Source: Mytilus californianus
Taxonomy: Eukaryota
DNA length: 64,000 bases
Direction: 5' to 3'
Assembly (NCBI RefSeq): GCF_021869535.1
Contig: NW_026262604.1
Span: 43,090,001 to 43,154,000 of the forward strand
Shown in pieces: positions 1 to 64,000 of the stretch. Numbering within the stretch: the stretch's first letter is position 1; each line of letters starts with the position of its first letter. The position numbers were made by a program, and so were the translations under genes. The notes beneath the pieces were generated by a model. That model saw only the letters and a program-made list of their open reading frames with translations. It was not told where the DNA came from and did not search any database.

Positions 1-1574
1 CAGTAAAAAGTCTAATAGATTGTTGATCAATTTAACGATTAATAACATTTGATGGACAAATATAAATACATTTAAGGTCAGTGGACGTTTAAATTGTAAT
101 AAAATATGTATTGCGAAACGTTTGTTGAAAATCTCAGCATCCAACCAACACATATTGGCATACTTGCATCAGCTGCTGTATAATAAATCATCAACAGTTA
201 TGAATCATCAAATCAGAAGTTAGGCTGAAAGTGTTCGCTAGCATAAACGTGTTATAAATTGCCATTTTGGTTATTGCTAGCAGAGCTTTGCGTCTAAACG
301 AGTCTTGTGAAACATTGAGTATATATAGCCTTTGCAGAATTTAATAGATATATTACAATCTTTGAATGGCGCATAAACAATCATGTTTTATACAAACAGT
401 CAATGTAATGATATAAAGAGGAACTAGTAGACGATAAAATTATCGTCGCCTTACCCATAATTTCACTTTTAACCAAACGATTATCTTCAGTTGAATGTTG
501 CATCTTTCGTGGTTGTTTTGTTTGATCTTCAACAGAGTAAAACAATGTTTATTGTGGTACCAGACTGAAGTGTAATGCAGCTTTTGCTTTTAAGAAAATC
601 TTAAGTGATGTATTTTTATAGTCAAACTGTTATTTCTTTGACCATTAATAAAATGATTAAAAACATGAACAACATTTTTAACACATTCAAATTAAGTTAA
701 TCTTTGATAGTCTATTATCCCCTCAAAATGATTGCACTTTTATTTCATCGTTTTACGAGTTTGTCTGTTATAACTTCTATGTAAACTTCGAATTCAAAGG
801 ACAACTTGAAATGGAAACAGATTCAAGCTTAGCGTTAGACGATTTGTCATAATGCATGCCCACTTTAAAATGAAATAATAGACTTGCAATTGTATCAACG
901 TGATATATTAATTTACGAGAACAATGTATAAATTAAAGATACATATTCCGGAAGACCTATTTTATCATAAACTTTCTATGGTAAATGATCACTACGTTTA
1001 TTTAAAAACTCCATAAAAACTTTCATTTTCCTGAATGTATCTCCTTTCTATTTAATGCTGATCACAGTGGGTATTCTAAAATAAAAAACAAAAACAAAAG
1101 AAGAATACTTGTTATATAATGTAGTATTCAAAAATGCTTTAAATTATCAGTGTTGTCTTTGGTTGTACTTTAGTTTAATTTTTAATTTGTTAAGCTGGGT
1201 AATATAAATCGTTCATATTTTGACATGATTCACTAGGTACTTCCGATCAAGTTGTAGCAAACATACAAGCATTTTAGATTACAAACACTACATTTCGATT
1301 CTTACACAACTATAATAGTGCGTTAATAACGGTGTCACAAATCAACTTTATGAACATATAAAAGTTATTCTAGACAGAAAAGGTAGTTACATAAAGTAAA
1401 AAAAATAAGGTTTGTATGAGTTTTTGTCTTTGATACAAATATTTAAAGTAAAAGTTCGGCTACGTACATCATGTAAATGTATATCTATGTTTTCTCCTTG
1501 ACAAATACAATGCTAGAACTAAAATCTCATCTTAATTCATGATTTATGAACTAGAAAGTACACACGCTTCAAAT

Positions 1575-1849
1575 TCATAATTGAGAGTATTGACTTAAAT
1601 GACATATTTCAATTTTTGTATACTCATTACTTACTACATGTCGCTTGCAGACAAATTTTAGTTTACGACTGCACATAATATCATTCCATTTTCCAGTGTC
1701 ATAAATATGACAACAGTTTTCGCCTTGACCTCTATGGTTATTCGGTTCCCCGGTATTCCAATTAGAGTAGGTCAAAGGTACGTAATCATATGACCAGATC
1801 CAAATTCCTGTATCACAGTCGGTTGCTCCTATCCATAGAAGGTCAGTAC
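1575..1849 (-). CDS. Lectin exon 4: carbohydrate-binding half of the CTLD
   Basis: Acceptor TCTTTAG|GT; LWIGATD, WNTGEPNN, ENCC, WND, FVC. A GTAAGT donor at 1634 could mean a further exon. Confidence 0.88.
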
Positions 1850-4018
1850 CTAAAGATGACATTTTTTTTTTCGATAAAGATTTGAAATAACTGCTTAATA
1901 TCAAAGTATACTAACATTTAATATACCTGTGCTAGTTCCCAACTCACATATAATCCGGCTGGCCACGTTACTACCGGAGACCTCAACATTGTCAATAACA
2001 CTTCCCTGGAAAATGTGTTATCCAAAGGTCCGAAATATCGTGAGCCTAAATCCATCAATTGGAAATACCACTTCAAAATACTGTTGGATTCGGTCTTGGA
2101 TTACGCCAGGCAACGGGCTAAACGCGAGAAAGAAGACGTAGATACTCTTTCCGAATGGATTTAGGCTGTGCGGTCGTTGATACTAATAAGAATTGAGAAA
2201 CTAAAAGGGTCTATCAATACCCATGCTACGTTAATCTTTAAAGACCCAAATGTTGCAAAACACTCGTCCTACCTCCATGACAAATACGTTGTTGACCCCG
2301 CCGATTAAGCCCCAAACAACATCGTTTTTGTGTGAAAATCTCATTACATAAACTGCTTGATAGATGAATTAGGTATTGATAATTCACTTGGAAACTCAAC
2401 ATATACCCTCACGAGACTTACCAAAGAGGAAATCCTGGATAATCATAGGTCTGTTCTATGTTCCTTTGGAATTTCAACCAAAGATGAAGAACTGGATCTT
2501 CCATCACTGTATTGGATACCTACACTACATAAGTGTCCCTACAAACAACGGTATATTGCTAGGTCTTCCAAGTGCTCCACGAAACCTTTTTCTATATTAT
2601 TAACATCTATTTTATCAGCAATCAAAGCCGGGTTTCAAAGTAATTGTGAAACTGCCTATTCTAGAGGTGGCGTGAATCAGATGTGGATACTAAAAAAATC
2701 CAAATATCTTTTAGAGTACATACAATCTTACACACTCTCATCTTGCAATAGTATTAAAACAATTGACTTTTCTACACTTTACACAAGTATTTCCCATTCC
2801 AAACTGAAAGACAAATTGAAAGAGTTGGTATTGCTTTGTTTCATAAAAAAAAATGGCGAACGTTGATACAAGTATCTTGTCTTTGGGAGGGATAAATCCT
2901 ACTTTGAAAAGAATCACTCTGATTAAAAAAAAATTCTCTGAAACTGACATTATCAAGATGCTTGATTTCTTGATTGACAACATAGTTGTTACGTTGGGAG
3001 GACATGTTTTTTCAACAGACTGTCGGCATTCCAATAGGAACCAATTGTGCCCCTCTTCTTGCTGACTTGTTTCTTTATTATTATAAGGCTGACTTCATAC
3101 AGGAACTTCTTAGGAAGAAAGATAAGAAGTTAGCAATATCCTTTAACTTTACTTTCCGCTATATAGATGATGTTCTCGCACTATATAATTTAATTAATAT
3201 TGAACGCATCTATCCAATCGAACTTGAGATAAAGGATACAACAGATAAGGTTGAGTCTGCCTCATATCTTGACTTACATCTAATAATTGACAAGGAGGAT
3301 CGGTTGAAAACAAACTTTACGACAAAAGAGATGATATCTGATTCCCAATTGTGAACTTTCCATTTCTATGTAGCAACATTCCAGCAGCGCCTGCATACGG
3401 AGTATATATCTGCCATTTGATACGATATTCCGGGATTGTATTTCTTATCATGATTTCCTTGTTAGGGGGTTGCTATTAAACCAAGAGTTCCAAATGATGA
3501 AGTTGAAATCATCCCTTCGTAAATTTTACGGACGCCATCACGAGTTGGTTGACCGTTATGGAATAACCGTTTCACAGATGATATCGAATATGTTCCTTAT
3601 GTCGTAATCAGGGTAATTACAATCCACTTCCTTTTTCACCACGAATGTGACCTACCGAATTAGACTATTTACCGGATTTGTAATAACACGAGCAACACGA
3701 CGGTTGCCACATGTGGAGCAGGATATGCTTACCCTTCCGGAGCACCTGAGATCGCCCCCAGTTTTTTGTGGGGTTCGTGTTGCTTAGTCTTTAGTTTTCT
3801 ATGTTGTGTCTTGTGTACTATTATTTGTCTGTTTGTCTTTTTATTTTTTAGCCATGGCGTTGTCAGTTATTTTCGATCTATGAGTTTGATTGTCCCTCTG
3901 GTATCTTTCGCCCCTCTTTTAATACTGAAACAATAAGACAAAAAACCCTCGATATAATCTAGAGAAACAGCTTTCATCCCATTAAAAGGAATAGTTTGCA
4001 AGATATCAATATCTGTAT

Positions 4019-4093
<75 letters not shown>

Positions 4094-7000
4094 TCAATTA
4101 TAAAACAACTGCTACGAAACTTAATTGTACATTCACAAATGCAGTCAGTTTATTTGTATCTTTTGTACTTATTTTTTAGGAAATTAGAATACGTCTCTTA
4201 CATACGTTACAATTATCCAGTGTTCAAAAGACACGAAACGTGCAAATTTGAAACAAGCTAGATATAATCAATCTAAATCTCAATACACGTAAAGTTGGTG
4301 AATATTCATGTATAGGTACTTTTTACTTAAACATATTTTTTTATAGAAAAAAGAAAATAATTAAAAAAAAAAAAAAATTCTTCAGATTCTGTTTTAAGAT
4401 ACATGATTTGTTTGCATAATTCCTTTGATTTAGTATGGAGATATATACATACGATATCAGAACTATTTGATTCTTTGTCAAAATGTAAGTATTGTGCTAT
4501 TTTCAAATCATAATAAAAAAAAAATGGAATACCCATATAAAGTTAAATATGTATCATTATTTATCTTACCTCTTATAGATTTATAAAGATATGATTGGTT
4601 AAAGGACTACACGTGGTGACTATGTATATTTGATATAGGGTGTCCTAAAAAATATAGGGTAAGTTACCATACATGGTTGGTTACCATATGGGGTTAGTAA
4701 GGAGTTACTTCCCTTTCAAAACAAAAAAGATGGTACGACCCTTTATAAAAACAACACGGTGTTGAGGAAAAATCTGAAAGGTTTCAACAGACGAAGAATT
4801 TGATGATGAAAGATTGAAATAAATTCATAAAACATAATTAAAGCTAACACGTTGTTATTGTTGGCATTAAGGAGTTACTTTCCTTTCAAAACAAAAACAA
4901 AATCTGAAAGGTTTCAACAGAGGAAGAAATTGATACATGTAATGAACGATTGAAATAAATTCATAAAACAAATTTAAAGCTAAAAAGTTGTTATTGTGGG
5001 CATTTGTTTTCTGTATAGACAAATGGAAGTAGGATCTTAATACTAAGTATTGAAGACTTTAAAATCACTTTGATAGGTCGCTAGTCAAAGTACCACATGT
5101 GACGATAGTCGGTAAGATAAATTCGTTACACGGTGTGCTAGTGATCTAATACGACATATATTGGGTCAGTAAATTCCATATGGGGATTCGAGCTTCGCTC
5201 TCACCCCATATGGAATTTACTGACCCCATATATACCGTGTTAGGTCACTAACACACCATGTAACTAATAATATTAAAGACTCTCATTGACACTATCTACT
5301 TTATTACTCTTATAACATCTGAAAGAAAGGTAAATACGCATGGGATTTGAATGCCGTACAAGGACCTACATAACTTCATACACCAACGTTATTTGATCTC
5401 TGGTGGATAATTGTCTAATTTGCAATCATATCACATCTCCTAATGTGTATTACTATATTGTTCCGTTGTTTTGTTTCTACATATATACATGTTTATTCAT
5501 TCCTGGTTGTGATAGAGTATTCAATATTATGATTTGATTTGATTTGATTTTTTGATGTTTTAACGCCACTTTTAAGCACCGCTTTTGGGCTATTTCGTGG
5601 CGGCCAGTTTTTATTGGTGGAGGAAGCCGGAGTGCCCGGAGAAAACCACTGACCTACGATAGGAAAACTGACAAACCTAGTCAATTAAGATTGGAGTCGA
5701 GTGCACCCGCACGAGCGGGGTTCGAACTCACAACCTCAGTGTTGACTGGCTAGTGATTACAGTTGTAACTACTTAGACCACTCGGCCACCGAGTCCCCTT
5801 CAATATTATGTTTACCATTCATGTTGATCAGGTTGGAATGTATCCAATTGTTTTCAGTTACATCTTTTATGTATGCAAGGAATGCATTTTGAGCTCTGCA
5901 GTATCTCTGAAATTCAAAAGTATCTGATTTGATAAAACAAAATGATATCTGTATCGAGAGTTGGAATCTTATCTTCACTCTCTACACTAGAACAGATTCT
6001 GTCAGTTTAGCCATAGCCCAAGACTAGATTTGGACAGTTCGTTCATAAACATTTTTGAACAGTTCTACCAGATCGAATTGACGTTAAAAAGAGCATCTCT
6101 CTTAACATGATTGAAAACTGGCGTAGTTAAATGGAATGTCCCTATTTTAAATAAAAAGGATTAAATGTAAGAAAATAATTACAGTCTTAGATATCCATGT
6201 TTGTACTTATTTCTAACAAAATATCTCATCTTTATGCTTATGCAATGAGAATATTTCTGTTATTACTAAAAAAAAGATGCTAGCACTAATTAGCCTTAGA
6301 AAGACAATTAAACAGGTCTTGGAGCTTTTAGGTGTTTATTATAGGTAGAATATTTGGATGGCATATTAACCATCTTTTTTCTAGGAGCAGTGTTGTTATA
6401 CCCAAGTTAACCTGATATATACAAACTTATGTGATGATACATATTGTTAAGTATCACAATGTAGATTTTTTCACGCTCTTGTAACAACTTTGTCAGTCTT
6501 AAAACTATATAAAAAAAAAATAATTGTAGCAATTACAAAAAAATTTCAAAACGGTTAGATGATAGAACGTTAGAATATTTTCTTGGTTAGAACTGTTCAA
6601 AAGTGTTCTAGGGTCGAACCACTTCTATATGAAACTGTTTTACAGACTTTTTTTTAGAAAGGTTCTTTGGTTATATTTTAAGTGAGGTTAGAATTGATAC
6701 TAACTGTATCTATACTTTTACATTACATATTTTAGAAGTGCGTCTTAAGAATGTCACCTTGAAAGTATATAAACTTTGAATTAATATTTCATTGACACAT
6801 TGTTTTTTGGAGGCGGGGGGTTCAGCAGATTATTACTTTTTTAAGTAAAAGAATCTCTTAACATGCAACATTCTGTGATAATCACGTATGCATCCTCTCA
6901 TAATCTGAATATAATCATACCCGTCGATTAAACGCACATTCACAAAACGAAGAGAAGCCCACTTATTGAAAACTTGTCCAGAAACATGTACAATTTAATT

Positions 7001-7942
7001 ACTGAATGTTGTGTTTGCGTAAAAGACACGAAAACAATACCTCCGCTTCAAACCAGGTCCTTTCATCATTGCTGAAATAATAACAGTGTTTGTTTAACTG
7101 TTCCCATCCTAACTTACAGGTGCTGGCATGATCTAATGAAATAGAAAGAAACACATTTTTTATAATAAAATTGAGAATGGAAACGGGAAATGTGTCAAAG
7201 AGACAATAACCAGACCATAGAGCAGAAAACAGATCAAGTCAACCAATGGGTCTTCAACACAGCGAGAAAATCTACATTTCATAAAGCATAACATTTACCC
7301 AACACCTGCCACAAAGGAAACACGTTTAAAATTAATTGAATTTGTTTAACAGTTGTATCGGCTATTGGTTTTTCTTTTATTTTTATTTAAAATTTTGTTG
7401 TTAAAATTATAGAATGCCAAAAAGGATCAAAATTGCAACATTGCAATTCTAAATTGGTTGTATCTTTCTTGTAATTCTAACTTTGGAATTATGGATTTGT
7501 AATAGTGCGACTCGGTATATAACAATGTATAAATATCCTAGAGTTTCAACGTTTGAATATTATGCGACTATGTCAACCGTAATACAACACAGATGTTCCA
7601 TGTTTGAAAATTTGTATATTTAAATGTTGGAATTTAGTCTCGTAAGCTTTCTGTGCTCAACAACATAGGTACTTATGTTGAAAATAATCCAACTGAACAT
7701 AATTGTAACACAATATAATAAACCAATTTATCGGGTTATTGACGATAGTACAACAAAAACATTATGATATGACTAAATTGAGGAAAAAAAAAAAAACAAT
7801 TACCTTTGAGATCCAATTCTAAATCTTTCACTTTTTGTTCAATGTATTCTAAATTAGTTCTCCACTGTGCATGTTTCGACTCTGTAAGACATATATCAGC
7901 ATTTGCGGAAGCTATTACCACGATGATTGTTAGCAGTAACAT
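1575..7942 (-). CDS. Secreted C-type lectin (perlucin-like), 4 coding exons, about 198 aa
   Basis: Exons 7942-7804, 7132-7041, 5906-5816 and 1849-1575 have GT-AG boundaries and phases 1/0/1. They join into signal peptide + short helical neck + complete CTLD (C..GW...CYYF...TW.EA..C...LA.I...EN..., LWIG, EPN, ENC, WND..C...FVC). Confidence 0.9.
1924..3917 (+). mobile_element. 5'-truncated, decayed Penelope-like retroelement (Naiad-type, C-terminal RT) in lectin intron 3
   Basis: TCASSQLTYNPAGHVTTGDL linker, LYWIP.LHK.PYKQRYIA, TIDFSTLYT, GIPIGTNCAPLLADLFL and FRYIDDVL, with stops and frameshifts. 3' tail ends CCCCTCTTTT. Possible 7-bp TSD TTTAATA (1917-1923 / 3918-3924). Confidence 0.85.
4019..4088. 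repeat. Compound (GT)n(GA)n microsatellite
   Basis: Seen directly. Confidence 0.97.
4698..5003. repeat. Imperfect local tandem duplication
   Basis: TAAGGAGTTACTT.CCTTTCAAAACAAAAA starts at 4698 and 4868; both copies share AAATCTGAAAGGTTTCAACAG and GATTGAAATAAATTCATAAAAC. Confidence 0.85.
5125..5264. repeat. Fold-back palindrome (about 61-bp arms, 18-nt spacer), MITE-like
   Basis: Arm GTTACACGGTGTG...AAATTCCATATGGGG is nearly the reverse complement of CCCCATATGGAATTT...CACACCATGTAAC. Confidence 0.9.
5532..5798 (-). mobile_element. tRNA-derived SINE with Deu/Nin-like core
   Basis: A box TGGCCGAGTGG, B box GTTCGAACC, core GGTTTTCTCCGGGCACTCCGGCTTCCTCCACC, (AAATC)n tail. 12-bp TSD TTCAATATTATG at 5520-5531 and 5799-5810. 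Confidence 0.92.
5816..5906 (-). CDS. Lectin exon 3 (RYCRAQNAFLAYIKDVTENNWIHSNLINMN)
   Basis: Acceptor TTTCAG|AGA, donor AATG|GTAAAC, 91 nt, phase 0 to 1. Confidence 0.88.
7041..7132 (-). CDS. Lectin exon 2 (DHASTCKLGWEQLNKHCYYFSNDERTWFEAE)
   Basis: Not in the ORF track; read by hand. Acceptor TTTCATTAG|AT, donor GAG|GTATTG, 92 nt, phase 1 to 0. Confidence 0.9.
7804..7942 (-). CDS. Lectin exon 1: signal peptide and neck (MLLLTIIVVIASANA-DICLTESK...DLELDLK)
   Basis: ATG at 7942, hydrophobic leader ending in A-N-A, donor AAAG|GTAATT, phase 1. Confidence 0.85.
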
Positions 7943-10900
7943 CTCTTCAAAAAATAAAAAATACTTGAAATCGAAAATAAAGATTTCCGTTTATAATTAA
8001 AAATTATAGTTCTTAGAAAGGTCGCCGCACGTTCAAACTGTTTGATGCATATTAACTTTTCAAGAATGTTTTTTTGTTTATCCTTTAAAGACGTAACTCT
8101 GTTAAGCATATATTTTACTATACATATCGTGTCTTATGATATTTTTTTAAATAAGGGTTAAAAAGATGAGACAGCTACAAATGAGAGGATCAAACTCATA
8201 AGTTGAAAAGTGACTGGCAAATTCATGGCACAAAACTAAAAAAACGAGGAATAGACAAACAACAGTCTACAAACATACGTTGTGCTAAGGTTCCTTTTGT
8301 CAATCTCACATTCTTAATATTTTTCATAGTCTTCGATTTTTTTTACCCATTTGAAAGTTACTACAGATATGTTTTTTTTTTCAAATCATCTCCATTTGCA
8401 CCATCCATTAATACAGCTTGAACTAAAATCAACATTTAAAATTGCCTTAAGCATATTTGCAATATAACTTGATTTCATGTTGAATTATTATAAATATAAA
8501 TTTTAAAGAGTGAGTTTTTGAGAATTTTTTTCATAATTGTAGAATCCTTCAAGAAATATTCTCTTAACAACTACATATAGTCAAAAAACAAATTTAAATG
8601 AGCATACCTGCTCTGTTTATTTGTGAATGTTATGTTATTTATTAAAAATTAAAGGAGTTAAAATGTAAACGTTAGTGATACATGTATCCAACGAAACAAT
8701 AAGACTATTGAATGTTTGTGTTTTATGTTTACTTACCTCTTTTTTAATTTTCTTTTTGATTGATTTTACTAAATTGTAAAATTTCTAGATAAATAACTGA
8801 TTTACCTTGTTTACGTATCACAAGCGCCTCTTCGTGTTAAAGAAGACTTCCACGTAAAACAACGTTTGTCTATTCGTAGTAAAGTATTTTCCGGTTGGTG
8901 TACATGTACGGAAGAACGACACAGTATCATCCGGATAAAATGAAAACACAACAAAAATGCGTAGATATGTCATGAGCATTTTCAGGTCAAATTAAAAGAT
9001 ATTTTGAATAGGAGTTGATTAAGAATATTTTCATTATTTTTGCTTTCAATGCTTTGAGTTCAAATAAATTTGCAAATAATTGAACAATTATTTTATTCAC
9101 ATCGTCATTTATTCGTCCACGATTTTTTCCCATTTTCTCTTGATAGTCCACCTGATTCGTGCATATTTGTAGAAGAATTGTGGGTTTGATGATAAAAGCA
9201 TGGACCCACTCTGAAAAATCAAATATGACGGCCATTTTCAAGATGTCTGCCAATCAGTCTAAATGTCTAATTAAAAGCAAATAATATTTAAACCAAATCT
9301 TTTAAAAACATAAAAGGTAATCCAACGTTTCTAGTAAGTCATGACGTTATATTAGACTTTTAAATTTTTTTCAAAATGGCAGAAAATTTCAAAAAAGCCG
9401 CCAAGAAGTGAAAATAATAAAAAAAAAAAAAACTAAGACAATGCTTTGCTTATGTTCTATCGAATTGCATTTTGCAGTTCATACAATATTCTAGTGATTG
9501 TATTTCCATGATAAATTGATGCTGCTTGCATGATAATTTAAATCAAAGATCCTATAAATGGAAACATTCGAATGTTTTCAGGACGCCATCAGGATTTGTT
9601 TGACCCTCAGGTACCATGTAAGTCACAAATGGTAATTGATATGTTTTATTTCTCCTTGCCACAATCCTTTCTTTTTTTCTCGATTGTGGTAATATGAAGA
9701 TGACAAAATTTATACTTTAAAACGGTAATCATGGTAGCATCACGAGTGCTTCCAGTTGGCCAGAAACTTCACACCCTTTCTGAACACCTACGAATTCCCC
9801 TAGTTTTAATAAAAGGAGACTTGTATTATTTATGCTTTCAATGTTGTGTAATTTGTTCTTTATTTTTCAATGTCTGTGTTGTCAAACAATGAAAGTCTTG
9901 TTTATCCATCGTACAGTTATAGGAAACCTTATTTCATTTCAAACGTTCACGTTCGGTCAAGTTTTGTATAATTTACATGTACAATGGTTTTTACATGTTT
10001 TTAACTTTGTGATTCTAAGAGTTAGAAATGAGACATTTATAAATCCACTATTATCTGATATATGCCTAATTACTGGATATGACTCATTAATCTAATTAAG
10101 GAAAAGCACCTAGGCAGGTGTCACTTGTTGAACAGAAATCGCTGACCCTTCTTGAGCATCTGACATCATCCCCGGTTACAAGAATAATCGCCAAAAAAAT
10201 TTCAAACATTATAACAATGTTATCACATTATACAATATATTGAATTAGATGTTCATATGTATACACTGTATATGTGATAGTCTTTAATAATTTCATTTGC
10301 AATCCGCTTCACAACTTATATAAACATCTGTATATTGGTGATAAACTATGTTGTAAATGGTATTGACAATCAGCTTCACAAAGTGTATAACCTATGTATA
10401 TTGGTGACGATCTATGTTTTAAAATCTGTTTCAGTTACACAAATTGTATACACATCTGGATGTTGGTGACGATCTATTGGGTAATGAGTATTTGTAATAA
10501 GTTTCACAAATTGTATAAACATCTGTATACTAATGAAGTCCTGTTGTAAAAGGCGTTGGTTTGCTATCGTATTGATGGCTTGTACTCTGATAGGGAGGTT
10601 GTGTTGATTACAGATTTTTGATGTTTTATTTATTCGCAGCTTTTATAAACGTAAGGCAATTTAGTATAAGCACACTGTTAGAAAAATTATTTCTATTTAA
10701 AACGAATGTTTAACCAAATTTGACATGGAGTTGGTTGAATTAATTCGTTTGTAATTTCAGTGCGTTTGTTTTCTTCGTTTCATGGAATTTGATAGCCTTC
10801 TTGTGATATTCTTCTTCTTATTAACTTAAATAAGTAAACCACTAAAAAACAGTTAAACTCTGTGGTAATTCTTATGTTTGTACAGATGAGAATTTACGCT

Positions 10901-12169
10901 ACATAAATCCAGTGAAAACCTGATTAATTAAATATCTGTCTAGTTTTCTATATCGATATCAAGTGATGTACACGTACACAAAAGAGGAAAATTAGCAACC
11001 AGGTAAGGGTTACTATTATCAATGCATCTTATTTCTGGTAGGGAACAACTGAAACGTCAAATAGTATTCAGGTCTGAGACAATTCAAAATGTCCCTAGTT
11101 GATAATTGTATGCGAAAGATATACATGTACATTAGTAATCTAACTCACAATTGTTATACCAAGTCAGGAAAATGGCCATTGTTATATTATAGTTCGTTTC
11201 TGTGTGTGTTGCATTTTAGTGTTGAGTGTCTGTTGTGTCGTTATTCTCCTATTATATTTGATGTGTTTCCCTCAGTTTTAGTTTGTAACCGGATTTGTTT
11301 TTTTCGCAATCGATTTATGAATTTCGAATAGCGGTATACTACTGTTGCCTTTACATGCTTTATTTATACACATTTTATGCAGAAAAATTTACTTACGTAT
11401 ATATCATATTCGTAAATAAAGTGTATCATTGTGTAGTCTGATTGTTTTTATTTGGGCACTGACTATTCATCTATTGTGTGGACATTGTTAATAATGTCTG
11501 ATTTAAAGTTCATGGAAATAAATAATTTGTTTGAGGTGGGAAGTAAATACTAATAGAATATTTCTATCAAAATGATAGATCAACTCATAAATAAAAGAAT
11601 ATTATTTACAAATGTTCTTGTTCCAGTACATGTAGTATGTTGTTGACAAAAATATGTTGTTATTGTATGAAGTTTAAAAACAGATGTTTGACCCGAGAAA
11701 ATATGTTTGTCCTCCTCTTTCTTCCATAAAAAAAGTCTGCGCATTCAACACAAACTCCAAATCTTGCATGTAGTTGCTTGATTAACATTGTTTTATTTTG
11801 TTGATTCCTTTTGATACAATTATATTTATACAAATAGTTAAAGAAACATGACATACTTTTACCTAGTTACATAAAATCAATCATTTGAAATAAATTCTAA
11901 AATGTCGTTTATAAAATTATTTATACATTATACAAATTTTTTTGTTTTAAGCTCTGCATCTATATTTTTCATTAAATGAAAAAATGCGACAAAAGTATCA
12001 ATATGAAGTAACAAGTATTTGGGGTTAATGTCGTAAAAAACGCTGGCATACAACCACATGTATAATGAATAATATGTTTTTTGGCAGTTGTCTTTTCCAC
12101 CTTTTTCTCTCTTGTTCTACAAAAAGTTGAGCAATTAAGCAATAAAAAGAGATGAAATATATCAAAGGA

Positions 12170-12290
12170 AAAGTCAAACTCATCGTTGGAAAACGAACTG
12201 ACAAAACAATAAAACGACATAAAGACAAACAACTTTGTACACATCATAACATGTAAAACATAACTACTGACCAAAACAAACCCAACCAAA
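12170..12290 (-). mobile_element. Decayed 3' tail of the Penelope-like family
   Basis: Reverse complement resembles the GTCAGTT..TTTTCGA.CTATGAGTTTGA tail at 3780-3910. Confidence 0.5.
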
Positions 12291-12746
12291 AACCGCGAAA
12301 ACCAATTTACATCAGTTTCAATTGGACAAAGTTAACCTCGGAGGGGTCGTGTTTGTTTCCTTTTTAGGGTTTTGGGATTTCCAAATTTTTTTTAACGTGT
12401 TTAACTGATAAATAGTATTTCTTCAACATGTGGTGTATGAATGGTTATTATATAATATTATGTGAAAGGTTTTTATTTTCTTGTCTCAATAAGTCATTGA
12501 TTTCTATATACATTTTTTCGTTTTTTAACTTTCTCACTCGTTTTTTTTTTTCGTGTTCAATATTGAGATTTAGATATTGAGTCCTCCTTTAAAAATGCCT
12601 GCTTTACATGGTATGCCATTGTCAAGTATTTAAAATGTTAGAACTAAGGAAGAATTTATAATTGTAAGTCAAAATTTGTATTACAGAGGATGTAAACTGA
12701 TCAACGCCTAAATGTCATAGACATTTGAATCTGATACGTCAATACC

Positions 12747-13470
12747 ATGTCGGCGGACTATTTGGTTGTCGGATGTGGTCTTTCGGGTGCAGTAATGGCC
12801 AGATTCATGGCTGAAGAAAGAAATAAGAAAGTTCTGATTGTAGACAAAAGAGATCACATTGGCGGAAACTGCTATTATTACATCGATGAAAACGGAATAC
12901 GAATTAATAAATATGGCGTACATTTGTTTTATGCAAATAGCGAAAGAGTATGGAAACACGTAAACTGTTTTTCTAACTGTACAAGATGGGAACACAAAGT
13001 TTTAGGGGTAATTGATGGACATTACATACCCTTGCCCCCTAACATAAAAACTATTAATATGTTATGAGGACAACATTTAACAAATCAACATGAGGTAGAT
13101 GACTGGTTGTCCCGAAACCAATTGAAGCATGAACATATTGAAAATGGATATCAGATGGCCACGTCAAGGGTAGGCGTTACCCTGTATGAAGAAATATTTA
13201 AGCATTATACATACAAACAATGGGGAAGGTACCCAGAGGAATTAGATGCATCAGTTTTAGCTAGAATACCAGTAAGAAATAATTTGGATGACTGTTACTT
13301 CAGTGACAAATAACAAGCACTTTGTACTGATGGTTATAACAGTACGCCTGTCACGTGATTGTTTTGACATTGATCCTTCAACTGTATCCAACAGTACAAT
13401 TATATATTCTGGACCTATTGATGATTTCTTCACAGATATTGGATATCCCAAATTAGAATATCGATCCGTC
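12747..13470 (+). pseudogene. glf: UDP-galactopyranose mutase (prokaryote-type), intronless, disrupted and 3'-truncated
   Basis: VVGCGLSG FAD motif, DKRDHIGGNC, YGVHLF, PLPPNIKTIN, YTYKQWG, LARIPVR, YFSDK, IIYSGPID and KLEYRS occur in UGM order. TGA at 13065-67, TAA at 13311-13, a deletion/frameshift near 13337, and homology is lost after RSV. Confidence 0.92.
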
Positions 13471-16182
13471 TGTATGTGAATGCTATAAATTTGTGTGAGA
13501 TAAGATCTTTTCTGAAACAGGATCTTTAAGACAATTCACTATAAACAATCATTGTGTATTTTGCGGTAATTATAGAGATTGATGCTTTAAAGCTACCGGT
13601 ATGGATAATCAAAATAAAAAAAAAGTACAGTTTGTTAATGTCGAAGATACTTAAAGCGATAAAAATTGTATTTAGAATTAGAATGTTTGCAAAAAGTAGT
13701 AGCACTAGACATTTTGTGTCTATCAATTGGTTTAATCGTTGAAACTTGTAAATCGAATACTGACATCTCTAGAATGGCAGTGTTGCACCCGTTGTAAGTA
13801 AATCTAACAATTTGATACAAGTACATATGCTATTCTTCAAATGCATGAACAGTTTTGCATTTAGTATCAGTCGTATAGTGACACAGTGACAGACATCTTT
13901 ACAAAGTTCCAACAATAAAGTAACAAAATCGGCAAACTTTTCTTTTCATATCCTTGCTAAAATTTCTGGATTTTTTGTCTCTCCTAACTTGATACCTCAT
14001 TGCTTATATAATACGATGTCATATGCGAGAGTTCATTAAATGTTTCCTGATGTAAACTGGATGTAACAAATGGTTAAAACCAAGCTTCACAATCATTTTT
14101 ACAATTATAGCTTTAAAATGTATTAATAACTGCACATGCACTAAGTAATCAAACAATCGCATTTATAAAAATTGACAAATTTTGACTAAGAATTGTTGAT
14201 AACCTCTATGAAAGAGATGTCTTAGAATTTTAAACATGTATTTACCGCAAACCGCGATTATTTACACAAAAAACAAAACGACTTTTATAATGACAGTCCA
14301 TAGTGAAATATCATTTATTTGACGATATCTTTTATTTTTTTGAATGCTAGCAAAGATTTGTTAAAATAGCAACAGACAAAATAATTACAGGATTTATCTA
14401 CAGAAAAATTGACAAACAGTCGAATTTCTCTAATAAGATTATACTGATGTTTCGAATAAAAAGTCGAACATTATGACTGTCAACGGAGACAAACTGATCA
14501 AACCAGATCATGAGTACAATCAAGGGGCCTAAACCAGTATGAAAGTTCCCTTAGGCTAGTAAAATAATTAAACATATTTCGAAGTTTATCGTCAAGAAGA
14601 TGTGGTATGAATGCCAATGCGACAACTATCAACCATATCCAACTGTGAACAACGTTCGGTCAGAGTACAGTTTACCATATTAAACTTTGTACCGAAAAGG
14701 GATAAGATCGTCAACATTTGAAAAAGCTCGAGTACAAAAAGCAAAAGTGTGAGTTTAATTTTTGCCGGAGGCAAAAATATACAAAACAAATACAATGTTA
14801 CAATACCTGTTGTTTCATTATAAAAATCAGAAAAAATCGCGTTTTTAAGGTAAATATAAGGGTAAAAAGGTATCTTTATTAAATATAACATAATACTTAA
14901 ATATATACAATGTGTCGAAACAATTGATTTTCCGTAGAAGATGTGGCGCTACCAGGCCTATTTGCTGTTGATTTGAGCTTTAAAAAATGCAACTATAAAT
15001 ATTTCAAATGTTCCTTTTGGAGATCATCGGAAAATTTGTTTAGCGTTACAACAAGCACTGAACACTGAGCAAGAATTGTTTCATTGTGAAATCTAATTTC
15101 TTTGAAATTGTATAATTATTGTATTTTTATGCATTCATCTTCTAATCCTGTTTTCTTTTCTACTCCTGGATTCACAAAATGTCAACAAGGGCTTCATTTT
15201 GTTTTGTCTTTAGTGCACAGTGATTTTCTTTCACGAAGTAAGAAACCACTGTCTTGATTTTCCGTTACTTTTGCTATAAAGTATGTATTCGAATATATGA
15301 TGTCATTAAGTATGTTTTGATAGCGGATCTCAAGGACATGTGACAGGTATGTTAATGAGACAGCAAAAAGAGGACAGGAAAACGAAAAAAGCAACTAGTG
15401 AGCAGCTTATGGCCGTCAACAAGAGGCATGTCTATTTTGATAACAAATTATGGAATAAACTGAATAAGACATCTTTTACTACAGTTACTGTAATATCAGG
15501 TCATGCCAAAAAGTCTATAAATTATGTGTCTGTTTTTAACCTTATGGTACGTTACAACCTGTAATGCTTAATATCGATCAGGTTTTTTGTGTCGTGTTCT
15601 CGATATGGAAAAGCTTTGTTTTTTGAAGGATTGAGACATGTAAGAATACGCGATTCGAAAAATCCCACTGCGTATAGTATCATGTTAGTTATTTCCTGAA
15701 AATTTAAACTAGTTTTAAAGAGCTCGAAAGAGTTTTACAGGAAAAGTTTTACGACTGATGATATCTATTTTGATGCAACAATAGAAATTTCAACAAGTAA
15801 TTTGTAAATGATGTGTTTATTGATGATGGGTGCAAAAATCTGTATTAAACTGAACCTTAAACATGACAAAAACTATGAATAAATGTCATAATCGGAAAGG
15901 ACCTTGGTTTTCAATGGTCTTAGTCGATTAATGAGATTTGAGCATACCTGACAACTGTAAACTTAAATCTAAGATCAGGTAATAGAGTGGAACGCTCTAA
16001 GGATCACTGTTATGCATATTGAATGTCCTTTTGGTATATTCGCATCTGTTTTAAAGCAGTCCCGAACATTTGTGAAAGAAACGTGTCAAGATAAATGTAT
16101 CCTAAACATATTACAATCTGTTTTTTTATGTTTAAAATGTGAATATCAAAATATCTATCTCGTTTTATCAAGAATATACGTA

Positions 16183-16873
16183 GGACTCTGAACCGCGATG
16201 GTCACGCTGATGTGCGATGGTTTGACGCTGACGTGCAATTGATTACATAAATCATATTTTTTTAATGTTTTTCATGTTTACATTTCAATGTAGAATTCAA
16301 TTGATTGTTAGAAGTAGCTTTTCGTTTTTTTTATGTAAAACATTGAGAGTTTAACCGTTTAATTTAAAACAGTCATTGTATTTCCAGTCCCCACTGAATG
16401 TAACTTTGTTGTGTACATTATACTTTGTAAATAGCTTAGACAAAACAAAAAGCAGCCGTTCATTTAATCGATCAGAAATTGACGCTTCTATTTTTTTAAA
16501 CGCAGTACTAATTGCAATGATAACAAAAAAGATGGGTTAGTTGTTAGTTGAAATGCAAATACGTCATAGTTAGTCAGAACGAAACAAATTAAGCGAAAAA
16601 TGTATACTGCTGTTATTAATAAAAACAAGGAATAAGATAGATCACCGATGTCTTTTAGTGCAACTGAAGAAAATGTTTAATGTTTGGTATTTATATACAA
16701 ACTTATAAAAAATCAAGCTCTCATGATAAATGAACATCTCTAAATTGTAAACTAGCCATCACACGTCTTATAGACCATCGAACATGAGCGAAAGGACCAT
16801 TGCACTTCGGCGTAGACGATCGCACTTCAGCGTGACCATCGCACTTCAGCGTCCCCATCGCACCTCTGAGTCA
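16183..16873. mobile_element. MITE-like TIR element with subterminal 19-bp repeats and probable TA TSD
   Basis: Left GACTCTGAACCGCGATGGTCACGCTGATGTGCGATGG; right end reverse-complements to GACTCAGAGGTGCGATGGGGACGCTGAAGTGCGATGGTCACGCTGAAG. TA flanks at 16181-82 and 16874-75. Confidence 0.7.
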
Positions 16874-16910
16874 TACATATATACACAACATTTGTACTGA
16901 AATCGATCAG

Positions 16911-17143
16911 TCATTGATTCATGTAAACCTCATCGTCTAGTTCATCCAATTCATTATATCCATGTTCCGTACAAATTTCGTAGTCACCAAAAAAGTGGGA
17001 TATATACTCAAATGTTATTCGAGCATCGGGGTCTTTAGACCAGCAATCTATGGCATGATCATAAATAGCTTCCGGACAACAATCAGGTTTTATGTGCCTT
17101 AAATCCCCTTTTATTCTGTTAAATATCTCTGGATCTTTCAAGC
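16911..17143 (-). CDS. Kinase last exon: subdomains X-XI and Tyr tail
   Basis: Acceptor TTTTTCAG|GC; CWSKDPDARITFEYI..FGDY...TEHGYNELDELDDEVYMNQ*. Confidence 0.92.
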
Positions 17144-20100
17144 CTGAAAAATAAACAAGAATATTAATATTACTAAATGATATTTTTTATGGCATGTTAG
17201 ATTAGTATTTGTTAAGATTAGATAAGATTAGAAAACGAATGTAAATCATAATTTTAACAATGTATTTAAACAAAATCTGCAATAACATTGGTTCAGATTA
17301 TTGATTTATATTGTTTTATTTCAGACAGGTAATTTGATATCTTGGTAACCTACGTTGTAAGGCGTTTTAAAAAAAGCGACCCTAAAATACAAATTAATGA
17401 ACAGTTGTTTGCTGTGCAAGCATATCGGGCACGCTTAGTTGTTTAAAAACAGTATATTACACTCTAATGATCATACATGTACCATCTGTGTTCAGGGTAT
17501 CATTCGCTTTCATTCACTAACCTATCGTGTATGTTGGCAATTATATTAAGACAATGCCCTCCTTGAAGTATATTAAAGAGCTTTCCGCGTCAGATCTTAT
17601 GCATCTAGAACTAAAAGACATTGAAAAAAATGTACAATTTGCCATAAAATGTGGGGAGCTATGAGATCAAGTATAATTTTTAATAACAGATGACACATTA
17701 TAGATGAACAGTATCCTGTTGTGAGTAAATTCATTTTAAGTCGGAATTTTGGCTTTCGCATTGTTCGTGAAAGGTTAATTCGTTCGATTCCTTTCTTAAG
17801 GTCCTTTTTTAAATGCTACTTGTCAATATAGAAAAAAAAAACTGATCAACCATATAAGGCTTAAAATTTGGTACGCCACGAGCGCTTTTTATCTCCAAAA
17901 AAAATCCTCAGTCAGGCTCGAATAAATTAAAGTTATCCAAACAGGTTTGACAAATATATTCAACATTATTACATACCATATGTTCTTCTGTTTATAATTA
18001 GTCGTAGGTTTATGAAGTTGTTGTTTTGACAGTTCAGTGAAATGCAATTCAATTTTCTTTGTTCTATTAAATTTGATATCAGATTAAGCATCTACTTCTC
18101 ATATGTTCAATGGTTTTTCGGATATTTTAATGTCAAATAAAATAAATGTTTTATGTTGAATTACTCGAAATACTGTTTGTCTACCACTAGTCATATATTG
18201 CCTTAGTCGTATTTGGTACAATTGTCGGAATTTGCGTTTTAAATGCTCTTCAACTTTGTTTGTGATGTGGCCTTCCAGTTTTTTTTTCGAGTGCCACTGA
18301 TGAGTTTCATGGAGAGTAGTACTTTTGATAAGCTTTTTCGTCATCATTTCGTTATCATGTAACTGAACTTTGGTGAAGGGTAGATTTTTGTGCTATTTTA
18401 CATGGTACGTTACCCACAAAAAAGTGTTTTGCAATTAGAAAGTGTATGCATTAAATCCTATAACAAAGATATATGAAAATAATATGCCTAAATACACTGC
18501 AATTTCTTACCAATTCAATACCGTTACCTTATTTGTTTTTTTTTACCAAGAACATATAATTCTTAATTTAATCTGTCATCTGGACACTTTACCTTCATAC
18601 GGTATTTTGCAATGTCCGAACACTTCCATTAAAAGTATTCCAAAAGACCAGACATCAGATTTGGTAGTCGCCTTTTCCCCTTCAATTATCTCTTGCGCTA
18701 ACCATCGAACCGGTGGAATAGTGCCTACATATAGTTAAATAACATGATATTTAAATGACAGCAACTAACCGTGTACTACTTTTAATCTTTGATCTTTGAC
18801 TACAATGGATTCAATAATATTGCGTTAAATTCAAGTTGGAATCAAAATTAATGGCTGCTTAATGTATCAGCCAACATATCGATTAATTGATTGGTTTTTA
18901 ACGCAAGTTTTAGCACTATTGGCTATAAGATGTCGGTAATTTTTTATTGAAGAAGGAAGCTGGGGTGCCCGGAGAAAATCACCAACATTTGGCAGGCAAA
19001 CTGATAATCCTTGTAAATTTGTATGGAGTCCAGGGATAATTTAATAGACATACGCAACTCATTGATATCCTGAAATGATAGTTCTATTGGTAATAGTAAA
19101 AGATCAATGATAAGTTGATATTGAAATTACAAGACCTCCAATCATGTCTTATTAACATATTAACAGCTTGTGTATAAATATAGGAAGATGTGGTATGAGT
19201 GCCAATGAGACAACTCTCCATCCATGTTACAATTTATAAAAGTAAACCATTATAGGTGCATGTATGATCAGATATATTTTTGATACTTACAATATTATAC
19301 CTATCATTTGATTTAATTAAAGCGTCACTTGTCACTTGTAAGTCTTTTGTAGACACGATGCGCATCTAGGGTGCAACATTATTATGAGCCTGGTATCTTT
19401 GATGAATTTTGATCATACTGGACGTGCCATGTATGCAGTAAACGGTCGTCAACTAGTGACTAAGCGGACATACAAATTAAACGCGTTCAATCGGATACAC
19501 ATTCGCAGTTCAATTTTAAACGTTATCATTCTGAATGCGGTAATTGGAGAAATCACACGCAATATGGGCAACCGGTGAATAAGTAGCTTTAGTTTATGTT
19601 ATGTTTTGTCAGCACCAAACTGTACCATGATTTTTATCGTCTTTATTGATATCAGAGATCTTATTATCAGTCAAAATGGTATAGCTATACAAAATTATGT
19701 AAACTAAAGACGTTTAGCATCAACAATAAGACGGTCTATGTTGTGACCTTTGCAATTTTATATTCAAGCTCGTGTAGATGTTACTTACGCCTTCGTTTGT
19801 GATCTATTGTATGGTCATTTGTCATATGCGCAAACTTGAACCCACAGACTTTTGGGTTCCAATTTGATCCAAATAATATATTGGCTGCTCTCAAATCGGA
19901 ATGAATGATCTCTCTGGTTCCTAGAAAATCCATTCCTTTTGCAATCTAAAATAAACCGTATAAAATGTAAAACGCATGGTTTGTTTTCTATATTGTTAGA
20001 ATTCTCTTTGGCCGTGAACGAATTCATGAATGCGGTAAAAGATGTTAAATCAACATAAAAAAGGTAGGTTTGTTTACATTAACCCCGAAAACTGTTATAT

Positions 20101-23100
20101 TCCGGCGATTTTTTTTGACAGACTATTAGCACAGACTTATTTAAGTTACTTACTAGTTTACATATATATTCCACCCCTGCATCGACATGACCAAGTGTGT
20201 TATGATAGTTCTCTGTTCAAGATAGTTTAGAATTTTAATGTAAGGCTTGCTGAGCTCTTGAAATATTTAAAATTTAAATATTAAGAGTGGAGAAAGATCG
20301 TAATATACGAGATATATATAGTGGTGGAATATGTTTCTCTAATGAGTTTTAGGCGATATCCAAACAAATTTTATCCTTTCTATACAAAGGTTTGAGGAAA
20401 GTTGTGTTCTTCTTATTATGACGTCATCAGGTATTGTCGCCTTTTTTTCATGACGCTACAATAGGAACTTCAGAAGAAATAAAAAAAAAAAGATTGACAT
20501 TATAATTGACATTCGACCAATTATTTGCCGAAAAACAAAGTTTTCTTTAGACATGAGAAAGATTTGTTTTCAAACCGATCATGAAAAGTGAAAATAGCAT
20601 GAAATTAGAGAAATATAGATTCCATCACTGCAACAAATGTGTTACGATATTTCTCCGCTCGAGACATTTAAATTTTAATATTCAAAGCTCGAATCTTGCC
20701 GAGCTTTTTGAATGATTATAATTTAGCTGTTGAGAGTGGAGAAATATCGTAATACACGAGTTAGTGGTGGAATATGTTTCTCTCATGATTTTTATCCTTC
20801 TTTTTCAAAGATTTGCAGAAAGTTGTGTTTTTATATGTGACGTCATCAGGCATGGTCGCCTAAGAAAATTTCACGTCATAATTAAATTTCGACAAATCAT
20901 TTGCCGAGAACAGATATTTCATTAGTTAGGAGAAATATTATTCTCACACCGATCAAGAAATTTGAAAATAGCACAAACATTAGAGAAATCCATATTCAAT
21001 TCTGCTGTTTACAAACATCGTGAAGTATCCGATAATGCGACCTCATCGACTTTATTTCACAGAACTTTATGTAAAACTTCTTACTCTAGTAATGTCCATA
21101 GGAACTCAGAAATGTTTGTGTATTACAACAACAAACGATTTAGTAGAAAAATACATCAGTCATTACAATATACATCTCGAGAAAATAATGAAGAACATAA
21201 ATATTGCACATTCTGTTTAAGGCGTCAACTACGTACTTGTTACCATAAATGAATGATCTGTGTAGTAATATAGACAAAGAAGACAATAGAAAATACGGTA
21301 AGATTGATAGAAAAAAACACGTCAAAACATAATTTGTTTGTAACAGAAAAAAAATATATACACTATTACTTTCACCTTAGATGTCATTTCAGTCATATTC
21401 CTCATAGATGTGTCCATTGATGTATGTTCATCTAATAAAATCTGATTTAAGCTATATTCCGTAAGATATTCCATGACTAGAGATACTGGATGTTGCTCTG
21501 TGCTTACTCCTATCATTTTGATGACGTTCTCGTGAGATGATCCCTTTAATATGTGAGCTTCTTTCAGAAAGGAGACGTGGTTATTATCAACGTTTTTCTT
21601 CACGGCTACTGTAGATCCTTGAAAAGTTGCTGTAAATAAGAAGTCAAAATGTTTAGCAGCTCCAATGATTTTTGGGATTTGATGGAATACAATTTGTGTG
21701 TGTGTGTGTGTGTGTGTGTTTAATTAGTAACTTGTATTGGAAATAATAGTTAAGTGCACATCATACAATGCATAAATTGATTGAGAAGAAGCGATTGTCT
21801 TTCAGATTCGGGAAAATAACTCTATATAGGTTTGAGATATTTTTTGATTTGACGTTTTCTGATATTAGTCTAAACAAAATTACTAGACAATCGCATTTCC
21901 AATAAACTGTCGTTCAGATTTTTCCAATTTAATTCAAAAATGTTAAAAATATATATTAGATTAGCACTAATCCAGGTTATAATATTCGGAAGCACGAAAT
22001 GTATAAAGTTTTCTTTCATTATGCATTGGCAAGAAAACTAAATTTACATTGTGTACTCCAGTTCTTGAAAATGTCTTTTTTAGAGAAAGTTAAATAAAAT
22101 AAAAAACGCAACGACTCTTTGAGATGACATAATAGAAATTGAATCTTAAATGACTTGATTGTTTAAAGTAACATGGGCTATTTCCAATTTTCTACAGCAA
22201 GATTGGTGACTTTCCTAAGTACATCCCCTTTTTTCACATTTTCTTTGTCAACATACTTCTTGTATGTTATCGATAGCTACCATCAACAAAATTGCAAGAA
22301 AATATGAGACCATGCGTGCCGCTACTTGGTTGGTGATTCCAGAGATTTGCTATTTAATATATATATTTGCATGCAACAATTGAAGGGTCTCCTGCGTGAC
22401 TTTGATGCAGACTGTTTGATGATCAGCTAAAATCTGATCAGCAGACTTAAATAAGTCATTGCATAAACATTTTAGTCATACATAAAGTTAAAAAAGTTGA
22501 CACTGTTTGGTAGATAATTATCCCCATGGTAATCATACCTCATTTCTGTATGTTCCTATTACAGATTAATGACTTTAATTTATTGTACGATTATTTCACA
22601 TGTTATATATTATTTTATTTAAACATTCCTTTCAATATGAACTGTTTTAAATTAACAATTGTTCGTTTAAACGTACCTTTCCAAACTCGCCCTGAATAAA
22701 CAGCCTTTACAAACCGATCAAGAGATGATCTTTTGATATCAGGAAACCATCCTACAGTGATACAATCGAACAGTAATTGGCCATGTTTTAAATGCACTAA
22801 TCACTGGCATTTTATTCAACAATATACTATGATTTAAAGATATAGATTTGAGAACTTTCACAGATAATAAAGCACTTTGCAATAAACTATGTGCGGAATG
22901 TGTGTTTCAACAAAATAATCATGGGATAATTATTCGATTCTACAAAAAAGAAATATTAGTATTAAAGCTGGTACATTTTTCCCTTTACAAACAACATTTC
23001 TAAACAATATTTCGGATGTACATTGATAAAATATTATGTATTTGTAGTGGATTTATGTTTTGATAAGGCAAACATCTGGGGGGAAAACACGCATAAATAA

Positions 23101-26100
23101 ACGTTACGTTTACTGAATTGGTCTCTGGAAAACCTGTTGACAAGTACAAAATCAAACCTAATCAATAAGTACAACAAAAACACATGCAGTTCATAGAGTT
23201 ATATAGAAGATCCAAAAGAGATTTTCTAACGCATTAGTCGCTGGTAAATTGCCAATTCCATAACATAAAAAAGAAGGACAAAAGGACAATAGTGTACAAC
23301 ACACAGAGTAGAAAGCTAAATACTGAGCAGTATAAACCATGCCAAATCTAATCATTATGCAAAAGAACCGTAATAATTAACAAATTTGAATTGTCAACCG
23401 TTTAATTGAAAAAAATTTCATAGAATGCAAATAATGATTTGCATTATATATATCTAGTCTGCATCCCAATATCCCACACATTAACCGTTCAATACACGTA
23501 CACGTCAACCAAATCCATGAATCCATGAAACGAAGACTATATTTTAAATATGCCTCAGATTTGTTTTTTAAACCATAGAGTTAGAATCCCGAACCTGGCA
23601 GCTGCACTCGACTCCAATCAATATTAACTTTGATTTTCAGTTTTCTGAACGAAAAGTCGGTTGTTTCTAACCAGTCCCTCCAGCTTCCTCTACAAATAGA
23701 AACTGACCACCACAAAATAGCACAATGGTGCTGAAAGTGGCACTTAACGGCAATCAGTTGATCAATTAATTGCCATGAAAGCTGTTGGAAAGACGTTTTT
23801 TTTCTTATGAAGATTCTTCTAGGCGACAGTAGTTTGCAGATGTTCGAATCTCGTGAATTGACTAAAAAAGGAACGAGACCTGATGTGTCGACAAGGTAAG
23901 CATCTTATGCTACGCATAAAAACCACTCTTTTAAAATGCCGTACGAAATCCAGACATTCGGAGAACATGAAATAATTTCAGTGTTATTTTAAATTTACTA
24001 GTGCTGGGTCGATACAACTGCCGGTAGACTATTATTCCCCAAGGCTACCGTCTACTCACTAGTCAGAATTTGTAATAAACGTTGATAATGAGGAAATTGT
24101 TATGAAACTTAAGGTACAAGACACTCAAACAAATTTAACGGAAGATGAATTTGGCTATATATTTTGAACCTTTATGGTCATACAGCATTTTTTCGCGTGT
24201 TCAAATCTTATGATCAGTGTCGTTCTTAGTGAAAGTAATCCAAGGAATTTTTTTTTCGGAAACACTAAGTATATTCGACTGTACGAATGGGAAATAACTG
24301 TCATAGTCCTATCTTGGTACAGCCTTGTTCCGGAGAAATGGTAAGTAAATCGTGGTCTTAACAATAGTGTCATTTGGAAAAATGAAATCACACACTTAAG
24401 GGCATACGATACAGTTTTGATCACACGGTGATTTTGTGACGAAAATTTGCATACTATTTTTAACCTAGTCAATTCAAATATGTAATAAAAATATACCTTC
24501 ATGTTCTATTTTTAGAGATAAATTGGGTCGAAATTTTAGACATTTGCTCAAAGTTTTTTTTTTCGACATTTCTAACCTTTGAACGGACACACCTAACTCT
24601 TTTGTTTCAAAAGATAACCACAAGCGGATTTGTGTAAGAACATTTGGAATATCGTCTAAACATAAATATACCATACGTTTGTGAAAAAAATCGGTGATTT
24701 CTTCATAAAAAGTGATACAAATAATCGTCATAAATAATCAAGTCATTAAAAAAAAAAGGATCCATGTACTCATTTTCTAGCTAATGATTAAAATCTGTCG
24801 AAAATGCATCTTTTCCCGATATTTCAACGTTTGACGACGCGAAAAATAACATTTTACGTTAGAAACGTTATTATCTCTCCTGTGACTGTATCGTATGGCC
24901 TTTAAGTGTTTCGTTACATTGGTCATGATGGTATAATGTGTTTTGATTGTGTATTTTATACATACCGGCCGAAGTTTTTGTTTTAGGTTCTGTACATGCA
25001 GATTTTGGATCTGAAAATAAAAAAAATATTTCTATAGGGAATGGATATATTTTGAGTCATTGTCATATGGTAGAATCATTCGCTGATATGTTTTCGTTGA
25101 TTTGTTATAAAGTTTACCTTAGTTTTACACTAGTAGTATGTGCTTGTGAACATAGATAAGAATGTTCAATCTGCGTATAAAAGGAAAAAAAAATTATCTA
25201 ACTCCAAGTAATTTTCCAAAAAGGGGGAAATGCAGAAAAAAACTGTCAAAATCAAACATTATACTTTGTCAAGTAACTGAATGAATCAGAAACAACTGTC
25301 ATTTTTTTTGTCTTGGCAAAGGGATATTCCGAAGAAAATGATAGATTAAACCTGGTTTTATAGCTAGCTAGACCTCACACTATTCTGAAAGTATCGTGGT
25401 GAGTAAACCAAACTCACATAATATGTTAATGGGAAAATAATTGGGTTCAAACCGCGCCAAAACTGAAAACATACATCATAAACACATAACACACCGACTA
25501 AAAAAATCAAACAAGCCTACAAATAAATGTCAAAAAGACTTATAATTCAGCGAAGATACACAACTGTTAAATCAAAAATACCCATGTATTTATTATTAAA
25601 TTTCGAATAAACTTTATTTTTATTTTCTCACCTAAGTACTGTGATGTGATGTGCTGTTTCGGGATATTTATTCCTTTGTTGCATTCAGAATTTTGACCGT
25701 GTTCATTTTCTTGACCTTCTTTATGCTTGGAAACAATTTCTTCTATTTTAACGGCAATTGATCCAAGTTTCTGAATACGAATGATTTTTGTATTGGCTAA
25801 TTTGATATCGAATTGCTGCAATTTAGCCTTAGTTGTCTCAAACCTCTTTTTGATACTAGACAACTCCTTGATCATATTTCCTCTAAGTCCAAATTTATTA
25901 TTTGTAAAATCGTAATTTTCTACAGATGCAAGATGTTGCAGAAACTCGTCCAAAGAATTTTGAATATCAAGAAGTTCTATTTTCTGGGTATTGTATGACC
26001 CTTTGCATATGTCTATTTCAGATAATAATTTCCCCTTAAGCTCAGACTCAAGCTTCAAAACTGTACACTCAATTTCTTGCTTTACTTCTGATATTGCATC

Positions 26101-26452
26101 AATAACTTCATTTTCTTGAACTGTGAGGTTTTGGTAGTTGTGTTCATTTAACTCTACCAATTCATGTACTGTGTTTTTTACCTCTGTACATTCATGTGCA
26201 ATTTCTTTGTACCACGAAGATGTTTGTAGAAATTTCTCTGTACAATCAGGACCTTGACCTTTAATTCCGTAAACCTCGTAACCTGTACTTGAAAAATTCA
26301 CCTCATGTTGTAACGTAAACTTGTTACGCTTATGTGCTTCTGCACAAGCCATGCACAACGGCTCTGAGCACTCAGTACACCAGGCAGCTGTACTGTTGTG
26401 TAAACTTCCTCGTTTGCACGACTCGCATAGTGGTGGAACTACCAGATGATAG
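16911..26452 (-). CDS. B-box/coiled-coil protein fused to a Src-like tyrosine pseudokinase (at least 556 aa; start exon unresolved)
   Basis: Exons 26452-25632, 22751-22677, 21629-21376, 19945-19789, 18724-18593 and 17143-16911 are all open with GT-AG. Phases 1,1,0,1,1 are compatible. Joining the first exon to the kinase exons is an inference from strand, phase and the absence of other coding sequence between them. Confidence 0.75.
18593..18724 (-). CDS. Kinase exon: subdomains VIII-IX (PVRWLAQE, KSDVWSFGILLME, PYE)
   Basis: Acceptor TATGTAG|GC, donor GAAG|GTAAAG, 132 nt. Confidence 0.92.
18885..19030 (-). mobile_element. Degenerate SINE fragment (same family as 5532-5798)
   Basis: GGAAGCTGGGGTGCCCGGAGAAAATCACC matches the reverse complement of the SINE core. 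Confidence 0.7.
19789..19945 (-). CDS. Kinase exon: subdomains VI-VII (IAKGMDFL, HSDLRAAN, KVCGFKFAH)
   Basis: Acceptor TTTTAG|ATT, donor C|GTAAGT, 157 nt. Confidence 0.92.
20250..21000. repeat. Duplicated fold-back element: direct repeat plus central palindrome at 20643-20751
   Basis: GAGTGGAGAAA.ATCGTAATA.ACGAG...AGTGGTGGAATATGTTTCTCT and later blocks occur twice, about 450 bp apart. Arms of about 50 bp flank an AATCTTGC loop. Confidence 0.75.
21376..21629 (-). CDS. Kinase exon: subdomains II-V (VAVK, FLKEA, HENVIK, LVMEY)
   Basis: Acceptor TTTACAG|CA, donor AAG|GTGAAA (an in-frame GTAATA lies 6 nt further on). Confidence 0.9.
22677..22751 (-). CDS. Kinase exon: linker and degenerate Gly-rich loop (WFPDIKRSSLDRFVKAVYSGRVWK)
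   Basis: Acceptor CTGTAG|GA, donor AAAG|GTACGT; aligns with Src-type WEIPRESL...FGEVW. Confidence 0.8.
23575..23765 (+). mobile_element. Degenerate SINE copy
   Basis: TGCACTCGACTCCAATC, CAGCTTCCTCTACAAATAGAAACTGACC and GGTGCTGAAAGTGGC are shared with the intact SINEs. Confidence 0.7.
24400..24901. mobile_element. Non-autonomous DNA transposon with TTAA TSD (Kolobok/piggyBac-like MITE)
   Basis: TTAA|GGGCATACGATACAGT ... ACTGTATCGTATGGCCT|TTAA. Confidence 0.8.
25632..26452 (-). CDS. Exon: B-box type 1 zinc finger + long coiled coil (RING-less TRIM-like)
   Basis: CESC-x12-CTEC-x4-CMAC-x3-H-x8-H followed by about 170 aa of heptad-rich helix. Acceptor AATTCAG|C (alternative at 26438), donor TTAG|GTGAGA. 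Confidence 0.88.
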
Positions 26453-28420
26453 CTGAATTAAGAAATTGGTTAACGTCAATGTATTTTAAAACTTAACAGT
26501 TGATGTAATTTGTATGATACGAACATATGCACAAAGTGTTATTTGTTTGTATTTTCTGTATTCGTTTTGCTGTCACTTTCTTAACTCTTAAAATACGATT
26601 AATGATATATTTATTTATATATTATGGCAGCTATATGTTCACATAAAATGGTCACATATCAGCATACATTTTTACAGTTTTATTTATCGTTTTATTCATA
26701 GATAACATGCCTATAAATATTTGATTTATCTGTCTAAAAACCTTTAAAGTGTTTTTTTTTGTCTTCAAAGTGACGAAATATCAATGCAGTTGAATGTTAA
26801 TTAAAGCCCTTCCATGATGTGTTACATGACAATTTTGTTTCCAAAAACAAAACATATTGAGGATAACAATTTAAACAAACTTTGTAGATATTTCTGTAAG
26901 TGTTTAATCTTTTATTGAGTATTAATTAAGTTATTCAATATTCTTTCAGGATTGTGAATTACGCTTTTCTTTTCTTATTTTTATTAACTATCATCCATAC
27001 AGCATGTGTAATACTACTCTGATTACTTCTAGATATAGCTGATACATCGTAATAGTGGGATAGACGTAATGTGAAAACGAATAGTAATGAACATAAGCCC
27101 CCCCCCCACCAAATGAGGAATATGACAAAATAGTTCAGCCAACGGGTAACATGTGATAGTTATATGATTATAATTAATCTATAATTCAACTTTCTTGTCT
27201 CGAATTTTCAATCATAAATAATATCTATGAAGGTAACAACGAACATAAATTGAAAATAACAATGAAGAAATGAATATAACCTTAAAGCTTTAACATGTTT
27301 AAATATGAATTTATGATGATTCTTCCCTCTACTGTCTTTAAAATACAAAGAAAGAAAACTCAATCACAGTGTACCGTCATTATTTAAATGCTCCGAAGAT
27401 GAATTTACAATATATTAATTCTGCTACAAATGAAAAGCAAAAAAAAAAAATTAAAAAAATTCACTAATTGCACCACTTGAAGTAAATCATGGAATCTTAA
27501 AAAAACGACATAAAATATTTCATTAATTAAAACCTAGCGCTGCAATAATTGAAACAAATAAAACCGTACAGCTAGAACCTTAACCTCGTGATAGTCATCA
27601 TTTCTTTAACTACTTATTTATTCAAATAAAAAATCAATTAGAATAATCTAATGCACATATACAGATACAAGCCAACAACAAAGTAAAGTCTGAAAATACA
27701 GTTTGATGAATACTGAAGAAATGGTTTGTCTTTATTGTGGAAAAAGTATTCATTACCTGTTGATTGACTCATGCAATGCTACTACTTGTTTTGCATTTTC
27801 AAGACAATACCGGTATGATGGTTACAGCATAAAAGCATAAAGAAATATCAAATTACATTTTTTTAAAGAATCCACATGCTTATAAGCATTCGTTTCTTTG
27901 TGTTTAAATAATATTTCTAATTGATTACACTCGCGATACAAAGTAATGAAATAACGGTTAAAAATTCAAAACAGTTCACGTATGCACACAAGTTCGTTTT
28001 ATTGTAGAAATTAAATGACCTCCCTATAAACATTACACAGTTATTTTAAAGTCTTACACAGTTCCTTTGTTCTACATTGATTGTATCTGGTGTACCTTGA
28101 TTATATTAATAACACATTTTCCTACTTATATAGATATTTAAATCTTGCAATAGATACAAATAAATATAAAGTTAAGGTTTATGAACCATTTTGTAGCCAT
28201 ATCAATTACAAAATTTTCAAAGGGATACAATATCAAAATAGCAAAGATAATAAATATTAGAAATGTGCCAAAGGACAACCTCTTTCAAAGCAACATTTCT
28301 TATTGTTTTATTGCATTTGATAGACAATTGGGATTTTGTGGCAATTAAGCTTTTTGCAGAAAATCTACAGACTTTAGTACAGAGATTTTCGTTATAAAAT
28401 TTTAAACATAGATTACTCAC

Positions 28421-28505
28421 TTGTCTGTACATCATGTGCTAGTGTTTGTTGTTGAGAACAAATCCTGAACAACCTTTACATTCCAAAAAACCTCGTGCTG
28501 AGTCA
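28421..28505 (-). promoter_or_regulatory. Candidate first exon and promoter of the B-box kinase gene (AP-1 motif)
   Basis: Minus-strand donor CAA|GTGAGT at 28420 and TGAGTCA at 28499-28505. A second candidate micro-exon ATGAGTCAATCAACAG|GTAATG lies at 27772-27757. Speculative. Confidence 0.25.
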
Positions 28506-29272
28506 CTAAAGTCGAGCGCATTCTAGAAGGTGTACTTGAATTGGTCCATATTTATATTTGTTTTAACCAATATCTTAATTTAGAAACTTGTTTTAAGGAA
28601 ATCATTACTAGCAGTGCATGCAATAATCCTCTATCTCAAAGCACCAAATTATCAAATATAAGAGTACAAGGGGAAACAAAAAAATGGCACATAATCCTTA
28701 ATCCGAATAAACCTGTCCAATCAAAGGACAATAGGATATGTTATGTTAATGATATGTAGTTGAGTGAAATGTCCTTATATGAACATGATGAAACGGGAAA
28801 TTGTATTGTTAAAAGACACTATACACAGATAAAGAAAAGAAATGTTTGACTTAAACACATAATAAAAAAGCAATTAAAATCAGCATCATTTTAATTAGCT
28901 AATCTTTTTGAATCAGGAAACAGTTACAGCATAAATTAATTCTCATCTGGCATTTTTGCCAAAAATTAATTGATACCATGCAACAAGTTTATTTGGTAGA
29001 AACATAAGGTAAGTAGATCTTGACACTCTAAGCATTTCATTTTCTCTGTCAGATTGTCTCTATATGTTATGGTATCTAGATAAAAGACAGTTAATGCATT
29101 TCACCATTATGTTCTATATTTAGCAAGAGCAGCCATGTTTTCTGACTGAACGGAAAAAAAGAACATACTTCATATTGCAAACCTTAAGAATCATTCAACC
29201 TAAGTCTAGTTGAAATCAGTTTAGTTGGCTGTTAAAATATTTTTGTAATTTATAGGTCATCACAATAGGTAA

Positions 29273-31529
29273 CACTACAAACCAGTAAAAGTCTGAAATG
29301 GCCTATATCTGTACTCGACTGTACTGATTTTTACTCGACCAGTCTGAATTGGTCTGAATTTTACTCGACATTACTCGACCCCAGTCTTAACCATACTCGA
29401 CCGTACTGATTTGTACTTGACCCTTATCTTTGCCATTGAAAATAGTCTGAACTATTACTCGACCAGTCTGAGACAGTCTTAACCCATTCTCGACCTGTAC
29501 TCGACCAATTTGTTCAGTCTAAACCATACTCGACCAAAGGTCTGAACAATACTCGACCAGTCTGAACCATACTCGACCAGTCTGAATTGGTCTGAATTTT
29601 ACTCGACATTACTCGACCCCAGTCTTAACCATACTCGACCGTACTGATTTGTACTTGATCCTTATCTTTGCCATTGAAAATAGTCTGAACTATTACTCGA
29701 CCAGTCTGAAACAGTCTAAACCCATTCTCGACCTGTACTCGACCAATTTTTTCAGTCTAAACCATACTCGACCAAAGGTCTGAACAATACTCGACCAGTC
29801 TGAACCATACTTGACCAAAACACCTATACTTTTTTTTAATTTTAGCTGTTAAAATTAATTTCTTTTTTTCTGACATGACAACAGCCACAATAAAATAAAG
29901 ATATATATAAAAACATATTTTTACATCCTTACATCATGTACATGATTCTCAGATTTATCAAATATAGATAGTTAAATTAAATAATCTTATATAATAATTT
30001 AACTATATTAATTTTAAAGTTTTAGAGTTTTGTTAAAAAAAGATTTTCTTTTTACTAAAAACCACACCTTTACTGAGGGTAATAAAACCTTATTGAGGTG
30101 CTTCTTGTCTGGCATGTGTTTTTTTTTAACTTCATTTTCCTAAATTCCAAAAGAAAAACTATATAGGTTTCATGGTTACCTACACTAGTTATATAATTAT
30201 CTTTTTAATAAGGTAACAACAGCCAAAAAATCACTGAAATTGTTTAACCTTATATTAGAAATATATCTATTCTTATTATAATTTGGGATACATTATATAT
30301 AATATATATCAAAAATGGATAAAAAAATTAAAGAAATAGATAAAATTTTTCTTCTGATTAGTGGTAAAGTATAAAGTAATACCTCCTGCTTAGGGCAAAC
30401 TCATTAAAAAGATCACACCTGGTCAGAGAGTATTAATTTCTAATTAACATTCATTAAAAATTGCCATATCCTGTAAAACTTAAATCGCAAGGCCTTTTGA
30501 TTTCACTTGATAAGTAATACACGAGTTTAAGAAAAAAAGGGCTTTCTTTTTACCTGTAAAACACACATGTACTGAGGTAAATAAACCTTATTAAAGTGTT
30601 TCTTGTATGCCATGTCTTTAATTTTGACAAAAGTTATTTAAATTTAATTGAAATTAATTTTTTTCTGCAACTTTGGAACACATTTCCTTTTTTAAATGGT
30701 TATCAAGGATTGCTATGGAAGTTCTATTATCATGATTATATTAAATTCTTGGTTTTACAAAATAAGGTGTTATTTTTTAAATTTATTAAGTTGCTTTATA
30801 TACTATTTTAAATATATTTTAATAAAAAAAATGTTCACTGCATTATTAACTAAACTCATCTGACACCATAAATCTATACAAGGCTTAAGTAAATGATGAA
30901 AATTGTCCAGTAACCATAAAATATATCTGAAACGTTCAAAAATTTGAATAACATTGAAAATATTAGTCACAATTCAGTTTTGAGATTATTTGATCAGCTT
31001 GTTTTATTTTTATTTTAAAGGTGATATATATATATATATATATATGTAAGTCTTGATAAATATGGTGTTGAATTTATATTATGTTTATTGTGAAATTTTG
31101 GTTTCAATGCCATATTGAATACATTTTAAATTTCAAATTGTTGTTCAAATTTCTAGCCAGGGGAAATAGCTGTTAAAACAGTTCCTAAATTGATGAAAAA
31201 CAATAGATAGATACAAAATTTAGGTCTAGGTTGGTTAAGACTTAGTCGAGTATGTTTCAGACTAGGTCGAGTATGGTTCAGACTAGGTCGAGTATGGTTC
31301 AGACTAGGTCGAGCATGGTTCAGACTAGGTCGAGCATGGTTCAGACGAAAATAAAATGGTTAAGTACTGGTCGAGTAAAGGTCGAGTACAAGTTCAGACT
31401 ATTAAGTGTGGTTCAGACTACAGTCGAGCATTATCAAGTAAATTTCAGACCAATTCAGACTGGTCGAAGAAAAATCAGTACAGTCGAGTACAAATATAGG
31501 CCATTTCAGACTTTTACTGGTTTGTAGTG
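29273..31529. mobile_element. Non-autonomous CACTA/EnSpm-like element with subterminal repeat arrays
   Basis: Ends are CACTA...TAGTG with an inverted repeat of about 110 bp and many ACTCGACC motifs. There is an internal duplication of about 238 bp at the left end and about five 21-bp repeats (AGGTCGAGYATGGTTCAGACT) at the right end. No ORF; TSD unclear (TAA/TGA). Confidence 0.8.
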
Positions 31530-31890
31530 TGAGGAAACTTCGGAATTTGACTGTACAATAGTATTTATAAGTAATTTCACTTTATTATTTTGCGATAGTT
31601 GTGTTCCATAAATCTTTTTTTTTATTCTGAGTCGATACATTTTCAACACTATCCTGCACCCTTCTCATCTGATGTATACACATATAAAATACATTAGAAA
31701 TACGATGTTCAAGTATAAAGAAAGTACACACATACTGTTTAACAAAAAGCTTAATGGTAACCTTTACAAACATGGAGTATATTCCTCATATTGATTAACA
31801 ATTAACAAGTTTGGGACCTCAGTGTAGAAGGTAGGGTATATATATTTATCTATTTGTTTCCGGTCTTTAATACAAAAGCCTTTTTTGGAG

Positions 31891-31919
31891 GAGGGGGGGG
31901 GGGGGTGGGGGGGGGGGGG
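31891..31919 (+). repeat. Poly-G tract
   Basis: Seen directly. Confidence 0.9.
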
Positions 31920-34716
31920 CGTTTTTTGATACTAAAGACATAAAGGCAAACACATGAAAGAAGGGATGAATCATTTGCATTCATGATTTATTTTTAAAAT
32001 CTTTCATATTTAAACTCTATAAATATCTCCTTTAATCAATCATCATGCTTCAAGTGCAGCTATGAAAGATTGGAAACACATCATAGTCCCAATTATTATA
32101 CTGAAAACTCAGCAGTTAAATTGTTGTGCAACCTACTGTATGTTGTAATGTGCTGATAGAAGGCAGCATCTTCAGTGAAAGTCGATCATCCCATTAGGTA
32201 CAATGGATTCATTTACATTTGTGAGATATTAAATTTTGTAGATTTCGTTTGTTAATGTAAACCATGAATTCAGATGTTCACCGAAGTATATATTTTCTAT
32301 TGGCTTGTTTACAGACTTAGCAAAACCACGAAATCAAAATCAAACGAAAAAATATGTCTTACTTAATCAAAAAAATAAATGAATCCACAGTAATTAAAAA
32401 GTAAACACTTTGTTATTAAATGATTCATATTCAAGAGAGGTGAAAGATACCAAAGGGACATCCAAATCCTCATACATTGCTATGTTTGCCAACTTTAATC
32501 TTGTGCTCTGTTCAGGTTAATCATATTAACATAGAATAGATCAATATTTAACTACTTATCACATTTATATGATGTTTATTGTTGAAGGCCGTACGGCTGC
32601 CTATACTTGCTTACTTTAACTTCATTTGCATTTTGGTGGATAGTAGTTTCATTGTATTAACTGCTCCAAGAAAATGTTGTCTTTCTCTATATATTGCCTC
32701 CTCTCTATCAACCTGACAAACCAAGTCAACTGCATTGATGATAAAGGAATTCAACAGGATGCATGTTATTGGGAAAAAGATCAAGACATCAAAATAAACT
32801 AATATTTCAAGTTATGCTTTAATTTTTCTCAGATTATTGCCATATCTAATAAATCGCATAAGGAATTAAGTCTTGTGAAAGAACTTTTATTTAAAACTTT
32901 CCAATTCAGGTTGATCTGTTCCTTGTTTCGTCAATTTTCTTATCCTTTTGAAAGTACAGTTTTTTAATGCTAGTTATATATTGCTATTCATTTGATTTTT
33001 TTGAAAAGCAGAAATTTGTATGTTTTTTTGTCATCCTTAAAGACTTTATTTGGTTGACATAAAAGCATTGACTGCATTGTTCACTTTAATCTGAAAGTTT
33101 TCATGCAAAATTTCTATAATAATCGAATTGACGTTATAATATGGTCAATAAAACAAGACGGCAAACAATCCTGCATAGTATTCCAACTTTTTTCCACGTA
33201 CCTCTACCCTGCAGACGGACGGACGAGTTTGGGGATGAACGGACGTACATGTGAGGGGACCACTACCATATCTCTCGCAGCCATGAAAATTGGACAAAGA
33301 TCATCAGCTAGGCCATTGCCTTCTTTCGTTCAACATGTAATCCGTTTTTCCTTTACAATCGCATAAAACGGATAATCAAAGGAGAAATGTATAAAGCAAT
33401 GAATATGAAAAAATACTGTTTTTGTAGTTATTAAATTCATTCTATTATCTGAATACCTAAAAGTCTAACGACACCAGATTGTTTTATCTTAAACTAATCA
33501 AAATTTACAACTCAACATTCTTCGTTCGTTGAACATATAATCTTTTTGTCTAGATATAAAGACTAGAAAACATGGAAAAAAATGCTATTTAAACCCTCAA
33601 TAAACATCTTTAAAGCACAACTAATTGATATAGTTGAGATATCATTCTTGAAAACATTCAACATTTAATAAATTTAAGGGAAAATGACAAGAATTATCAA
33701 TCGACAGTATTTTCTTTAAATGATGGAAAAGATGACCTACATAATATAGTTAACTTGATATCATTATGTTTTGAAAATAAGAAAAACAAATATTTCACGT
33801 CATGTTCCCTTGAATTTAAAAAGGTTAAGATTCAATTTAAATAGTTACTAACTATGTATTCCTTAAAGTTCTATTTTCGTTTGAGGTTTATGACAGTTGT
33901 TCCTACATGAATTTCCTGTTCTTCCTCGTAAAACGTAAAACGTTATAAGAATGTTGATTTAAATGAATAAAAGTATAATTCAAATTCAAATTCAAAGTAT
34001 TATAGAGATCAATATCAAATTATATAAAAGCCCTTGTTATGAGATGGCATCTGTACGTCATCTGTACGTCAAAATTACTGCAAAACAATGGAAAGATGTA
34101 AAATTGGAAGAAATGTATTACTTTCACTTTTAAAAGCAAATAAAAACTTGTTGTTCATGATTAAAAGGTCTGCTACGCGTGTGGTAAACTTGCTAAATAT
34201 GGAACAGAGAGTTAAGGCTGCAAGCGAGTTGAAAGGCAATTTCATGATATATTTACTGTTGATTTAATCATTGTCGTGCTTACAGACTTCTTGTTGCTTT
34301 TGTGGACATATTATCATTGCGTACAAGCCTATATACAATCACCTTTACCCCTAAAAACCATAAAAATTGATATCATAGGAAAAAAACGAATTCACATTAT
34401 GTCAAAAGTATTATTGAGATGTCACTTGCCGATATAACAAAAATATTATAAAAAATATGACATTAACCTTTCTGTGTCCAGTCGTTTATTGTATTATTTT
34501 AAACCTGGCAATTGTTTTTGTTCAGATCCTTTTATAGCTTACTATAGACATTTATTTTACTCATTGTTATACGGTAGGAGAAAGATGTTTCCATCTTCAT
34601 CATTTGGTTTCCTTAGTTATGTCGTTTCATCGCCAGCCATATCAAATCTGAATTTTAAAAACAATTAACAAATCAAAAATCAAAGCAAATAAAAAAAAAA
34701 AAAAATACAATGTCGA

Positions 34717-34945
34717 TAATAATTAGAAAAAGTAAAAAGTACTTACGCATGTGAAAACGTTATTTAATTCAATCTATGCACCGCTGTATAACATCAATAA
34801 TAATTAGAAAAGGTACTCTCGCAAGTGACAACCTTTTTTTATTAAATCTATGCACCACTGTATAACATAGATAATAATTAGAAAAAAAAGTACTTACGCA
34901 TGTGACAACGTTATTTTATTTAATCTATGCGCCGCTGTACAACTA
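34717..34945. repeat. Three-copy minisatellite (unit about 72-81 bp)
   Basis: TAATAATTAGAAAA...TACTTACGCATGTGA.AAC...ATCTATGCACC.CTGTATAAC is repeated. Confidence 0.85.
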
Positions 34946-37900
34946 GGACATAAAAATTCATCACAAGATGGACAAAATGAAATTGCGTCAATGTTTTTGT
35001 TGATTCGCAAACATGATTGACAAAGTTTACATGGTAGATCCATTTTTGATCAAAGTAATGATCCTGTAATTATACACTCGCTTTGATGAGTCTTTATAAT
35101 GACCGCATTTGTACTGTTACTGCTGGAAACTTCGATATTTTTCCGTATTAAAGAAACACTGTTTCAAAATTCAAGGTCCAGGTTAACAAATGACATTATA
35201 TGATTCACTTGTACAATGTTGTATTTTTAGTTTTATTGATTGGAATTTAAATCCAATGAAAAATCATTGATATTCAAATCATTGCGTAATAGTTTAATTG
35301 GTAGCATACAGATAATGTACATTTAAACTTCCTGACTTGGACGTTGTAAACATGAATTACTTTAAGAGTATTAAATCATTAACTTTAAAGGCTGATATTC
35401 AACATTAGATCAGGAAAATCAAATAAGGAAAATAATGTTAGTGAGATATTGGAAAACACATATACTGATGTTTCACATAATACTGTCTCAAATTACAATA
35501 TATATAGAGTATGTGATTCTGTAGGGATTAACTGTCAAATTCAGTTTTACGGAAAAAAAATCAAATATGGGTTGATGATGAGAGGGTTTCAACATACGAT
35601 TTAAAACATAGACGTGGATCTCGGACTAAATACGCGTTTTAAAATGTTCCGAAAAATCCCAACCAATAATGTGTTTCAATGCCAAATCATAAACCTTTTC
35701 ATATATTTTCTAGTAATCGTATATAGAATAACAATCAGACTAGTCCTTTTTGGAAGAAACATATGTCTGGCGTACACAATTTTAATCCTGGTATTCATGG
35801 TGAGTGTATATTCAATTTTTGACAGCTTATGCAAAATAAATTTTCTAGGGATATGTTGTTTAACAAGCCTTTTAACTTAGATAAGAACAGTGTCAACTAG
35901 TTAATCATTATCAAATTATAAATCGTGTACGAATTAGAGAAAACATAGTTATCTAAGTTAACATGCATTCAGTTAATGCGAGTACTCTTAGATCGGTATC
36001 ATGTGTCTTTTGCATTCATGTTTGTTGCTTCTTGTGCTGTGTGCCAATCTGACGGGTCAGCCATTTTCCCCGTCTTTTTATAGTTTATTCTTATGATGTG
36101 ATGTTTCACAAGGGTTTCGGGAAGGTTTGATGGTCACAACCATTTCAACCCACCATATTATATATTTGCCTGTAATTCAGTGAGTGTCCTGGGTTGCGTT
36201 TATCAAATATGTATTTCATCTATTGTAATGTTTTCAATGATGCGGTGTTATTATTTAAGTGTTGTCACATTTTGTCACGTCGGGGCCTTTTATAACTCAA
36301 TATCCGGTATCGGGTTAAGTCAATGCTGAAGGTCGTACGGTGACCTGCAGTTGCTTACATCCACGGCAGTTGGTCTCTGATAGAAAGATGCCTCATTGTC
36401 AACCATATCAAATTTCCTTATTTTAACGGCACTTCTGGTATTTGAATAAGAAGAGACCCCATGCAATACACAATGCATGTAATCGCTTAACAGTTCAAAC
36501 ATGATAGAAAGTACGCCATCTATGTAACCATCCACATTATTTACAAAGATTGCAGATATACAAAGACATTATATAAAACATACTAATAACTCCTGCTGTA
36601 TCTAAAAAGTGAAATCACAAAAATACTGAACTCCGAGGAAAATTCAAAAAGGAAAGTCCCTAATCAAATGGCAAATCAAAGCTCAAACACATCAAACGAA
36701 TGGATAACAACTGTCATATTCTAAAATAGTATCAGAGTTTATACATCATCCTTTTACATGTAGCATGTAATTACCAGCATGTCTTTCTGTCAGTAATAAC
36801 GGTCAATTGAACCTTGGTGTATTTTTTTTCAGACAACATGCTTTTCAAAAAAGGAACTTGCTGTACAGATGAAAGTTAAAGATAACATACATGTGGAACT
36901 GCCTGGTCGAATAATTGCCGCCTTGCACGTCAATAATTTATCAGCTCAGTTCTTGAGCTTATTGATTTTGTTAAATTGAACCAAACTGACACCGAGTAAT
37001 TAATTACGATTCCATTTTTGTATAATCATGATAATTATGTTTGAGGCAAAATAAAACATAACTTATATTGTGAAAATTGCAGCTACGTGTAATGTCCATT
37101 TAACAAATCTGAGTTCCATGTGTTAATTAAATAAAGGTAAATGTCTATAAAAATTGTTTAGTAGCAGGATTGAATTTTTTATTCCTACAAAACTTTTATG
37201 TTATTTATAAATGTACCTTTACTGATTCAGGTTTGGTAATACTTTTATTTTGTAATTTTCTTTTTATCCCTTATGCATATATATAAACTAAACGAAAACA
37301 TTATCAATTAATACATTTCAAACTGATCAGTCTAAAACGAACTGACAATGACATGGCAACATAACTCTTTTAAAGAACTTTAGTCTTATTGGAGGGTTGT
37401 CTCATTAGTAATCATACCACATCTCATATCAAATAAAATAACAGACATTGTCACACATAATTGTATTATAATTAAAAGATAACAAACAAACTATAAATTA
37501 TAAAATTTAGTCTTGTAAAAGAACTGAAATCTATTACTTAAATTCGAGTGGAACAAAATACCAACAACGTATTCAAAACTGAATTGCATGTGTGTATGTT
37601 TTCTGGTTGAAGACCTTTGAAATCGATACACATTATTTTGGTTAATGTCTCTTTGTTAATTATGGTATCTTATATTGTTATCATCGTCATTACTTCATCA
37701 TATTTATGTTTAAAGTAAACGATTATTTTCTCATTCAAACTGTGTGAATGATCGACCAACGTCCGTTTTCAAAGACAAAGAAACTGTGAAATGTCTATCA
37801 TCTCTTCACGATAAGTATGTTGTTGTTCCTGTAGACAAAGCTTCAAATAATATTGTCTTTGTGTGTAAATCGTACTACTACCTACGAGTGTCTTGTAAAA

Positions 37901-39460
37901 GAATTAGGAATAAATGAGCACTCAGGTAATCCCACTTACAAAACATATCATTTGACAAGGATGAAATTTTGGCGAATCATAAGTCCTTCATGGCTTCAAT
38001 GAACATTACATTGAACGGCAAATCGGAGGACTTACCTTGTTTGTATTGGATACCTAAGCTTCACAAAATTCCGCACAAACAACGGTACATTTCCGGCTCA
38101 TCTGCATGCTCTAGAAAGGAATTATCCATACGATTGACAAAAATTCTGTTCGCAGTGAAAGAGGGTCTTTAGAAATACTGTGAAGTTGTTTACACCCGTA
38201 GTGGTATTAACCATATGTGTATTCTAAAAAATACAACGAAGAACGTCTGCATAATTTTAAATCTCGATCATTCTCGGAAAAAAGTTCTATCAAAACTTTT
38301 GATTTTTTAACCCTGTATACCACCATTCCCTATGTAAAATTGACAAATCGTCTAAAAGAAACAATCCACATACTTTTCAACATACAGATGGTAGCATACG
38401 CTATAAATTTATTACTTTGGGATACCATATGGCATGTTTTGTTAATAGTGAACAAAAAGGTAAAACATGCTACACAAAGGACCAAGATATCAGAGTGCTG
38501 GAGTTTCTTATTGACAACATATTTTTTGAATTTGGAGGTAGACATTTTCATCAAATTGTCGGCATTCAAATAAAACAAACTGTGCTCCTCTCCCTGTCGT
38601 CCTCTTCTTATTTTCATACGAGTCGGAGTTTCTACAGACACTTGTCAAAAACAAGAAAACCAAAGAAGCAAGATCATTTAATTTCACATTCAGATATATT
38701 GATGATATTCTTTCCATTAACAATCTAAACTTTTCTGATTGGGTTCCTTTAATATATCCTCCAGAACTAGAAATTAAAGAAACAACAGACACGGCGTCTT
38801 CTGCATCATTTTTAGACTTATATCTCGAATTTGACATAAACGGTCATCTCAGTACCATAATCTATGACAAAAGAGACGATTTTAATTTGAAATTATCAAT
38901 TTCTCCCACCTTAGTAGCAATATACCAACCTCACCTGCATATGGGATATACATTTCCCAACTCATTATGTATCCAGAGCTTGCAGCTGCTACTCAGACTT
39001 TGAAAACCTTGTTGCTTAATATTCCAAACTTTACAAATAATACACGATGGTCTTGAAGTTTAGATTCTAGGGACTGACGTTGTTTATCATCTAAATTACG
39101 TGTTAGAGCTTTTTTATATGTCTTTGTAAAGTATTGCTTTTACTGTTTGGTCTATTTTTGGTAATATCCATTTGACATGGCTCGGTACTTATACATCCCT
39201 TCATTGTATTATTGTGCTATGGTACATTTTTGTATTTTTGTCTTTCGTTTTTGCTAATGTGCTTTTTTTTACAGATGGGTGCAGTCCTAACCTGTACAAA
39301 AGTTAACGTGGTGCAGACTGCTTTCCAAGTTAACTTGAGAAATTTTAAGCAGACAAGCAAGTTAACTTCGTTGTTGCTAGACCAGGTCTAGGTCTGCTTT
39401 TTTAGGACTGCTGCAGACCTATCGACAAGTCTGCCGCAGACCTTACCTGAGGACAGGTCT

Positions 39461-42400
39461 GATTCAAGATTCAAGATTCAAGATTCAAAGTTTTATTTAG
39501 AGTCGATATTCCATAAACTACATAAACACAAGATCTAGTGAGCTTTTCAAATCGACTTAATAACAAAATACAATACACACATACAAAAGTCATGAAAACA
39601 ATACAATTTTAAACATATAATGCATAGTAAGATACCATAAATGACATATATAAATTAAAAGCATAGTACACTTAAAACATAGCACAAGTTAATAATAAGA
39701 TTGCACAAATCAAATAGTCAAAATAAGATAGACACAGGTATAACACTATATGCATGCACTGCACTGGCATGAGCTGTTACTTGGATCCCATGTTTGTACC
39801 AATTTTTTGAATTGGTCAAAAGATGTTTCCATTCGACAATGGTTCGGCAGCTCATTCCAGATTTGTGCAGCATTATGGCGAAACGATTTTAAGCCATACT
39901 TAGTATTTCAGACTCTTTGGAGTACTGCTGTTTCCTGTGATCTTAAATCATACTTGTTAATTTGTATATCAATCAAATCATGAAGGTAGCTCGGATTTTT
40001 TTTGTGAATTATTTTAAATGTTTCTATTGCGATTGTTTTTATTCTTCTTATTTTTAAAGATGGTAATTTAGATTTTTCTAGCAGTTTTTTGTATGGACTA
40101 TCATAATCTTCATAAATGAATCTAGGAGCTCTTTCTTGAATTTTTTCCATTTTAAAAGAATTTTTTTCGCTACAGTAGTGCCAAATTACTGGACAATAGT
40201 TAAAATTCGAAAGAATGAATGAGTAGTATACTGTTAACCTACCTAGCCTGTTTAAATATTTACGCATACGTTTTAGAATATTTAATTGTCTTGATGCCTT
40301 TTTACATATTTCACATATATGATTGTTAAAGTTTAAGTCCGAATCTATAGTTATTCCAAGAAGTTTAACATTTTCTTCACAATCAATTTTGTTTCCATTT
40401 AAATTAAATATCAAATTATGTTTATTTGTTTTTTTTCCAATGGCTAAAGCCTGGAATTTGTCAGGATTAGCCTTCATTAAATTTATAGAAAACCAGATTA
40501 TTAGATTTAAACTATCAGTTTCTAAACTTTCAACAACTCTATCTAAATCCTGATCACTATATGATACAGTGTTATCATCAGCATTAATATAAATGGTGCT
40601 GTTTTGTACAAAATGAAATATGTCATTTATGAAGACATTGAAAAGAACTGGACCAAGAATTGACCCTTGTGGTACACCTTTAAACATACGATCCCATTCA
40701 ATGTAAGAACTTCCAATTTTAATGCGTTGTTTTCTGTTTTCTAAATAACTTTTTAATAATTTTAGAGAATTTTTAGATAGACTGTATGCTTCCAATTTAA
40801 GTAAAAGTAAATCGTGCGGTAAACAATCAAATGCTTTACATAGATCCATCAAAATTGCAGCAATAAATTTGTTTTGGTCCAGAGCTTTTTCCAGTCTTCT
40901 ATTATTTTAATAAGTGCAGTTTCGCAACCAAAACCTGATCTAAATGCCGAAATAAGAGGATGGAAATGTTTATTTAAGAATTCCTGGAAGTTCTTACAGT
41001 GAATGGGATCGTATGTTTAAAGGTGTACCACAAGGGTCAATTCTTGGTCCAGTTCTTTTCAATGTCTTCATAAATGACAGATTTCATTTTGTACAAAACA
41101 GCACCATTTAAAATTATGCTGATGATAACACTGTATCATATAGTGATCATGTATAGCTCTTTCATAAATTTTGGAAATACATGGTAACACACTTATAGGT
41201 CTATAGTTTTCTTTATCAAGAGAGTAATTCTTTTTAAAAAGTGGGGATACCTGAGCAGCTTTAAGATTATCTGGAAAAATTGAGCTTTCAATTGATTTAT
41301 TAACTAAAATTTTAATGGGATTTGATATTACTGGCTGAAATAATGTCATATCCAGTAGCTTTACTTAATTTAACCTATTTATTTGTTTACTCACAAACTC
41401 TTCTGTTACAGGTTTAAAATTCAACTCATTATAATCAGTTTTAATTTCTTCAATTTTGATTATACTTGGGTGATTTCTGTCTATTTTTATGTTTTTATCT
41501 CCTATATCTTTAGCTACATTTATGAAAAATTTATTGAAAATTTCTGATACCTCTTTAGGATCACTGAGAATTTTATCATTTTCATATAAAATTATGTTAT
41601 TGTTTGATTTAATGCTTTTACTTGATAACAATGGTTTAATAGTGGAATAAAATGTTGTTGATTTTGGACCACCAGCAGTTCTTTCATAAAAATATGTTTT
41701 TATTGAGCTCTTTTTTTATTTTTGTCACAATATTTCTCTGTCTTCTGTACAACTCCCAGTTGGCATCACTTTTGTTTTTAAGAAATCTGTTATGGTACAT
41801 TCTTTTTTTTGTAAATTGCACTTCTTAGATCTTTATTCATAAAGGGTGCAGGTGATACTATTGATCTTCTTTTTTTCATTCGTATATGCTTGTCAATTAT
41901 GTTAACAAATTCAGATTGAAAATTTGAATACGCTTCATTGACATCATCAACTGACAGCAAATTATCAAAATTTACACAATTTAGTTCATGTACAAATTTT
42001 TCCTGATCAAAACTTTTAAAACTTCTGTAATTTATAAATACCTTTTTAATTTTAGGTACAAAACCTTTAAATGAAACGAAATTATGTTGTGATAATCACT
42101 GAGCCCACAATTAAAATTAGATATATTTTGACAAAAATTTGGTTTGTTTGTCAGGATAACATCAAGTAAAGTTGGTAATGCATTTTTTGTAAAACATGTA
42201 GCTTTTTTAACTATGTTTGTAAAATCAAAAACATCACACATATTTTTTAGAGGTATACACTTTTCTTCATCTAAACAATTGTAATTTAGATCACCAATAA
42301 TAATAACATTGTCATATTTATCAGATATTTTATCAAATGTTTTATTAAAGTCTTCAATAAATAAATTATCATTGAGGGATGGGGGTCTGTAAAGACCACA

Positions 42401-43391
42401 TATCAGCCACTTTCTGTCTTTAAGGTTTATTTCAGTAAAAAATGATTCAATTGTTTTACATTCAAGTTTGGTCTTCCTGTCACATGCTAAATCTGAGCGG
42501 ATGTAAACAAGGAGGCCTCCGCCTTTCGCTGTCCGATCTGCTCTCCAAAGGTGGTAACTGTCAATAAAGAATTCACCGTTTTTAAAGGTTTCATCGAGTT
42601 TGGTTTCTGCCACGATTATCATGTCAACTAGATTGTCATTTAACAAATCTTTTATTGAAGAGAATTTATTTCTAAAACTGTTGATGTTAAGATATGCTCA
42701 GTGAAAGTTATTGGGGTGTTTGATTCGTACACCTTTCAGCTCGTCAAATATGTTTTGCTCAACGTTCTCAATGTTGACATCGGAAATGTTGTTTACATTA
42801 ATCGACCCACATTCTGAACTTATAGATGTGTAACATGATGTTGATACTTTGAAGTACGAGTCTAGAAAATTTGGTAGTCGGTTTGTATAACCTTCACAGA
42901 AATAAAAGTCATCGCTTTTTGATAGTATGTTGTACTCCTGTACAGATAAATTTGTACATTTTAAATGAGTCCATAAGTCACAGAAATCGCATTGTATCGT
43001 TTTCTGATTACATTTTACCGGCTTATTACAATCGGTACATGGATGTTTAATTGGACTTGGATTATGATGAATATCACCGCTAAGTAAAATTGATAAAATA
43101 AGAAAATACTGAGATGGATTTTGTACTTTTCGTTGTATCGTAGTAGTTGTTGTTGGTCGGCCATATTGAGAAGTCGAGTTCACTCGGACTGTTGGGAAAA
43201 GTTTTTCGATGGCAAAATTGTATTTACCTAAATTTGTTATGTTTGAACACGAATAATAGCCAAGATTTTCTGGCAGTTCATGTTTAAAACCAATTTTGTA
43301 ATCACTAGTTGGTGTTAGACGTATAAATATTCCAAATAATACAAGAGCCAATGTCAGTCCATCTTGACCGGCCGCCATCTTTTTCAGTTTA
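39461..43391 (-). mobile_element. Near full-length CR1/L2-group LINE (single ORF: PHD-APE-RT), decayed
   Basis: PHD finger, YLNINS/AETKLD/GDLN endonuclease, RPISVLP, MDLCKAFD and GVPQGSILGP RT motifs, (TTGAATC)n tail. TSD ACCTGAGGACAGGTCT(G) at 39445 and 43392. Confidence 0.93.
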
Positions 43392-44289
43392 ACCTGAGGA
43401 CAGGTCTGGTCTGGAGCAGACCTGTGGACAGGTTTGCTAATGACCAGACCTATGGACAGGTCTGCTTATGAGACAGATAACCGCGTTTAAGACTTTTCAT
43501 TTTACACCTGAGCTTTTACTATGTAAACAATAATCGCATTGTTTTTCCCCCAGTATAGCAAATAACTATACTCGTTAGACTCTGTATAGATATTATACAC
43601 ATTAATTATTTCCTTTTTTCATTTTATATTCTTTTATACATTAAACAATTGGTAAAAAGTTACACAGTTGTGATCACATGCAGCTATCATAAATGAAAAG
43701 ACAGTTTTGTTTCAATAAGGAGGAGGATAGAAAGGTTATCCAACGCATCGGAACAATATTTATATTAAACATCATTTTTTACGTTGCTTCGTTCTCCATT
43801 TTTTACAGTTTCTTCCTTAATAAATAAAACTCTATGCATTACATGAATTTTTCATCGTTATTCACCTTGTTTGCCTTGGATTTAATATTCTGTTTTCAAC
43901 AAAATGTTCAAACGAAAATTGTACAGTGTCTGGATATATAAGGTGTTGTATTATTATGAACTATCTCGTCAATTTAGACAGATTTATCTCTACCGATTAT
44001 AAATGATATCTTGGACGTCCGAAAAAAATGTACTCGTTGTGAACATGAATGAAATATTTGCCATGCACTTGACGTTTAGCTACCAACAAAATCAATCAAA
44101 CGACATAATATACTAACAGTATACCATTCCCATAAGAGAACTTCTCATACTCTTGATTATAAAGTATTTATTAAAATTAAATCAGTCATGTTAGTGTTGG
44201 ATGATGTGGTCAAATATGTCTGTTTTACAAACCATCCTGAACTACTGACTTTAGTGACAATTCAATATTATGAATACAGAGATGAAGTG

Positions 44290-45130
44290 ATTACACTCTA
44301 AATTGATGCAGTCAAGATTTTGTAGTCATTGTGTTTCAATATTGCTGTCATTTGTATTATGCAATCCATCCTGACCTAAAAATATAACGGATTTATTATG
44401 CCGCTTTATAGATTTACATTATAAAGTGCAAATATGGTCAGTTTTGGTTGAAGCGGTCAAATACTTTTGTTATACGAGCAAGCCTGGGATATCAAAACTA
44501 CTAAATTTTTATAGCGTATCAATATATTGAATGAAAAGAGGACATGCTGGCATTATAAATTGATGCGGACAAACATTTTGTAGTTTTTGTGTTCCAATAT
44601 TGCTGTCATTTTTGTATTATACAATCCATACTGACATACAAATATTACTGATGTATGATGTGGCTTTATAGATTTACATAATAAAGTGTAACTATGGTCA
44701 GTTTTGGTTGATGCAGTCAATAATTTAGTTATACAAGCCAGCCTGACATGCCTGAGGTATTAAAACTACTGAAATATTGTTGTCATTTGTATTATACAAT
44801 CTATCCTGACATAAAAATATATCTGATTTTTTTATGTGGCTATATAAATTAACACAATAAAGAGCAAATATGGCATTATGGTTAGTTTTTGTTGCTGCAG
44901 ACAAATAATTTTGACATGCTGGCACTCTAAATTGGTGCGGGAAAATATTGTAGTCATTGTGCTCAAATATTGCTGTTATTTGTATAATACAATCCATCCT
45001 GACATAAAAATATTACTGATTAACTATGCGGCTTTATAGATTTACATAAGAAAGTGCAAATATGGTCAGTTTTGATTGATGCAGTCAAATAATTTTGTAA
45101 TATTTGAGACAGTCTGAGATGCGAAAACTG
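44290..45130. repeat. Satellite-like array, about 4 imperfect units of 180-260 bp
   Basis: TATTGCTGTCATTTGTATTATACAATCCATCCTGAC and GGCTTTATAGATTTACAT recur. Confidence 0.8.
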
Positions 45131-47084
45131 CTGATTTTGTGTGATGCTTCAATTATGTAAATAAAAAAGGACATGTTTGCACTGTTGATTGGTATAGAAA
45201 AATAATTTAGTAAGCTGACCATCAAAATAATAAATATCAGTAACTGTACACCAATATTGTTTACACTTATCCCGATTATTTTATACGATCTAAGTACTAT
45301 TCGTTATTGGCATTGTTAATCGATTTTATCTGATAACCAAGTTTATAAGATTAATGCTACATTTTAAAACCGATCAGAACATATAACATTTTTATAATGT
45401 AAATGTATATCCGACCTACAGAATTTGATATTAATTGGAGTATATATTCAATGCTCGTTAGCATTGTTACCAATATCGTTTTTAATCTATAAAAAGGCAG
45501 ATCACGTAGAAATTTGTATAACAAGCAAAGTTTTACGCGTACTTCATTTACAAATACATGTATTAAATTTGTATTGCTTATATAATGCAAGTATTATATT
45601 GACTGTTTCTTCCATGTTTATATCAAGAAACAAAGACATTTAAAAATGTTATCAAAAAATCGATGTAGAGCGGTCCTGATTACAAGTTAACTAAGTGTTG
45701 AGCAGACCAGACAAAGGCTAACTTGAGATCAGGTCTGGTTCGATCGGAGTTGTTAAGATTAAAGTTAACTTATGGCAGCCAGGACTGGTTTCGAAGTAAA
45801 CTTATAATAGAAGCGGACCTGTATCCAAGTTAACTTATAATAGTAGCAGACATGTATCAAAGTTAACTGGTTTGGCAGTCATAAAAACAGTCCTAGGACC
45901 AAGTCCGCTTTTCAAGTTAACTTGAATGTGGTCTTAAGACTGGTCAGAGCAGTCCTAAATCCAGTCACAGGTTAACTTTGACCAGTCAAAATGACTGGTT
46001 GGCAAGTTAACTTGCGATACATTTAAGGACTGCACCCATCTGTGTATGCCTTTTTGTATTTCTTTGTTGACATATTTGTTTGTTTTTATAGTGTTTAAGA
46101 TTATAACACAATGTTGACTGCTGTACCCCTTATTTTGACATTTATACCTATTATGTCGGTTTGTTTTGTTCACACATTGTTGTCAGTATAATGGAATTTG
46201 TATGCGACTGTCATACAAGTGATAAGTTCAGCTAGCTATAGAACCAGGTTTAATCCACCATTTACCACTACATAGAAAATGCCTGTACCAAGTCAGGAAT
46301 ATGACAGTTTTTATCTATTCGTATGATGGATTTGAACGTTTGATTTTGCAATTTGTAGGGGCGTTCCATTTTGAATTTTCCTCGGATTTCGGTATTTTTG
46401 TTGTTTTACTTCTTTAGATGGAATCTGTATGGTTAATGTGCCTATTTCAGAACTTGAAAGTAATTGTTTATCATTAAATCTGTTATCTACTTTTCAAATG
46501 GTACAAACTGGAGAAAAAATAAGCTATTTTTGAAATGTCCTTCCATACTCATTTATGTTATATAATAGGTCATTTATTCATCCCTTAAATAACGCAAGTT
46601 GCAAAGGAACGATACTTATTATAATATTTCCTGCCATTATTTCTGAATAAGAACTAAATGTTCAAAATAAAGACATGATCAGAATTACCCTCCTGAATTT
46701 AAAATGCTTTCCAACTAATACCAAACTTAAAAATCAGTTATTTATATATGACTTGATTCACCTCGACACGTAACATTTACAAAGTAAAGTTTAAAAAAGA
46801 CATTAATATGATGTATATAAATATTAACAATGTTAAAAACAATCAGAGATTTATTTTGTCATTATTTTATTAAAAAATCATATAATCTCGATTAAGACAG
46901 GTGATCAATAGTTCGAATGTCATAAATGAGTCGCATTGTGAGATGGTACAATGACACATATTTAAACTTCCTGCTCAAAATATTTAAACAATGAGGAAGT
47001 TAATGATTTATATTTAAATATTAAATAATGTCATATAATCAGATTATATGATATTCATATTAACAAGGTTGAGTCTTTTATACC

Positions 47085-47360
47085 TATTACCGGGTGTGTA
47101 CTAACATCAGCAACACGACAGGTGCCACATGTGAAGCAGTATCTGCTTACCCTTCCGGAACACTTGAAATCACCCCCAGTTTTTGTTGCGGTTCGTGCTG
47201 CTCAGTCTTTAGTTTTCTATGTTGTGTTTTGTGTACTATTGTTTGTCTGTTTTTTTTCCTGTTTAAGCTTTAGTTTTCTGTGTTGTGTTTCGTGTACTAT
47301 TGTTTGTCTGTTTGTCGTTTGAGCCATGGCGTTGTCAGTTTATTTTCCACTTATGACTTT
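47085..47360 (+). mobile_element. 3'-tail-only copy of the first Penelope-like family
   Basis: ATTACCGGG...CAACACGACAGGTGCCACATGTG...GCTTACCCTTCCGGA...AGCCATGGCGTTGTCAGTTTATTTT matches 3665-3880. Confidence 0.85.
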
Positions 47361-50300
47361 ATAAACAAAAACGGCATATGTACAATAATTTAAGGAGGAG
47401 ACATGAATGTTGCCCTTAACAATCTAATATTCGCAAAAAAGTAAGTAAAACAGTCAATAGCCTTAAACAAGATATATGGAGACATTTAACCCCGCAAAAT
47501 ATCCAATATAAATGGAGAAGAAAAATCCAGTCTAGTCTAGTCGAATTGATATGTCCTTTGTTAAACGTTAAGTCGTCCGACATTAAACCTATTCTTATTA
47601 AAAGCATCGAACTTCATGCTGTTTTCATACAATTACAATCTGTCTCAACTGGAACTAGAGCCCCGGGATACTGGAAAATTAATAACGTTATTCTCGACGA
47701 GCAAGAGTATGAATGCAATATAAGTTAAGTAATACAAAAACATAGTAAAAAGATATAAAAAAGTTAAATAGATTCAAGACTTCTGTTGGACTCCTTCAAA
47801 TTGGAACTAAAGGAATATAGTAATACATATAGAAGAATTAATGCAAAAAAAGAGGAAAAAATGCACCACTTGATTTTGAATCACAACTAAAAATATTATA
47901 TGAGGTATCAATCAATGAGGAAAATGATTTTATAAAGAAAAAAGAGCTAGAAAACCAGTTTGAATACAAAGCTAAAGGAGTATAAATAAGATCAAAATAG
48001 AGTTGGTAGAAAAAAGGGAAAATTGCGCGTATTTTCTAGGTCTTGAAAATCTAAACAAACGAAATAGACAATATTTAAACTGAAAAACATTAACGGTGAA
48101 ATAGAAACAGATCAAGATGAAATAGTAAAGCTTGAAAGGGATTTTTATGCTAAGTTATACGACACTAAACAAAAACCGGATATAGATGTTCTATAAATTA
48201 TCAGAAGAGGAAAGTAAATCCTGAGATGGATACTTGACTCTAGAATAATTTACGAATGCTGTAAATAATTTAAAACCTAACAAAAGTCCAGGAATATACA
48301 AAAAATTGGGAACTTCTTGGACCTCTACTCGTAAACAGTCTTATCCGTTGAAACTTACAAATTACAGACCAATATCATTATTAGATAGTGATTATGAATA
48401 CTTTCATACACATAAGCTTTAAGAATAAGAACAACATGCTACACCAAAAACAGATTTATAGGATTTAATCTACATGAAAAACAAGATGTAATAGATTACG
48501 CAGGTAAGTTTAATATATAAAAGGTGATATTTTATTTATAGATTTTTTGAAAGCTTTCGACACATTAGAATGAAATGTTATGTATCATACTTTAGAATAT
48601 TTTGGTTTTTATAAACCTTTCATACATAGGATAAGAACTTTGTATACAATTAAAAACCAATTGTTCAGAGAACAATTGAAGGTCTTTCCACAAAAAAACA
48701 AGTATTTTGATATGAAAATAGTAATAATTCGGTTTAAAATGTCATTAACAGCGTCAAATGATAGCTTATAGTACGCTGATTCCAAACATATATGGCTTCT
48801 ATACAATATTTTTTAAATAAGGAAAATAATTTGTTACTTCCGGTTTGAAAAAGGTTACTTCCGGTATTAATTAACTGTTTAATTGACACTTATTCCAAAA
48901 ATATGGTTCTATATACTTTTACATTCAAAAAGTACAAAAAAATAGCTACTTCCGGTTTACAGAGGGTCACTTCCGGTTCCCTTTTCAAGGTCATATGGCT
49001 TGCAACTTAATGCAAAAAGTCCCATGGCTTTATCATATATACAAATGAGGTAAAAGCAAAGGTCAAAATCTAGAACGTCAATTTAACCTATGACCTTGGT
49101 ATCAATTTCAAGGTCATCAACCAAGGACCTCAAATCAAAAGACCCTAGATCTTAATTATATTTGGTTCATGAGTTATATCACCAAATTCATTTTTTTAAA
49201 TAAAGAGGGGAGAAAACTCTAATTTGATGTAAGCGCACCCTTTAAACCAATATGTATGTGTTACATGTTGCAACTAACAATTAAGTAGAAATATGTTGTC
49301 GATATCTTATATCGTGTTTGAAAAGTGGTGAAAATAAGCCACAATCCAAATTTAGAAATGACCTTGACCTTTGACCTTGACCCTTTTTTCTTTTTTTTTG
49401 GACCAAGGATCTCAAATCAAAAGACCCTAGGTCTTTATCACTTATGGTTTACAAGCTACAAGCTCTATGGTCGGGTCGTTGTCTCATTGACACATTCCCC
49501 ATTTCCATTCTTAATTTTACAACTACATTTTTCTTAAAAATACAAAAGGGGAAATAACTCCAATATGTAGTCTCCGGACAGCTTCGGTCAAAATTATTTT
49601 TAAGATCCTGAAGATATAATAAGCAAATTGGTGAAATAATTTTGTCGTAATCTTTAATGGTTGCGAAGGAGATTTGTACACAAGAAAAACTGTGTTTGGG
49701 GAGATAACTCTTACAATAAAAAGTGTTCGGCTTAACAGGGTCAGTTTCAAAATCGTAATAACTGTTCGATATCATATGCAAAAAATCTAAGCGACATCTT
49801 GCGAAACAAAAAAGCACCGTCAGAAAAAATTGGCGGAAGAAGAAAAAAAAATAATAATAATAATAAGTAGAAGAAAACCAATAGGTCTTTCACAGAAAAG
49901 TGGAAAGACCTAACTATTGATAGCTCTATATTTAATTACGGGTCGATATCTGCCCCTTTTGGACCCTTTAGGGGTATCCGGCAGGAATGCCCGTGCTCTT
50001 CTCGACTTTTCGTAAAGTCAGTAAAAATAATGGCTCACCAACTAAGACAAAGCAAAAATATAAGAGGCAAAGATTGATCGCAAAACGCATAGCTTGAAAA
50101 TTGCCAAAGTTGCTGATAATACAACTCTATTCCTAAAATCAAGAGAAGAATTCCGAACAGCATTAAATATAATCGAAATGTTTGGTACTTTTTCCGGACA
50201 ACAACTAAATAAAAAAAAATAGAGGGAAATCGGATTGGTAAACTCAAACATTGTAGAGATAAATAAGATGACATACATTTCACGGATAAACCCGTTAAAG

Positions 50301-50600
50301 TGATAGAAATATATTTCGGCATTAATAAAAAAGATTGTGAAAAATTAAATTGGAATACTAGATATAAAAAGAGCAGAAATGAAATCACTTCGTGGAAAAA
50401 AACCCACTTAATAATCTTAAGTAAAATTCTTATAGTTAAAAACCTCATTATACCACAATTTACTTTTTAGCGAACGTTACAGTTTTCTTTAACTCAAATA
50501 TACTTGAACTAGAAAGAGAAATCTTTAGTTTTATATAGGATGGTAAAAAAGGTAAAGTTAAAAGATGGAGGGCCCATGGAGGGCTTGATATGATAGGATA
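47360..50600 (+). mobile_element. Heavily decayed Tx1/L1-clade LINE remnant
   Basis: SRID, PGYWKINN, NKSPG, NYRPISLL, DF.KAFD, GIRQECP (motif B'), VADNTTLFL (motif C) and KILIVKNLIIPQ appear in L1/Tx1 order. Confidence 0.75.
48660..49915 (+). mobile_element. Helentron/HINE (pearl-like) non-autonomous element inserted in the Tx1 remnant
   Basis: 5' sub-TIR AGGTCTTTCCAC (48680-91) is inverted at 49900-49911. 3' hairpin TAGGTCTTTC...GAAAGACCTA, (AAT)n microsatellite and internal TACTTCCGG/GACCTTGA repeats are present. Confidence 0.65.
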
Positions 50601-51999
50601 ATATGAGTCTCTAGATTGTTACAAGCATAACAAATCACACATGATGAGAAATGATCCCACCAAGTTTAAAAGCTTTATATAAAATGGTATCAGAAGAGTT
50701 GGGATGTGTTCAGAGAATGTGTTAATGTGTTACAGATGTGTTTAAACAAATGGGAAAAGTTCAATAACTACCTACAGAAATTGTCAAATAAAAAATAACT
50801 GTATAATATTGTTACTACACTCAATGACATACAATTTAATACAGTTCAGACGCTTTTTTTGTGTACATTTTCTTGTAAATGGTAACAGAAGAGTTGCATC
50901 GACAAGGTGTCATTTTGTTACAAAAGTACAATAAATTGTCAATTTTCAATGCTCCATTAGTATGGTTTGGTCAAAAGAATATGATGAAAAAATAAACGTA
51001 CATGTAAATAAGAATATCTTGCTTTGCATGACTTACATGTAAAACAAATGGTGCTCTGAAAGGCATCAAATTTCAAATATCCCGTAATGAATTTACATAT
51101 CGTCCATAATGTGCGTGAAATATATTTTGACGTACATCTGCATATACATGTTCTCCAGTAAAAAACGCGACTGTGAGAGAACTAATATGATTTTCATCTT
51201 CCAACAAAACTAAATCCAAATCCAATGCCTCTTTATTATGTTAAATGTAAATCCAGAATAATACGTAAAAAAAAACCATACAAATGTAACGTAATGTTAA
51301 CCTTATTTGATTTTTTTTTTAAATACGTGCTTTTTATTTGGATTTTCCATAGGAATTGGATAGACAACAAGTTCAAATTTTCAGAACACATGAAGTACAT
51401 CTTGAGTGAAAAATAATACGAAACTTTCTGATTTGACTGTTCTTTCAAATACACGTGGCAGCTTTTGTTGTTTCAAATGCATGGTAAGTTAAATTTTTTT
51501 TGTTTTTTTTTTCGACTAACAATTTTTTACAAAAGGTCTTCGAAGTACACAGGAAACACAAATAACGTGTCGGTAAATTCTGAACATCAATAATGTTAAT
51601 AATGCAAGAAACATAAAAACAAAATCAAAGTTTTAACTGATTTAAGTGTCATTATATTTTTTTGGTAGGTTAGGCAAGAACAGTAACATCAATATTTTAG
51701 AATACAACACATTTTGTCATGATTCATTGACGTAACAATAATAAAGCTTTCAAAATGTTTGCCTTATTAAGTTATTGAAAGAATCTTGATGGTATTAATT
51801 GTTCTTCCTGAATCGACATGCTGATCTCCCATTGAACTAACTCATTTTTGCGAAATAAAAGACCGTATTTCCGTTTCGATGTAAGATTTTCATCTCTTCT
51901 GAGTATATATTGCGTAGCAAAGTATTACTCTGGAAACGTTGATGACTTTTTATAATGAAGGAACACTTAAATTCTTACATTTCAAGCAGCAGCAACTAA

Positions 52000-52620
52000 A
52001 GAGTAAAACAACAAAAATACCGAACTGCAAGGGATTTTCAAAATGGAAAGTCCATTATAAAATGGCAAAATCAAAAACTCAAACACATCTCACGCATGGA
52101 AAACAACTGTCATATTCCTGACTTGGTACAGGCATTTTCTGATGTAGAAAATGGTGGATTAAACCTGGTTTCATAGGTAGCTAAACCTCTCACTTGTATG
52201 ACAGTCGCATTGAATTCCATTATATGGATAACAATGTGTGAGCAAAACAAACAGACATAATAGGTAAAAACGTCCAAAAATTGGGCTGCAACAGTCAACA
52301 TTGTAATATATCTTAATAACTATAAGAACAAATAACTGTTTCAACAAAGAATCACAAAATGGCATATAGACAAAGTACATAATAAGCAAAAATGAAAGAC
52401 AATAATTAAAAATTGACCAAAGCACAATAACACAATGACGGGATGTATAAGGACCGATCCCCGTCATATGTATATAATCAAAAATGGACCAAACAATAAA
52501 GGTTAAAAATATACAACAATAAGGAAACTTTAACACATTAGTACCTAGAATCTATACTTCAAGACCATCATGTATTATTTGTGAACATTTACCAACAAGG
52601 TCTTGGTATCTTCCAAATGA
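52000..52620 (-). mobile_element. 3' part of the second Penelope-like subfamily
   Basis: Reverse complement matches 39000-39270 joined to 46043-46390. Confidence 0.85.
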
Positions 52621-52624
52621 ACTT

Positions 52625-53515
52625 TGAACTGTGCCCTTCTTCTTGCCGATTTGTTCCGTTATTCATATAAGGCTGACTTCATACAAGAACTTCTTAGGAA
52701 GAAAGAAAAGAAGTTAGCAGTATCCTATAACTTTACTTTCCGCTCATAGATGATGTTCCCTCACTAAATTATTCAAACGTTGGTGACTATGTTGAACTCA
52801 TTTATCCCATTGAACTTCAGATAAAGGATATAACAGATACAGTTAAGTCTGCCTCATACCGTGACTAACATCTAGAAATTGACAATGAGGTTCGGTTGAA
52901 AACAAAACTTTACGACTAAAGAGATGATTTCAGCTTTCCAAATCTGAACTTTCGATATTTATGTAGCAACATTCCAGCAGCGCCCGTATACGGAGTATAT
53001 ATCTCTCAGTTGATACGATACTCCAGGGCTTGTATTTCCTATCATGATTTCCTTGATAGAGGGTTGCTGCTCACAAGGAAGCTATTAAACCAAGAATTCC
53101 AAGTGTTGAAGTTGAAATCATCCCTACTTAAATTTTACGGACGCTATCACGAGGCGGTTGACTGTTACAGAATATCCGTATCACAGATGGTAGCGGAGAT
53201 GTTCCTAACGTTGTTACTACAATCCCGTTCCGCCTTTCCGAATGTGACCTTCCGAATTAGACTTATAACCGGGTTTGTACTACCATGAGCAACACGACGG
53301 GTGCTACATGTGGAGCAGGATCTGCTTACTCTCCCGGAGCACCAGAGATCACCCTCAGTTTTTGGTGGGGTTCGTGTTGCTCTGTCTTTTGTTTTCTATG
53401 CTGTGTTTTGTGTAATATTGTTTGTCTGTTGGTCTTATTCTTTTTAAGCCAAGTCGTCAATTTTTTTTTCGACGAGTTTGAATGTCCCTTTGGTATCTTT
53501 CGCCTCTCTTTTACG
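52625..53515 (+). mobile_element. 3' part of the first Penelope-like subfamily (RT C-terminus + tail)
   Basis: Collinear with 3045-3917 (CAPLLADLF, MIRYSRACISY, tail CGCCTCTCTTTT). Confidence 0.88.
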
Positions 53516-54896
53516 AAAAAGGTCGAGACGTTCATTGACATAATCTTGGCTAATTAACTTTCTGCTCAGACACTTGAGACGTTTAAAACTTAAATTAAAA
53601 CTAAAAATTAATTAAAACTTTCAAAGCCTTTTTTGTTTAATTCGAAACGAATGTATGCTAGAAATCCCAGTATCAACTTTTTATATATACTTTTAACAAC
53701 CAACTATCAACCAACATGCTAATAACAAACAACTATCAACCAACATTAAACCTTCATGCAATGTTTGCATAGCACAATGCCAAAACATAATCTGTAAACA
53801 CCGAACCTTAGTCCAACGTACGTCATATGTTAAAAAACCTATGCATTGTTGAACCTTTTCAAAAAAAGTATTCAATAGTTGGTCCATCGTAAGCCCAATC
53901 TTAGTATGACAACGTCTACATTCAAATGACGAAACCTTTTACCAAACGTTGCACAAACGTTGGGCCAATGTAAGTATGCATTGCAAATGCATAGATATGA
54001 CATCTGGTTGTTTTTTTTTAATTTTTGATTTCTGAAATTCTATATATTGATATGATTATTCATATTCGAGACGAAAATATAATTCAATAACCGTGAGTGG
54101 GCGCGCGGTTTAAATTTTTGGGTTGCACACTGATATCTCAAGTAATACCTGTTGTCGTCATTAGGAATAACAATTAATTTTGATTATTATGAATAATCTA
54201 TTTTATTTTATGAAACTTCCGTTTGGGGGATTATTTGAAAGTTCTTGCCGTTGAGGAGACATACACAAGATAATTCATTACAATCGAACACTGCTTTTCG
54301 TGAATACTGAAATGCTGATCGAAATTATTAGATAACGATCTTCATTTTGATAGCTTATGAAGAAGTTTCACATTTGTTTTAAAAGGACCAGGAAATGTGA
54401 GTATCCAGAGGAATGTAATAATTTGTAAACAAAAGTAATATACTGTAACGAATGTATTTTACATTGTCTGCTAGTGATTGGCAACCATAACATCTTTTGA
54501 AGGCATCAAATTAACGGAAATGATTATCAGCTAAATTCGTGAAAAAACAAAAACACCTGAGTAAATCGGATTCCGTTCGCCCAGACTCACATTAGCCCTA
54601 GTCCGTTTACCGTAATAATTGTTCATCGTTGGTCTTCGACTCGACTGTATATAACAAATATTCAATTATCGGGATAATTACACCCCCCCCCCCCCCCCCT
54701 ACTTTTTTCAAAAATTCTGGATCCGCCCCTGTACAGGCCTGATGATTGTCCCTGTAAATAATGGGACATATGAAGCTGTGTTGAATATTAAATGATAGGC
54801 ATGATAGGGCGTAGTTGCATATCAAACTATAAATCTTAAACAATTTCCTATTGGAATTACATTTTGTTCTCTTTGCAAAATCTTCTGTCAAAGCCA

Positions 54897-55157
54897 GAGG
54901 GCCTCGGTGGCCGAGTGGTCTTAGTAGTTACTACTGTAATCATTAGCCAGTCAACACTGATGTTGTGAGTTCGAACCCCGCTCGTGCGAGTGCACTCGAC
55001 TCCAATCTTAATTGACTCGGATTGTCAGTTTTCCTATCGAAGGTCGGTGGTTTTCTCCGGGCACCCCGGCTTCTTCCACCAATAAAAACTGGCCTCCACG
55101 AAATAGCCCAAAACCGGTGCTTAAAAGTGGCGTTTAAACACAAAAAATCAAATCAAA
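54897..55157 (+). mobile_element. tRNA-derived SINE, intact copy
   Basis: Same family as 5532-5798; 13-bp TSD TCTGTCAAAGCCA at 54884-96 and 55158-70. Confidence 0.93.
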
Positions 55158-55400
55158 TCTGTCAAAGCCATAATTAATAAAGTTACACCAGTATGTGTTT
55201 TACAAGAACAGTACACTTGTCATGGACAGACTTAAAAAATTTTACAACTAAGAATAATAGAGATTAGCAAAATTTTATATTTTGAATTATCTGGTTTAAT
55301 TCAATCAAATATTTGTGTGGGTGTTGCACTGTTTAGCTCATTGCCATTTGACAACGAAGCAGGTGCTGCAGGAAATAATTTATTTAATTAAATCTAAAAG

Positions 55401-58400
55401 ATGCCAAACAAAAGAAATGCCAGGGGATCGCCATCAAGGGTAATTGGAAAGAAGAGGAAGACGACCAGCAGGGAAGATGGACAGGAAATTAGGACCGTTG
55501 ACATGAAACAAAAGAAGGACGGAGTTGGACGTAACAGAATGGACAGGAAAAGACAGGAGGCCGAGGTGGAACACGTGGAGACACAAGGGCAAGAAGAAGC
55601 TGACGTAATATCAGGTAATGAGTCGGAGGAGAATGCATGGGCATTCTCCCCTTTTATGCATGACCCGTCACACACAAATTTTGAAATGGCACAGAATACA
55701 ATTGATTTAACCCCGACACAAGAGGCTAGCATTCATGACACAGTGGGGGAACACTAGCCTTTTGAAATTAAGGAAAAGATTTGGGAGGGAAATTTTATTG
55801 AGCTATATAGTCTTTTGAAAACACAGAAAGAAATTGAGGAGGTTGACGAGGGCGATTTAAAATTAAAAAGGGGGAAAAGTTGCATTGAAAAAAAATCGTC
55901 GGATATTTATTTGTCCATAAACGAATGGACTTCAGCATTCATGGTTTTTATGAGTGTTTACATTGAGAATTGCATGACTCGGGCACAGGAATTGTTAAAA
56001 TATATGAGTGAATAATATTAGCTGCAACGAGGTCGGAAAACTGGGCCACCTATGACGAGCAATTTAGGCTAAAAATAGAAAAGAATCCAAATTTATCTTA
56101 GGGAAACCTACACAGTGAATATTGGCTATTACACATCACATGTCCCACAGTACAACACAATACTTCAATGCAATCACAGGGTTATAGAACAAATATACAA
56201 AATCGTGGTCATTATAATTCAAATGCAGTTACATTTTCCAACACTTACTCGAGAACAAATCAGCAAACACAGGTAACTAATGGTAGTACAAATATGTCCT
56301 TTAAATACTACAATAATGGTACTGACTGTCCATACTTCCCTCGTTGTAGGTTTAAACATGTATGTGAAATATGCAGTTGCACAGAAAGGCCCAAATGTAA
56401 TAACCGGGCCCAAAGAAGAAGTAACAAGAAGTTTTAATTTTTATTCATTAGGAAATACTTCTGTTAAAGTATCTTTCTTGGAAAATTATTTAGAATTTTA
56501 CCCACATAAAAATATATCACATGAAATTATATCTGGTTTCAAATATGGTTTTTCATTAAAATATTTAAGCTCTATGGAACCAATGGAAAGTTCCAATTTA
56601 AAAAGTGCGATACAGCTACACAACATTTTTAAAGAAAAAATTAATGAAGGAAGTTAAACTTGGCTGCATTGCTGGTCCTTTCAGATTTCCGCCTTTTTCC
56701 ACACTTCAGGTATCACCAATGGGACTAGTGCCAAAAAAGAATGGGAATTTTAGACTTATTCAACATTTATCCTATCCTGAGAATAAATCAATAAATGATT
56801 TTATTGATAAAAACCATTGTTCAGTGCAGTACAGTTCAGTAGACGAATCAGCATGTTTGATTAATAGACACAAAACATTTGCCCGTTTAAGCCAGTGTGA
56901 TGTAAAAGCAGCTTTTCGCTTATTGCCTATTGCCCCGCAGGATTTTGACTTGTTGGGGATAAAATGTCAGGGTGAATATTATCTTAATAAAATGCTTCCA
57001 ATGGGGGCTTCGATCAGTTGCGTCCTTTGGAAGAAATTTGCAAAAGTTTTGCATTGGATAATACAGCACAAAAGTGGAAATGATAATATACTCCATTATT
57101 TAGATGAGTTTCTTTTTGTCGAGTCGAGCGAAACATCAGAAGTTGGCAATACTTTGAAGATATTTCAAGAAGTATACGATAAAATAGGTAATCCTCTTGC
57201 TAGTGACAAGACTTCTTTGCCTACTACATTACTCACTTTTTGGGTATAGATTTTGATACGCAAACGTTAATCATGCGGCTTCTCACAAAAAATCAGAGAT
57301 ACCTTAAACAGTTCTAAAATTACTTAAGGACATGCAATCTCTCCTTGGGCTCCTGAATTTTACTTGCAAGGCGGTTGCTCCAGGCCGTACATTCAGCCGC
57401 CGACTCATTAATTCAACAATTGGCGTAAGGAAATCATATTACAAAATTCGAGTAAACAAGCAGATGAAAGCAGATTTAGAAGTTCGGTTAGACTTTTTAA
57501 AACAATACAATTATGTCACTGTAATAAACGACAATGTATGGGTTTCAAACGAAAAAATGGAGTTGTTCACGGTTAGTGCAGGGGGGTCCAAAGGTGGGTA
57601 TGGAATCTATTTCGCAGGTCATTGGGCCCAAGGCATATGGCCAAAACATTGGATTGAAACTGGAATAACCAGGGATATGACACTGTTAGAGTTGTTTCCA
57701 GTTGTAGCAGCACTTATGTTCTGGGAATCATATTTTGTTTTCATGTTGATAATCATGCGGTTGTTCAAATCATTAATATGAAAACTAGCAAATCAAGTAG
57801 AGTTATGACTTTAGTAAGACAAATGGTTTTAATGAACTTAAAAATAATACGTCAGTTAAGGCAATTTATATCCTTTCAAATCAAAACCAAATTGCTGATT
57901 GTCTTTCTCGTTCTCAGTGGGGAAGGTTCAGAAGCCTAGCTCCAGAAGCAGACCATTGGCCAACCAAAATTCCAACACAGATCTGGAACATTTCAGTCAG
58001 GTGGCGGATTATATTGTCAACAAAGGTGTGTCCAAAATACACAAAAATAATACAATTTGTCTCTCAGACTGTCAAAACTTTGTAATTTTAGATCATCTTA
58101 CAAATTGAAACAGCTATGGCCAGTGCCAGTCAATGATTTGCTAAATTTTATAGCTTTGTTTTTCAGTACAAGGTGTATGGTAGGACCAACCTTGGACTGG
58201 AGTCAAAAGGAGTCACAACATACCGGATAGGTCAACCTGGTTTACAATTAAAAGATTTGGACTCTCTACTGGATGCGAAAAGGAAATTTTTACCTCCTCC
58301 TAATTTCATGATTATTACTGTGGAGTTAATGATTTGACAGGGAAGGGTTTAATTGAAAATGCAAAATGTTCTATCCTACGTTACCTAGATTTATTCAAAA

Positions 58401-58700
58401 ATGTTATTTCAATCTGGTCTTCAACGCTACAGCGCCGATACTGGCATTTTGCACCCTTAAATGCTGGTCCATTAATTGAACAGAAGAGGAAAAGAGTTAA
58501 TTCAGTTGTCAAAAACTCTGTAATAGAACATTGGGGGAGAAAGCTATTTTACATGAAAACATTAGGGCAAGGGAAGTGTCTTTATACAGAACAGATGGAA
58601 CTCATTTACCACAAACTGGAAATCAGGTTTTCCTATATAAACAAGGGGGAGGGGGTTGAGTCTTTTCTAGGCACAACAAAATCAACTTTTCCACAATGCT
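55401..58700 (+). mobile_element. Ngaro/DIRS-type tyrosine-recombinase retrotransposon (gag, RT-RNase H, truncated YR, SGNH hydrolase), decayed
   Basis: gag KIWEGNFIELYSLL and C-terminal Cys/His finger; RT VSPMGLVPKK, LPMG, HYLDEF; RNase H LLELFPVVAAL, NQIADCLSR; YR N-terminus WPVPVNDLLNFIA; hydrolase NLGL, IHCGVNDL, DGTHL. Confidence 0.85.
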
Positions 58701-61009
58701 TCAATAATTAGAATTTTGTGGAAGTGAGAACCCAAGTCAGATCATTTGGTAGCTGACTTGGGCTGACTTGGGCTCTCATGTGGCAGTCCAGGGGGACTGG
58801 GGGATTATTTCACTCGGCCCTTGCTCTGGGCCTGACAAATTCTTCAATTTGCAGGTTTGGAAAATGTGGTTAGTGGTAACGGTGGGGTCTACAAATGGGT
58901 CACTCTGGGACCTCCTCCACCTCATTTTTTAGAAGGGAGGCCTACACCTGCCAACAGGTGGGGCACTAATAACTGGAGCATAGGAAATACGAGTGTTTTC
59001 CCCGGTCACTCCTCATTGTAGGTGGTGGTGTCACTGTGTTTAACTACAAGGGGTTTTATGACACTATGTCAACATAGGTCAGCTGATAGCCATTGTGTAT
59101 AGGTAATCGGTAGTCACCGTGGTGCCTCAACAAAATATTATAAAATACTCTGTAGCCAAAGTAATGCCACAAAGTAAAAATGTATTTTCTAGTCATGAAA
59201 ATATAAATACTAGTTGGTGTAGTAAAATGTATGTTTAATTTGAATGATTGTTTTTGTATAAGTGGTAAATGTTATCAATGCATAACGGAGGAGGGAACCT
59301 CTACACAACTGAGTATAGTATACAGACAGCATGTAGTATTTTAATCTTGGTATCTGTGAATTACAATTACAACAAGCAAAGAGAGACAACTCTATAACAA
59401 TTTTAATTACATTAAAGAAAAGACTTCAACATAGTCTAGAAAACAACAACAACTCTTGATCGTTGTTCTTCATCTCATTGTTATTCAATCAGTATTATGT
59501 TAGTGTCTTCTTCTATGAGTATTGCAATTAATTCAAATCAGGCTATGCTTAATCATTTTGGATGAACAAATAGTTCTTATAATTATTACCACAGTGGCAA
59601 AGTGTAAATGCTATTCATGTTATTTCACCTATATGATACTATTATTCTTTATTACATATAAATGAATGTACTTAAATTTTAAAAACATTCAAAACAGCCA
59701 TTTGGACCGTGCAACAACAAAGAACATATGCAGTAGGACGGTCAATACAGGTCCATATACAGAATTCATAATTAAATGGAAAATAAATTTGTACATATAA
59801 AGTTTGTGATCCTACCCTATTTCTATTTTTAAATGCCATCATACAATGGTTCTGCATAAAATAGAATCCTTGTGTTACTAATCAAGCAAACACAAACAGC
59901 ATGATACACAACATAACTTTCTATTTTAATAGATTAATGTTTAAACTGGGTATTCACTAAGGATTTTTGAAGACGAGTTAAGGGACTCGTTCTTTTTTAC
60001 CATGGCGAGTCCAAACGTAAGAAGATGATAGTGTCTTGCTTCATGATTTATGATTGCAGTCCACATGACCAAATAGATCAAGGAAATGACATCAAATTTA
60101 GAAAATTAAAAAATAATGTAAGAAAATCACTATATATATATATTCGTGCAGTTAATATAACATGTATACTAGTCAACAGAAGTAACGATACACAAATGTG
60201 AAGTCCACTTTATCATAATATATAATAAATAGGAAAAACTGTTAAATTATCTAATGAAAAACATTCATTTGCAAAGCAAATGCAAATGATTAAAAGAATC
60301 TGACCAAATTGGAAAGTGCAAAAATACCGTCTTATTGAACACAGGGGTCAACTTTATTTTGCGGAAAATGATGACAAAAGTCGTCACTTAATTTCGAAGA
60401 TGAGAATTAAGTATTCAAATATCTGCAAAGGCATTCAAAATTTTAAGCAGACCATGTTTAAGTTTAAAGTTTTAAGTTAACGTTCTAATATCGATTTTTG
60501 ATTTTTTGGATGAAAATACGATTTTTGATATTACAAAAATTGCAACAACAAAAAATCGCGTATTTGCCTTAAATCAATGGTTTTAATTTAATAAGAAAAT
60601 AACACTCTTTAAATATTAGACCTATTTGGCAATTAGTTACCTTGGTACAGTGTAATCAATTTCATTATATATGGACAATACATTGCCTTGTATCGTTTCT
60701 TTTGTTGACTAGTATATTTTACAATCTTGATGCTTCTTAGCACTCACCAGTTATTGAAAATGTTGAGACCAGACTTATTTTCATGAGTGAAAGGCTCATG
60801 GGCTTGCCTAAGTGAGAACCCTGGTTTAAAGTATAATGAAAATAACACTATAATTCTTTGTATAAAAGACAGATACCTATTTGTTAGTGTTTAATATGAC
60901 AGGTCAACTGAAACTTCTGACTATTTATCCTTGTACACAGCTATCTAAAACATCTAAAAAAGAACACACCGATCGTGGCAGTGTATTTATACACCCCTAA
61001 AACAAACGA

Positions 61010-61400
61010 AAAATAAAATAACAAAAATATCGAACTTCAAGGAAATTTCAAAACAGAAATTCCTTAATCAAATGACAAAATCAAAAGCTCAAACACATTA
61101 AACGAATGGAAAACACCTGTCATATTCTTGATTTGATACAAGCATTTATGTATGTAGAAAATGGTGGATACCATCTGGTTTTTTAAACCTAAACAAAAAA
61201 GACACAAAGTAAAGTTCTGGGAATACTTGCAGTTACTAACAGCTAGTTCAAAGCCAATAAAAACTTATAACACAATCATGTATCTAAGACTTAAATATTA
61301 ATCAGCACAAATCCACAATCCAATGGATATAGTGTAAGGACGTCATTAACAGTCAGAGAAAAATATGACTTTGTGTATCGACAGATTGTAGAGCCATAAA
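61010..61400 (-). mobile_element. Degenerate tail of the second Penelope-like subfamily (similar pieces at 36595-36722 and about 25180-25500)
   Basis: AAAAGCTCAAACACAT.AAACGAATGGA.AAC..CTGTCATATTC is shared with 52000-52130. Confidence 0.7.
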
Positions 61401-64000
61401 TGTACATATGATTTAATATAAACATAATATTTGGTTTGATTTTGATTTACTGATAACAAAATCAATAATAGTTTTAAATTATTAGATCGATTTTGAAAAA
61501 TGTTAAAATGACATGTGAATGTATAACAACGAAATGTGTTACAGAAAATGTGTACATAATACATTAACTTGTACATTAACTTGTATAAAACTGACACATA
61601 TTTTTAGTGTAAGAGTAATGTAGCAAAAAGTGTACATTGTGTAAGTACCAACATAAATTATCAGCTCCTAGTGTGACATCCAAAGAGACCGCACATTAGT
61701 CACAAAAAACTTCAAAATATATTGATATCGTTCATCTTGAGATCTGATTATGTAATAACCACAATCAGAAAAGCTTAGGACATACTAGCATACCATACTA
61801 GTATACCGGTGGTGTACATTATATTACAATACCTGTACTGCAGATTGATATAGGTGAGTCAAAAGGCAGATGAATTTTCCAAATAGAATTAGTTGTGGAT
61901 TTCACTCCTTTTTTTCAAAACGTATTCAAAACTTGCAATCAAGTGATTTCAATATCGTTTTTAATTTAAATTGTATAATTATAAAACGTAGTCAACTATT
62001 TTTGTACCCCAAACATTCCAGTATCAATCATTGGAAGAACAAAATGTTAAATAAAAAGACGTAACATATAAATAAAGTCAAAACAGTTAAACCCAGCGTA
62101 TTTATCGATAAAGAAATAGATGTAAAACTGTATTATTCAATAATTCGAAATAAGCGAATTTTTACGGTGGCTGAATAAAAACTTTACCCGACCATTACTA
62201 ATTGCCGCTCCTTTAAGTCTCACATGAACATGTATATGTACGACTATACAGCTGTCCGATATCCCGGAGCAAGTAAGAGTCATCATCGCGCAAGTAACAG
62301 CCGCAATGCAATTGTCCGAATGGCAAGTAAAAACTAAAAGTTAAAACGCTAAAAAATACTAAATCTAGTCTTTATTGATTCTCTTTCTATTTCTAACTAT
62401 AGACATGCTAAAATATAGGCTAATAGTACGATATAGTTATGACTCATTCTTTGATAAACATCTATTTTAGTTATAATGATTAATATTAACAATTCTAAAT
62501 ATCGTCAATTTTAAAAACCTTGAACATAAGTGAAATAAAAGAAGTTTACAATATATATAAATACTTTAAACCTTGATAATTATTTGTGAGCTTTCTTAAC
62601 TTTCAGCAGTATTACATTGCAGGAACGGGTTTCTGTGGGTAAACAGTATACGAAAGCAACATCAGCATCGAAACCAGATTAAGCACAGGGGCCCAGGAAA
62701 TTGTGTTGTTATTCTTCCAGTGTTTTCATTGGATAGAAAGAAAATAACGTTCTCAAAACATCTTTCCCGAGCCCTTGTTATTTTAGGAGGCAAGACATCT
62801 TTATCCGGTGGAGTTTTTTCGGCGAAGTGCAGAAAAAAACGAAAAGCTAACAATGATGAAACAAGAAAAAATAAAATGTAAAAAAAAGAGAATGAGATTT
62901 ATTGAACCCTGGAAACACACATTTAGAGTATCGGAGATGGTGTACATTGGATAATTTGTATATAACTAATGTACAGGACAAACAAATAAGTCCTCAAAAA
63001 TTAGACAACAAAAAAACAAAAAAAGAAAAATACAAAATTATATGTTATGACTTAAACCATATATATTTTGGCTTGAGTTTGCTACAAGGTCACTGGTAAA
63101 CGTGTGTGGTTCAATTGCCTTGGTACAGCACTTCCGGTAATCCACTACATTTCTTTCCTTTTTAGTTGCATTTACCTGAATTTATGTCTATAAATGGCAT
63201 TTTAAAATGTCTTTAGAAAGTGCAAAATTTGGACAAGTGGTTACTCTTTCGTACAAGTTATACATTAGGCTGATTTGCCCGAAGGGCAAGTTGTTAAAAA
63301 AGTAAATGTCGATTCCTGTCCAGTATAGGAATATAACTTTATCACGAAGAGTTAGGAAAAAGTATGATTTTCTGCAAAAGCTAATGTAAACACGGGTAAT
63401 TTACGTAGAAAGGATACTTAAAAAGTACATCTGTAGTCAGGTGGTTTTCTGGGTTTTGTAGAAACACAAATAAACACTTCTCAAGTTTTGGATTCGTTTT
63501 TTATTACGACGTGGAAAATAATTGGTAACAAAAAAGACCCTGTAATGAAATATAAAATTATAAACAACGATTCAAGAATAATAGCATGAGTACAATGATA
63601 ACTCAATAAATTTCCAATTAAAATAAATTATACAAGTTCTAAACCTTTTCTCTATTTCATTATTCTAACAAAATATGTTAATGTAATCTAATTGAATTAA
63701 ATCGCTTATTGATTTTACAAACTATTCAATTATTTAATACTGTCTTGAAAATATAATTACATGCAAAACTAGATTCTACACGAAACAAACTAAATGTCTA
63801 ATGTTAAGCAAAAGCAAAGCAATTAAAAAATAAGCATAAGCAACAAAATAATAAGCATTGATAGCAAAAACATATAAAACCAAACTCAATGCTTACCTCA
63901 CACTTAGATGCAAAGGTCAAAACAATAGGATCAAATCAAACATGACTCATCAAAACATGTTAACACCTGAATATAAAATAAAGATTATAACTATTGTGCC

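What the first reader, a model, noticed from the sequence alone, without database searches (positions are those of the whole stretch)
12747..13470. Prokaryote-type UDP-galactopyranose mutase (glf) pseudogene in an animal chromosome: candidate horizontal gene transfer
Seen: an intronless frame with the ordered UGM motifs (GxGxxG, HIGGNC, YGxHxF, YTxKQWG, RIPVR, YxGPID, LEYRS), embedded among spliced animal genes and host repeats. It has two nonsense codons, a deletion and a 3' truncation, so contamination is unlikely. Established: UGM makes UDP-galactofuranose, a sugar typical of bacteria, fungi, trypanosomatids and nematodes and absent from mammals. The YGxHxF form is the bacterial type, not the fungal/nematode GGH type. 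Inference: the lineage acquired glf from a bacterium or giant virus, and an intact paralogue may let this mollusc make Galf glycans.
Basis: partly seen in the sequence, partly recalled or inferred. Interest (0 to 1): 0.85.

Follow-up and report, generated by a model that had tools for sequence, protein, structure and literature searches.

The report
Dead copy of mussel glf gene
This is a broken, untranscribed, half-length spare copy of a bacterial-type sugar-mutase gene (glf/UGM) that Mytilus mussels carry in several intact copies; the gene family is already in public databases and its foreign origin has already been hinted at, so the copy itself is ordinary.

Summary
Window 12747-13470 (+) is a bacterial-type UDP-galactopyranose mutase fragment covering profile positions 3-258 of 373. 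It has two in-frame stops (TGA 13065-67, TAA 13311-13) and a 38-nt frameshifting deletion near 13335-13340. All homology ends at 13469, and no C-terminal third exists anywhere in the window.

The HGT reading needs re-framing. The fragment is not a relic of its own transfer. It is 88% identical in protein to annotated, intact, intronless 369-aa glf genes of Mytilus galloprovincialis, M. edulis and M. coruscus, and it nests inside that clade (100/99). It also shares about 2.4 kb of upstream non-coding DNA with their tandem repeat unit, so it is a 3'-truncated DNA-level duplicate that decayed.

Contigs from two separate DNA studies bridge its break points. One RNA run gave no reads over it.

The intact family is under purifying selection (omega 0.06-0.18). 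Its nearest relatives outside the mussel-type clade are protist, giant-virus and bacterial sequences. A foreign origin of the family is therefore plausible, but the donor is unresolved. A 2026 paper already lists Mytilus among the six metazoans with this domain.

Verdict: real, explained, low novelty. No earlier finding of this scan mentions glf.

The parts
10295..10529 (+). 67-bp minisatellite (3.6 copies). It is the leftmost element collinear with the region upstream of intact glf units, so it marks the probable left edge of the duplicated block.
   Evidence: Tandem Repeats Finder. blastn matches it to L087 3471-3835 and L001 17468-17546, collinear with the blocks that follow.
10737..12746 (+). 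Upstream non-coding DNA homologous to, and collinear with, the intergenic DNA 5' of intact Mytilus glf genes. Identity is 70-83% in blocks at 10737-10904, 10936-11085, 11417-11632, 11628-11931, 12203-12363 and 12392-12746.
   Evidence: blastn of the window against L001 (M. galloprovincialis), L086 and L087 (M. edulis) and L089.
11157..11353 (.). High-copy interspersed repeat inserted in the upstream block. It is absent at the matching place of L001 copy 2. A further fragment of what the read joints suggest is the same repeat lies at about 14594-14627.
   Evidence: Read depth is 1e5-1e6 against about 42 for the flanks, and other genomic copies join 11353 to about 14596. The window has 360 bp where L001 has 133 bp between collinear blocks. 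Sequence was read.
12747..13064 (+). Pseudogene piece 1: ATG plus the FAD-binding Rossmann part (GxGxxG, HIGGNC, YGVHLF), equivalent to residues 1-106 of the 369-aa parent.
   Evidence: Pfam PF13450 E 7.8e-16. TIGR00031 positions 3-104, E 3.6e-33. 88% identity to P0171.
13065..13067 (+). In-frame stop 1: TGA where intact copies have TGT (Cys107).
   Evidence: DNA alignment A2 and translation.
13068..13310 (+). Pseudogene piece 2, carrying the YTYKQWG and ARIPVR motifs, equivalent to residues 108-188.
   Evidence: Pfam GLF E 1.4e-11. Custom HMM positions 112-192, E 1.3e-26.
13311..13313 (+). In-frame stop 2: TAA where intact copies have TAT (Tyr).
   Evidence: DNA alignment A2.
13335..13340 (+). 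Site of a 38-nt deletion (12 codons plus 2 nt, so it shifts the frame). Its exact position is ambiguous within a TATA[C/A]A direct repeat that flanks the lost segment in intact copies.
   Evidence: DNA alignment A2. tblastn changes frame between 13337 and 13336. An independent DNA contig (X3, 13145-13878) shows a single 1-nt gap and no 38-nt insertion.
13339..13470 (+). Pseudogene piece 3 in the +1 frame, carrying the YSGPID and LEYRS motifs, equivalent to residues 211-255.
   Evidence: Pfam GLF E 1.5e-6. Custom HMM positions 212-258, E 2e-10.
13469..13470 (.). 3' break point. Homology to every intact copy stops after 13469, which is nt 761 of the 1110-nt gene. What follows is single-copy DNA unrelated to glf.
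   Evidence: blastn end points are identical against L001, L086, L087, L088 and L089. Contigs X1 13368-14389 and X3 13145-13878 bridge the break. Downstream DNA has no match in the glf loci or elsewhere in the window.

Best explanation
The locus is a non-functional, 3'-truncated paralogue of the Mytilus glf family, which encodes a bacterial-type UDP-galactopyranose mutase. A block of about 3.2 kb was copied at the DNA level from a glf repeat unit to this place. The block held about 2.4 kb of upstream intergenic DNA and the first 761 nt of the 1110-nt intronless gene. Either the copy ended inside the gene, or the 3' part was later deleted.

Without the C-terminal third of the enzyme the copy could not make an active protein. 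From my memory of the Deinococcus radiodurans UGM structure, that third carries the Asn296, Arg305, Tyr335 and Tyr370 equivalents. The copy then drifted. It gained two nonsense codons, a microhomology-flanked 38-nt frameshifting deletion, 11 replacements at otherwise invariant residues, and a repeat insertion in its upstream region. It is not transcribed in the one RNA run examined.

What is shown: family membership, the lesions, the shared upstream DNA, physical reality in two DNA data sets, and relaxed constraint. What is inferred: the order of events (truncation at birth or later), and that the parent family reached the mussel lineage by horizontal transfer from a microbial eukaryote, giant virus or bacterium.
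For: Family membership:
- The fragment is 87.6% identical in protein to M. galloprovincialis VDI30855.1 over 242 residues, against no more than 69% to anything outside Mytilus.
- In the careful ML tree the pseudogene sits inside the Mytilus clade with support 100/99.

DNA-level duplication:
- DNA homology with M. galloprovincialis and M. edulis loci runs collinearly from about 10295/10737 to 13469. That includes about 2.4 kb upstream of the ATG, and it always ends at the same base.
- The parent genes are single 1110-nt ORFs in tandem. L001 holds two copies 10.6 kb apart. M. edulis copies lie at 40.57 and 40.82 Mb of one chromosome.

Lesions and decay:
- The lesions are defined.
- Eleven private changes fall at 142 sites invariant in all intact relatives, against 0-2 in intact copies.
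- The pseudogene branch has omega of about 0.3-0.5, against 0.06-0.18 for intact lineages.

Physical reality and expression:
- Contigs from two DNA studies bridge the 5' end, the deletion and the 3' break. The RNA run X21 has zero reads over 11668-14506.
- No C-terminal remnant exists in the 64 kb.
Against: - An omega of 0.3-0.5 on the pseudogene branch is below 1. Either the copy was constrained for a while, which would be odd for a copy truncated at birth, or the three-point estimate from 240 codons is noisy.
- RNA absence rests on one run of which only about 6% was read. The 'RNA?' contig run X9 has a low-depth contig at 12585-12880, which may be DNA carry-over or a paralogue.
- I could not show where in the genome the window lies relative to the glf array.
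- I could not show whether an orthologous dead copy exists in the other Mytilus species.
- Many differences in the second DNA run (X3) were not listed, so identity of the two stop codons in that individual is likely but not proven.
Confidence: 0.9

Rival explanations
1. The fragment is the direct relic of its own, separate horizontal transfer: a bacterial or giant-virus glf landed here and decayed.
For: The gene is intronless and of bacterial type. Giant-virus MAGs and Bacteroidota carry UGMs 52-59% identical to the mussel protein.
Against: It is 88% identical to the resident Mytilus genes but only about 55% identical to any sampled microbe or virus. It nests inside the Mytilus clade. It shares about 2.4 kb of upstream, non-coding, mussel-specific DNA with the intact tandem units.
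Confidence: 0.02
2. It is a processed pseudogene: a retrocopy of a glf mRNA, 5'-complete and 3'-truncated.
For: LINE elements with reverse transcriptase are present in the window. The copy has no introns.
Against: The parent genes have no introns either, so that feature says nothing. Collinear homology extends about 2.4 kb upstream of the ATG across intergenic DNA that includes a minisatellite, which is far more than a plausible 5' UTR. LINE-mediated copies are normally truncated at the 5' end and carry a 3' poly(A). This copy is the reverse: 3'-truncated, with no A-run at 13470.
Confidence: 0.04
3. It is an assembly artefact or microbial contamination joined to mussel DNA.
For: None was found. 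This was the default worry for a bacterial-type gene in an animal assembly.
Against: GC content (0.33) matches the flanks. Contigs from two different studies of the same organism span 11866-12760, 12828-13137, 13145-13878 and 13368-14389 at single-copy depth. Homologous loci exist in chromosome-scale assemblies of three Mytilus species.
Confidence: 0.01
4. The glf family is an ancient, vertically inherited metazoan gene lost almost everywhere, so no HGT took place and this is simply a dead paralogue.
For: The mussel-type clade has depth. Two further lineages at 74% and 69% identity (P0175, P0217) join Mytilus with 100/100 support. One of them lies on a 751-kb eukaryote-like contig that shares repeats with the Mytilus window. 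The backbone of the tree is unresolved.
Against: No other named metazoan is among the 120 closest proteins out of 5.8 billion. InterPro lists the domain in only six metazoan species (PMC13390645). The genes lack introns. The mussel clade nests within a group of algal, chlorarachniophyte and giant-virus sequences with 96/91 support.
Confidence: 0.07

Closest known systems
Mytilus glf / 'UDP-galactopyranose mutase-like' genes (M. galloprovincialis VDI30855.1 and XP_076086956.1; M. edulis XP_071145150-164; M. coruscus CAC5356532.1)
   Same: Protein identity is 87-89% and coding DNA identity about 91%. The start codon is the same, and the upstream non-coding DNA is shared. The fragment sits in the same clade in the tree.
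   Different: The window copy has only the first 255 of 369 codons, two stops, a 38-nt frameshifting deletion and 11 private changes at invariant sites. It also lacks a repeat of about 300 bp that sits upstream of the intact units sampled (L001 8690-8990 and its equivalents in L086 and L087). No public gene model has exactly its 106-aa first ORF.
Bacterial UDP-galactopyranose mutase (Glf; TIGR00031, PF03275; solved structures 3HDQ Deinococcus radiodurans, 1I8T E. coli, 3INR Klebsiella, 1V0J M. tuberculosis)
   Same: The domain order and motifs match. The intact mussel protein aligns end to end with 3HDQ (E 4.8e-99) and keeps the positions I recall as active-site residues in that enzyme: W184, R198, Y209, N296, R305 and Y335 equivalents (residue roles are from memory).
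   Different: The window copy totals about 173 bits against a TIGR00031 cut-off of 303.75, has no C-terminal substrate-binding third, and is interrupted. It resides in an animal chromosome.
Ciona UGM genes proposed as horizontally transferred (KY21.Chr5.483, KY21.Chr14.742; PMC13390645)
   Same: Both are bacterial-type, single-exon UGM genes in an animal with a patchy metazoan distribution. The same paper lists Mytilus as another holder.
   Different: The Ciona genes are expressed and intact. No Ciona protein appears among the 120 closest relatives of the Mytilus protein, which suggests a separate acquisition. I did not place Ciona in my tree.
Eukaryotic-type UGM (fungi, trypanosomatids, nematode glf-1)
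   Same: The reaction is the same (established knowledge).
   Different: That is a longer family with extra inserts. The window fragment and its parents instead match the bacterial-type equivalog model and solved bacterial enzymes.

Membership tests
Bacterial-type UDP-galactopyranose mutase (TIGR00031 / PF13450+PF03275) | N-terminal FAD-binding Rossmann motif GxGxxG | tested here: met
   PF13450 E 7.8e-16 on residues 7-72 of piece 1.
Bacterial-type UDP-galactopyranose mutase (TIGR00031 / PF13450+PF03275) | Complete GLF domain and a whole-protein score above the curated cut-off (303.75 bits) | tested here: not met
   The pieces score 115, 43.2 and 15 bits and cover model positions 3-262 of 378. 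Only GLF profile positions 2-40 and 61-106 of 203 are present. It is a fragment of a member, not a functional member.
Bacterial-type UDP-galactopyranose mutase (TIGR00031 / PF13450+PF03275) | Uninterrupted reading frame | tested here: not met
   TGA at 13065, TAA at 13311 and a 38-nt frameshifting deletion.
Bacterial-type UDP-galactopyranose mutase (TIGR00031 / PF13450+PF03275) | C-terminal substrate-binding region (FTR, PYYPV and YKYFNMDQ motifs) | tested here: not met
   No hit beyond HMM position 258 anywhere in the 64 kb; the next best E-value is 0.69.
Bacterial-type UDP-galactopyranose mutase (TIGR00031 / PF13450+PF03275) | Mutase activity (UDP-Galp to UDP-Galf) | not testable with these tools
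   This needs an enzyme assay. It is relevant only for the intact paralogues.
Mytilus glf paralogue family | Nested in the Mytilus clade with high identity | tested here: met
   87-89% identity. Clade support is 100/99.
Mytilus glf paralogue family | Shares the non-coding flank of the repeat unit | tested here: met
   Collinear blocks back to about 10295 against L001, L086, L087 and L089.
Processed pseudogene (retrocopy) | Homology confined to the transcript, 3' poly(A), target-site duplication | tested here: not met
   Homology extends about 2.4 kb upstream across intergenic DNA. The 3' end is truncated and has no A-run.
Horizontally acquired gene family in an animal | Physically integrated in host DNA | tested here: met
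   Contigs of two DNA studies bridge into host flanks. Intact copies lie on 74-75 Mb chromosomes among retroelements.
Horizontally acquired gene family in an animal | Patchy distribution in animals and nesting among non-animal sequences | tested here: met
   There are no other named metazoans in the top 120. The clade nests in a protist and giant-virus group with 96/91 support. InterPro count is taken from PMC13390645.
Horizontally acquired gene family in an animal | Identifiable donor lineage | tested here: inconclusive
   The sister group is a polytomy. An AU test of mussels held together with the sampled Bacteroidota gives p = 0.052, and the group was named after the tree was seen.

The most novel reading that the evidence does not exclude
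The interesting object is the intact family rather than the dead copy. A bacterial-type glf entered the mytilid lineage from a microbial eukaryote or giant virus before the genus Mytilus diversified. It expanded into a tandem array of at least eight gene models per genome and stays under purifying selection. That implies mussels make UDP-galactofuranose and Galf-containing glycans, a sugar not documented in molluscs in the literature I could search. The window copy would then be a fossil from the early phase of that expansion.
Probability: 0.4. Interest if true: 0.55.

Novelty: new member of a known kind. Interest (0 to 1): 0.22.

Why it matters
The locus adds little by itself. It is one more decayed duplicate in a mussel genome known for gene copy-number turnover.

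Its value is as a pointer and a control. It shows that the glf family has resided in the mussel genome long enough to shed dead copies carrying host repeats, which rules out contamination for the whole family.

The family behind it deserves a proper study. It consists of intronless, selected, tandemly amplified bacterial-type UGM genes in an animal. If the enzymes are active, mussels would make galactofuranose, a sugar absent from vertebrates and usually treated as a microbial signature and drug or diagnostic target. That bears on mussel glycobiology, immunity and allergen or antigen profiles, and on how often animals acquire sugar-nucleotide enzymes from microbes. Ciona is a parallel case.

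Tried and rejected
- **Missing 3' part.** I searched the whole window for it with tblastn of 12 full-length relatives and with a custom HMM on all six frames. The only hint was a weak match at about 18982-19200 (-), E 0.5-1.2, which is not significant and lies in a neighbouring gene. I rejected it.
- **Splice site at 13470.** I considered that the 'truncation' might be an exon end, because a GTATGT follows. I rejected this because all intact parents are single-exon and no downstream exon exists.
- **Exact look-up of the 106-aa first ORF** in public gene calls returned nothing on record.
- **Organism behind the nearest non-Mytilus relatives.** A full-text search for the run and assembly accessions found nothing. 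Pfam on the flanking ORFs of L078 gave nothing informative. Only shared repeats with the window, at 72-83% identity, point to a bivalve-like host.
- **Literature on Galf in mussels or on Mytilus glf itself.** I found no dedicated paper.
- **Synteny.** I looked for synteny between the window and the flanks of the M. edulis and M. galloprovincialis glf loci. Only repeats and the glf unit match, so the window's position relative to the array is unknown.
- **Donor test.** The AU test was borderline (p = 0.052), so I make no donor claim.
- **Earlier findings of this scan.** No note mentions glf, UGM or galactofuranose.

Full report
**1. What is in the sequence**

Translating window 12747-13520 (+) in one frame gives a clear UGM N-terminus (MSADYLVVGCGLSG...HIGGNCY...YGVHLF...). 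It is interrupted by a stop after residue 106 and a second stop after ...YFSDK. It then becomes unreadable until a +1 frame resumes with ...ITVRLS...YSGPIDDFF...LEYRSV.

Three independent profile searches agree on what it is:
- Pfam finds NAD_binding_8 (E 7.8e-16) in the first piece and GLF/PF03275 in the second and third (E 1.4e-11, 1.5e-6).
- NCBIfam TIGR00031, the bacterial UDP-galactopyranose mutase equivalog, matches model positions 3-104, 130-189 and 237-262 of 378.
- A profile I built from 59 full-length UGM domains, run on every stop-to-stop fragment of all six frames of the 64-kb window, hits only these three pieces (E 3e-47, 1e-26, 2e-10; positions 3-258 of 373). The next match is at E 0.69.

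The last ~115 residues of the enzyme are absent, both at this locus and anywhere else in the window.

**2. Whose gene it is**

An exhaustive phmmer search of the 106-aa first piece returned thousands of UGMs at no more than 60% identity. Many of the best were long fusion proteins with eukaryotic glycosyltransferase-like domains (GT90, GT61, DUF3431). I then searched the 5.8-billion-protein set with an alignment that combined the window pieces with full-length scaffolds. This recovered P0171, 'UDP-galactopyranose mutase [Mytilus galloprovincialis]' VDI30855.1, 369 aa.

tblastn of all retrieved proteins against the window puts P0171 far ahead: 87.6% identity over 242 residues. The next two are P0175 at 69% and P0217 at 67%, and everything else is at or below 59%.

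The 90%-identity cluster of P0171 has 17 members:
- M. galloprovincialis: VDI30855.1, VDI23438.1, XP_076086956.1 and others.
- M. edulis: eight of the listed models between XP_071145150 and XP_071145164, all on one 75-Mb chromosome.
- M. coruscus: CAC5356532.1.

The encoding loci show single, uninterrupted 1110-nt ORFs:
- In M. galloprovincialis contig UYJE01004726 two copies lie 10.6 kb apart.
- In M. edulis chromosome OY782968.1 copies lie at 40.57 and 40.82 Mb.
- Further copies were fetched from M. coruscus and from M. galloprovincialis chromosome OZ263157.1.

**3. How this copy arose**

blastn of the window against those loci shows that homology is not confined to the coding part. Window 12392-13469 aligns with L001 9654-10761, which includes about 355 bp upstream of the ATG. 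Further collinear blocks reach back through 12203-12363, 11628-11931, 11417-11632, 10936-11085 and 10737-10904. They end at a 67-bp minisatellite at 10295-10529, which is also present upstream of glf in L087 and L001.

Against all five intact loci the homology stops at exactly the same base, 13469, which is nt 761 of the gene. Downstream DNA (13470-16900) is single-copy by read depth and matches nothing in the glf loci.

This pattern is that of a DNA-level segmental duplicate of part of the repeat unit, either cut inside the gene or later deleted. It does not fit a retrocopy. The parents are intronless, so the lack of introns is uninformative. The shared 2.4 kb of intergenic DNA, the 3' rather than 5' truncation and the absence of a poly(A) run all argue against retroposition. 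It also does not fit a separate transfer.

Two further details:
- The window copy lacks a repeat of about 300 bp that sits between the matching upstream blocks of the intact units sampled (L001 8690-8990 and its equivalents in L086 and L087).
- It carries its own high-copy repeat insertion at 11157-11353.

**4. The lesions**

A nucleotide alignment with the intact L001 copy shows:
- TGT>TGA at 13065-13067.
- TAT>TAA at 13311-13313.
- A 38-nt deletion at about 13335-13340. In the parent the lost segment is flanked by TATA[C/A]A, which is consistent with slippage or microhomology-mediated repair, and the deletion shifts the frame.
- Loss of homology after 13469.

At 142 sites that are invariant in seven intact Mytilus proteins plus the 74%- and 69%-identical outgroups, the window copy has 11 private replacements: D44Y, H62Y, T63A, Y71H, W78C, T101K, K149E, F180L, R183C, P193C and C216R. 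Intact copies have 0-2 each.

Pairwise Nei-Gojobori estimates for intact copies give omega 0.06-0.18. Against the two outgroups dS is saturated and dN is only 0.17-0.23. A three-point decomposition gives the pseudogene branch dN of about 0.04 and dS of 0.08-0.125, so omega is about 0.3-0.5. That is three to six times higher than the intact branches. Constraint is relaxed. The value below 1 may reflect noise from 240 codons or a period of function before decay.

**5. Is it physically real and is it expressed?**

Twenty public runs from eight studies hold at least part of the 5-kb stretch around the locus. DNA runs of three studies of the same coded organism hold 37-90% of its sampled words.

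Laying two DNA runs from different studies gave single-copy depth: about 42 for X1 (probably the assembly's own sample) and about 6 for X3. The following contigs bridge the features:
- The 5' end: X3 11866-12760.
- The first stop: X1 12870-13137 and X3 12828-13137.
- The second stop, the deletion and the 3' break: X3 13145-13878, with only a 1-nt indel.
- The 3' break alone: X1 13368-14389.

The locus is therefore not a chimera, and the deletion and truncation are shared by another individual.

A 2026 RNA-seq run of the same species gave no reads between 11668 and 14506; its reads fell only on the two high-copy repeats. About 6% of that run was read, so this is negative evidence of limited weight.

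**6. Origin of the family**

Scans with the Mytilus protein found UGMs of 47-56% identity in many Bacteroidota genomes, mostly Flavobacterium. They also found UGMs of 48-59% identity in giant-virus MAGs.

The closest named proteins are from chlorarachniophytes (Lotharella, Amorphochlora; about 60%) and MMETSP protists. No other named animal is among the 120 best hits.

A careful ML tree (75 rows, LG+C20+F+G4, ultrafast bootstrap / SH-aLRT) gives these results:
- The window copy falls inside the Mytilus clade (100/99), near its base.
- Mytilus + P0217 + P0175 form one clade (100/100) on a stem of 0.36.
- That clade falls in a 59-row group (96/91) with Cyanidium, chlorarachniophytes, the GT-fusion proteins and the giant-virus MAGs. 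This group is separate from the sampled Bacteroidota/Parachlamydiaceae clade (100/97).
- Within the group the sister of the mussel clade is unresolved.

An AU test of a tree that forces mussels together with that bacterial clade gives p = 0.052. The grouping was chosen after I had seen the tree, so I do not name a donor.

P0175 is encoded by an intronless ORF on a 751-kb contig of an ENA metagenome assembly. That contig has sparse short ORFs, 35.6% GC and repeats that match the window at 72-83% identity, so it looks like a bivalve-like eukaryote (inference). P0217 comes from 1.3-1.6-kb contigs with flanking UTR-like sequence in five runs, which suggests, without proving it, that the gene is transcribed in that unidentified organism. 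If both are mytilids, the acquisition predates the genus Mytilus.

**7. Comparison with what is known**

The intact mussel protein aligns end to end with solved bacterial UGMs: 3HDQ at E 4.8e-99, and also 1I8T, 3INR and 1V0J. In that alignment it retains the positions I remember as active-site residues of the Deinococcus enzyme: W184, R198, Y209, N296, R305 and Y335. The Y370 equivalent is Tyr in most copies but Cys in P0171. The residue roles are from memory and were not tested here. The window copy keeps the first three positions and lacks the region that holds the rest.

In the literature, PMC13390645 (Genome Biol Evol 2026) proposes HGT for two single-exon UGM genes of Ciona. It states that the IPR004379 domain occurs in only six metazoan species: two Ciona, three Mytilus and the ostracod Notodromas monacha. 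I found no paper on Mytilus glf itself or on galactofuranose in mussels.

**8. Verdict**

However, this locus is a secondary dead duplicate, not a transfer relic. The family is already annotated and its odd distribution has already been remarked on. The donor is unresolved.

The copy is a new, unannotated member of a known kind, and its interest is low. The open question that remains is whether mussels really make Galf with the intact, selected, amplified family.

Noticed in passing
window 1927-3948, 47087-47360, 52630-53514: Copies of an interspersed repeat that also sits immediately beside intact glf genes in M. edulis and M. galloprovincialis. For example, window 1927-3447 matches L086 13174-11644 at 87.6%, and window 3627-3948 matches DNA about 550-850 bp upstream of glf in L001, L086 and L087. 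The element family seems to accompany the glf tandem units.
   Followed up: partly
window 11157-11353 and 14594-14627: Two fragments of one very high-copy repeat (read depth 1e5-1e6). In other genomic copies position 11353 is joined directly to about 14596, so the two fragments are adjacent in the repeat's consensus yet lie 3.2 kb apart here, on either side of the pseudogene. I did not work out whether this is coincidence or a rearrangement that involved the repeat.
   Followed up: partly
window 39908-43378 (-) and 56605-57781 (+): Decayed non-LTR retrotransposon ORFs: an endonuclease/exonuclease/phosphatase domain, a reverse transcriptase and a PHD-finger ORF. These confirm the animal genomic context.
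   Followed up: partly
L001, L086, L087 and the P0171 cluster: Besides the 369-aa genes, Mytilus genomes hold several shortened or internally deleted glf gene models of 170, 189, 235, 237, 306, 345 and 354 aa. L087's model does not translate to its listed product. The family seems to shed damaged copies regularly, and some annotated 'genes' may be pseudogenes.
   Followed up: no
proteins P0002, P0006, P0007, P0018, P0036 (metagenomic): Many of the closest non-mussel UGMs are fused at the C-terminus to eukaryote-type glycosyltransferase-like domains (GT90, GT61, DUF3431, DUF3405). A mutase-transferase fusion would channel UDP-Galf straight into a glycan. These proteins appear to belong to unidentified protists or algae.
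   Followed up: partly
L078 (ENA ERZ21930238 ctg26216l, 751 kb): A eukaryote-like contig in a 'metagenome' assembly carries an intact intronless glf that is 74% identical to the Mytilus protein. It also carries repeats shared with the Mytilus window. It probably represents host DNA of another bivalve, but the organism was not identified.
   Followed up: partly

Follow-up and report, generated by a model that had tools for sequence, protein, structure and literature searches.

We examined if a B-box/coiled-coil exon and the Src-like kinase exons that follow it on the minus strand of Mytilus californianus DNA belong to one gene, and what such a gene product might do. The window is the whole stretch of DNA that was analysed (64,000 nucleotides), and positions are numbered from its first letter. 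A sequence-only reading of this DNA had proposed that the two halves are joined, and the gene structure, the transcripts, the relatives and the domain content were assessed.

Gene structure and transcripts

The gene was resolved as eight exons on the minus strand (35043-16911), with an intact frame, GT-AG borders at all seven introns, and a CDS of 1863 nt encoding 620 aa. The product begins with two B-boxes, followed by a coiled coil and a disordered spacer (~50 residues); a kinase-like domain of Src origin comes next, and an acidic tail bearing two tyrosines ends the chain. Coding exon 1 (34898..35043, 146 nt) opens with the ATG at 35043, encodes B-box 1 (residues 8-48), and exits in phase 2 at a donor GT at 34897-34896; it was placed by tblastn with protein P0005 (82% identity) and by the overhanging end of X1 contig 5, which matched uniquely at 34898. 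Exon 2 (25632..26452, 821 nt) encodes B-box 2 (residues 58-98), the coiled coil and the first part of the spacer; it is flanked by AG (acceptor) and GT (donor), is entered in phase 2, ends in phase 1 as had been read earlier, and has RNA joints at either end. Exon 3 (24966..25010, 45 nt), DPKSACTEPKTKTSA, is a phase 1-1 mini-exon within the spacer, a size it also has in M. edulis and M. coruscus, and was placed by the joints 25010 to 25632 and 22750/1 to 24965/6 in X1 contig 1. Exon 4 (22677..22751, 75 nt, phase 1-1) encodes the last part of what corresponds to the SH2-kinase linker (GW...), then beta1 and a glycine loop that is degenerate; a phase 1 linker exon starting at 22751, on the same strand and 2.9 kb downstream of the 821-nt exon, had been correctly called. 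The VAVK lysine, the alphaC glutamate and the hinge lie within exon 5 (21376..21629, 254 nt), which was supported by a Pfam PK_Tyr_Ser-Thr match (1.8e-11), by the joint 21629 to 22677, and by the X1 contig that stops at 21376. Exon 6 (19789..19945, 157 nt) encodes HSDLRAAN as its catalytic loop, GFK where DFG would stand, and an activation segment without Tyr; exon 7 (18593..18724, 132 nt) encodes the P+1 loop, alphaF and, instead of APE, AQE; and exon 8 (16911..17143, 233 nt including the stop) encodes the end of the C-lobe and the acidic tail TEHGYNELDELDDEVYMNQ, so that the kinase exons do extend to a stop at 16911, as proposed.

Spliced contigs from X1 (one run, its kind guessed as RNA) joined 34898>26452, 25632>25010, 24966>22751 and 22677>21629. 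Contig 1 (514 nt) comprises 21376-21629, 22677-22750, 24965-25010 and 25632-25757, with GT..AG at 3 of 3 introns; contig 5 covers 25881-26452 and then passes into exon 1. This RNA support amounts to two low-depth contigs (~4x) from the one run, which do not overlap each other. Both derive from the window's own cassette, as they showed 1-3 mismatches per exon piece versus 69% protein identity to the paralogue. Because these contigs join them, the B-box and kinase exons lie in one transcript. The raw RNA run X13 (same species, ~6% read) yielded repeat-derived reads and no exon reads; X11 and X12 are DNA and hold no splicing information, since their contigs run across exon-intron borders.

The contigs altered parts of the first model. 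It had joined 25632 directly to 22751 across what was described as only repeats; the two exons do share a transcript, but the joints pass through the mini-exon (25010-24966) in contig 1, which rules out a direct splice. High-copy repeats filled much of the remaining intron sequence around exon 3 (depth table). The 5' exons proposed at 27772-27757 and at 28421 were discarded, the spliced contig going straight from 26452 to its unique match at 34898. No coding sequence for a RING, SH3 or SH2 domain was found in the 64-kb window, in agreement with the sequence-only reading; tblastn of the window with three Src N-termini and with a sponge RING/B-box/SH3/SH2 N-terminus gave E values of at least 0.08, which is chance level. 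Neither separate transcripts nor intervening SH2/SH3 exons, either of which would have undone the proposal, were thus seen. The ATG stands 7 residues ahead of B-box 1; an additional coding exon upstream is unlikely, and the protein would start without a RING.

The public annotation of GCA_021869535.1 already calls a 620-aa B-box plus kinase gene of exactly matching span (18,133 bp). NCBI LOC127721854 is drawn as a 240-kb gene whose isoforms combine exons from two paralogues ~220 kb apart; gene models of this region are for that reason not always dependable, which is a practical matter for anyone using the annotation. That mixing of exons, together with low expression, is what might suggest two separate neighbouring genes, a non-functional chimera or an annotation artefact. 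This explanation is very improbable and already contradicted: cassette-specific spliced contigs join exons 1-2 and exons 2-3-4-5, the frame is intact, M. edulis has exons of identical lengths, and dN/dS is 0.22 overall. We are nearly certain that the B-box/kinase architecture is real and that it is expressed as a single gene.

The two halves of the protein

Both B-boxes are complete, with eight ligands in the pattern C-x2-C-x12-C-x2-C-x4-C-x2-C-x3-H-x8-H (residues 8-48 and 58-98). The earlier assignment of B-box 1 to the 821-nt exon, with no more than an HxC remnant left of the second B-box, was mistaken on both counts: B-box 1 sits in the ATG exon (35043-34898), 8.4 kb upstream, and exon 2 holds the second box, whose full eight-ligand pattern rules out a remnant. 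Pfam scores for exon 1 were slightly below cut-off (ANCHR-like_BBOX, 26.8 bits; zf-B_box, 22.5 bits); the window's B-box pieces scored 26.8 against a gathering cut-off of 27 and 21.8-22.5 against 24.1, and those of the paralogue exceeded the cut-offs (28.4 and 27.7). The profile of the B-box 2 exon matched TRIM28 B-box1 (E=1.4e-8). There was no Pfam match to RING on P0005 or on exon 1, and none to SH3 or SH2 on P0005. The AF2 model of exon 2 was poor in its B-box part and predicted a 99-residue helix (79-177 of the exon translation, pLDDT 85-95) followed by a return helix (188-210). When this model was ranked by fold with Foldseek, TRIM72, KAP1 and TRIM5alpha came top, the best E value being a non-significant 0.017; there was no match at E<=0.001, and the ranking alone is suggestive.

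The kinase half of P0005 is 100% identical to that of the window, and P0005 matched PF07714 (PK_Tyr_Ser-Thr) at E=3.2e-57 over residues 355-593; individual kinase exons from the window gave 1.8e-11 to 7.9e-14. The closest PDB chains were HCK, Src, Lck and Fyn (E ~1e-47, 31-36% identity), and Src-family chains made up 58 of the top 60 PDB matches. For the kinase domain, AF2 modelling on an alignment of 10 rows reached a mean pLDDT of 48.

The VAVK motif, the alphaC Glu (FLKEA) and HSDLRAAN, with the catalytic Asp and Asn, were kept in all six family members. The same six members share a set of losses: DFG is GFK; the glycine loop is degenerate (xSGRV, with one Gly and a 2-residue deletion); HRD is HSD and APE is AQE, also in the deep paralogue P0048; and the activation segment, NDHTIDHKRRRTIPP in the window, has lost the activation-loop Tyr. 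The suggestion of a pseudokinase thus held for the entire family, and the kinase-like domain is probably non-catalytic. Some unusual catalytic activity is conceivable, as the beta3 Lys, the alphaC Glu, the catalytic Asp and the Asn are retained. CASK, in which Gly replaces the DFG Asp, has been reported to work without metal or in some other unusual way. An atypical active kinase of this kind, in which the coiled coil forces two domains together so that they phosphorylate one another's tails or substrates, would fit the conservation of those four residues, the low dN/dS of the domain (0.095) and the placing of conserved tail tyrosines next to it. We consider it unlikely, since GFK, the one-Gly loop with its 2-residue deletion, the loss of the HRD Arg and of the activation-loop Tyr, and the changed APE occur in every member, and dead kinases typically carry multiple independent losses at the ATP/Mg site.

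The N-terminus (MDLPCK) has no Gly2 and so no myristoylation signal. The first tail Tyr aligns with the regulatory tail Tyr of Src in all six members, and the tail motifs are Y-[D/N]-E-[V/L] followed by Y-x-N-Q. The tail departs from the ITAM pattern YxxL/I-x6-8-YxxL/I: the first motif (YNEL or YDEV) fits and the spacing is 7, but the second (YMNQ, YTNQ or YKCQ) has Gln at +3, and not Leu/Ile, in all members.

Origin, relatives and selection

Four of the five introns in the kinase region coincide in position and phase with those of a snail SH3-SH2-kinase gene. The intron ahead of exon 6 is common to the snail Src gene (phase 0), and exon 7 equals its counterpart there in length (132 nt) and in flanking intron phases. 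All junction exons are phase 1-1. The phase 1-1 junction exons, the shared introns and the nearest kinases (HCK, Src, Lck and Fyn) together established, by comparison of gene structures and domains, that the kinase module derives from a Src gene by exon shuffling at the DNA level, as had been proposed.

Relatives were found in Mytilus only (californianus, coruscus and edulis). A search with exon 2 under a length window returned only fragments of 188-333 aa, and a length-free search returned relatives of 620 aa. In M. edulis the exon lengths are identical to those of the window gene; in M. coruscus exons 2-8 are present and the downstream lectin neighbour is the same. The proposal of an undescribed bivalve family stood in part: relatives were limited to Mytilus and NCBI had already called the gene, and we found no account of any B-box/coiled-coil-kinase protein in the published literature. 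The gene is thus predicted in public annotation, with no study of it found in the literature.

Compared with M. edulis, dN/dS was 0.095 for the kinase, 0.09-0.13 for the B-boxes, 0.47 for the coiled coil plus spacer, and 0.22 overall. The kinase value against the close M. coruscus orthologue was 0.51, on 18 changes only, and is too shallow to interpret because dS is ~0.04. The M. edulis values show that the kinase-like domain is strongly constrained by purifying selection. Two M. californianus paralogues are 69% identical in the B-box/coiled-coil half and 89% in the kinase half; the family is small, multi-copy, lineage-restricted and fast-diversifying.

This pattern bears on whether the protein could be a decoy or sensor, in which the dead Src-shaped domain and its tail would capture Src regulators (Csk-type kinases, phosphatases) or Src-targeting pathogen factors, and the B-box/coiled coil would let capture lead to assembly and to an immune output. 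Consistent with this are the Src tail-Tyr position and the Src-type catalytic-loop signature, kept without catalysis, the faster evolution of the B-box/coiled-coil half (69% versus 89% identity, omega 0.47 versus 0.095), the small, multi-copy and lineage-restricted family, and the expansion of B-box orthogroups in bivalves (PMC8382680). The bait, however, would be expected to be the fast-evolving part, whereas in this family the faster half is the one for assembly; the decoy reading is wholly conjectural, and we think it improbable.

Possible function and known systems

The explanation that we favour overall, as slightly better than an even chance, is an expressed, conserved gene whose product is a dimeric, non-catalytic phosphotyrosine scaffold. 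TRIM coiled coils pair chains, and the mussel coiled coil may pair two chains in the same manner, with the B-boxes possibly connecting dimers. The protein itself would not phosphorylate; the assembly would display at least two copies of a Src-shaped docking domain, and the tail tyrosines, once phosphorylated by active kinases, would recruit SH2 proteins. Given the known binding preferences of SH2 domains, Y-[D/N]-E-[V/L] presumably suits Src-family SH2 domains and Y-x-N-Q Grb2-type SH2 domains. The result would be a multivalent phosphotyrosine scaffold or a modulator of Src-type signalling. Oligomerisation, phosphorylation of the tail and an immune role, if any, are inferred, and the mechanism in this detailed form has somewhat less than an even chance of being right. 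A more far-reaching version, to which we give little credence, is a Mytilus-specific signalling hub in which a TRIM-like, lattice-forming module brings together copies of a dead kinase that mimics Src, along with its phosphorylatable Src-type tail; it might be a decoy or guard sensing interference with Src-family signalling, or an ITAM-type adaptor counterpart nucleating SH2-protein assemblies in immunity.

Like Src-family kinases (Src, Hck, Lck, Fyn, Yes; among molluscs, SH3-SH2-kinase genes of the kind of P0118 from Biomphalaria), the mussel protein has the xDLRAAN loop, the Trp at the linker/N-lobe junction, the aligned tail Tyr and four of five introns, and theirs is the closest kinase domain. 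Unlike them, it is without SH3, SH2, Gly2 and an activation-loop Tyr, has GFK, HSD and a degenerate Gly loop, and its tail is longer by the acidic stretch and second Tyr. With TRIM/RBCC proteins (TRIM28/KAP1, TRIM72, TRIM5alpha, PML) it shares tandem B-boxes with, directly after them, a predicted ~100-residue helix and return helix. It differs from these in having no RING, and hence no E3 ligase module; in the same eight-ligand spacing of both B-boxes, with B-box 2 matching TRIM B-box1 domains; and in a C-terminal putative pseudokinase instead of PRY-SPRY, NHL or COS-FN3, the fold matches being non-significant.

P0153, a predicted protein of the sponge Dysidea avara ('Src-like isoform X2'), also combines B-boxes and a Src-type kinase in a single protein, so that this pairing is not unique to mussels. 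Its layout is RING, four B-box stretches, SH3, SH2 and kinase: the TRIM part precedes a whole Src, with RING, SH3, SH2 and DFG kept, and its kinase is only 28% identical, for which reasons we regard it as an independent event.

Pseudokinase scaffolds include KSR, STRAD and JAK JH2, and CASK is a case of DFG changed to GFG. Like these, the mussel protein has a kinase fold under selection with key catalytic residues missing, which in those scaffolds is used for binding or allostery; to our knowledge, none of the four has a B-box/coiled-coil N-terminus and none is Src-family-derived. The mussel gene offers a clean, datable example of exon shuffling, with phase 1-1 junction exons and the Src introns still present, and would show how a lineage can assemble a novel scaffold for signalling out of a Src gene and the B-box pool expanded in bivalves. 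For mussel biology, the family is of interest in haemocyte signalling.

TRIM27-RET and TRIM24-BRAF are somatic oncogenic fusions in which an active kinase is driven by forced dimerisation. As in these fusions, the B-box/coiled coil of the mussel protein replaces the regulatory N-terminus of the kinase and lies directly ahead of the kinase domain. In contrast to them, the mussel gene is germline, conserved across species and under purifying selection, and its catalytic motifs are lost; it is a natural, inherited counterpart of the cancer TRIM-kinase fusions, with the kinase apparently switched off yet under selection.

A spliced eight-exon gene

The window DNA is AT-rich, repeat-laden and animal. 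Stop-to-stop translation of the minus strand gave a 296-codon open stretch (26457-25570) holding a B-box-like Cys/His cluster followed by heptad-rich sequence, and five shorter stretches within 22800-16914 that matched tyrosine-kinase profiles. The exon borders proposed in the sequence-only reading were correct: the 821-nt exon has its acceptor AG at 26452, its donor GT after 25632 and a phase-1 end, and the linker exon starts at 22751 in phase 1, as that reading had it. Since the first Cys of the B-box open frame is preceded by no in-frame ATG, an upstream exon had to exist. The exon translation was searched against 1.84 billion representatives with any length allowed, and one long relative was found, the M. 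californianus protein P0005 (620 aa; 65% identity over its residues 50-320), in which Pfam placed two B-box stretches and a PK_Tyr_Ser-Thr domain (E=3e-57). Tblastn of P0005 on the window revealed a start-codon exon with another B-box (35043-34898, 82% identical) and five kinase exons 100% identical to P0005; it also placed a short exon near 25010-24966, where only repeats had been claimed between the B-box exon and the linker exon. The eight exons, with GT-AG borders read from the sequence, formed an intact CDS of 1863 nt encoding 620 aa. NCBI has already called a gene of the same span and product length at this locus: in GCA_021869535.1 (M. californianus) a 620-aa B-box and kinase gene extends over 18,133 bp, the exact ATG-to-stop span of the window gene.

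Four sequencing runs, chosen among those covering part of the window, were aligned over 21300-27299. Run X1 carries the same organism label, and its kind was only guessed as RNA. One X1 contig of 514 nt joined 21376-21629, 22677-22750, 24965-25010 and 25632-25757, with all three gaps flanked by CT..AC (GT..AG on the minus strand). A second X1 contig (855 nt) covered 25881-26452, and its loose end matched the window solely at 34898, where exon 1 ends; this contig takes the exon 1 donor at 34897. The two contigs share no overlap. Contigs from which three or four introns are missing exactly at the splice sites can only come from spliced RNA, and with 1-4 mismatches per exon piece versus the window, where the paralogue has 69% protein identity over exon 2, they come from the window gene and not its relative. 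Runs X11 and X12 are DNA, because their contigs cross exon borders, and exon reads of the window gene were absent from the part of raw RNA run X13 that was read (about 6%). The window gene is expressed, at a low level or in restricted tissues. It is a real, spliced and conserved gene with a B-box/coiled-coil/Src-like kinase architecture, and the reading of two separate genes or an artefact is essentially excluded.

Several repeats lie within and around the gene. Very high-copy repeats occur in introns 2 and 3 (23700-23900, 24300-24900 and 25300-25500), with summed contig depths of 5,000 to 120,000 in DNA runs; the one at about 24396-24435 occurs also in raw RNA reads of X13. Intron 1 holds tandem repeats at 29332-29817 and 31221-31346, one with a 238-nt unit (2 copies, 97% identity, 20-21-nt subunits) and the other with a 21-nt unit (6 copies) that is the reverse complement of a motif in the 238-nt repeat. 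A (CA)n-type microsatellite (21686-21732) precedes the acceptor of the 254-nt kinase exon by about 60 nt. Up- and downstream of the gene, the long open frames 39911-43465 (-), 2336-3351 (+), 38211-39000 (+) and 56600-58700 (+) look like reverse transcriptase/endonuclease of LINE-type and other retroelements.

Origin of the two modules

Both zinc fingers of the N-terminal module are complete (C-x2-C-x12-C-x2-C-x4-C-x2-C-x3-H-x8-H); B-box Pfam scores were at the gathering thresholds, and a profile of exon-2 homologues matched TRIM28 B-box1 at E=1.4e-8. An AF2 model of exon 2 (10-row alignment, mean pLDDT 62.7) showed a 99-residue helix (pLDDT 85-95) and a return helix of 23 residues, then a disordered end; the finger was poorly modelled. 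Foldseek with this model returned no match at E<=0.001; its top ranks, all at E>0.001, were TRIM72, KAP1, TRIM5alpha, TRIM28 and PML. No RING was present in the protein or in the window. The earlier description as RING-less and TRIM-like was fair, and the protein falls outside the TRIM family proper because the RING is absent. At the end of exon 1, a 74-nt unit comprising the last 46 nt of the exon, the donor site and the next 28 intron bases is tandemly triplicated into intron 1 (34715-34943). The GT is gone from copy 2; CACATGC|GTAAGT survives in copy 3 at 34746, with ...TACAG upstream, which may make this copy a cryptic 37-nt exon or an alternative donor.

For the kinase region, 58 of the 60 best PDB matches were Src-family kinases (HCK, Src, Lck and Fyn, E about 1e-47), followed by EGFR at 3e-43. 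When this region was scored alone against full-length candidates, five Mytilus proteins ranked first, then a sponge protein with two kinase domains (P0096), then SH3-SH2-kinase proteins at 31-36% identity. We compared introns by threading the snail Src-family SH3-SH2-kinase protein P0118 on its gene and projecting both intron sets on the protein alignment. Three introns, VWK|A (phase 1), SK|I (phase 0) and PYEG| (phase 1), were identical in column and phase; the activation-segment intron (phase 1) agreed within one column, beside a one-residue gap, and the late kinase exons measured 157/132 nt in the window gene versus 154/132 nt in the snail gene. One P0118 intron is missing from the window gene. 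The only intron peculiar to the window gene lies at the 5' end of the set, ahead of G338-W339, and on this alignment it marks the place at which the SH2 side was exchanged. With a phase-1 end on exon 2 and phase 1-1 for both exon 3 and exon 4, the junctions bear the classical mark of DNA-level exon shuffling. At the level of sequence these comparisons showed a Src-derived kinase module acquired via exon shuffling, and the phases argue against retroposition or convergence.

Loss of catalytic motifs under purifying selection

Six family members were aligned with four Src-type kinases. The family retains VAVK, the alphaC Glu, the catalytic Asp and Asn, and a Src-type loop, HSDLRAAN. In all six members, including the deep M. 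coruscus paralogue P0048, the glycine loop has one Gly left and a 2-residue deletion, HRD has become HSD, DFG has become GFK, the activation-loop Tyr is absent and APE has become AQE. The usual mark of a pseudokinase is that the Lys of VAIK, the Asp of HRD or the Asp of DFG is gone; with the DFG Asp lost, the product is a predicted pseudokinase. An atypically active kinase seems unlikely. By the Nei-Gojobori method, dN/dS versus M. edulis was 0.22 for the whole gene, with 0.095 in the kinase-like domain, 0.09 and 0.13 in the two B-boxes and 0.47 in the coiled coil plus spacer (dS 0.26-0.43 per region, 0.33 overall). The low ratio indicates that the kinase fold is still used, and the codon and motif comparisons together showed purifying selection on a kinase-like domain whose catalytic motifs are lost. 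In the tail, TEHG-Y-[N/D]-E-[L/V] lines up with TEPQ-Y-QPG of Src, and after it come an acidic stretch and another conserved Tyr, within Y-x-N-Q (Y-K-C-Q in P0048); the tail of family members does not fit a canonical ITAM.

We suggest that the coiled coil forms a dimer, with higher order possible via the B-boxes, and that this dimer would display a Src-shaped binding domain and a phosphorylatable tail. The product may thus be a non-catalytic phosphotyrosine scaffold or modulator; that it is instead a decoy or sensor we consider less probable even than an active kinase.

Relatives, paralogues and precedent

Within the limits set by word index and clustering, the searches brought up full-length relatives in M. 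californianus, M. coruscus and M. edulis only. Threading P0046 on its M. edulis gene gave the same eight exon lengths (146, 821, 45, 75, 254, 157, 132 and 233), and exons 2-8 are present at the M. coruscus P0047 locus with 96-99% nucleotide identity. Downstream of the latter, on the same strand, is a C-type lectin gene, and a Lectin_C gene is found about 9-10 kb downstream of both the M. coruscus orthologue and the annotated M. californianus gene (9 kb in the latter). A C-type-lectin-like open frame also lies downstream of the window gene on the same strand, at 1578-1910 (-), so local synteny is conserved. In the tree the window protein was sister to P0047 (support 100/98), followed by P0046, a second M. 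coruscus paralogue (P0045) and an upstream M. californianus paralogue; P0048 and three fragments from unidentified runs formed a deep second clade. The P0048 gene spans 24 kb, and its 561-aa model lacks an equivalent of exon 18724-18593 (P+1 loop to alphaF), which represents either a missed exon or a decaying copy.

NCBI draws LOC127721854 of M. californianus over 240,847 bp, ending at the window gene's stop. Its five isoforms have a common N-terminal cassette, different from that of the window (69% identity in exon 2, 82% in exon 1), and their kinase exons come in two versions, ordered B-B-B-B, B-B-B-A, B-B-A-A and A-A-A-A, where A is the window's. The foreign cassette and the span indicate two paralogues about 220 kb apart, the other lying outside the window, past its high end and some 220 kb upstream of 35043 on the minus strand. 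In isoforms X2, X4 and X5 the N-terminus of the upstream paralogue is spliced onto some or all of the window kinase exons (16911-22751), its exons always preceding those of the window; the mixed isoforms represent either read-through splicing or cross-mapping between paralogues.

The B-box/coiled-coil/pseudokinase build appears so far confined to one genus, Mytilus. One B-box orthogroup figures in a list of those strongly expanded in bivalves (PMC8382680). Other distant matches carried similar B-boxes on septin/AIG1-type GTPases and fn3 domains; in P0012, P0017 and P0022 (about 950-1025 aa) a B-box of this kind accompanies fn3 and a septin/AIG1-type GTPase domain, a further example of B-boxes shuffled onto different effector domains. 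The ESM Atlas holds a 64-member cluster with zf-B_box and PK_Tyr, which may be the Mytilus family's own. We found no description of a B-box/coiled-coil and kinase architecture in the literature; the gene combines known modules in a new form, already predicted in databases yet undescribed. Beyond mussels, a prediction from the sponge Dysidea avara, with RING, four B-box stretches, SH3, SH2 and kinase, shows that the pairing of B-box and tyrosine kinase is not unique; the sponge protein has its own RING, SH3 and SH2 alongside its B-boxes and kinase, whereas the window gene is built without a RING.

Follow-up and report, generated by a model that had tools for sequence, protein, structure and literature searches.

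To our knowledge, few pseudokinases derive from cytoplasmic Src-type kinases. Src-family kinases carry their catalytic loop in the form DLRAAN, and a pseudokinase can be defined from sequence as a kinase domain in which at least one of three residues is missing, namely the VAIK lysine, the HRD aspartate or the DFG aspartate. MLKL belongs to the TKL group, joins a four-helix-bundle killer domain to its pseudokinase and has no catalytic-loop aspartate. In STRADalpha, which has GLR instead of DFG, the arginine substitutes for the cation, and ATP binds in the absence of metal (PMC4718504). Here we compare with these systems a gene of the mussel Mytilus californianus, which lies in a window of 64,000 nucleotides (the whole stretch of DNA that was analysed) and encodes, in order, two B-boxes, a putative coiled coil, a linker, a pseudokinase and a Src-like tail. 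The gene has eight coding exons on the minus strand (35043-16911, 620 codons), and the five that form the kinase part (22751-16911) make up a complete tyrosine-kinase domain:

E1, 34898..35043, minus strand: start codon ATG at 35043-35041 and first B-box; ends in phase 2 at the donor GC/GTAAGT
E2, 25632..26452, minus strand: second B-box, long helical (putative coiled-coil) region and variable acidic linker, in open frame
Exon X, 24966..25010, minus strand: 45-nt linker exon, phase 1-1, encoding DPKSACTEPKTKTSA
K1, 22677..22751, minus strand: kinase-domain start with its Trp, and degenerate Gly-rich loop KAVYSG
K2, 21376..21629, minus strand: VAVK lysine (21600-21598), alphaC glutamate, hinge and alphaD-alphaE; Pfam PF07714, 1.8e-11
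K3, 19789..19945, minus strand: catalytic loop HSDLRAAN, GFK for DFG and first half of the activation loop, which lacks Tyr; Pfam match
K4, 18593..18724, minus strand: P+1 loop with WLAQE and alphaEF-alphaF; Pfam 7.9e-14
K5, 16911..17143, minus strand: end of the C-lobe and Src-like alphaI/tail; stop codon 16913-16911

Every exon is bordered by GT-AG and the phases fit together; in the reference haplotype all eight are open with intact splice sites. The preliminary description, which placed the gene at 22751-16911, had the kinase exons right, but the gene begins at 35043 and its B-box/coiled-coil N-terminus had been left unused. E1 was located by tblastx with the upstream region of a paralogue and by sequence inspection, and exon X by means of the RefSeq isoform P0001. 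Spliced RNA contigs from runs X1 and X2 cover E2 and show the joints between K2 and K1 (21629 to 22677), K1 and X (22750 to 24965) and X and E2 (25010 to 25632), with K2 itself also present; of the loose contig ends, that at 26452 continues with window-type sequence from the end of E1, and that at 21376 with window-type sequence from the start of K3. The gene is real and transcribed, with spliced RNA linking E1, E2, X, K1, K2 and K3 of the window copy. A direct splice from E2 to K1, which the phases would allow, is ruled out because both the RNA contigs and the RefSeq isoform contain exon X; likewise, the RNA joint at 21629 rules out an alternative K2 acceptor at 21618. A sample of about 6% of the raw M. 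californianus RNA run X14 contained no exon reads, which says nothing either way.

The RefSeq proteins of M. californianus LOC127721854 contain K1-K5 of the window exactly: P0001 holds all five peptides, including those of K1 and K3 as exact substrings and that of K2 at residues 364-447 (100% match), together with all four predicted junction residues. None of the RefSeq models uses E1, E2 or X of the window copy. Two tandem paralogues are handled there as one locus with mixed isoforms, a merging that needs correction ahead of expression studies. An exact-protein contig look-up with P0001 gave no match. The gene is already in public databases under generic names, and no account of its architecture was found in the literature searched.

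It belongs to a tandem family confined to Mytilus. An intact paralogue with the same exon order lies about 215 kb away (43.32-43.35 Mb), and the same array holds two further copies with stops. M. coruscus and M. edulis have full-length models of the same architecture, and the M. trossulus model is partial and covers the kinase part; the M. coruscus orthologue is open over the seven exons located (E2-K5; E1 was not located). VAVKK, the alphaC glutamate, HSDLRAxN and GF[K/R]FAH are invariant in the family, as are WLAQE and the tail in the full-length models; HSD and GF[K/R] do not vary, the M. trossulus form being GFR. The N-terminal half is fast-evolving.

The motifs first read from the window were all recovered in the minus-strand gene model: the degenerate Gly-rich loop KAVYSG (22707-22690), VAVK with its lysine (21609-21598), the alphaC glutamate (21561-21559), HSD for HRD with catalytic Asp and Asn kept (HSDLRAAN, 19903-19880), GFK for DFG (19843-19835), AQE for APE (18698-18690) and an activation loop that has no tyrosine between GFK and WLAQE. 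Exons were searched singly, and each of K2-K5 matches Pfam PF07714; P0001, in which the kinase part does not differ from K1-K5 of the window, served as a stand-in for the whole domain and covers profile positions 15-256 of 258 with 194 bits. NCBIfam gave generic bacterial kinase matches only. Where a competent kinase would have GxGxxG, HRD, DFG and an activation-loop tyrosine, this domain has KAVYSG, HSD, GFK and no tyrosine. It falls under the definition of a pseudokinase through the Mg-binding DFG aspartate, which is glycine in all family members, while the VAIK lysine and the HRD aspartate are kept. From these residues we infer that the kinase domain in the window is catalytically dead.

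The kept Lys, Glu, catalytic Asp and Asn leave room for unusual activity. One could accordingly picture an atypical active kinase, in which the Lys or Arg at DFG+2 stands in for the metal and phosphotransfer is cation-independent as in CASK, which is active without a DFG aspartate (PMC4718504). The beta3 lysine, alphaC glutamate and catalytic-loop Asp and Asn are invariant in every family member, and K3, the catalytic-loop exon, and K4 are under strong purifying selection, as such an enzyme would lead one to expect. However, the best past predictors of activity are a preserved Gly-rich loop along with VAIK, both present in CASK (PMC4718504), whereas the mussel family has throughout kept only one of the three P-loop glycines, shows a changed APE and has no tyrosine in the activation loop. 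We consider an active enzyme quite improbable.

Several lines of evidence support descent of the kinase domain from the Src family, without proving it. In a search of solved structures with the whole domain, the top 58 matches were all Src-family, with alignment through the tail tyrosine, and the best solved matches of single exons were Itk/Hck/Lck for K4 and Fyn/Src/Hck, including the tail, for K5. The catalytic loop HSDLRAAN has the DLRAAN also present in the canonical mussel Src gene (C1:139.99 Mb), and a tyrosine follows alphaI in a tail whose TEHGY, conserved across the family, aligns with the tails of Hck and Src. With a family profile, SH3-SH2-kinase proteins reach 150-171 bits, Fes up to 132 and receptor kinases up to 125; one row that groups with Fes in the tree has 149 bits. 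Alignments that run past profile position 256 to the tail (258-271) are confined to SH3-SH2-kinase proteins, which make up 15 of the 20 listed; those of Fes and most receptor kinases end at 252-258. The introns, as had been proposed, lie at Src positions: all four agree in position and phase with the gene at C1:86.33 Mb, and so do the three that were examined in the gene at C1:139.99 Mb. In the other tyrosine-kinase genes of the genome that were compared, a set outside which Abl, Tec and Csk fall, introns lie elsewhere or are absent. One detail of the proposal did not survive: the border between K3 and K4 had been given as /GxK, but its split codon is Arg (C/GC) and the border reads /RTIPP.

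The kinase domain was also examined with two likelihood trees and with five AU tests. The trees do not recover the family, which has a stem of about 1.5-1.6 changes per column, within the Src clade; one puts it outside Src+Fes (support 94/93, with a long-branch warning). The domain might therefore stem from another tyrosine-kinase lineage, with Src-like motifs that are convergent or ancestral, and the AU tests, which reject none of the Src, Fes (p 0.18) and receptor-kinase (p 0.27) groupings, allow this, as does exon K2, for which Fes, Btk and Abl are the best-scoring matches when it is searched on its own. Nevertheless, such an origin seems very doubtful in view of the exclusively Src-family ranking of the whole domain, the restriction of tail alignment to SH3-SH2-kinase proteins among those listed, the DLRAAN loop and the intron agreement, and in the first data set the likelihood is higher for a tree constrained to join the family with Src. 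The preliminary description of a Src derivative stands on these lines of evidence, but not on the likelihood trees, which leave the long branch unplaced.

The N-terminal region is built differently from that of a Src kinase. Pfam finds neither SH2 nor SH3, and neither the SH3-SH2-kinase order nor an N-terminal membrane-anchor motif is present. The protein starts with MDLPCK and continues into a first B-box of the form C-x2-C-x12-C-x2-C-x4-C-x2-C-x3-H-x8-H, which scores just below the Pfam cut-offs (PF22586, 26.8 vs 27 bits; PF00643, 22.5 vs 24.1); RefSeq relatives do match PF00643/PF22586. The second B-box has a weak Pfam match, and its best solved structure is B-box 1 of KAP1/TRIM28 (E 7.8e-7). 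No RING is found by Pfam, and the conserved start codon directly precedes the first B-box in all orthologues. An AlphaFold2 model of P0001 with a seven-sequence family alignment was unusable (mean pLDDT 33.5); this low-confidence model has a single helix over residues 128-224 and, with the character of the sequence, suggests a coiled coil.

The kinase domain is under strong long-term purifying selection (dN/dS 0.10 against M. edulis, p 9e-19; 0.16 against the intact paralogue, p 2e-12), and K4 differs from the paralogue by 13 synonymous and no nonsynonymous changes. The preliminary description held the gene to be maintained, which is true of the family (kinase dN/dS 0.10-0.16) but is called into question for the window copy by its terminal branch and by one stop-bearing RNA contig. 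That branch carries 14 nonsynonymous and 2 synonymous changes, indistinguishable from neutrality (p 0.86), an RNA contig of run X1 has a nonsense allele at 25713 (E2), and 19 of the 24 listed variants are nonsynonymous. The window copy could thus be a redundant duplicate that is transcribed, unselected and drifting towards a pseudogene, as the two array copies with stops already have, with the family function perhaps carried by the paralogue at 43.32-43.35 Mb; the absence of its E1, E2 and X from RefSeq isoforms fits this as well. We think such a fate rather unlikely, however, since the reference haplotype is intact throughout, its transcripts are correctly spliced in two runs and the M. coruscus orthologue is also open over E2-K5. 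Moreover, the terminal-branch counts are small, segregating mildly harmful variants inflate such ratios, and several residues specific to the reference are polymorphic, with the alternative alleles being those of the family consensus.

On balance, we think it probable that this member of the Mytilus tandem family is a scaffold without Mg-dependent phosphotransfer, combining a B-box/helical protein with a Src-descended pseudokinase and tail. The 620-residue protein would be cytoplasmic and dimeric or oligomeric, with the B-box/coiled-coil part gathering pseudokinase domains. These, together with two conserved tail tyrosines encoded in K5 (16958-16956, YNEL; 16925-16923, YMNQ), would dock real kinases or SH2 proteins; the first tail motif, Y[D/N]E[V/L], resembles a Src SH2 ligand and the second, YxN, the Grb2 type. 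The tail was also considered as an ITAM, which is ruled out by its second motif, Yx[N/C]Q rather than YxxL/I. If the protein is a scaffold, exon shuffling together with a loss of metal binding would have made an oligomeric docking module out of an autoinhibited signalling enzyme, with the Src tail kept, and the family would offer a natural tyrosine-kinase test case for cation-free nucleotide binding of the GLR type.

The same parts would also suit an innate-immune sensor or adaptor, a TRIM-like scaffold with a Src-mimicking pseudokinase, to which we give little credence. Here the RING-less B-box/coiled-coil part would form dimers or lattices displaying the pseudokinase, either as a decoy for pathogen factors aimed at host Src kinases or as a dock whose tails, phosphorylated by Csk or Src, engage the SH2 domains of real Src kinases and so switch them on. 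The dead array copies, the null allele and the fast N-terminal half would then reflect birth-and-death evolution within a family of immune genes.

Among known systems, the scaffold that we favour shares with TRIM/RBCC proteins, especially the TIF1 group (TRIM28/KAP1), two tandem B-boxes, a long helical region and a variable C-terminal domain; unlike them it has a kinase fold as its C-terminal module and no RING, because of which no E3 ligase activity is predicted. In the literature searched on B-box/TRIM proteins we found no B-box/coiled-coil protein with a C-terminal kinase fold. Other molluscan Src-like domains have likewise lost the DFG aspartate. Two genes at C13:69.91-70.02 Mb, whose N-termini were not found, have HKD and GFH, but in K4 and K5 they resemble the canonical C1 gene far more than the B-box family. 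The first kinase domain of the Batillaria model P0130 has HRDLRASN and GFE; kinship with it is ruled out by the tree, in which it joins the second domain of the same model within the Src clade, so that its loss is an independent one. MLKL is similar in having glycine at the DFG aspartate position (GFE) and a helical N-terminal region before the pseudokinase. This likeness had been judged probably convergent, and we agree that it is convergent: the mussel family shows no sequence kinship with MLKL, its best matches are tyrosine kinases, and instead of a four-helix-bundle executioner before a TKL-type pseudokinase it has a B-box/helical N-terminus. As a sequence motif, GF[K/R] is closer to the GLR of STRADalpha, both being Gly-hydrophobic-basic triplets in place of DFG, and it is because of this likeness that we infer a scaffold whose pseudokinase may, by analogy, bind ATP cation-free; STRADalpha, however, is of the STE20-like Ser/Thr kinase group, with MO25 and LKB1 as partners. 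The best sequence match remains the Src family (Src, Fyn, Hck and Lck, with the mussel genes at C1:139.99 Mb and C1:86.33 Mb; 32-35% identity), which has in common with the mussel protein DLRAAN, the Trp at the domain start, alphaI with a tail tyrosine at the position of Src Tyr527, and four introns, whereas the mussel protein has lost the DFG aspartate, HRD arginine, two P-loop glycines, APE proline and activation-loop tyrosine, and in place of SH4, SH3 and SH2 carries two B-boxes and a helical region.

The gene that carries the kinase-like domain lies on the minus strand and extends beyond the kinase exons to which the preliminary description was confined. Only about 31% of the window is G+C, and it contains no runs of N; between 22800 and 16911 five open minus-strand segments each have either a PF07714 match or the expected tyrosine-kinase motifs. 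Joining these segments (exons K1-K5) at GT-AG borders with compatible phases yields a complete kinase domain, and together with the upstream exons E1, E2 and X they make eight exons totalling 1860 nt, or 620 codons.

Features of the gene, with the basis for each in brackets
35043-34898, minus strand: E1, first coding exon, with the ATG and a B-box (comparison with paralogue)
26452-25632, minus strand: E2, 821 nt, B-box and long helical region (sequence)
25010-24966, minus strand: exon X, 45-nt linker (gene model)
22707-22690, minus strand: Gly-rich loop, KAVYSG (sequence reading)
21609-21598, minus strand: VAVK (sequence reading)
21561-21559, minus strand: alphaC Glu (sequence reading)
19903-19880, minus strand: catalytic loop, HSDLRAAN (sequence reading)
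19843-19835, minus strand: GFK in place of DFG (sequence reading)
18698-18690, minus strand: AQE part of WLAQE (sequence reading)
16958-16956 and 16925-16923, minus strand: two tail Tyr codons (sequence reading)
16913-16911, minus strand: stop codon (sequence reading)

Reading the minus strand bears out all the motif states first described, namely KAVYSG, VAVK, HSDLRAAN, GFK and AQE in open exons and an activation loop without Tyr. One detail of the described intron borders differs: the codon split between K3 and K4 encodes Arg rather than Gly.

We aligned contigs from two probable M. californianus RNA runs (X1 and X2) over 21300-26500. These contigs skip exactly 21630-22676, approximately 22751-24964, and 25011-25631, with GT..AG ends on each, and at their loose ends they show the end of the window copy's own E1 and a window-type K3 start. 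Because the contigs match its junctions and carry its own loose ends, the window copy is transcribed and is spliced E1-E2-X-K1-K2-K3 as modelled. K4 and K5 lie outside the aligned stretch, and both are used by RefSeq models. A raw RNA run, of which about 6% was sampled, gave no exon reads, a result uninformative in either direction.

Several tandem repeats accompany the gene. A period-74 repeat in three copies (34715-34943) duplicates the last ~40 nt of E1 and its GTAAGT donor, and intron 1 thus carries extra copies of the donor site. The same intron holds two copies of a 238-bp unit at 97% identity (29332-29817) and six copies of a related 21-bp unit (31221-31346). Just downstream of the stop codon are 3.6 copies of a 19-bp unit (16795-16863), which is probably a dispersed repeat, since a similar stretch is found upstream of the paralogue.

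Exon K2 matches at 100% identity the RefSeq protein XP_052084623.1 (isoform X5 of "uncharacterized protein LOC127721854", Mytilus californianus). The K1-K5 peptides of the window copy all occur in this protein, as do the four residues predicted at their junctions. We used this protein as a stand-in for the whole kinase domain and searched the window exons singly. Its N-terminal 325 residues, however, derive from a paralogue ~215 kb upstream. More generally, isoforms X1-X6 of LOC127721854 combine exons of two tandem paralogues ~215 kb apart (window 16911-35043, and 43.320-43.348 Mb of the same contig), with X5 taking its N-terminal exons from the upstream copy and its kinase exons from the window copy. 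In none of the six isoforms do the E1, E2 or X of the window copy appear, despite RNA contigs that link these exons to K1-K3. The mixed isoforms are likely an annotation merge; alternatively, they could be read-through chimeras.

The upstream paralogue is the one further intact copy on this chromosome, with identical exon order and kinase exons 86-100% identical in amino acids; two other copies there are degraded and carry stops. More degraded fragments, including a B-box/helical exon with many stops and K5-like pieces, occur on the plus strand at 45.61-45.63 Mb, 2.5 Mb from the array. M. coruscus and M. edulis have full-length models combining a B-box with PK_Tyr, and M. trossulus a partial one. 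All seven alignment rows share VAVKK, the alphaC Glu, HSDLRAxN and GF[K/R]FAH without variation; among the full-length models, WLAQE and the tail ICTEHGY[N/D]E[L/V]...Yx[N/C]Q likewise do not vary. Outside Mytilus, an exhaustive protein search with exon K2 gave no match above 36% identity. The genes already have public database entries with generic labels ("Src-like", "Src64B-like", "uncharacterized"), and our literature search found no published description of this Mytilus family or of any B-box/coiled-coil protein with a kinase-fold C-terminus.

The preliminary description regarded the pseudokinase as maintained, and this is clearly true of the family. Nei-Gojobori counts summed exon by exon give the following values for the kinase part.

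Nonsynonymous (N) and synonymous (S) divergence of the window kinase exons
Versus intact paralogue: dN 0.048, dS 0.310, ratio 0.16, N:S 31:42, p 2e-12
Versus M. edulis: dN 0.041, dS 0.392, ratio 0.10, N:S 26.5:51.5, p 9e-19

K4 differs from the paralogue by 13 synonymous and no nonsynonymous changes, and the N-terminal half evolves faster than the kinase part (ratio 0.33-0.44). For the window copy itself, however, recent constraint is not visible. Divergence from its M. coruscus orthologue is very small (dS 0.037), with changes too few to judge; when polarised, these give 14 N:2 S for the branch of the window copy and 12 N:7 S for that of M. coruscus. Variants in the RNA runs relative to the window copy comprise 19 nonsynonymous and five synonymous differences. 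One of these, G>A at 25713 (CAA to TAA on the minus strand), places a premature stop in E2 in the spliced contig of run X1 only, being absent from run X2 and a further run, X12; all 11 E2 differences listed for the X1 contig change the protein (10 missense and the stop).

Several observations agree with the earlier proposal of a Src derivative. Of solved structures, the 58 that best match XP_052084623.1 belong without exception to Hck, Src, Lck or Fyn (162-152 bits), with alignments reaching the tail tyrosine, and Fyn and Src also rank first for K5 alone. Scored with a family profile, SH3-SH2-kinase proteins reach 150-171 bits, Fes proteins no more than 132 and receptor kinases no more than 125, although one unnamed protein that groups with Fes in trees reaches 149. 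Only SH3-SH2-kinase proteins (15 of the 20 listed) have alignments that run past profile position 256 into the tail. DLRAAN is the catalytic-loop form typical of the Src family, and is carried by the canonical mussel Src gene (contig C1, 139.99 Mb). All four kinase introns share position and phase with a canonical SH3-SH2-kinase gene (C1, 86.33 Mb), as do the three examined in the Src gene, whereas many other tyrosine-kinase genes of this genome are intronless or interrupted elsewhere. Kinase-domain phylogeny, suggested earlier as a check, was less favorable: likelihood trees either fail to resolve the family or place it outside Src+Fes, on a stem of ~1.5 changes per column that warns of long-branch effects, and AU tests rejected no alternative placement. 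Descent of the kinase domain from a Src-type gene is likely, yet short of proof.

Other degenerate kinases were encountered. Two Src-like genes with very long introns (contig C13, 69.91-70.02 Mb) have HKDLRAAK or HKDLRADN, GFH for DFG and an intact APE, with no SH2 or SH3 exons found within 130 kb. A Batillaria attramentaria protein (P0130) begins with a Src-like domain bearing HRDLRASN and GFE, followed by SH3, SH2, a second kinase domain and a caspase-family match. Because its first domain groups with its own second domain in the tree, its loss of the DFG Asp would be independent of the Mytilus family, unless the gene model is a merger. Three further database proteins (P0003, P0005 and P0006; 1300-2900 residues) carry 5-10 tyrosine-kinase-like domains in tandem, and in many of these the catalytic motifs are degenerate.

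The second of the two B-boxes matches B-box 1 of KAP1/TRIM28. Together with the helical region, a putative coiled coil, the B-boxes would hold pseudokinase modules in pairs or arrays, and the conserved tail would provide two SH2-type docking tyrosines. Without the DFG Asp the protein counts, by sequence, as a pseudokinase, and of the three P-loop glycines it keeps just one. A review (PMC4718504) gives VAIK combined with an intact Gly-rich loop as the best past predictors of kinase activity; CASK, which lacks the DFG Asp but keeps both, is active. In STRADalpha, which has GLR for DFG, this Arg (with a His) replaces the cation and ATP is bound without metal (PMC4718504). The preliminary description noted a likeness, probably convergent, to MLKL with its GFE, but the invariant GF[K/R] follows the Gly-hydrophobic-basic pattern of GLR, and STRADalpha is therefore the closer analogue. 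From this likeness and the lost motifs we infer a non-catalytic module that, like STRADalpha, may bind nucleotide without a cation.
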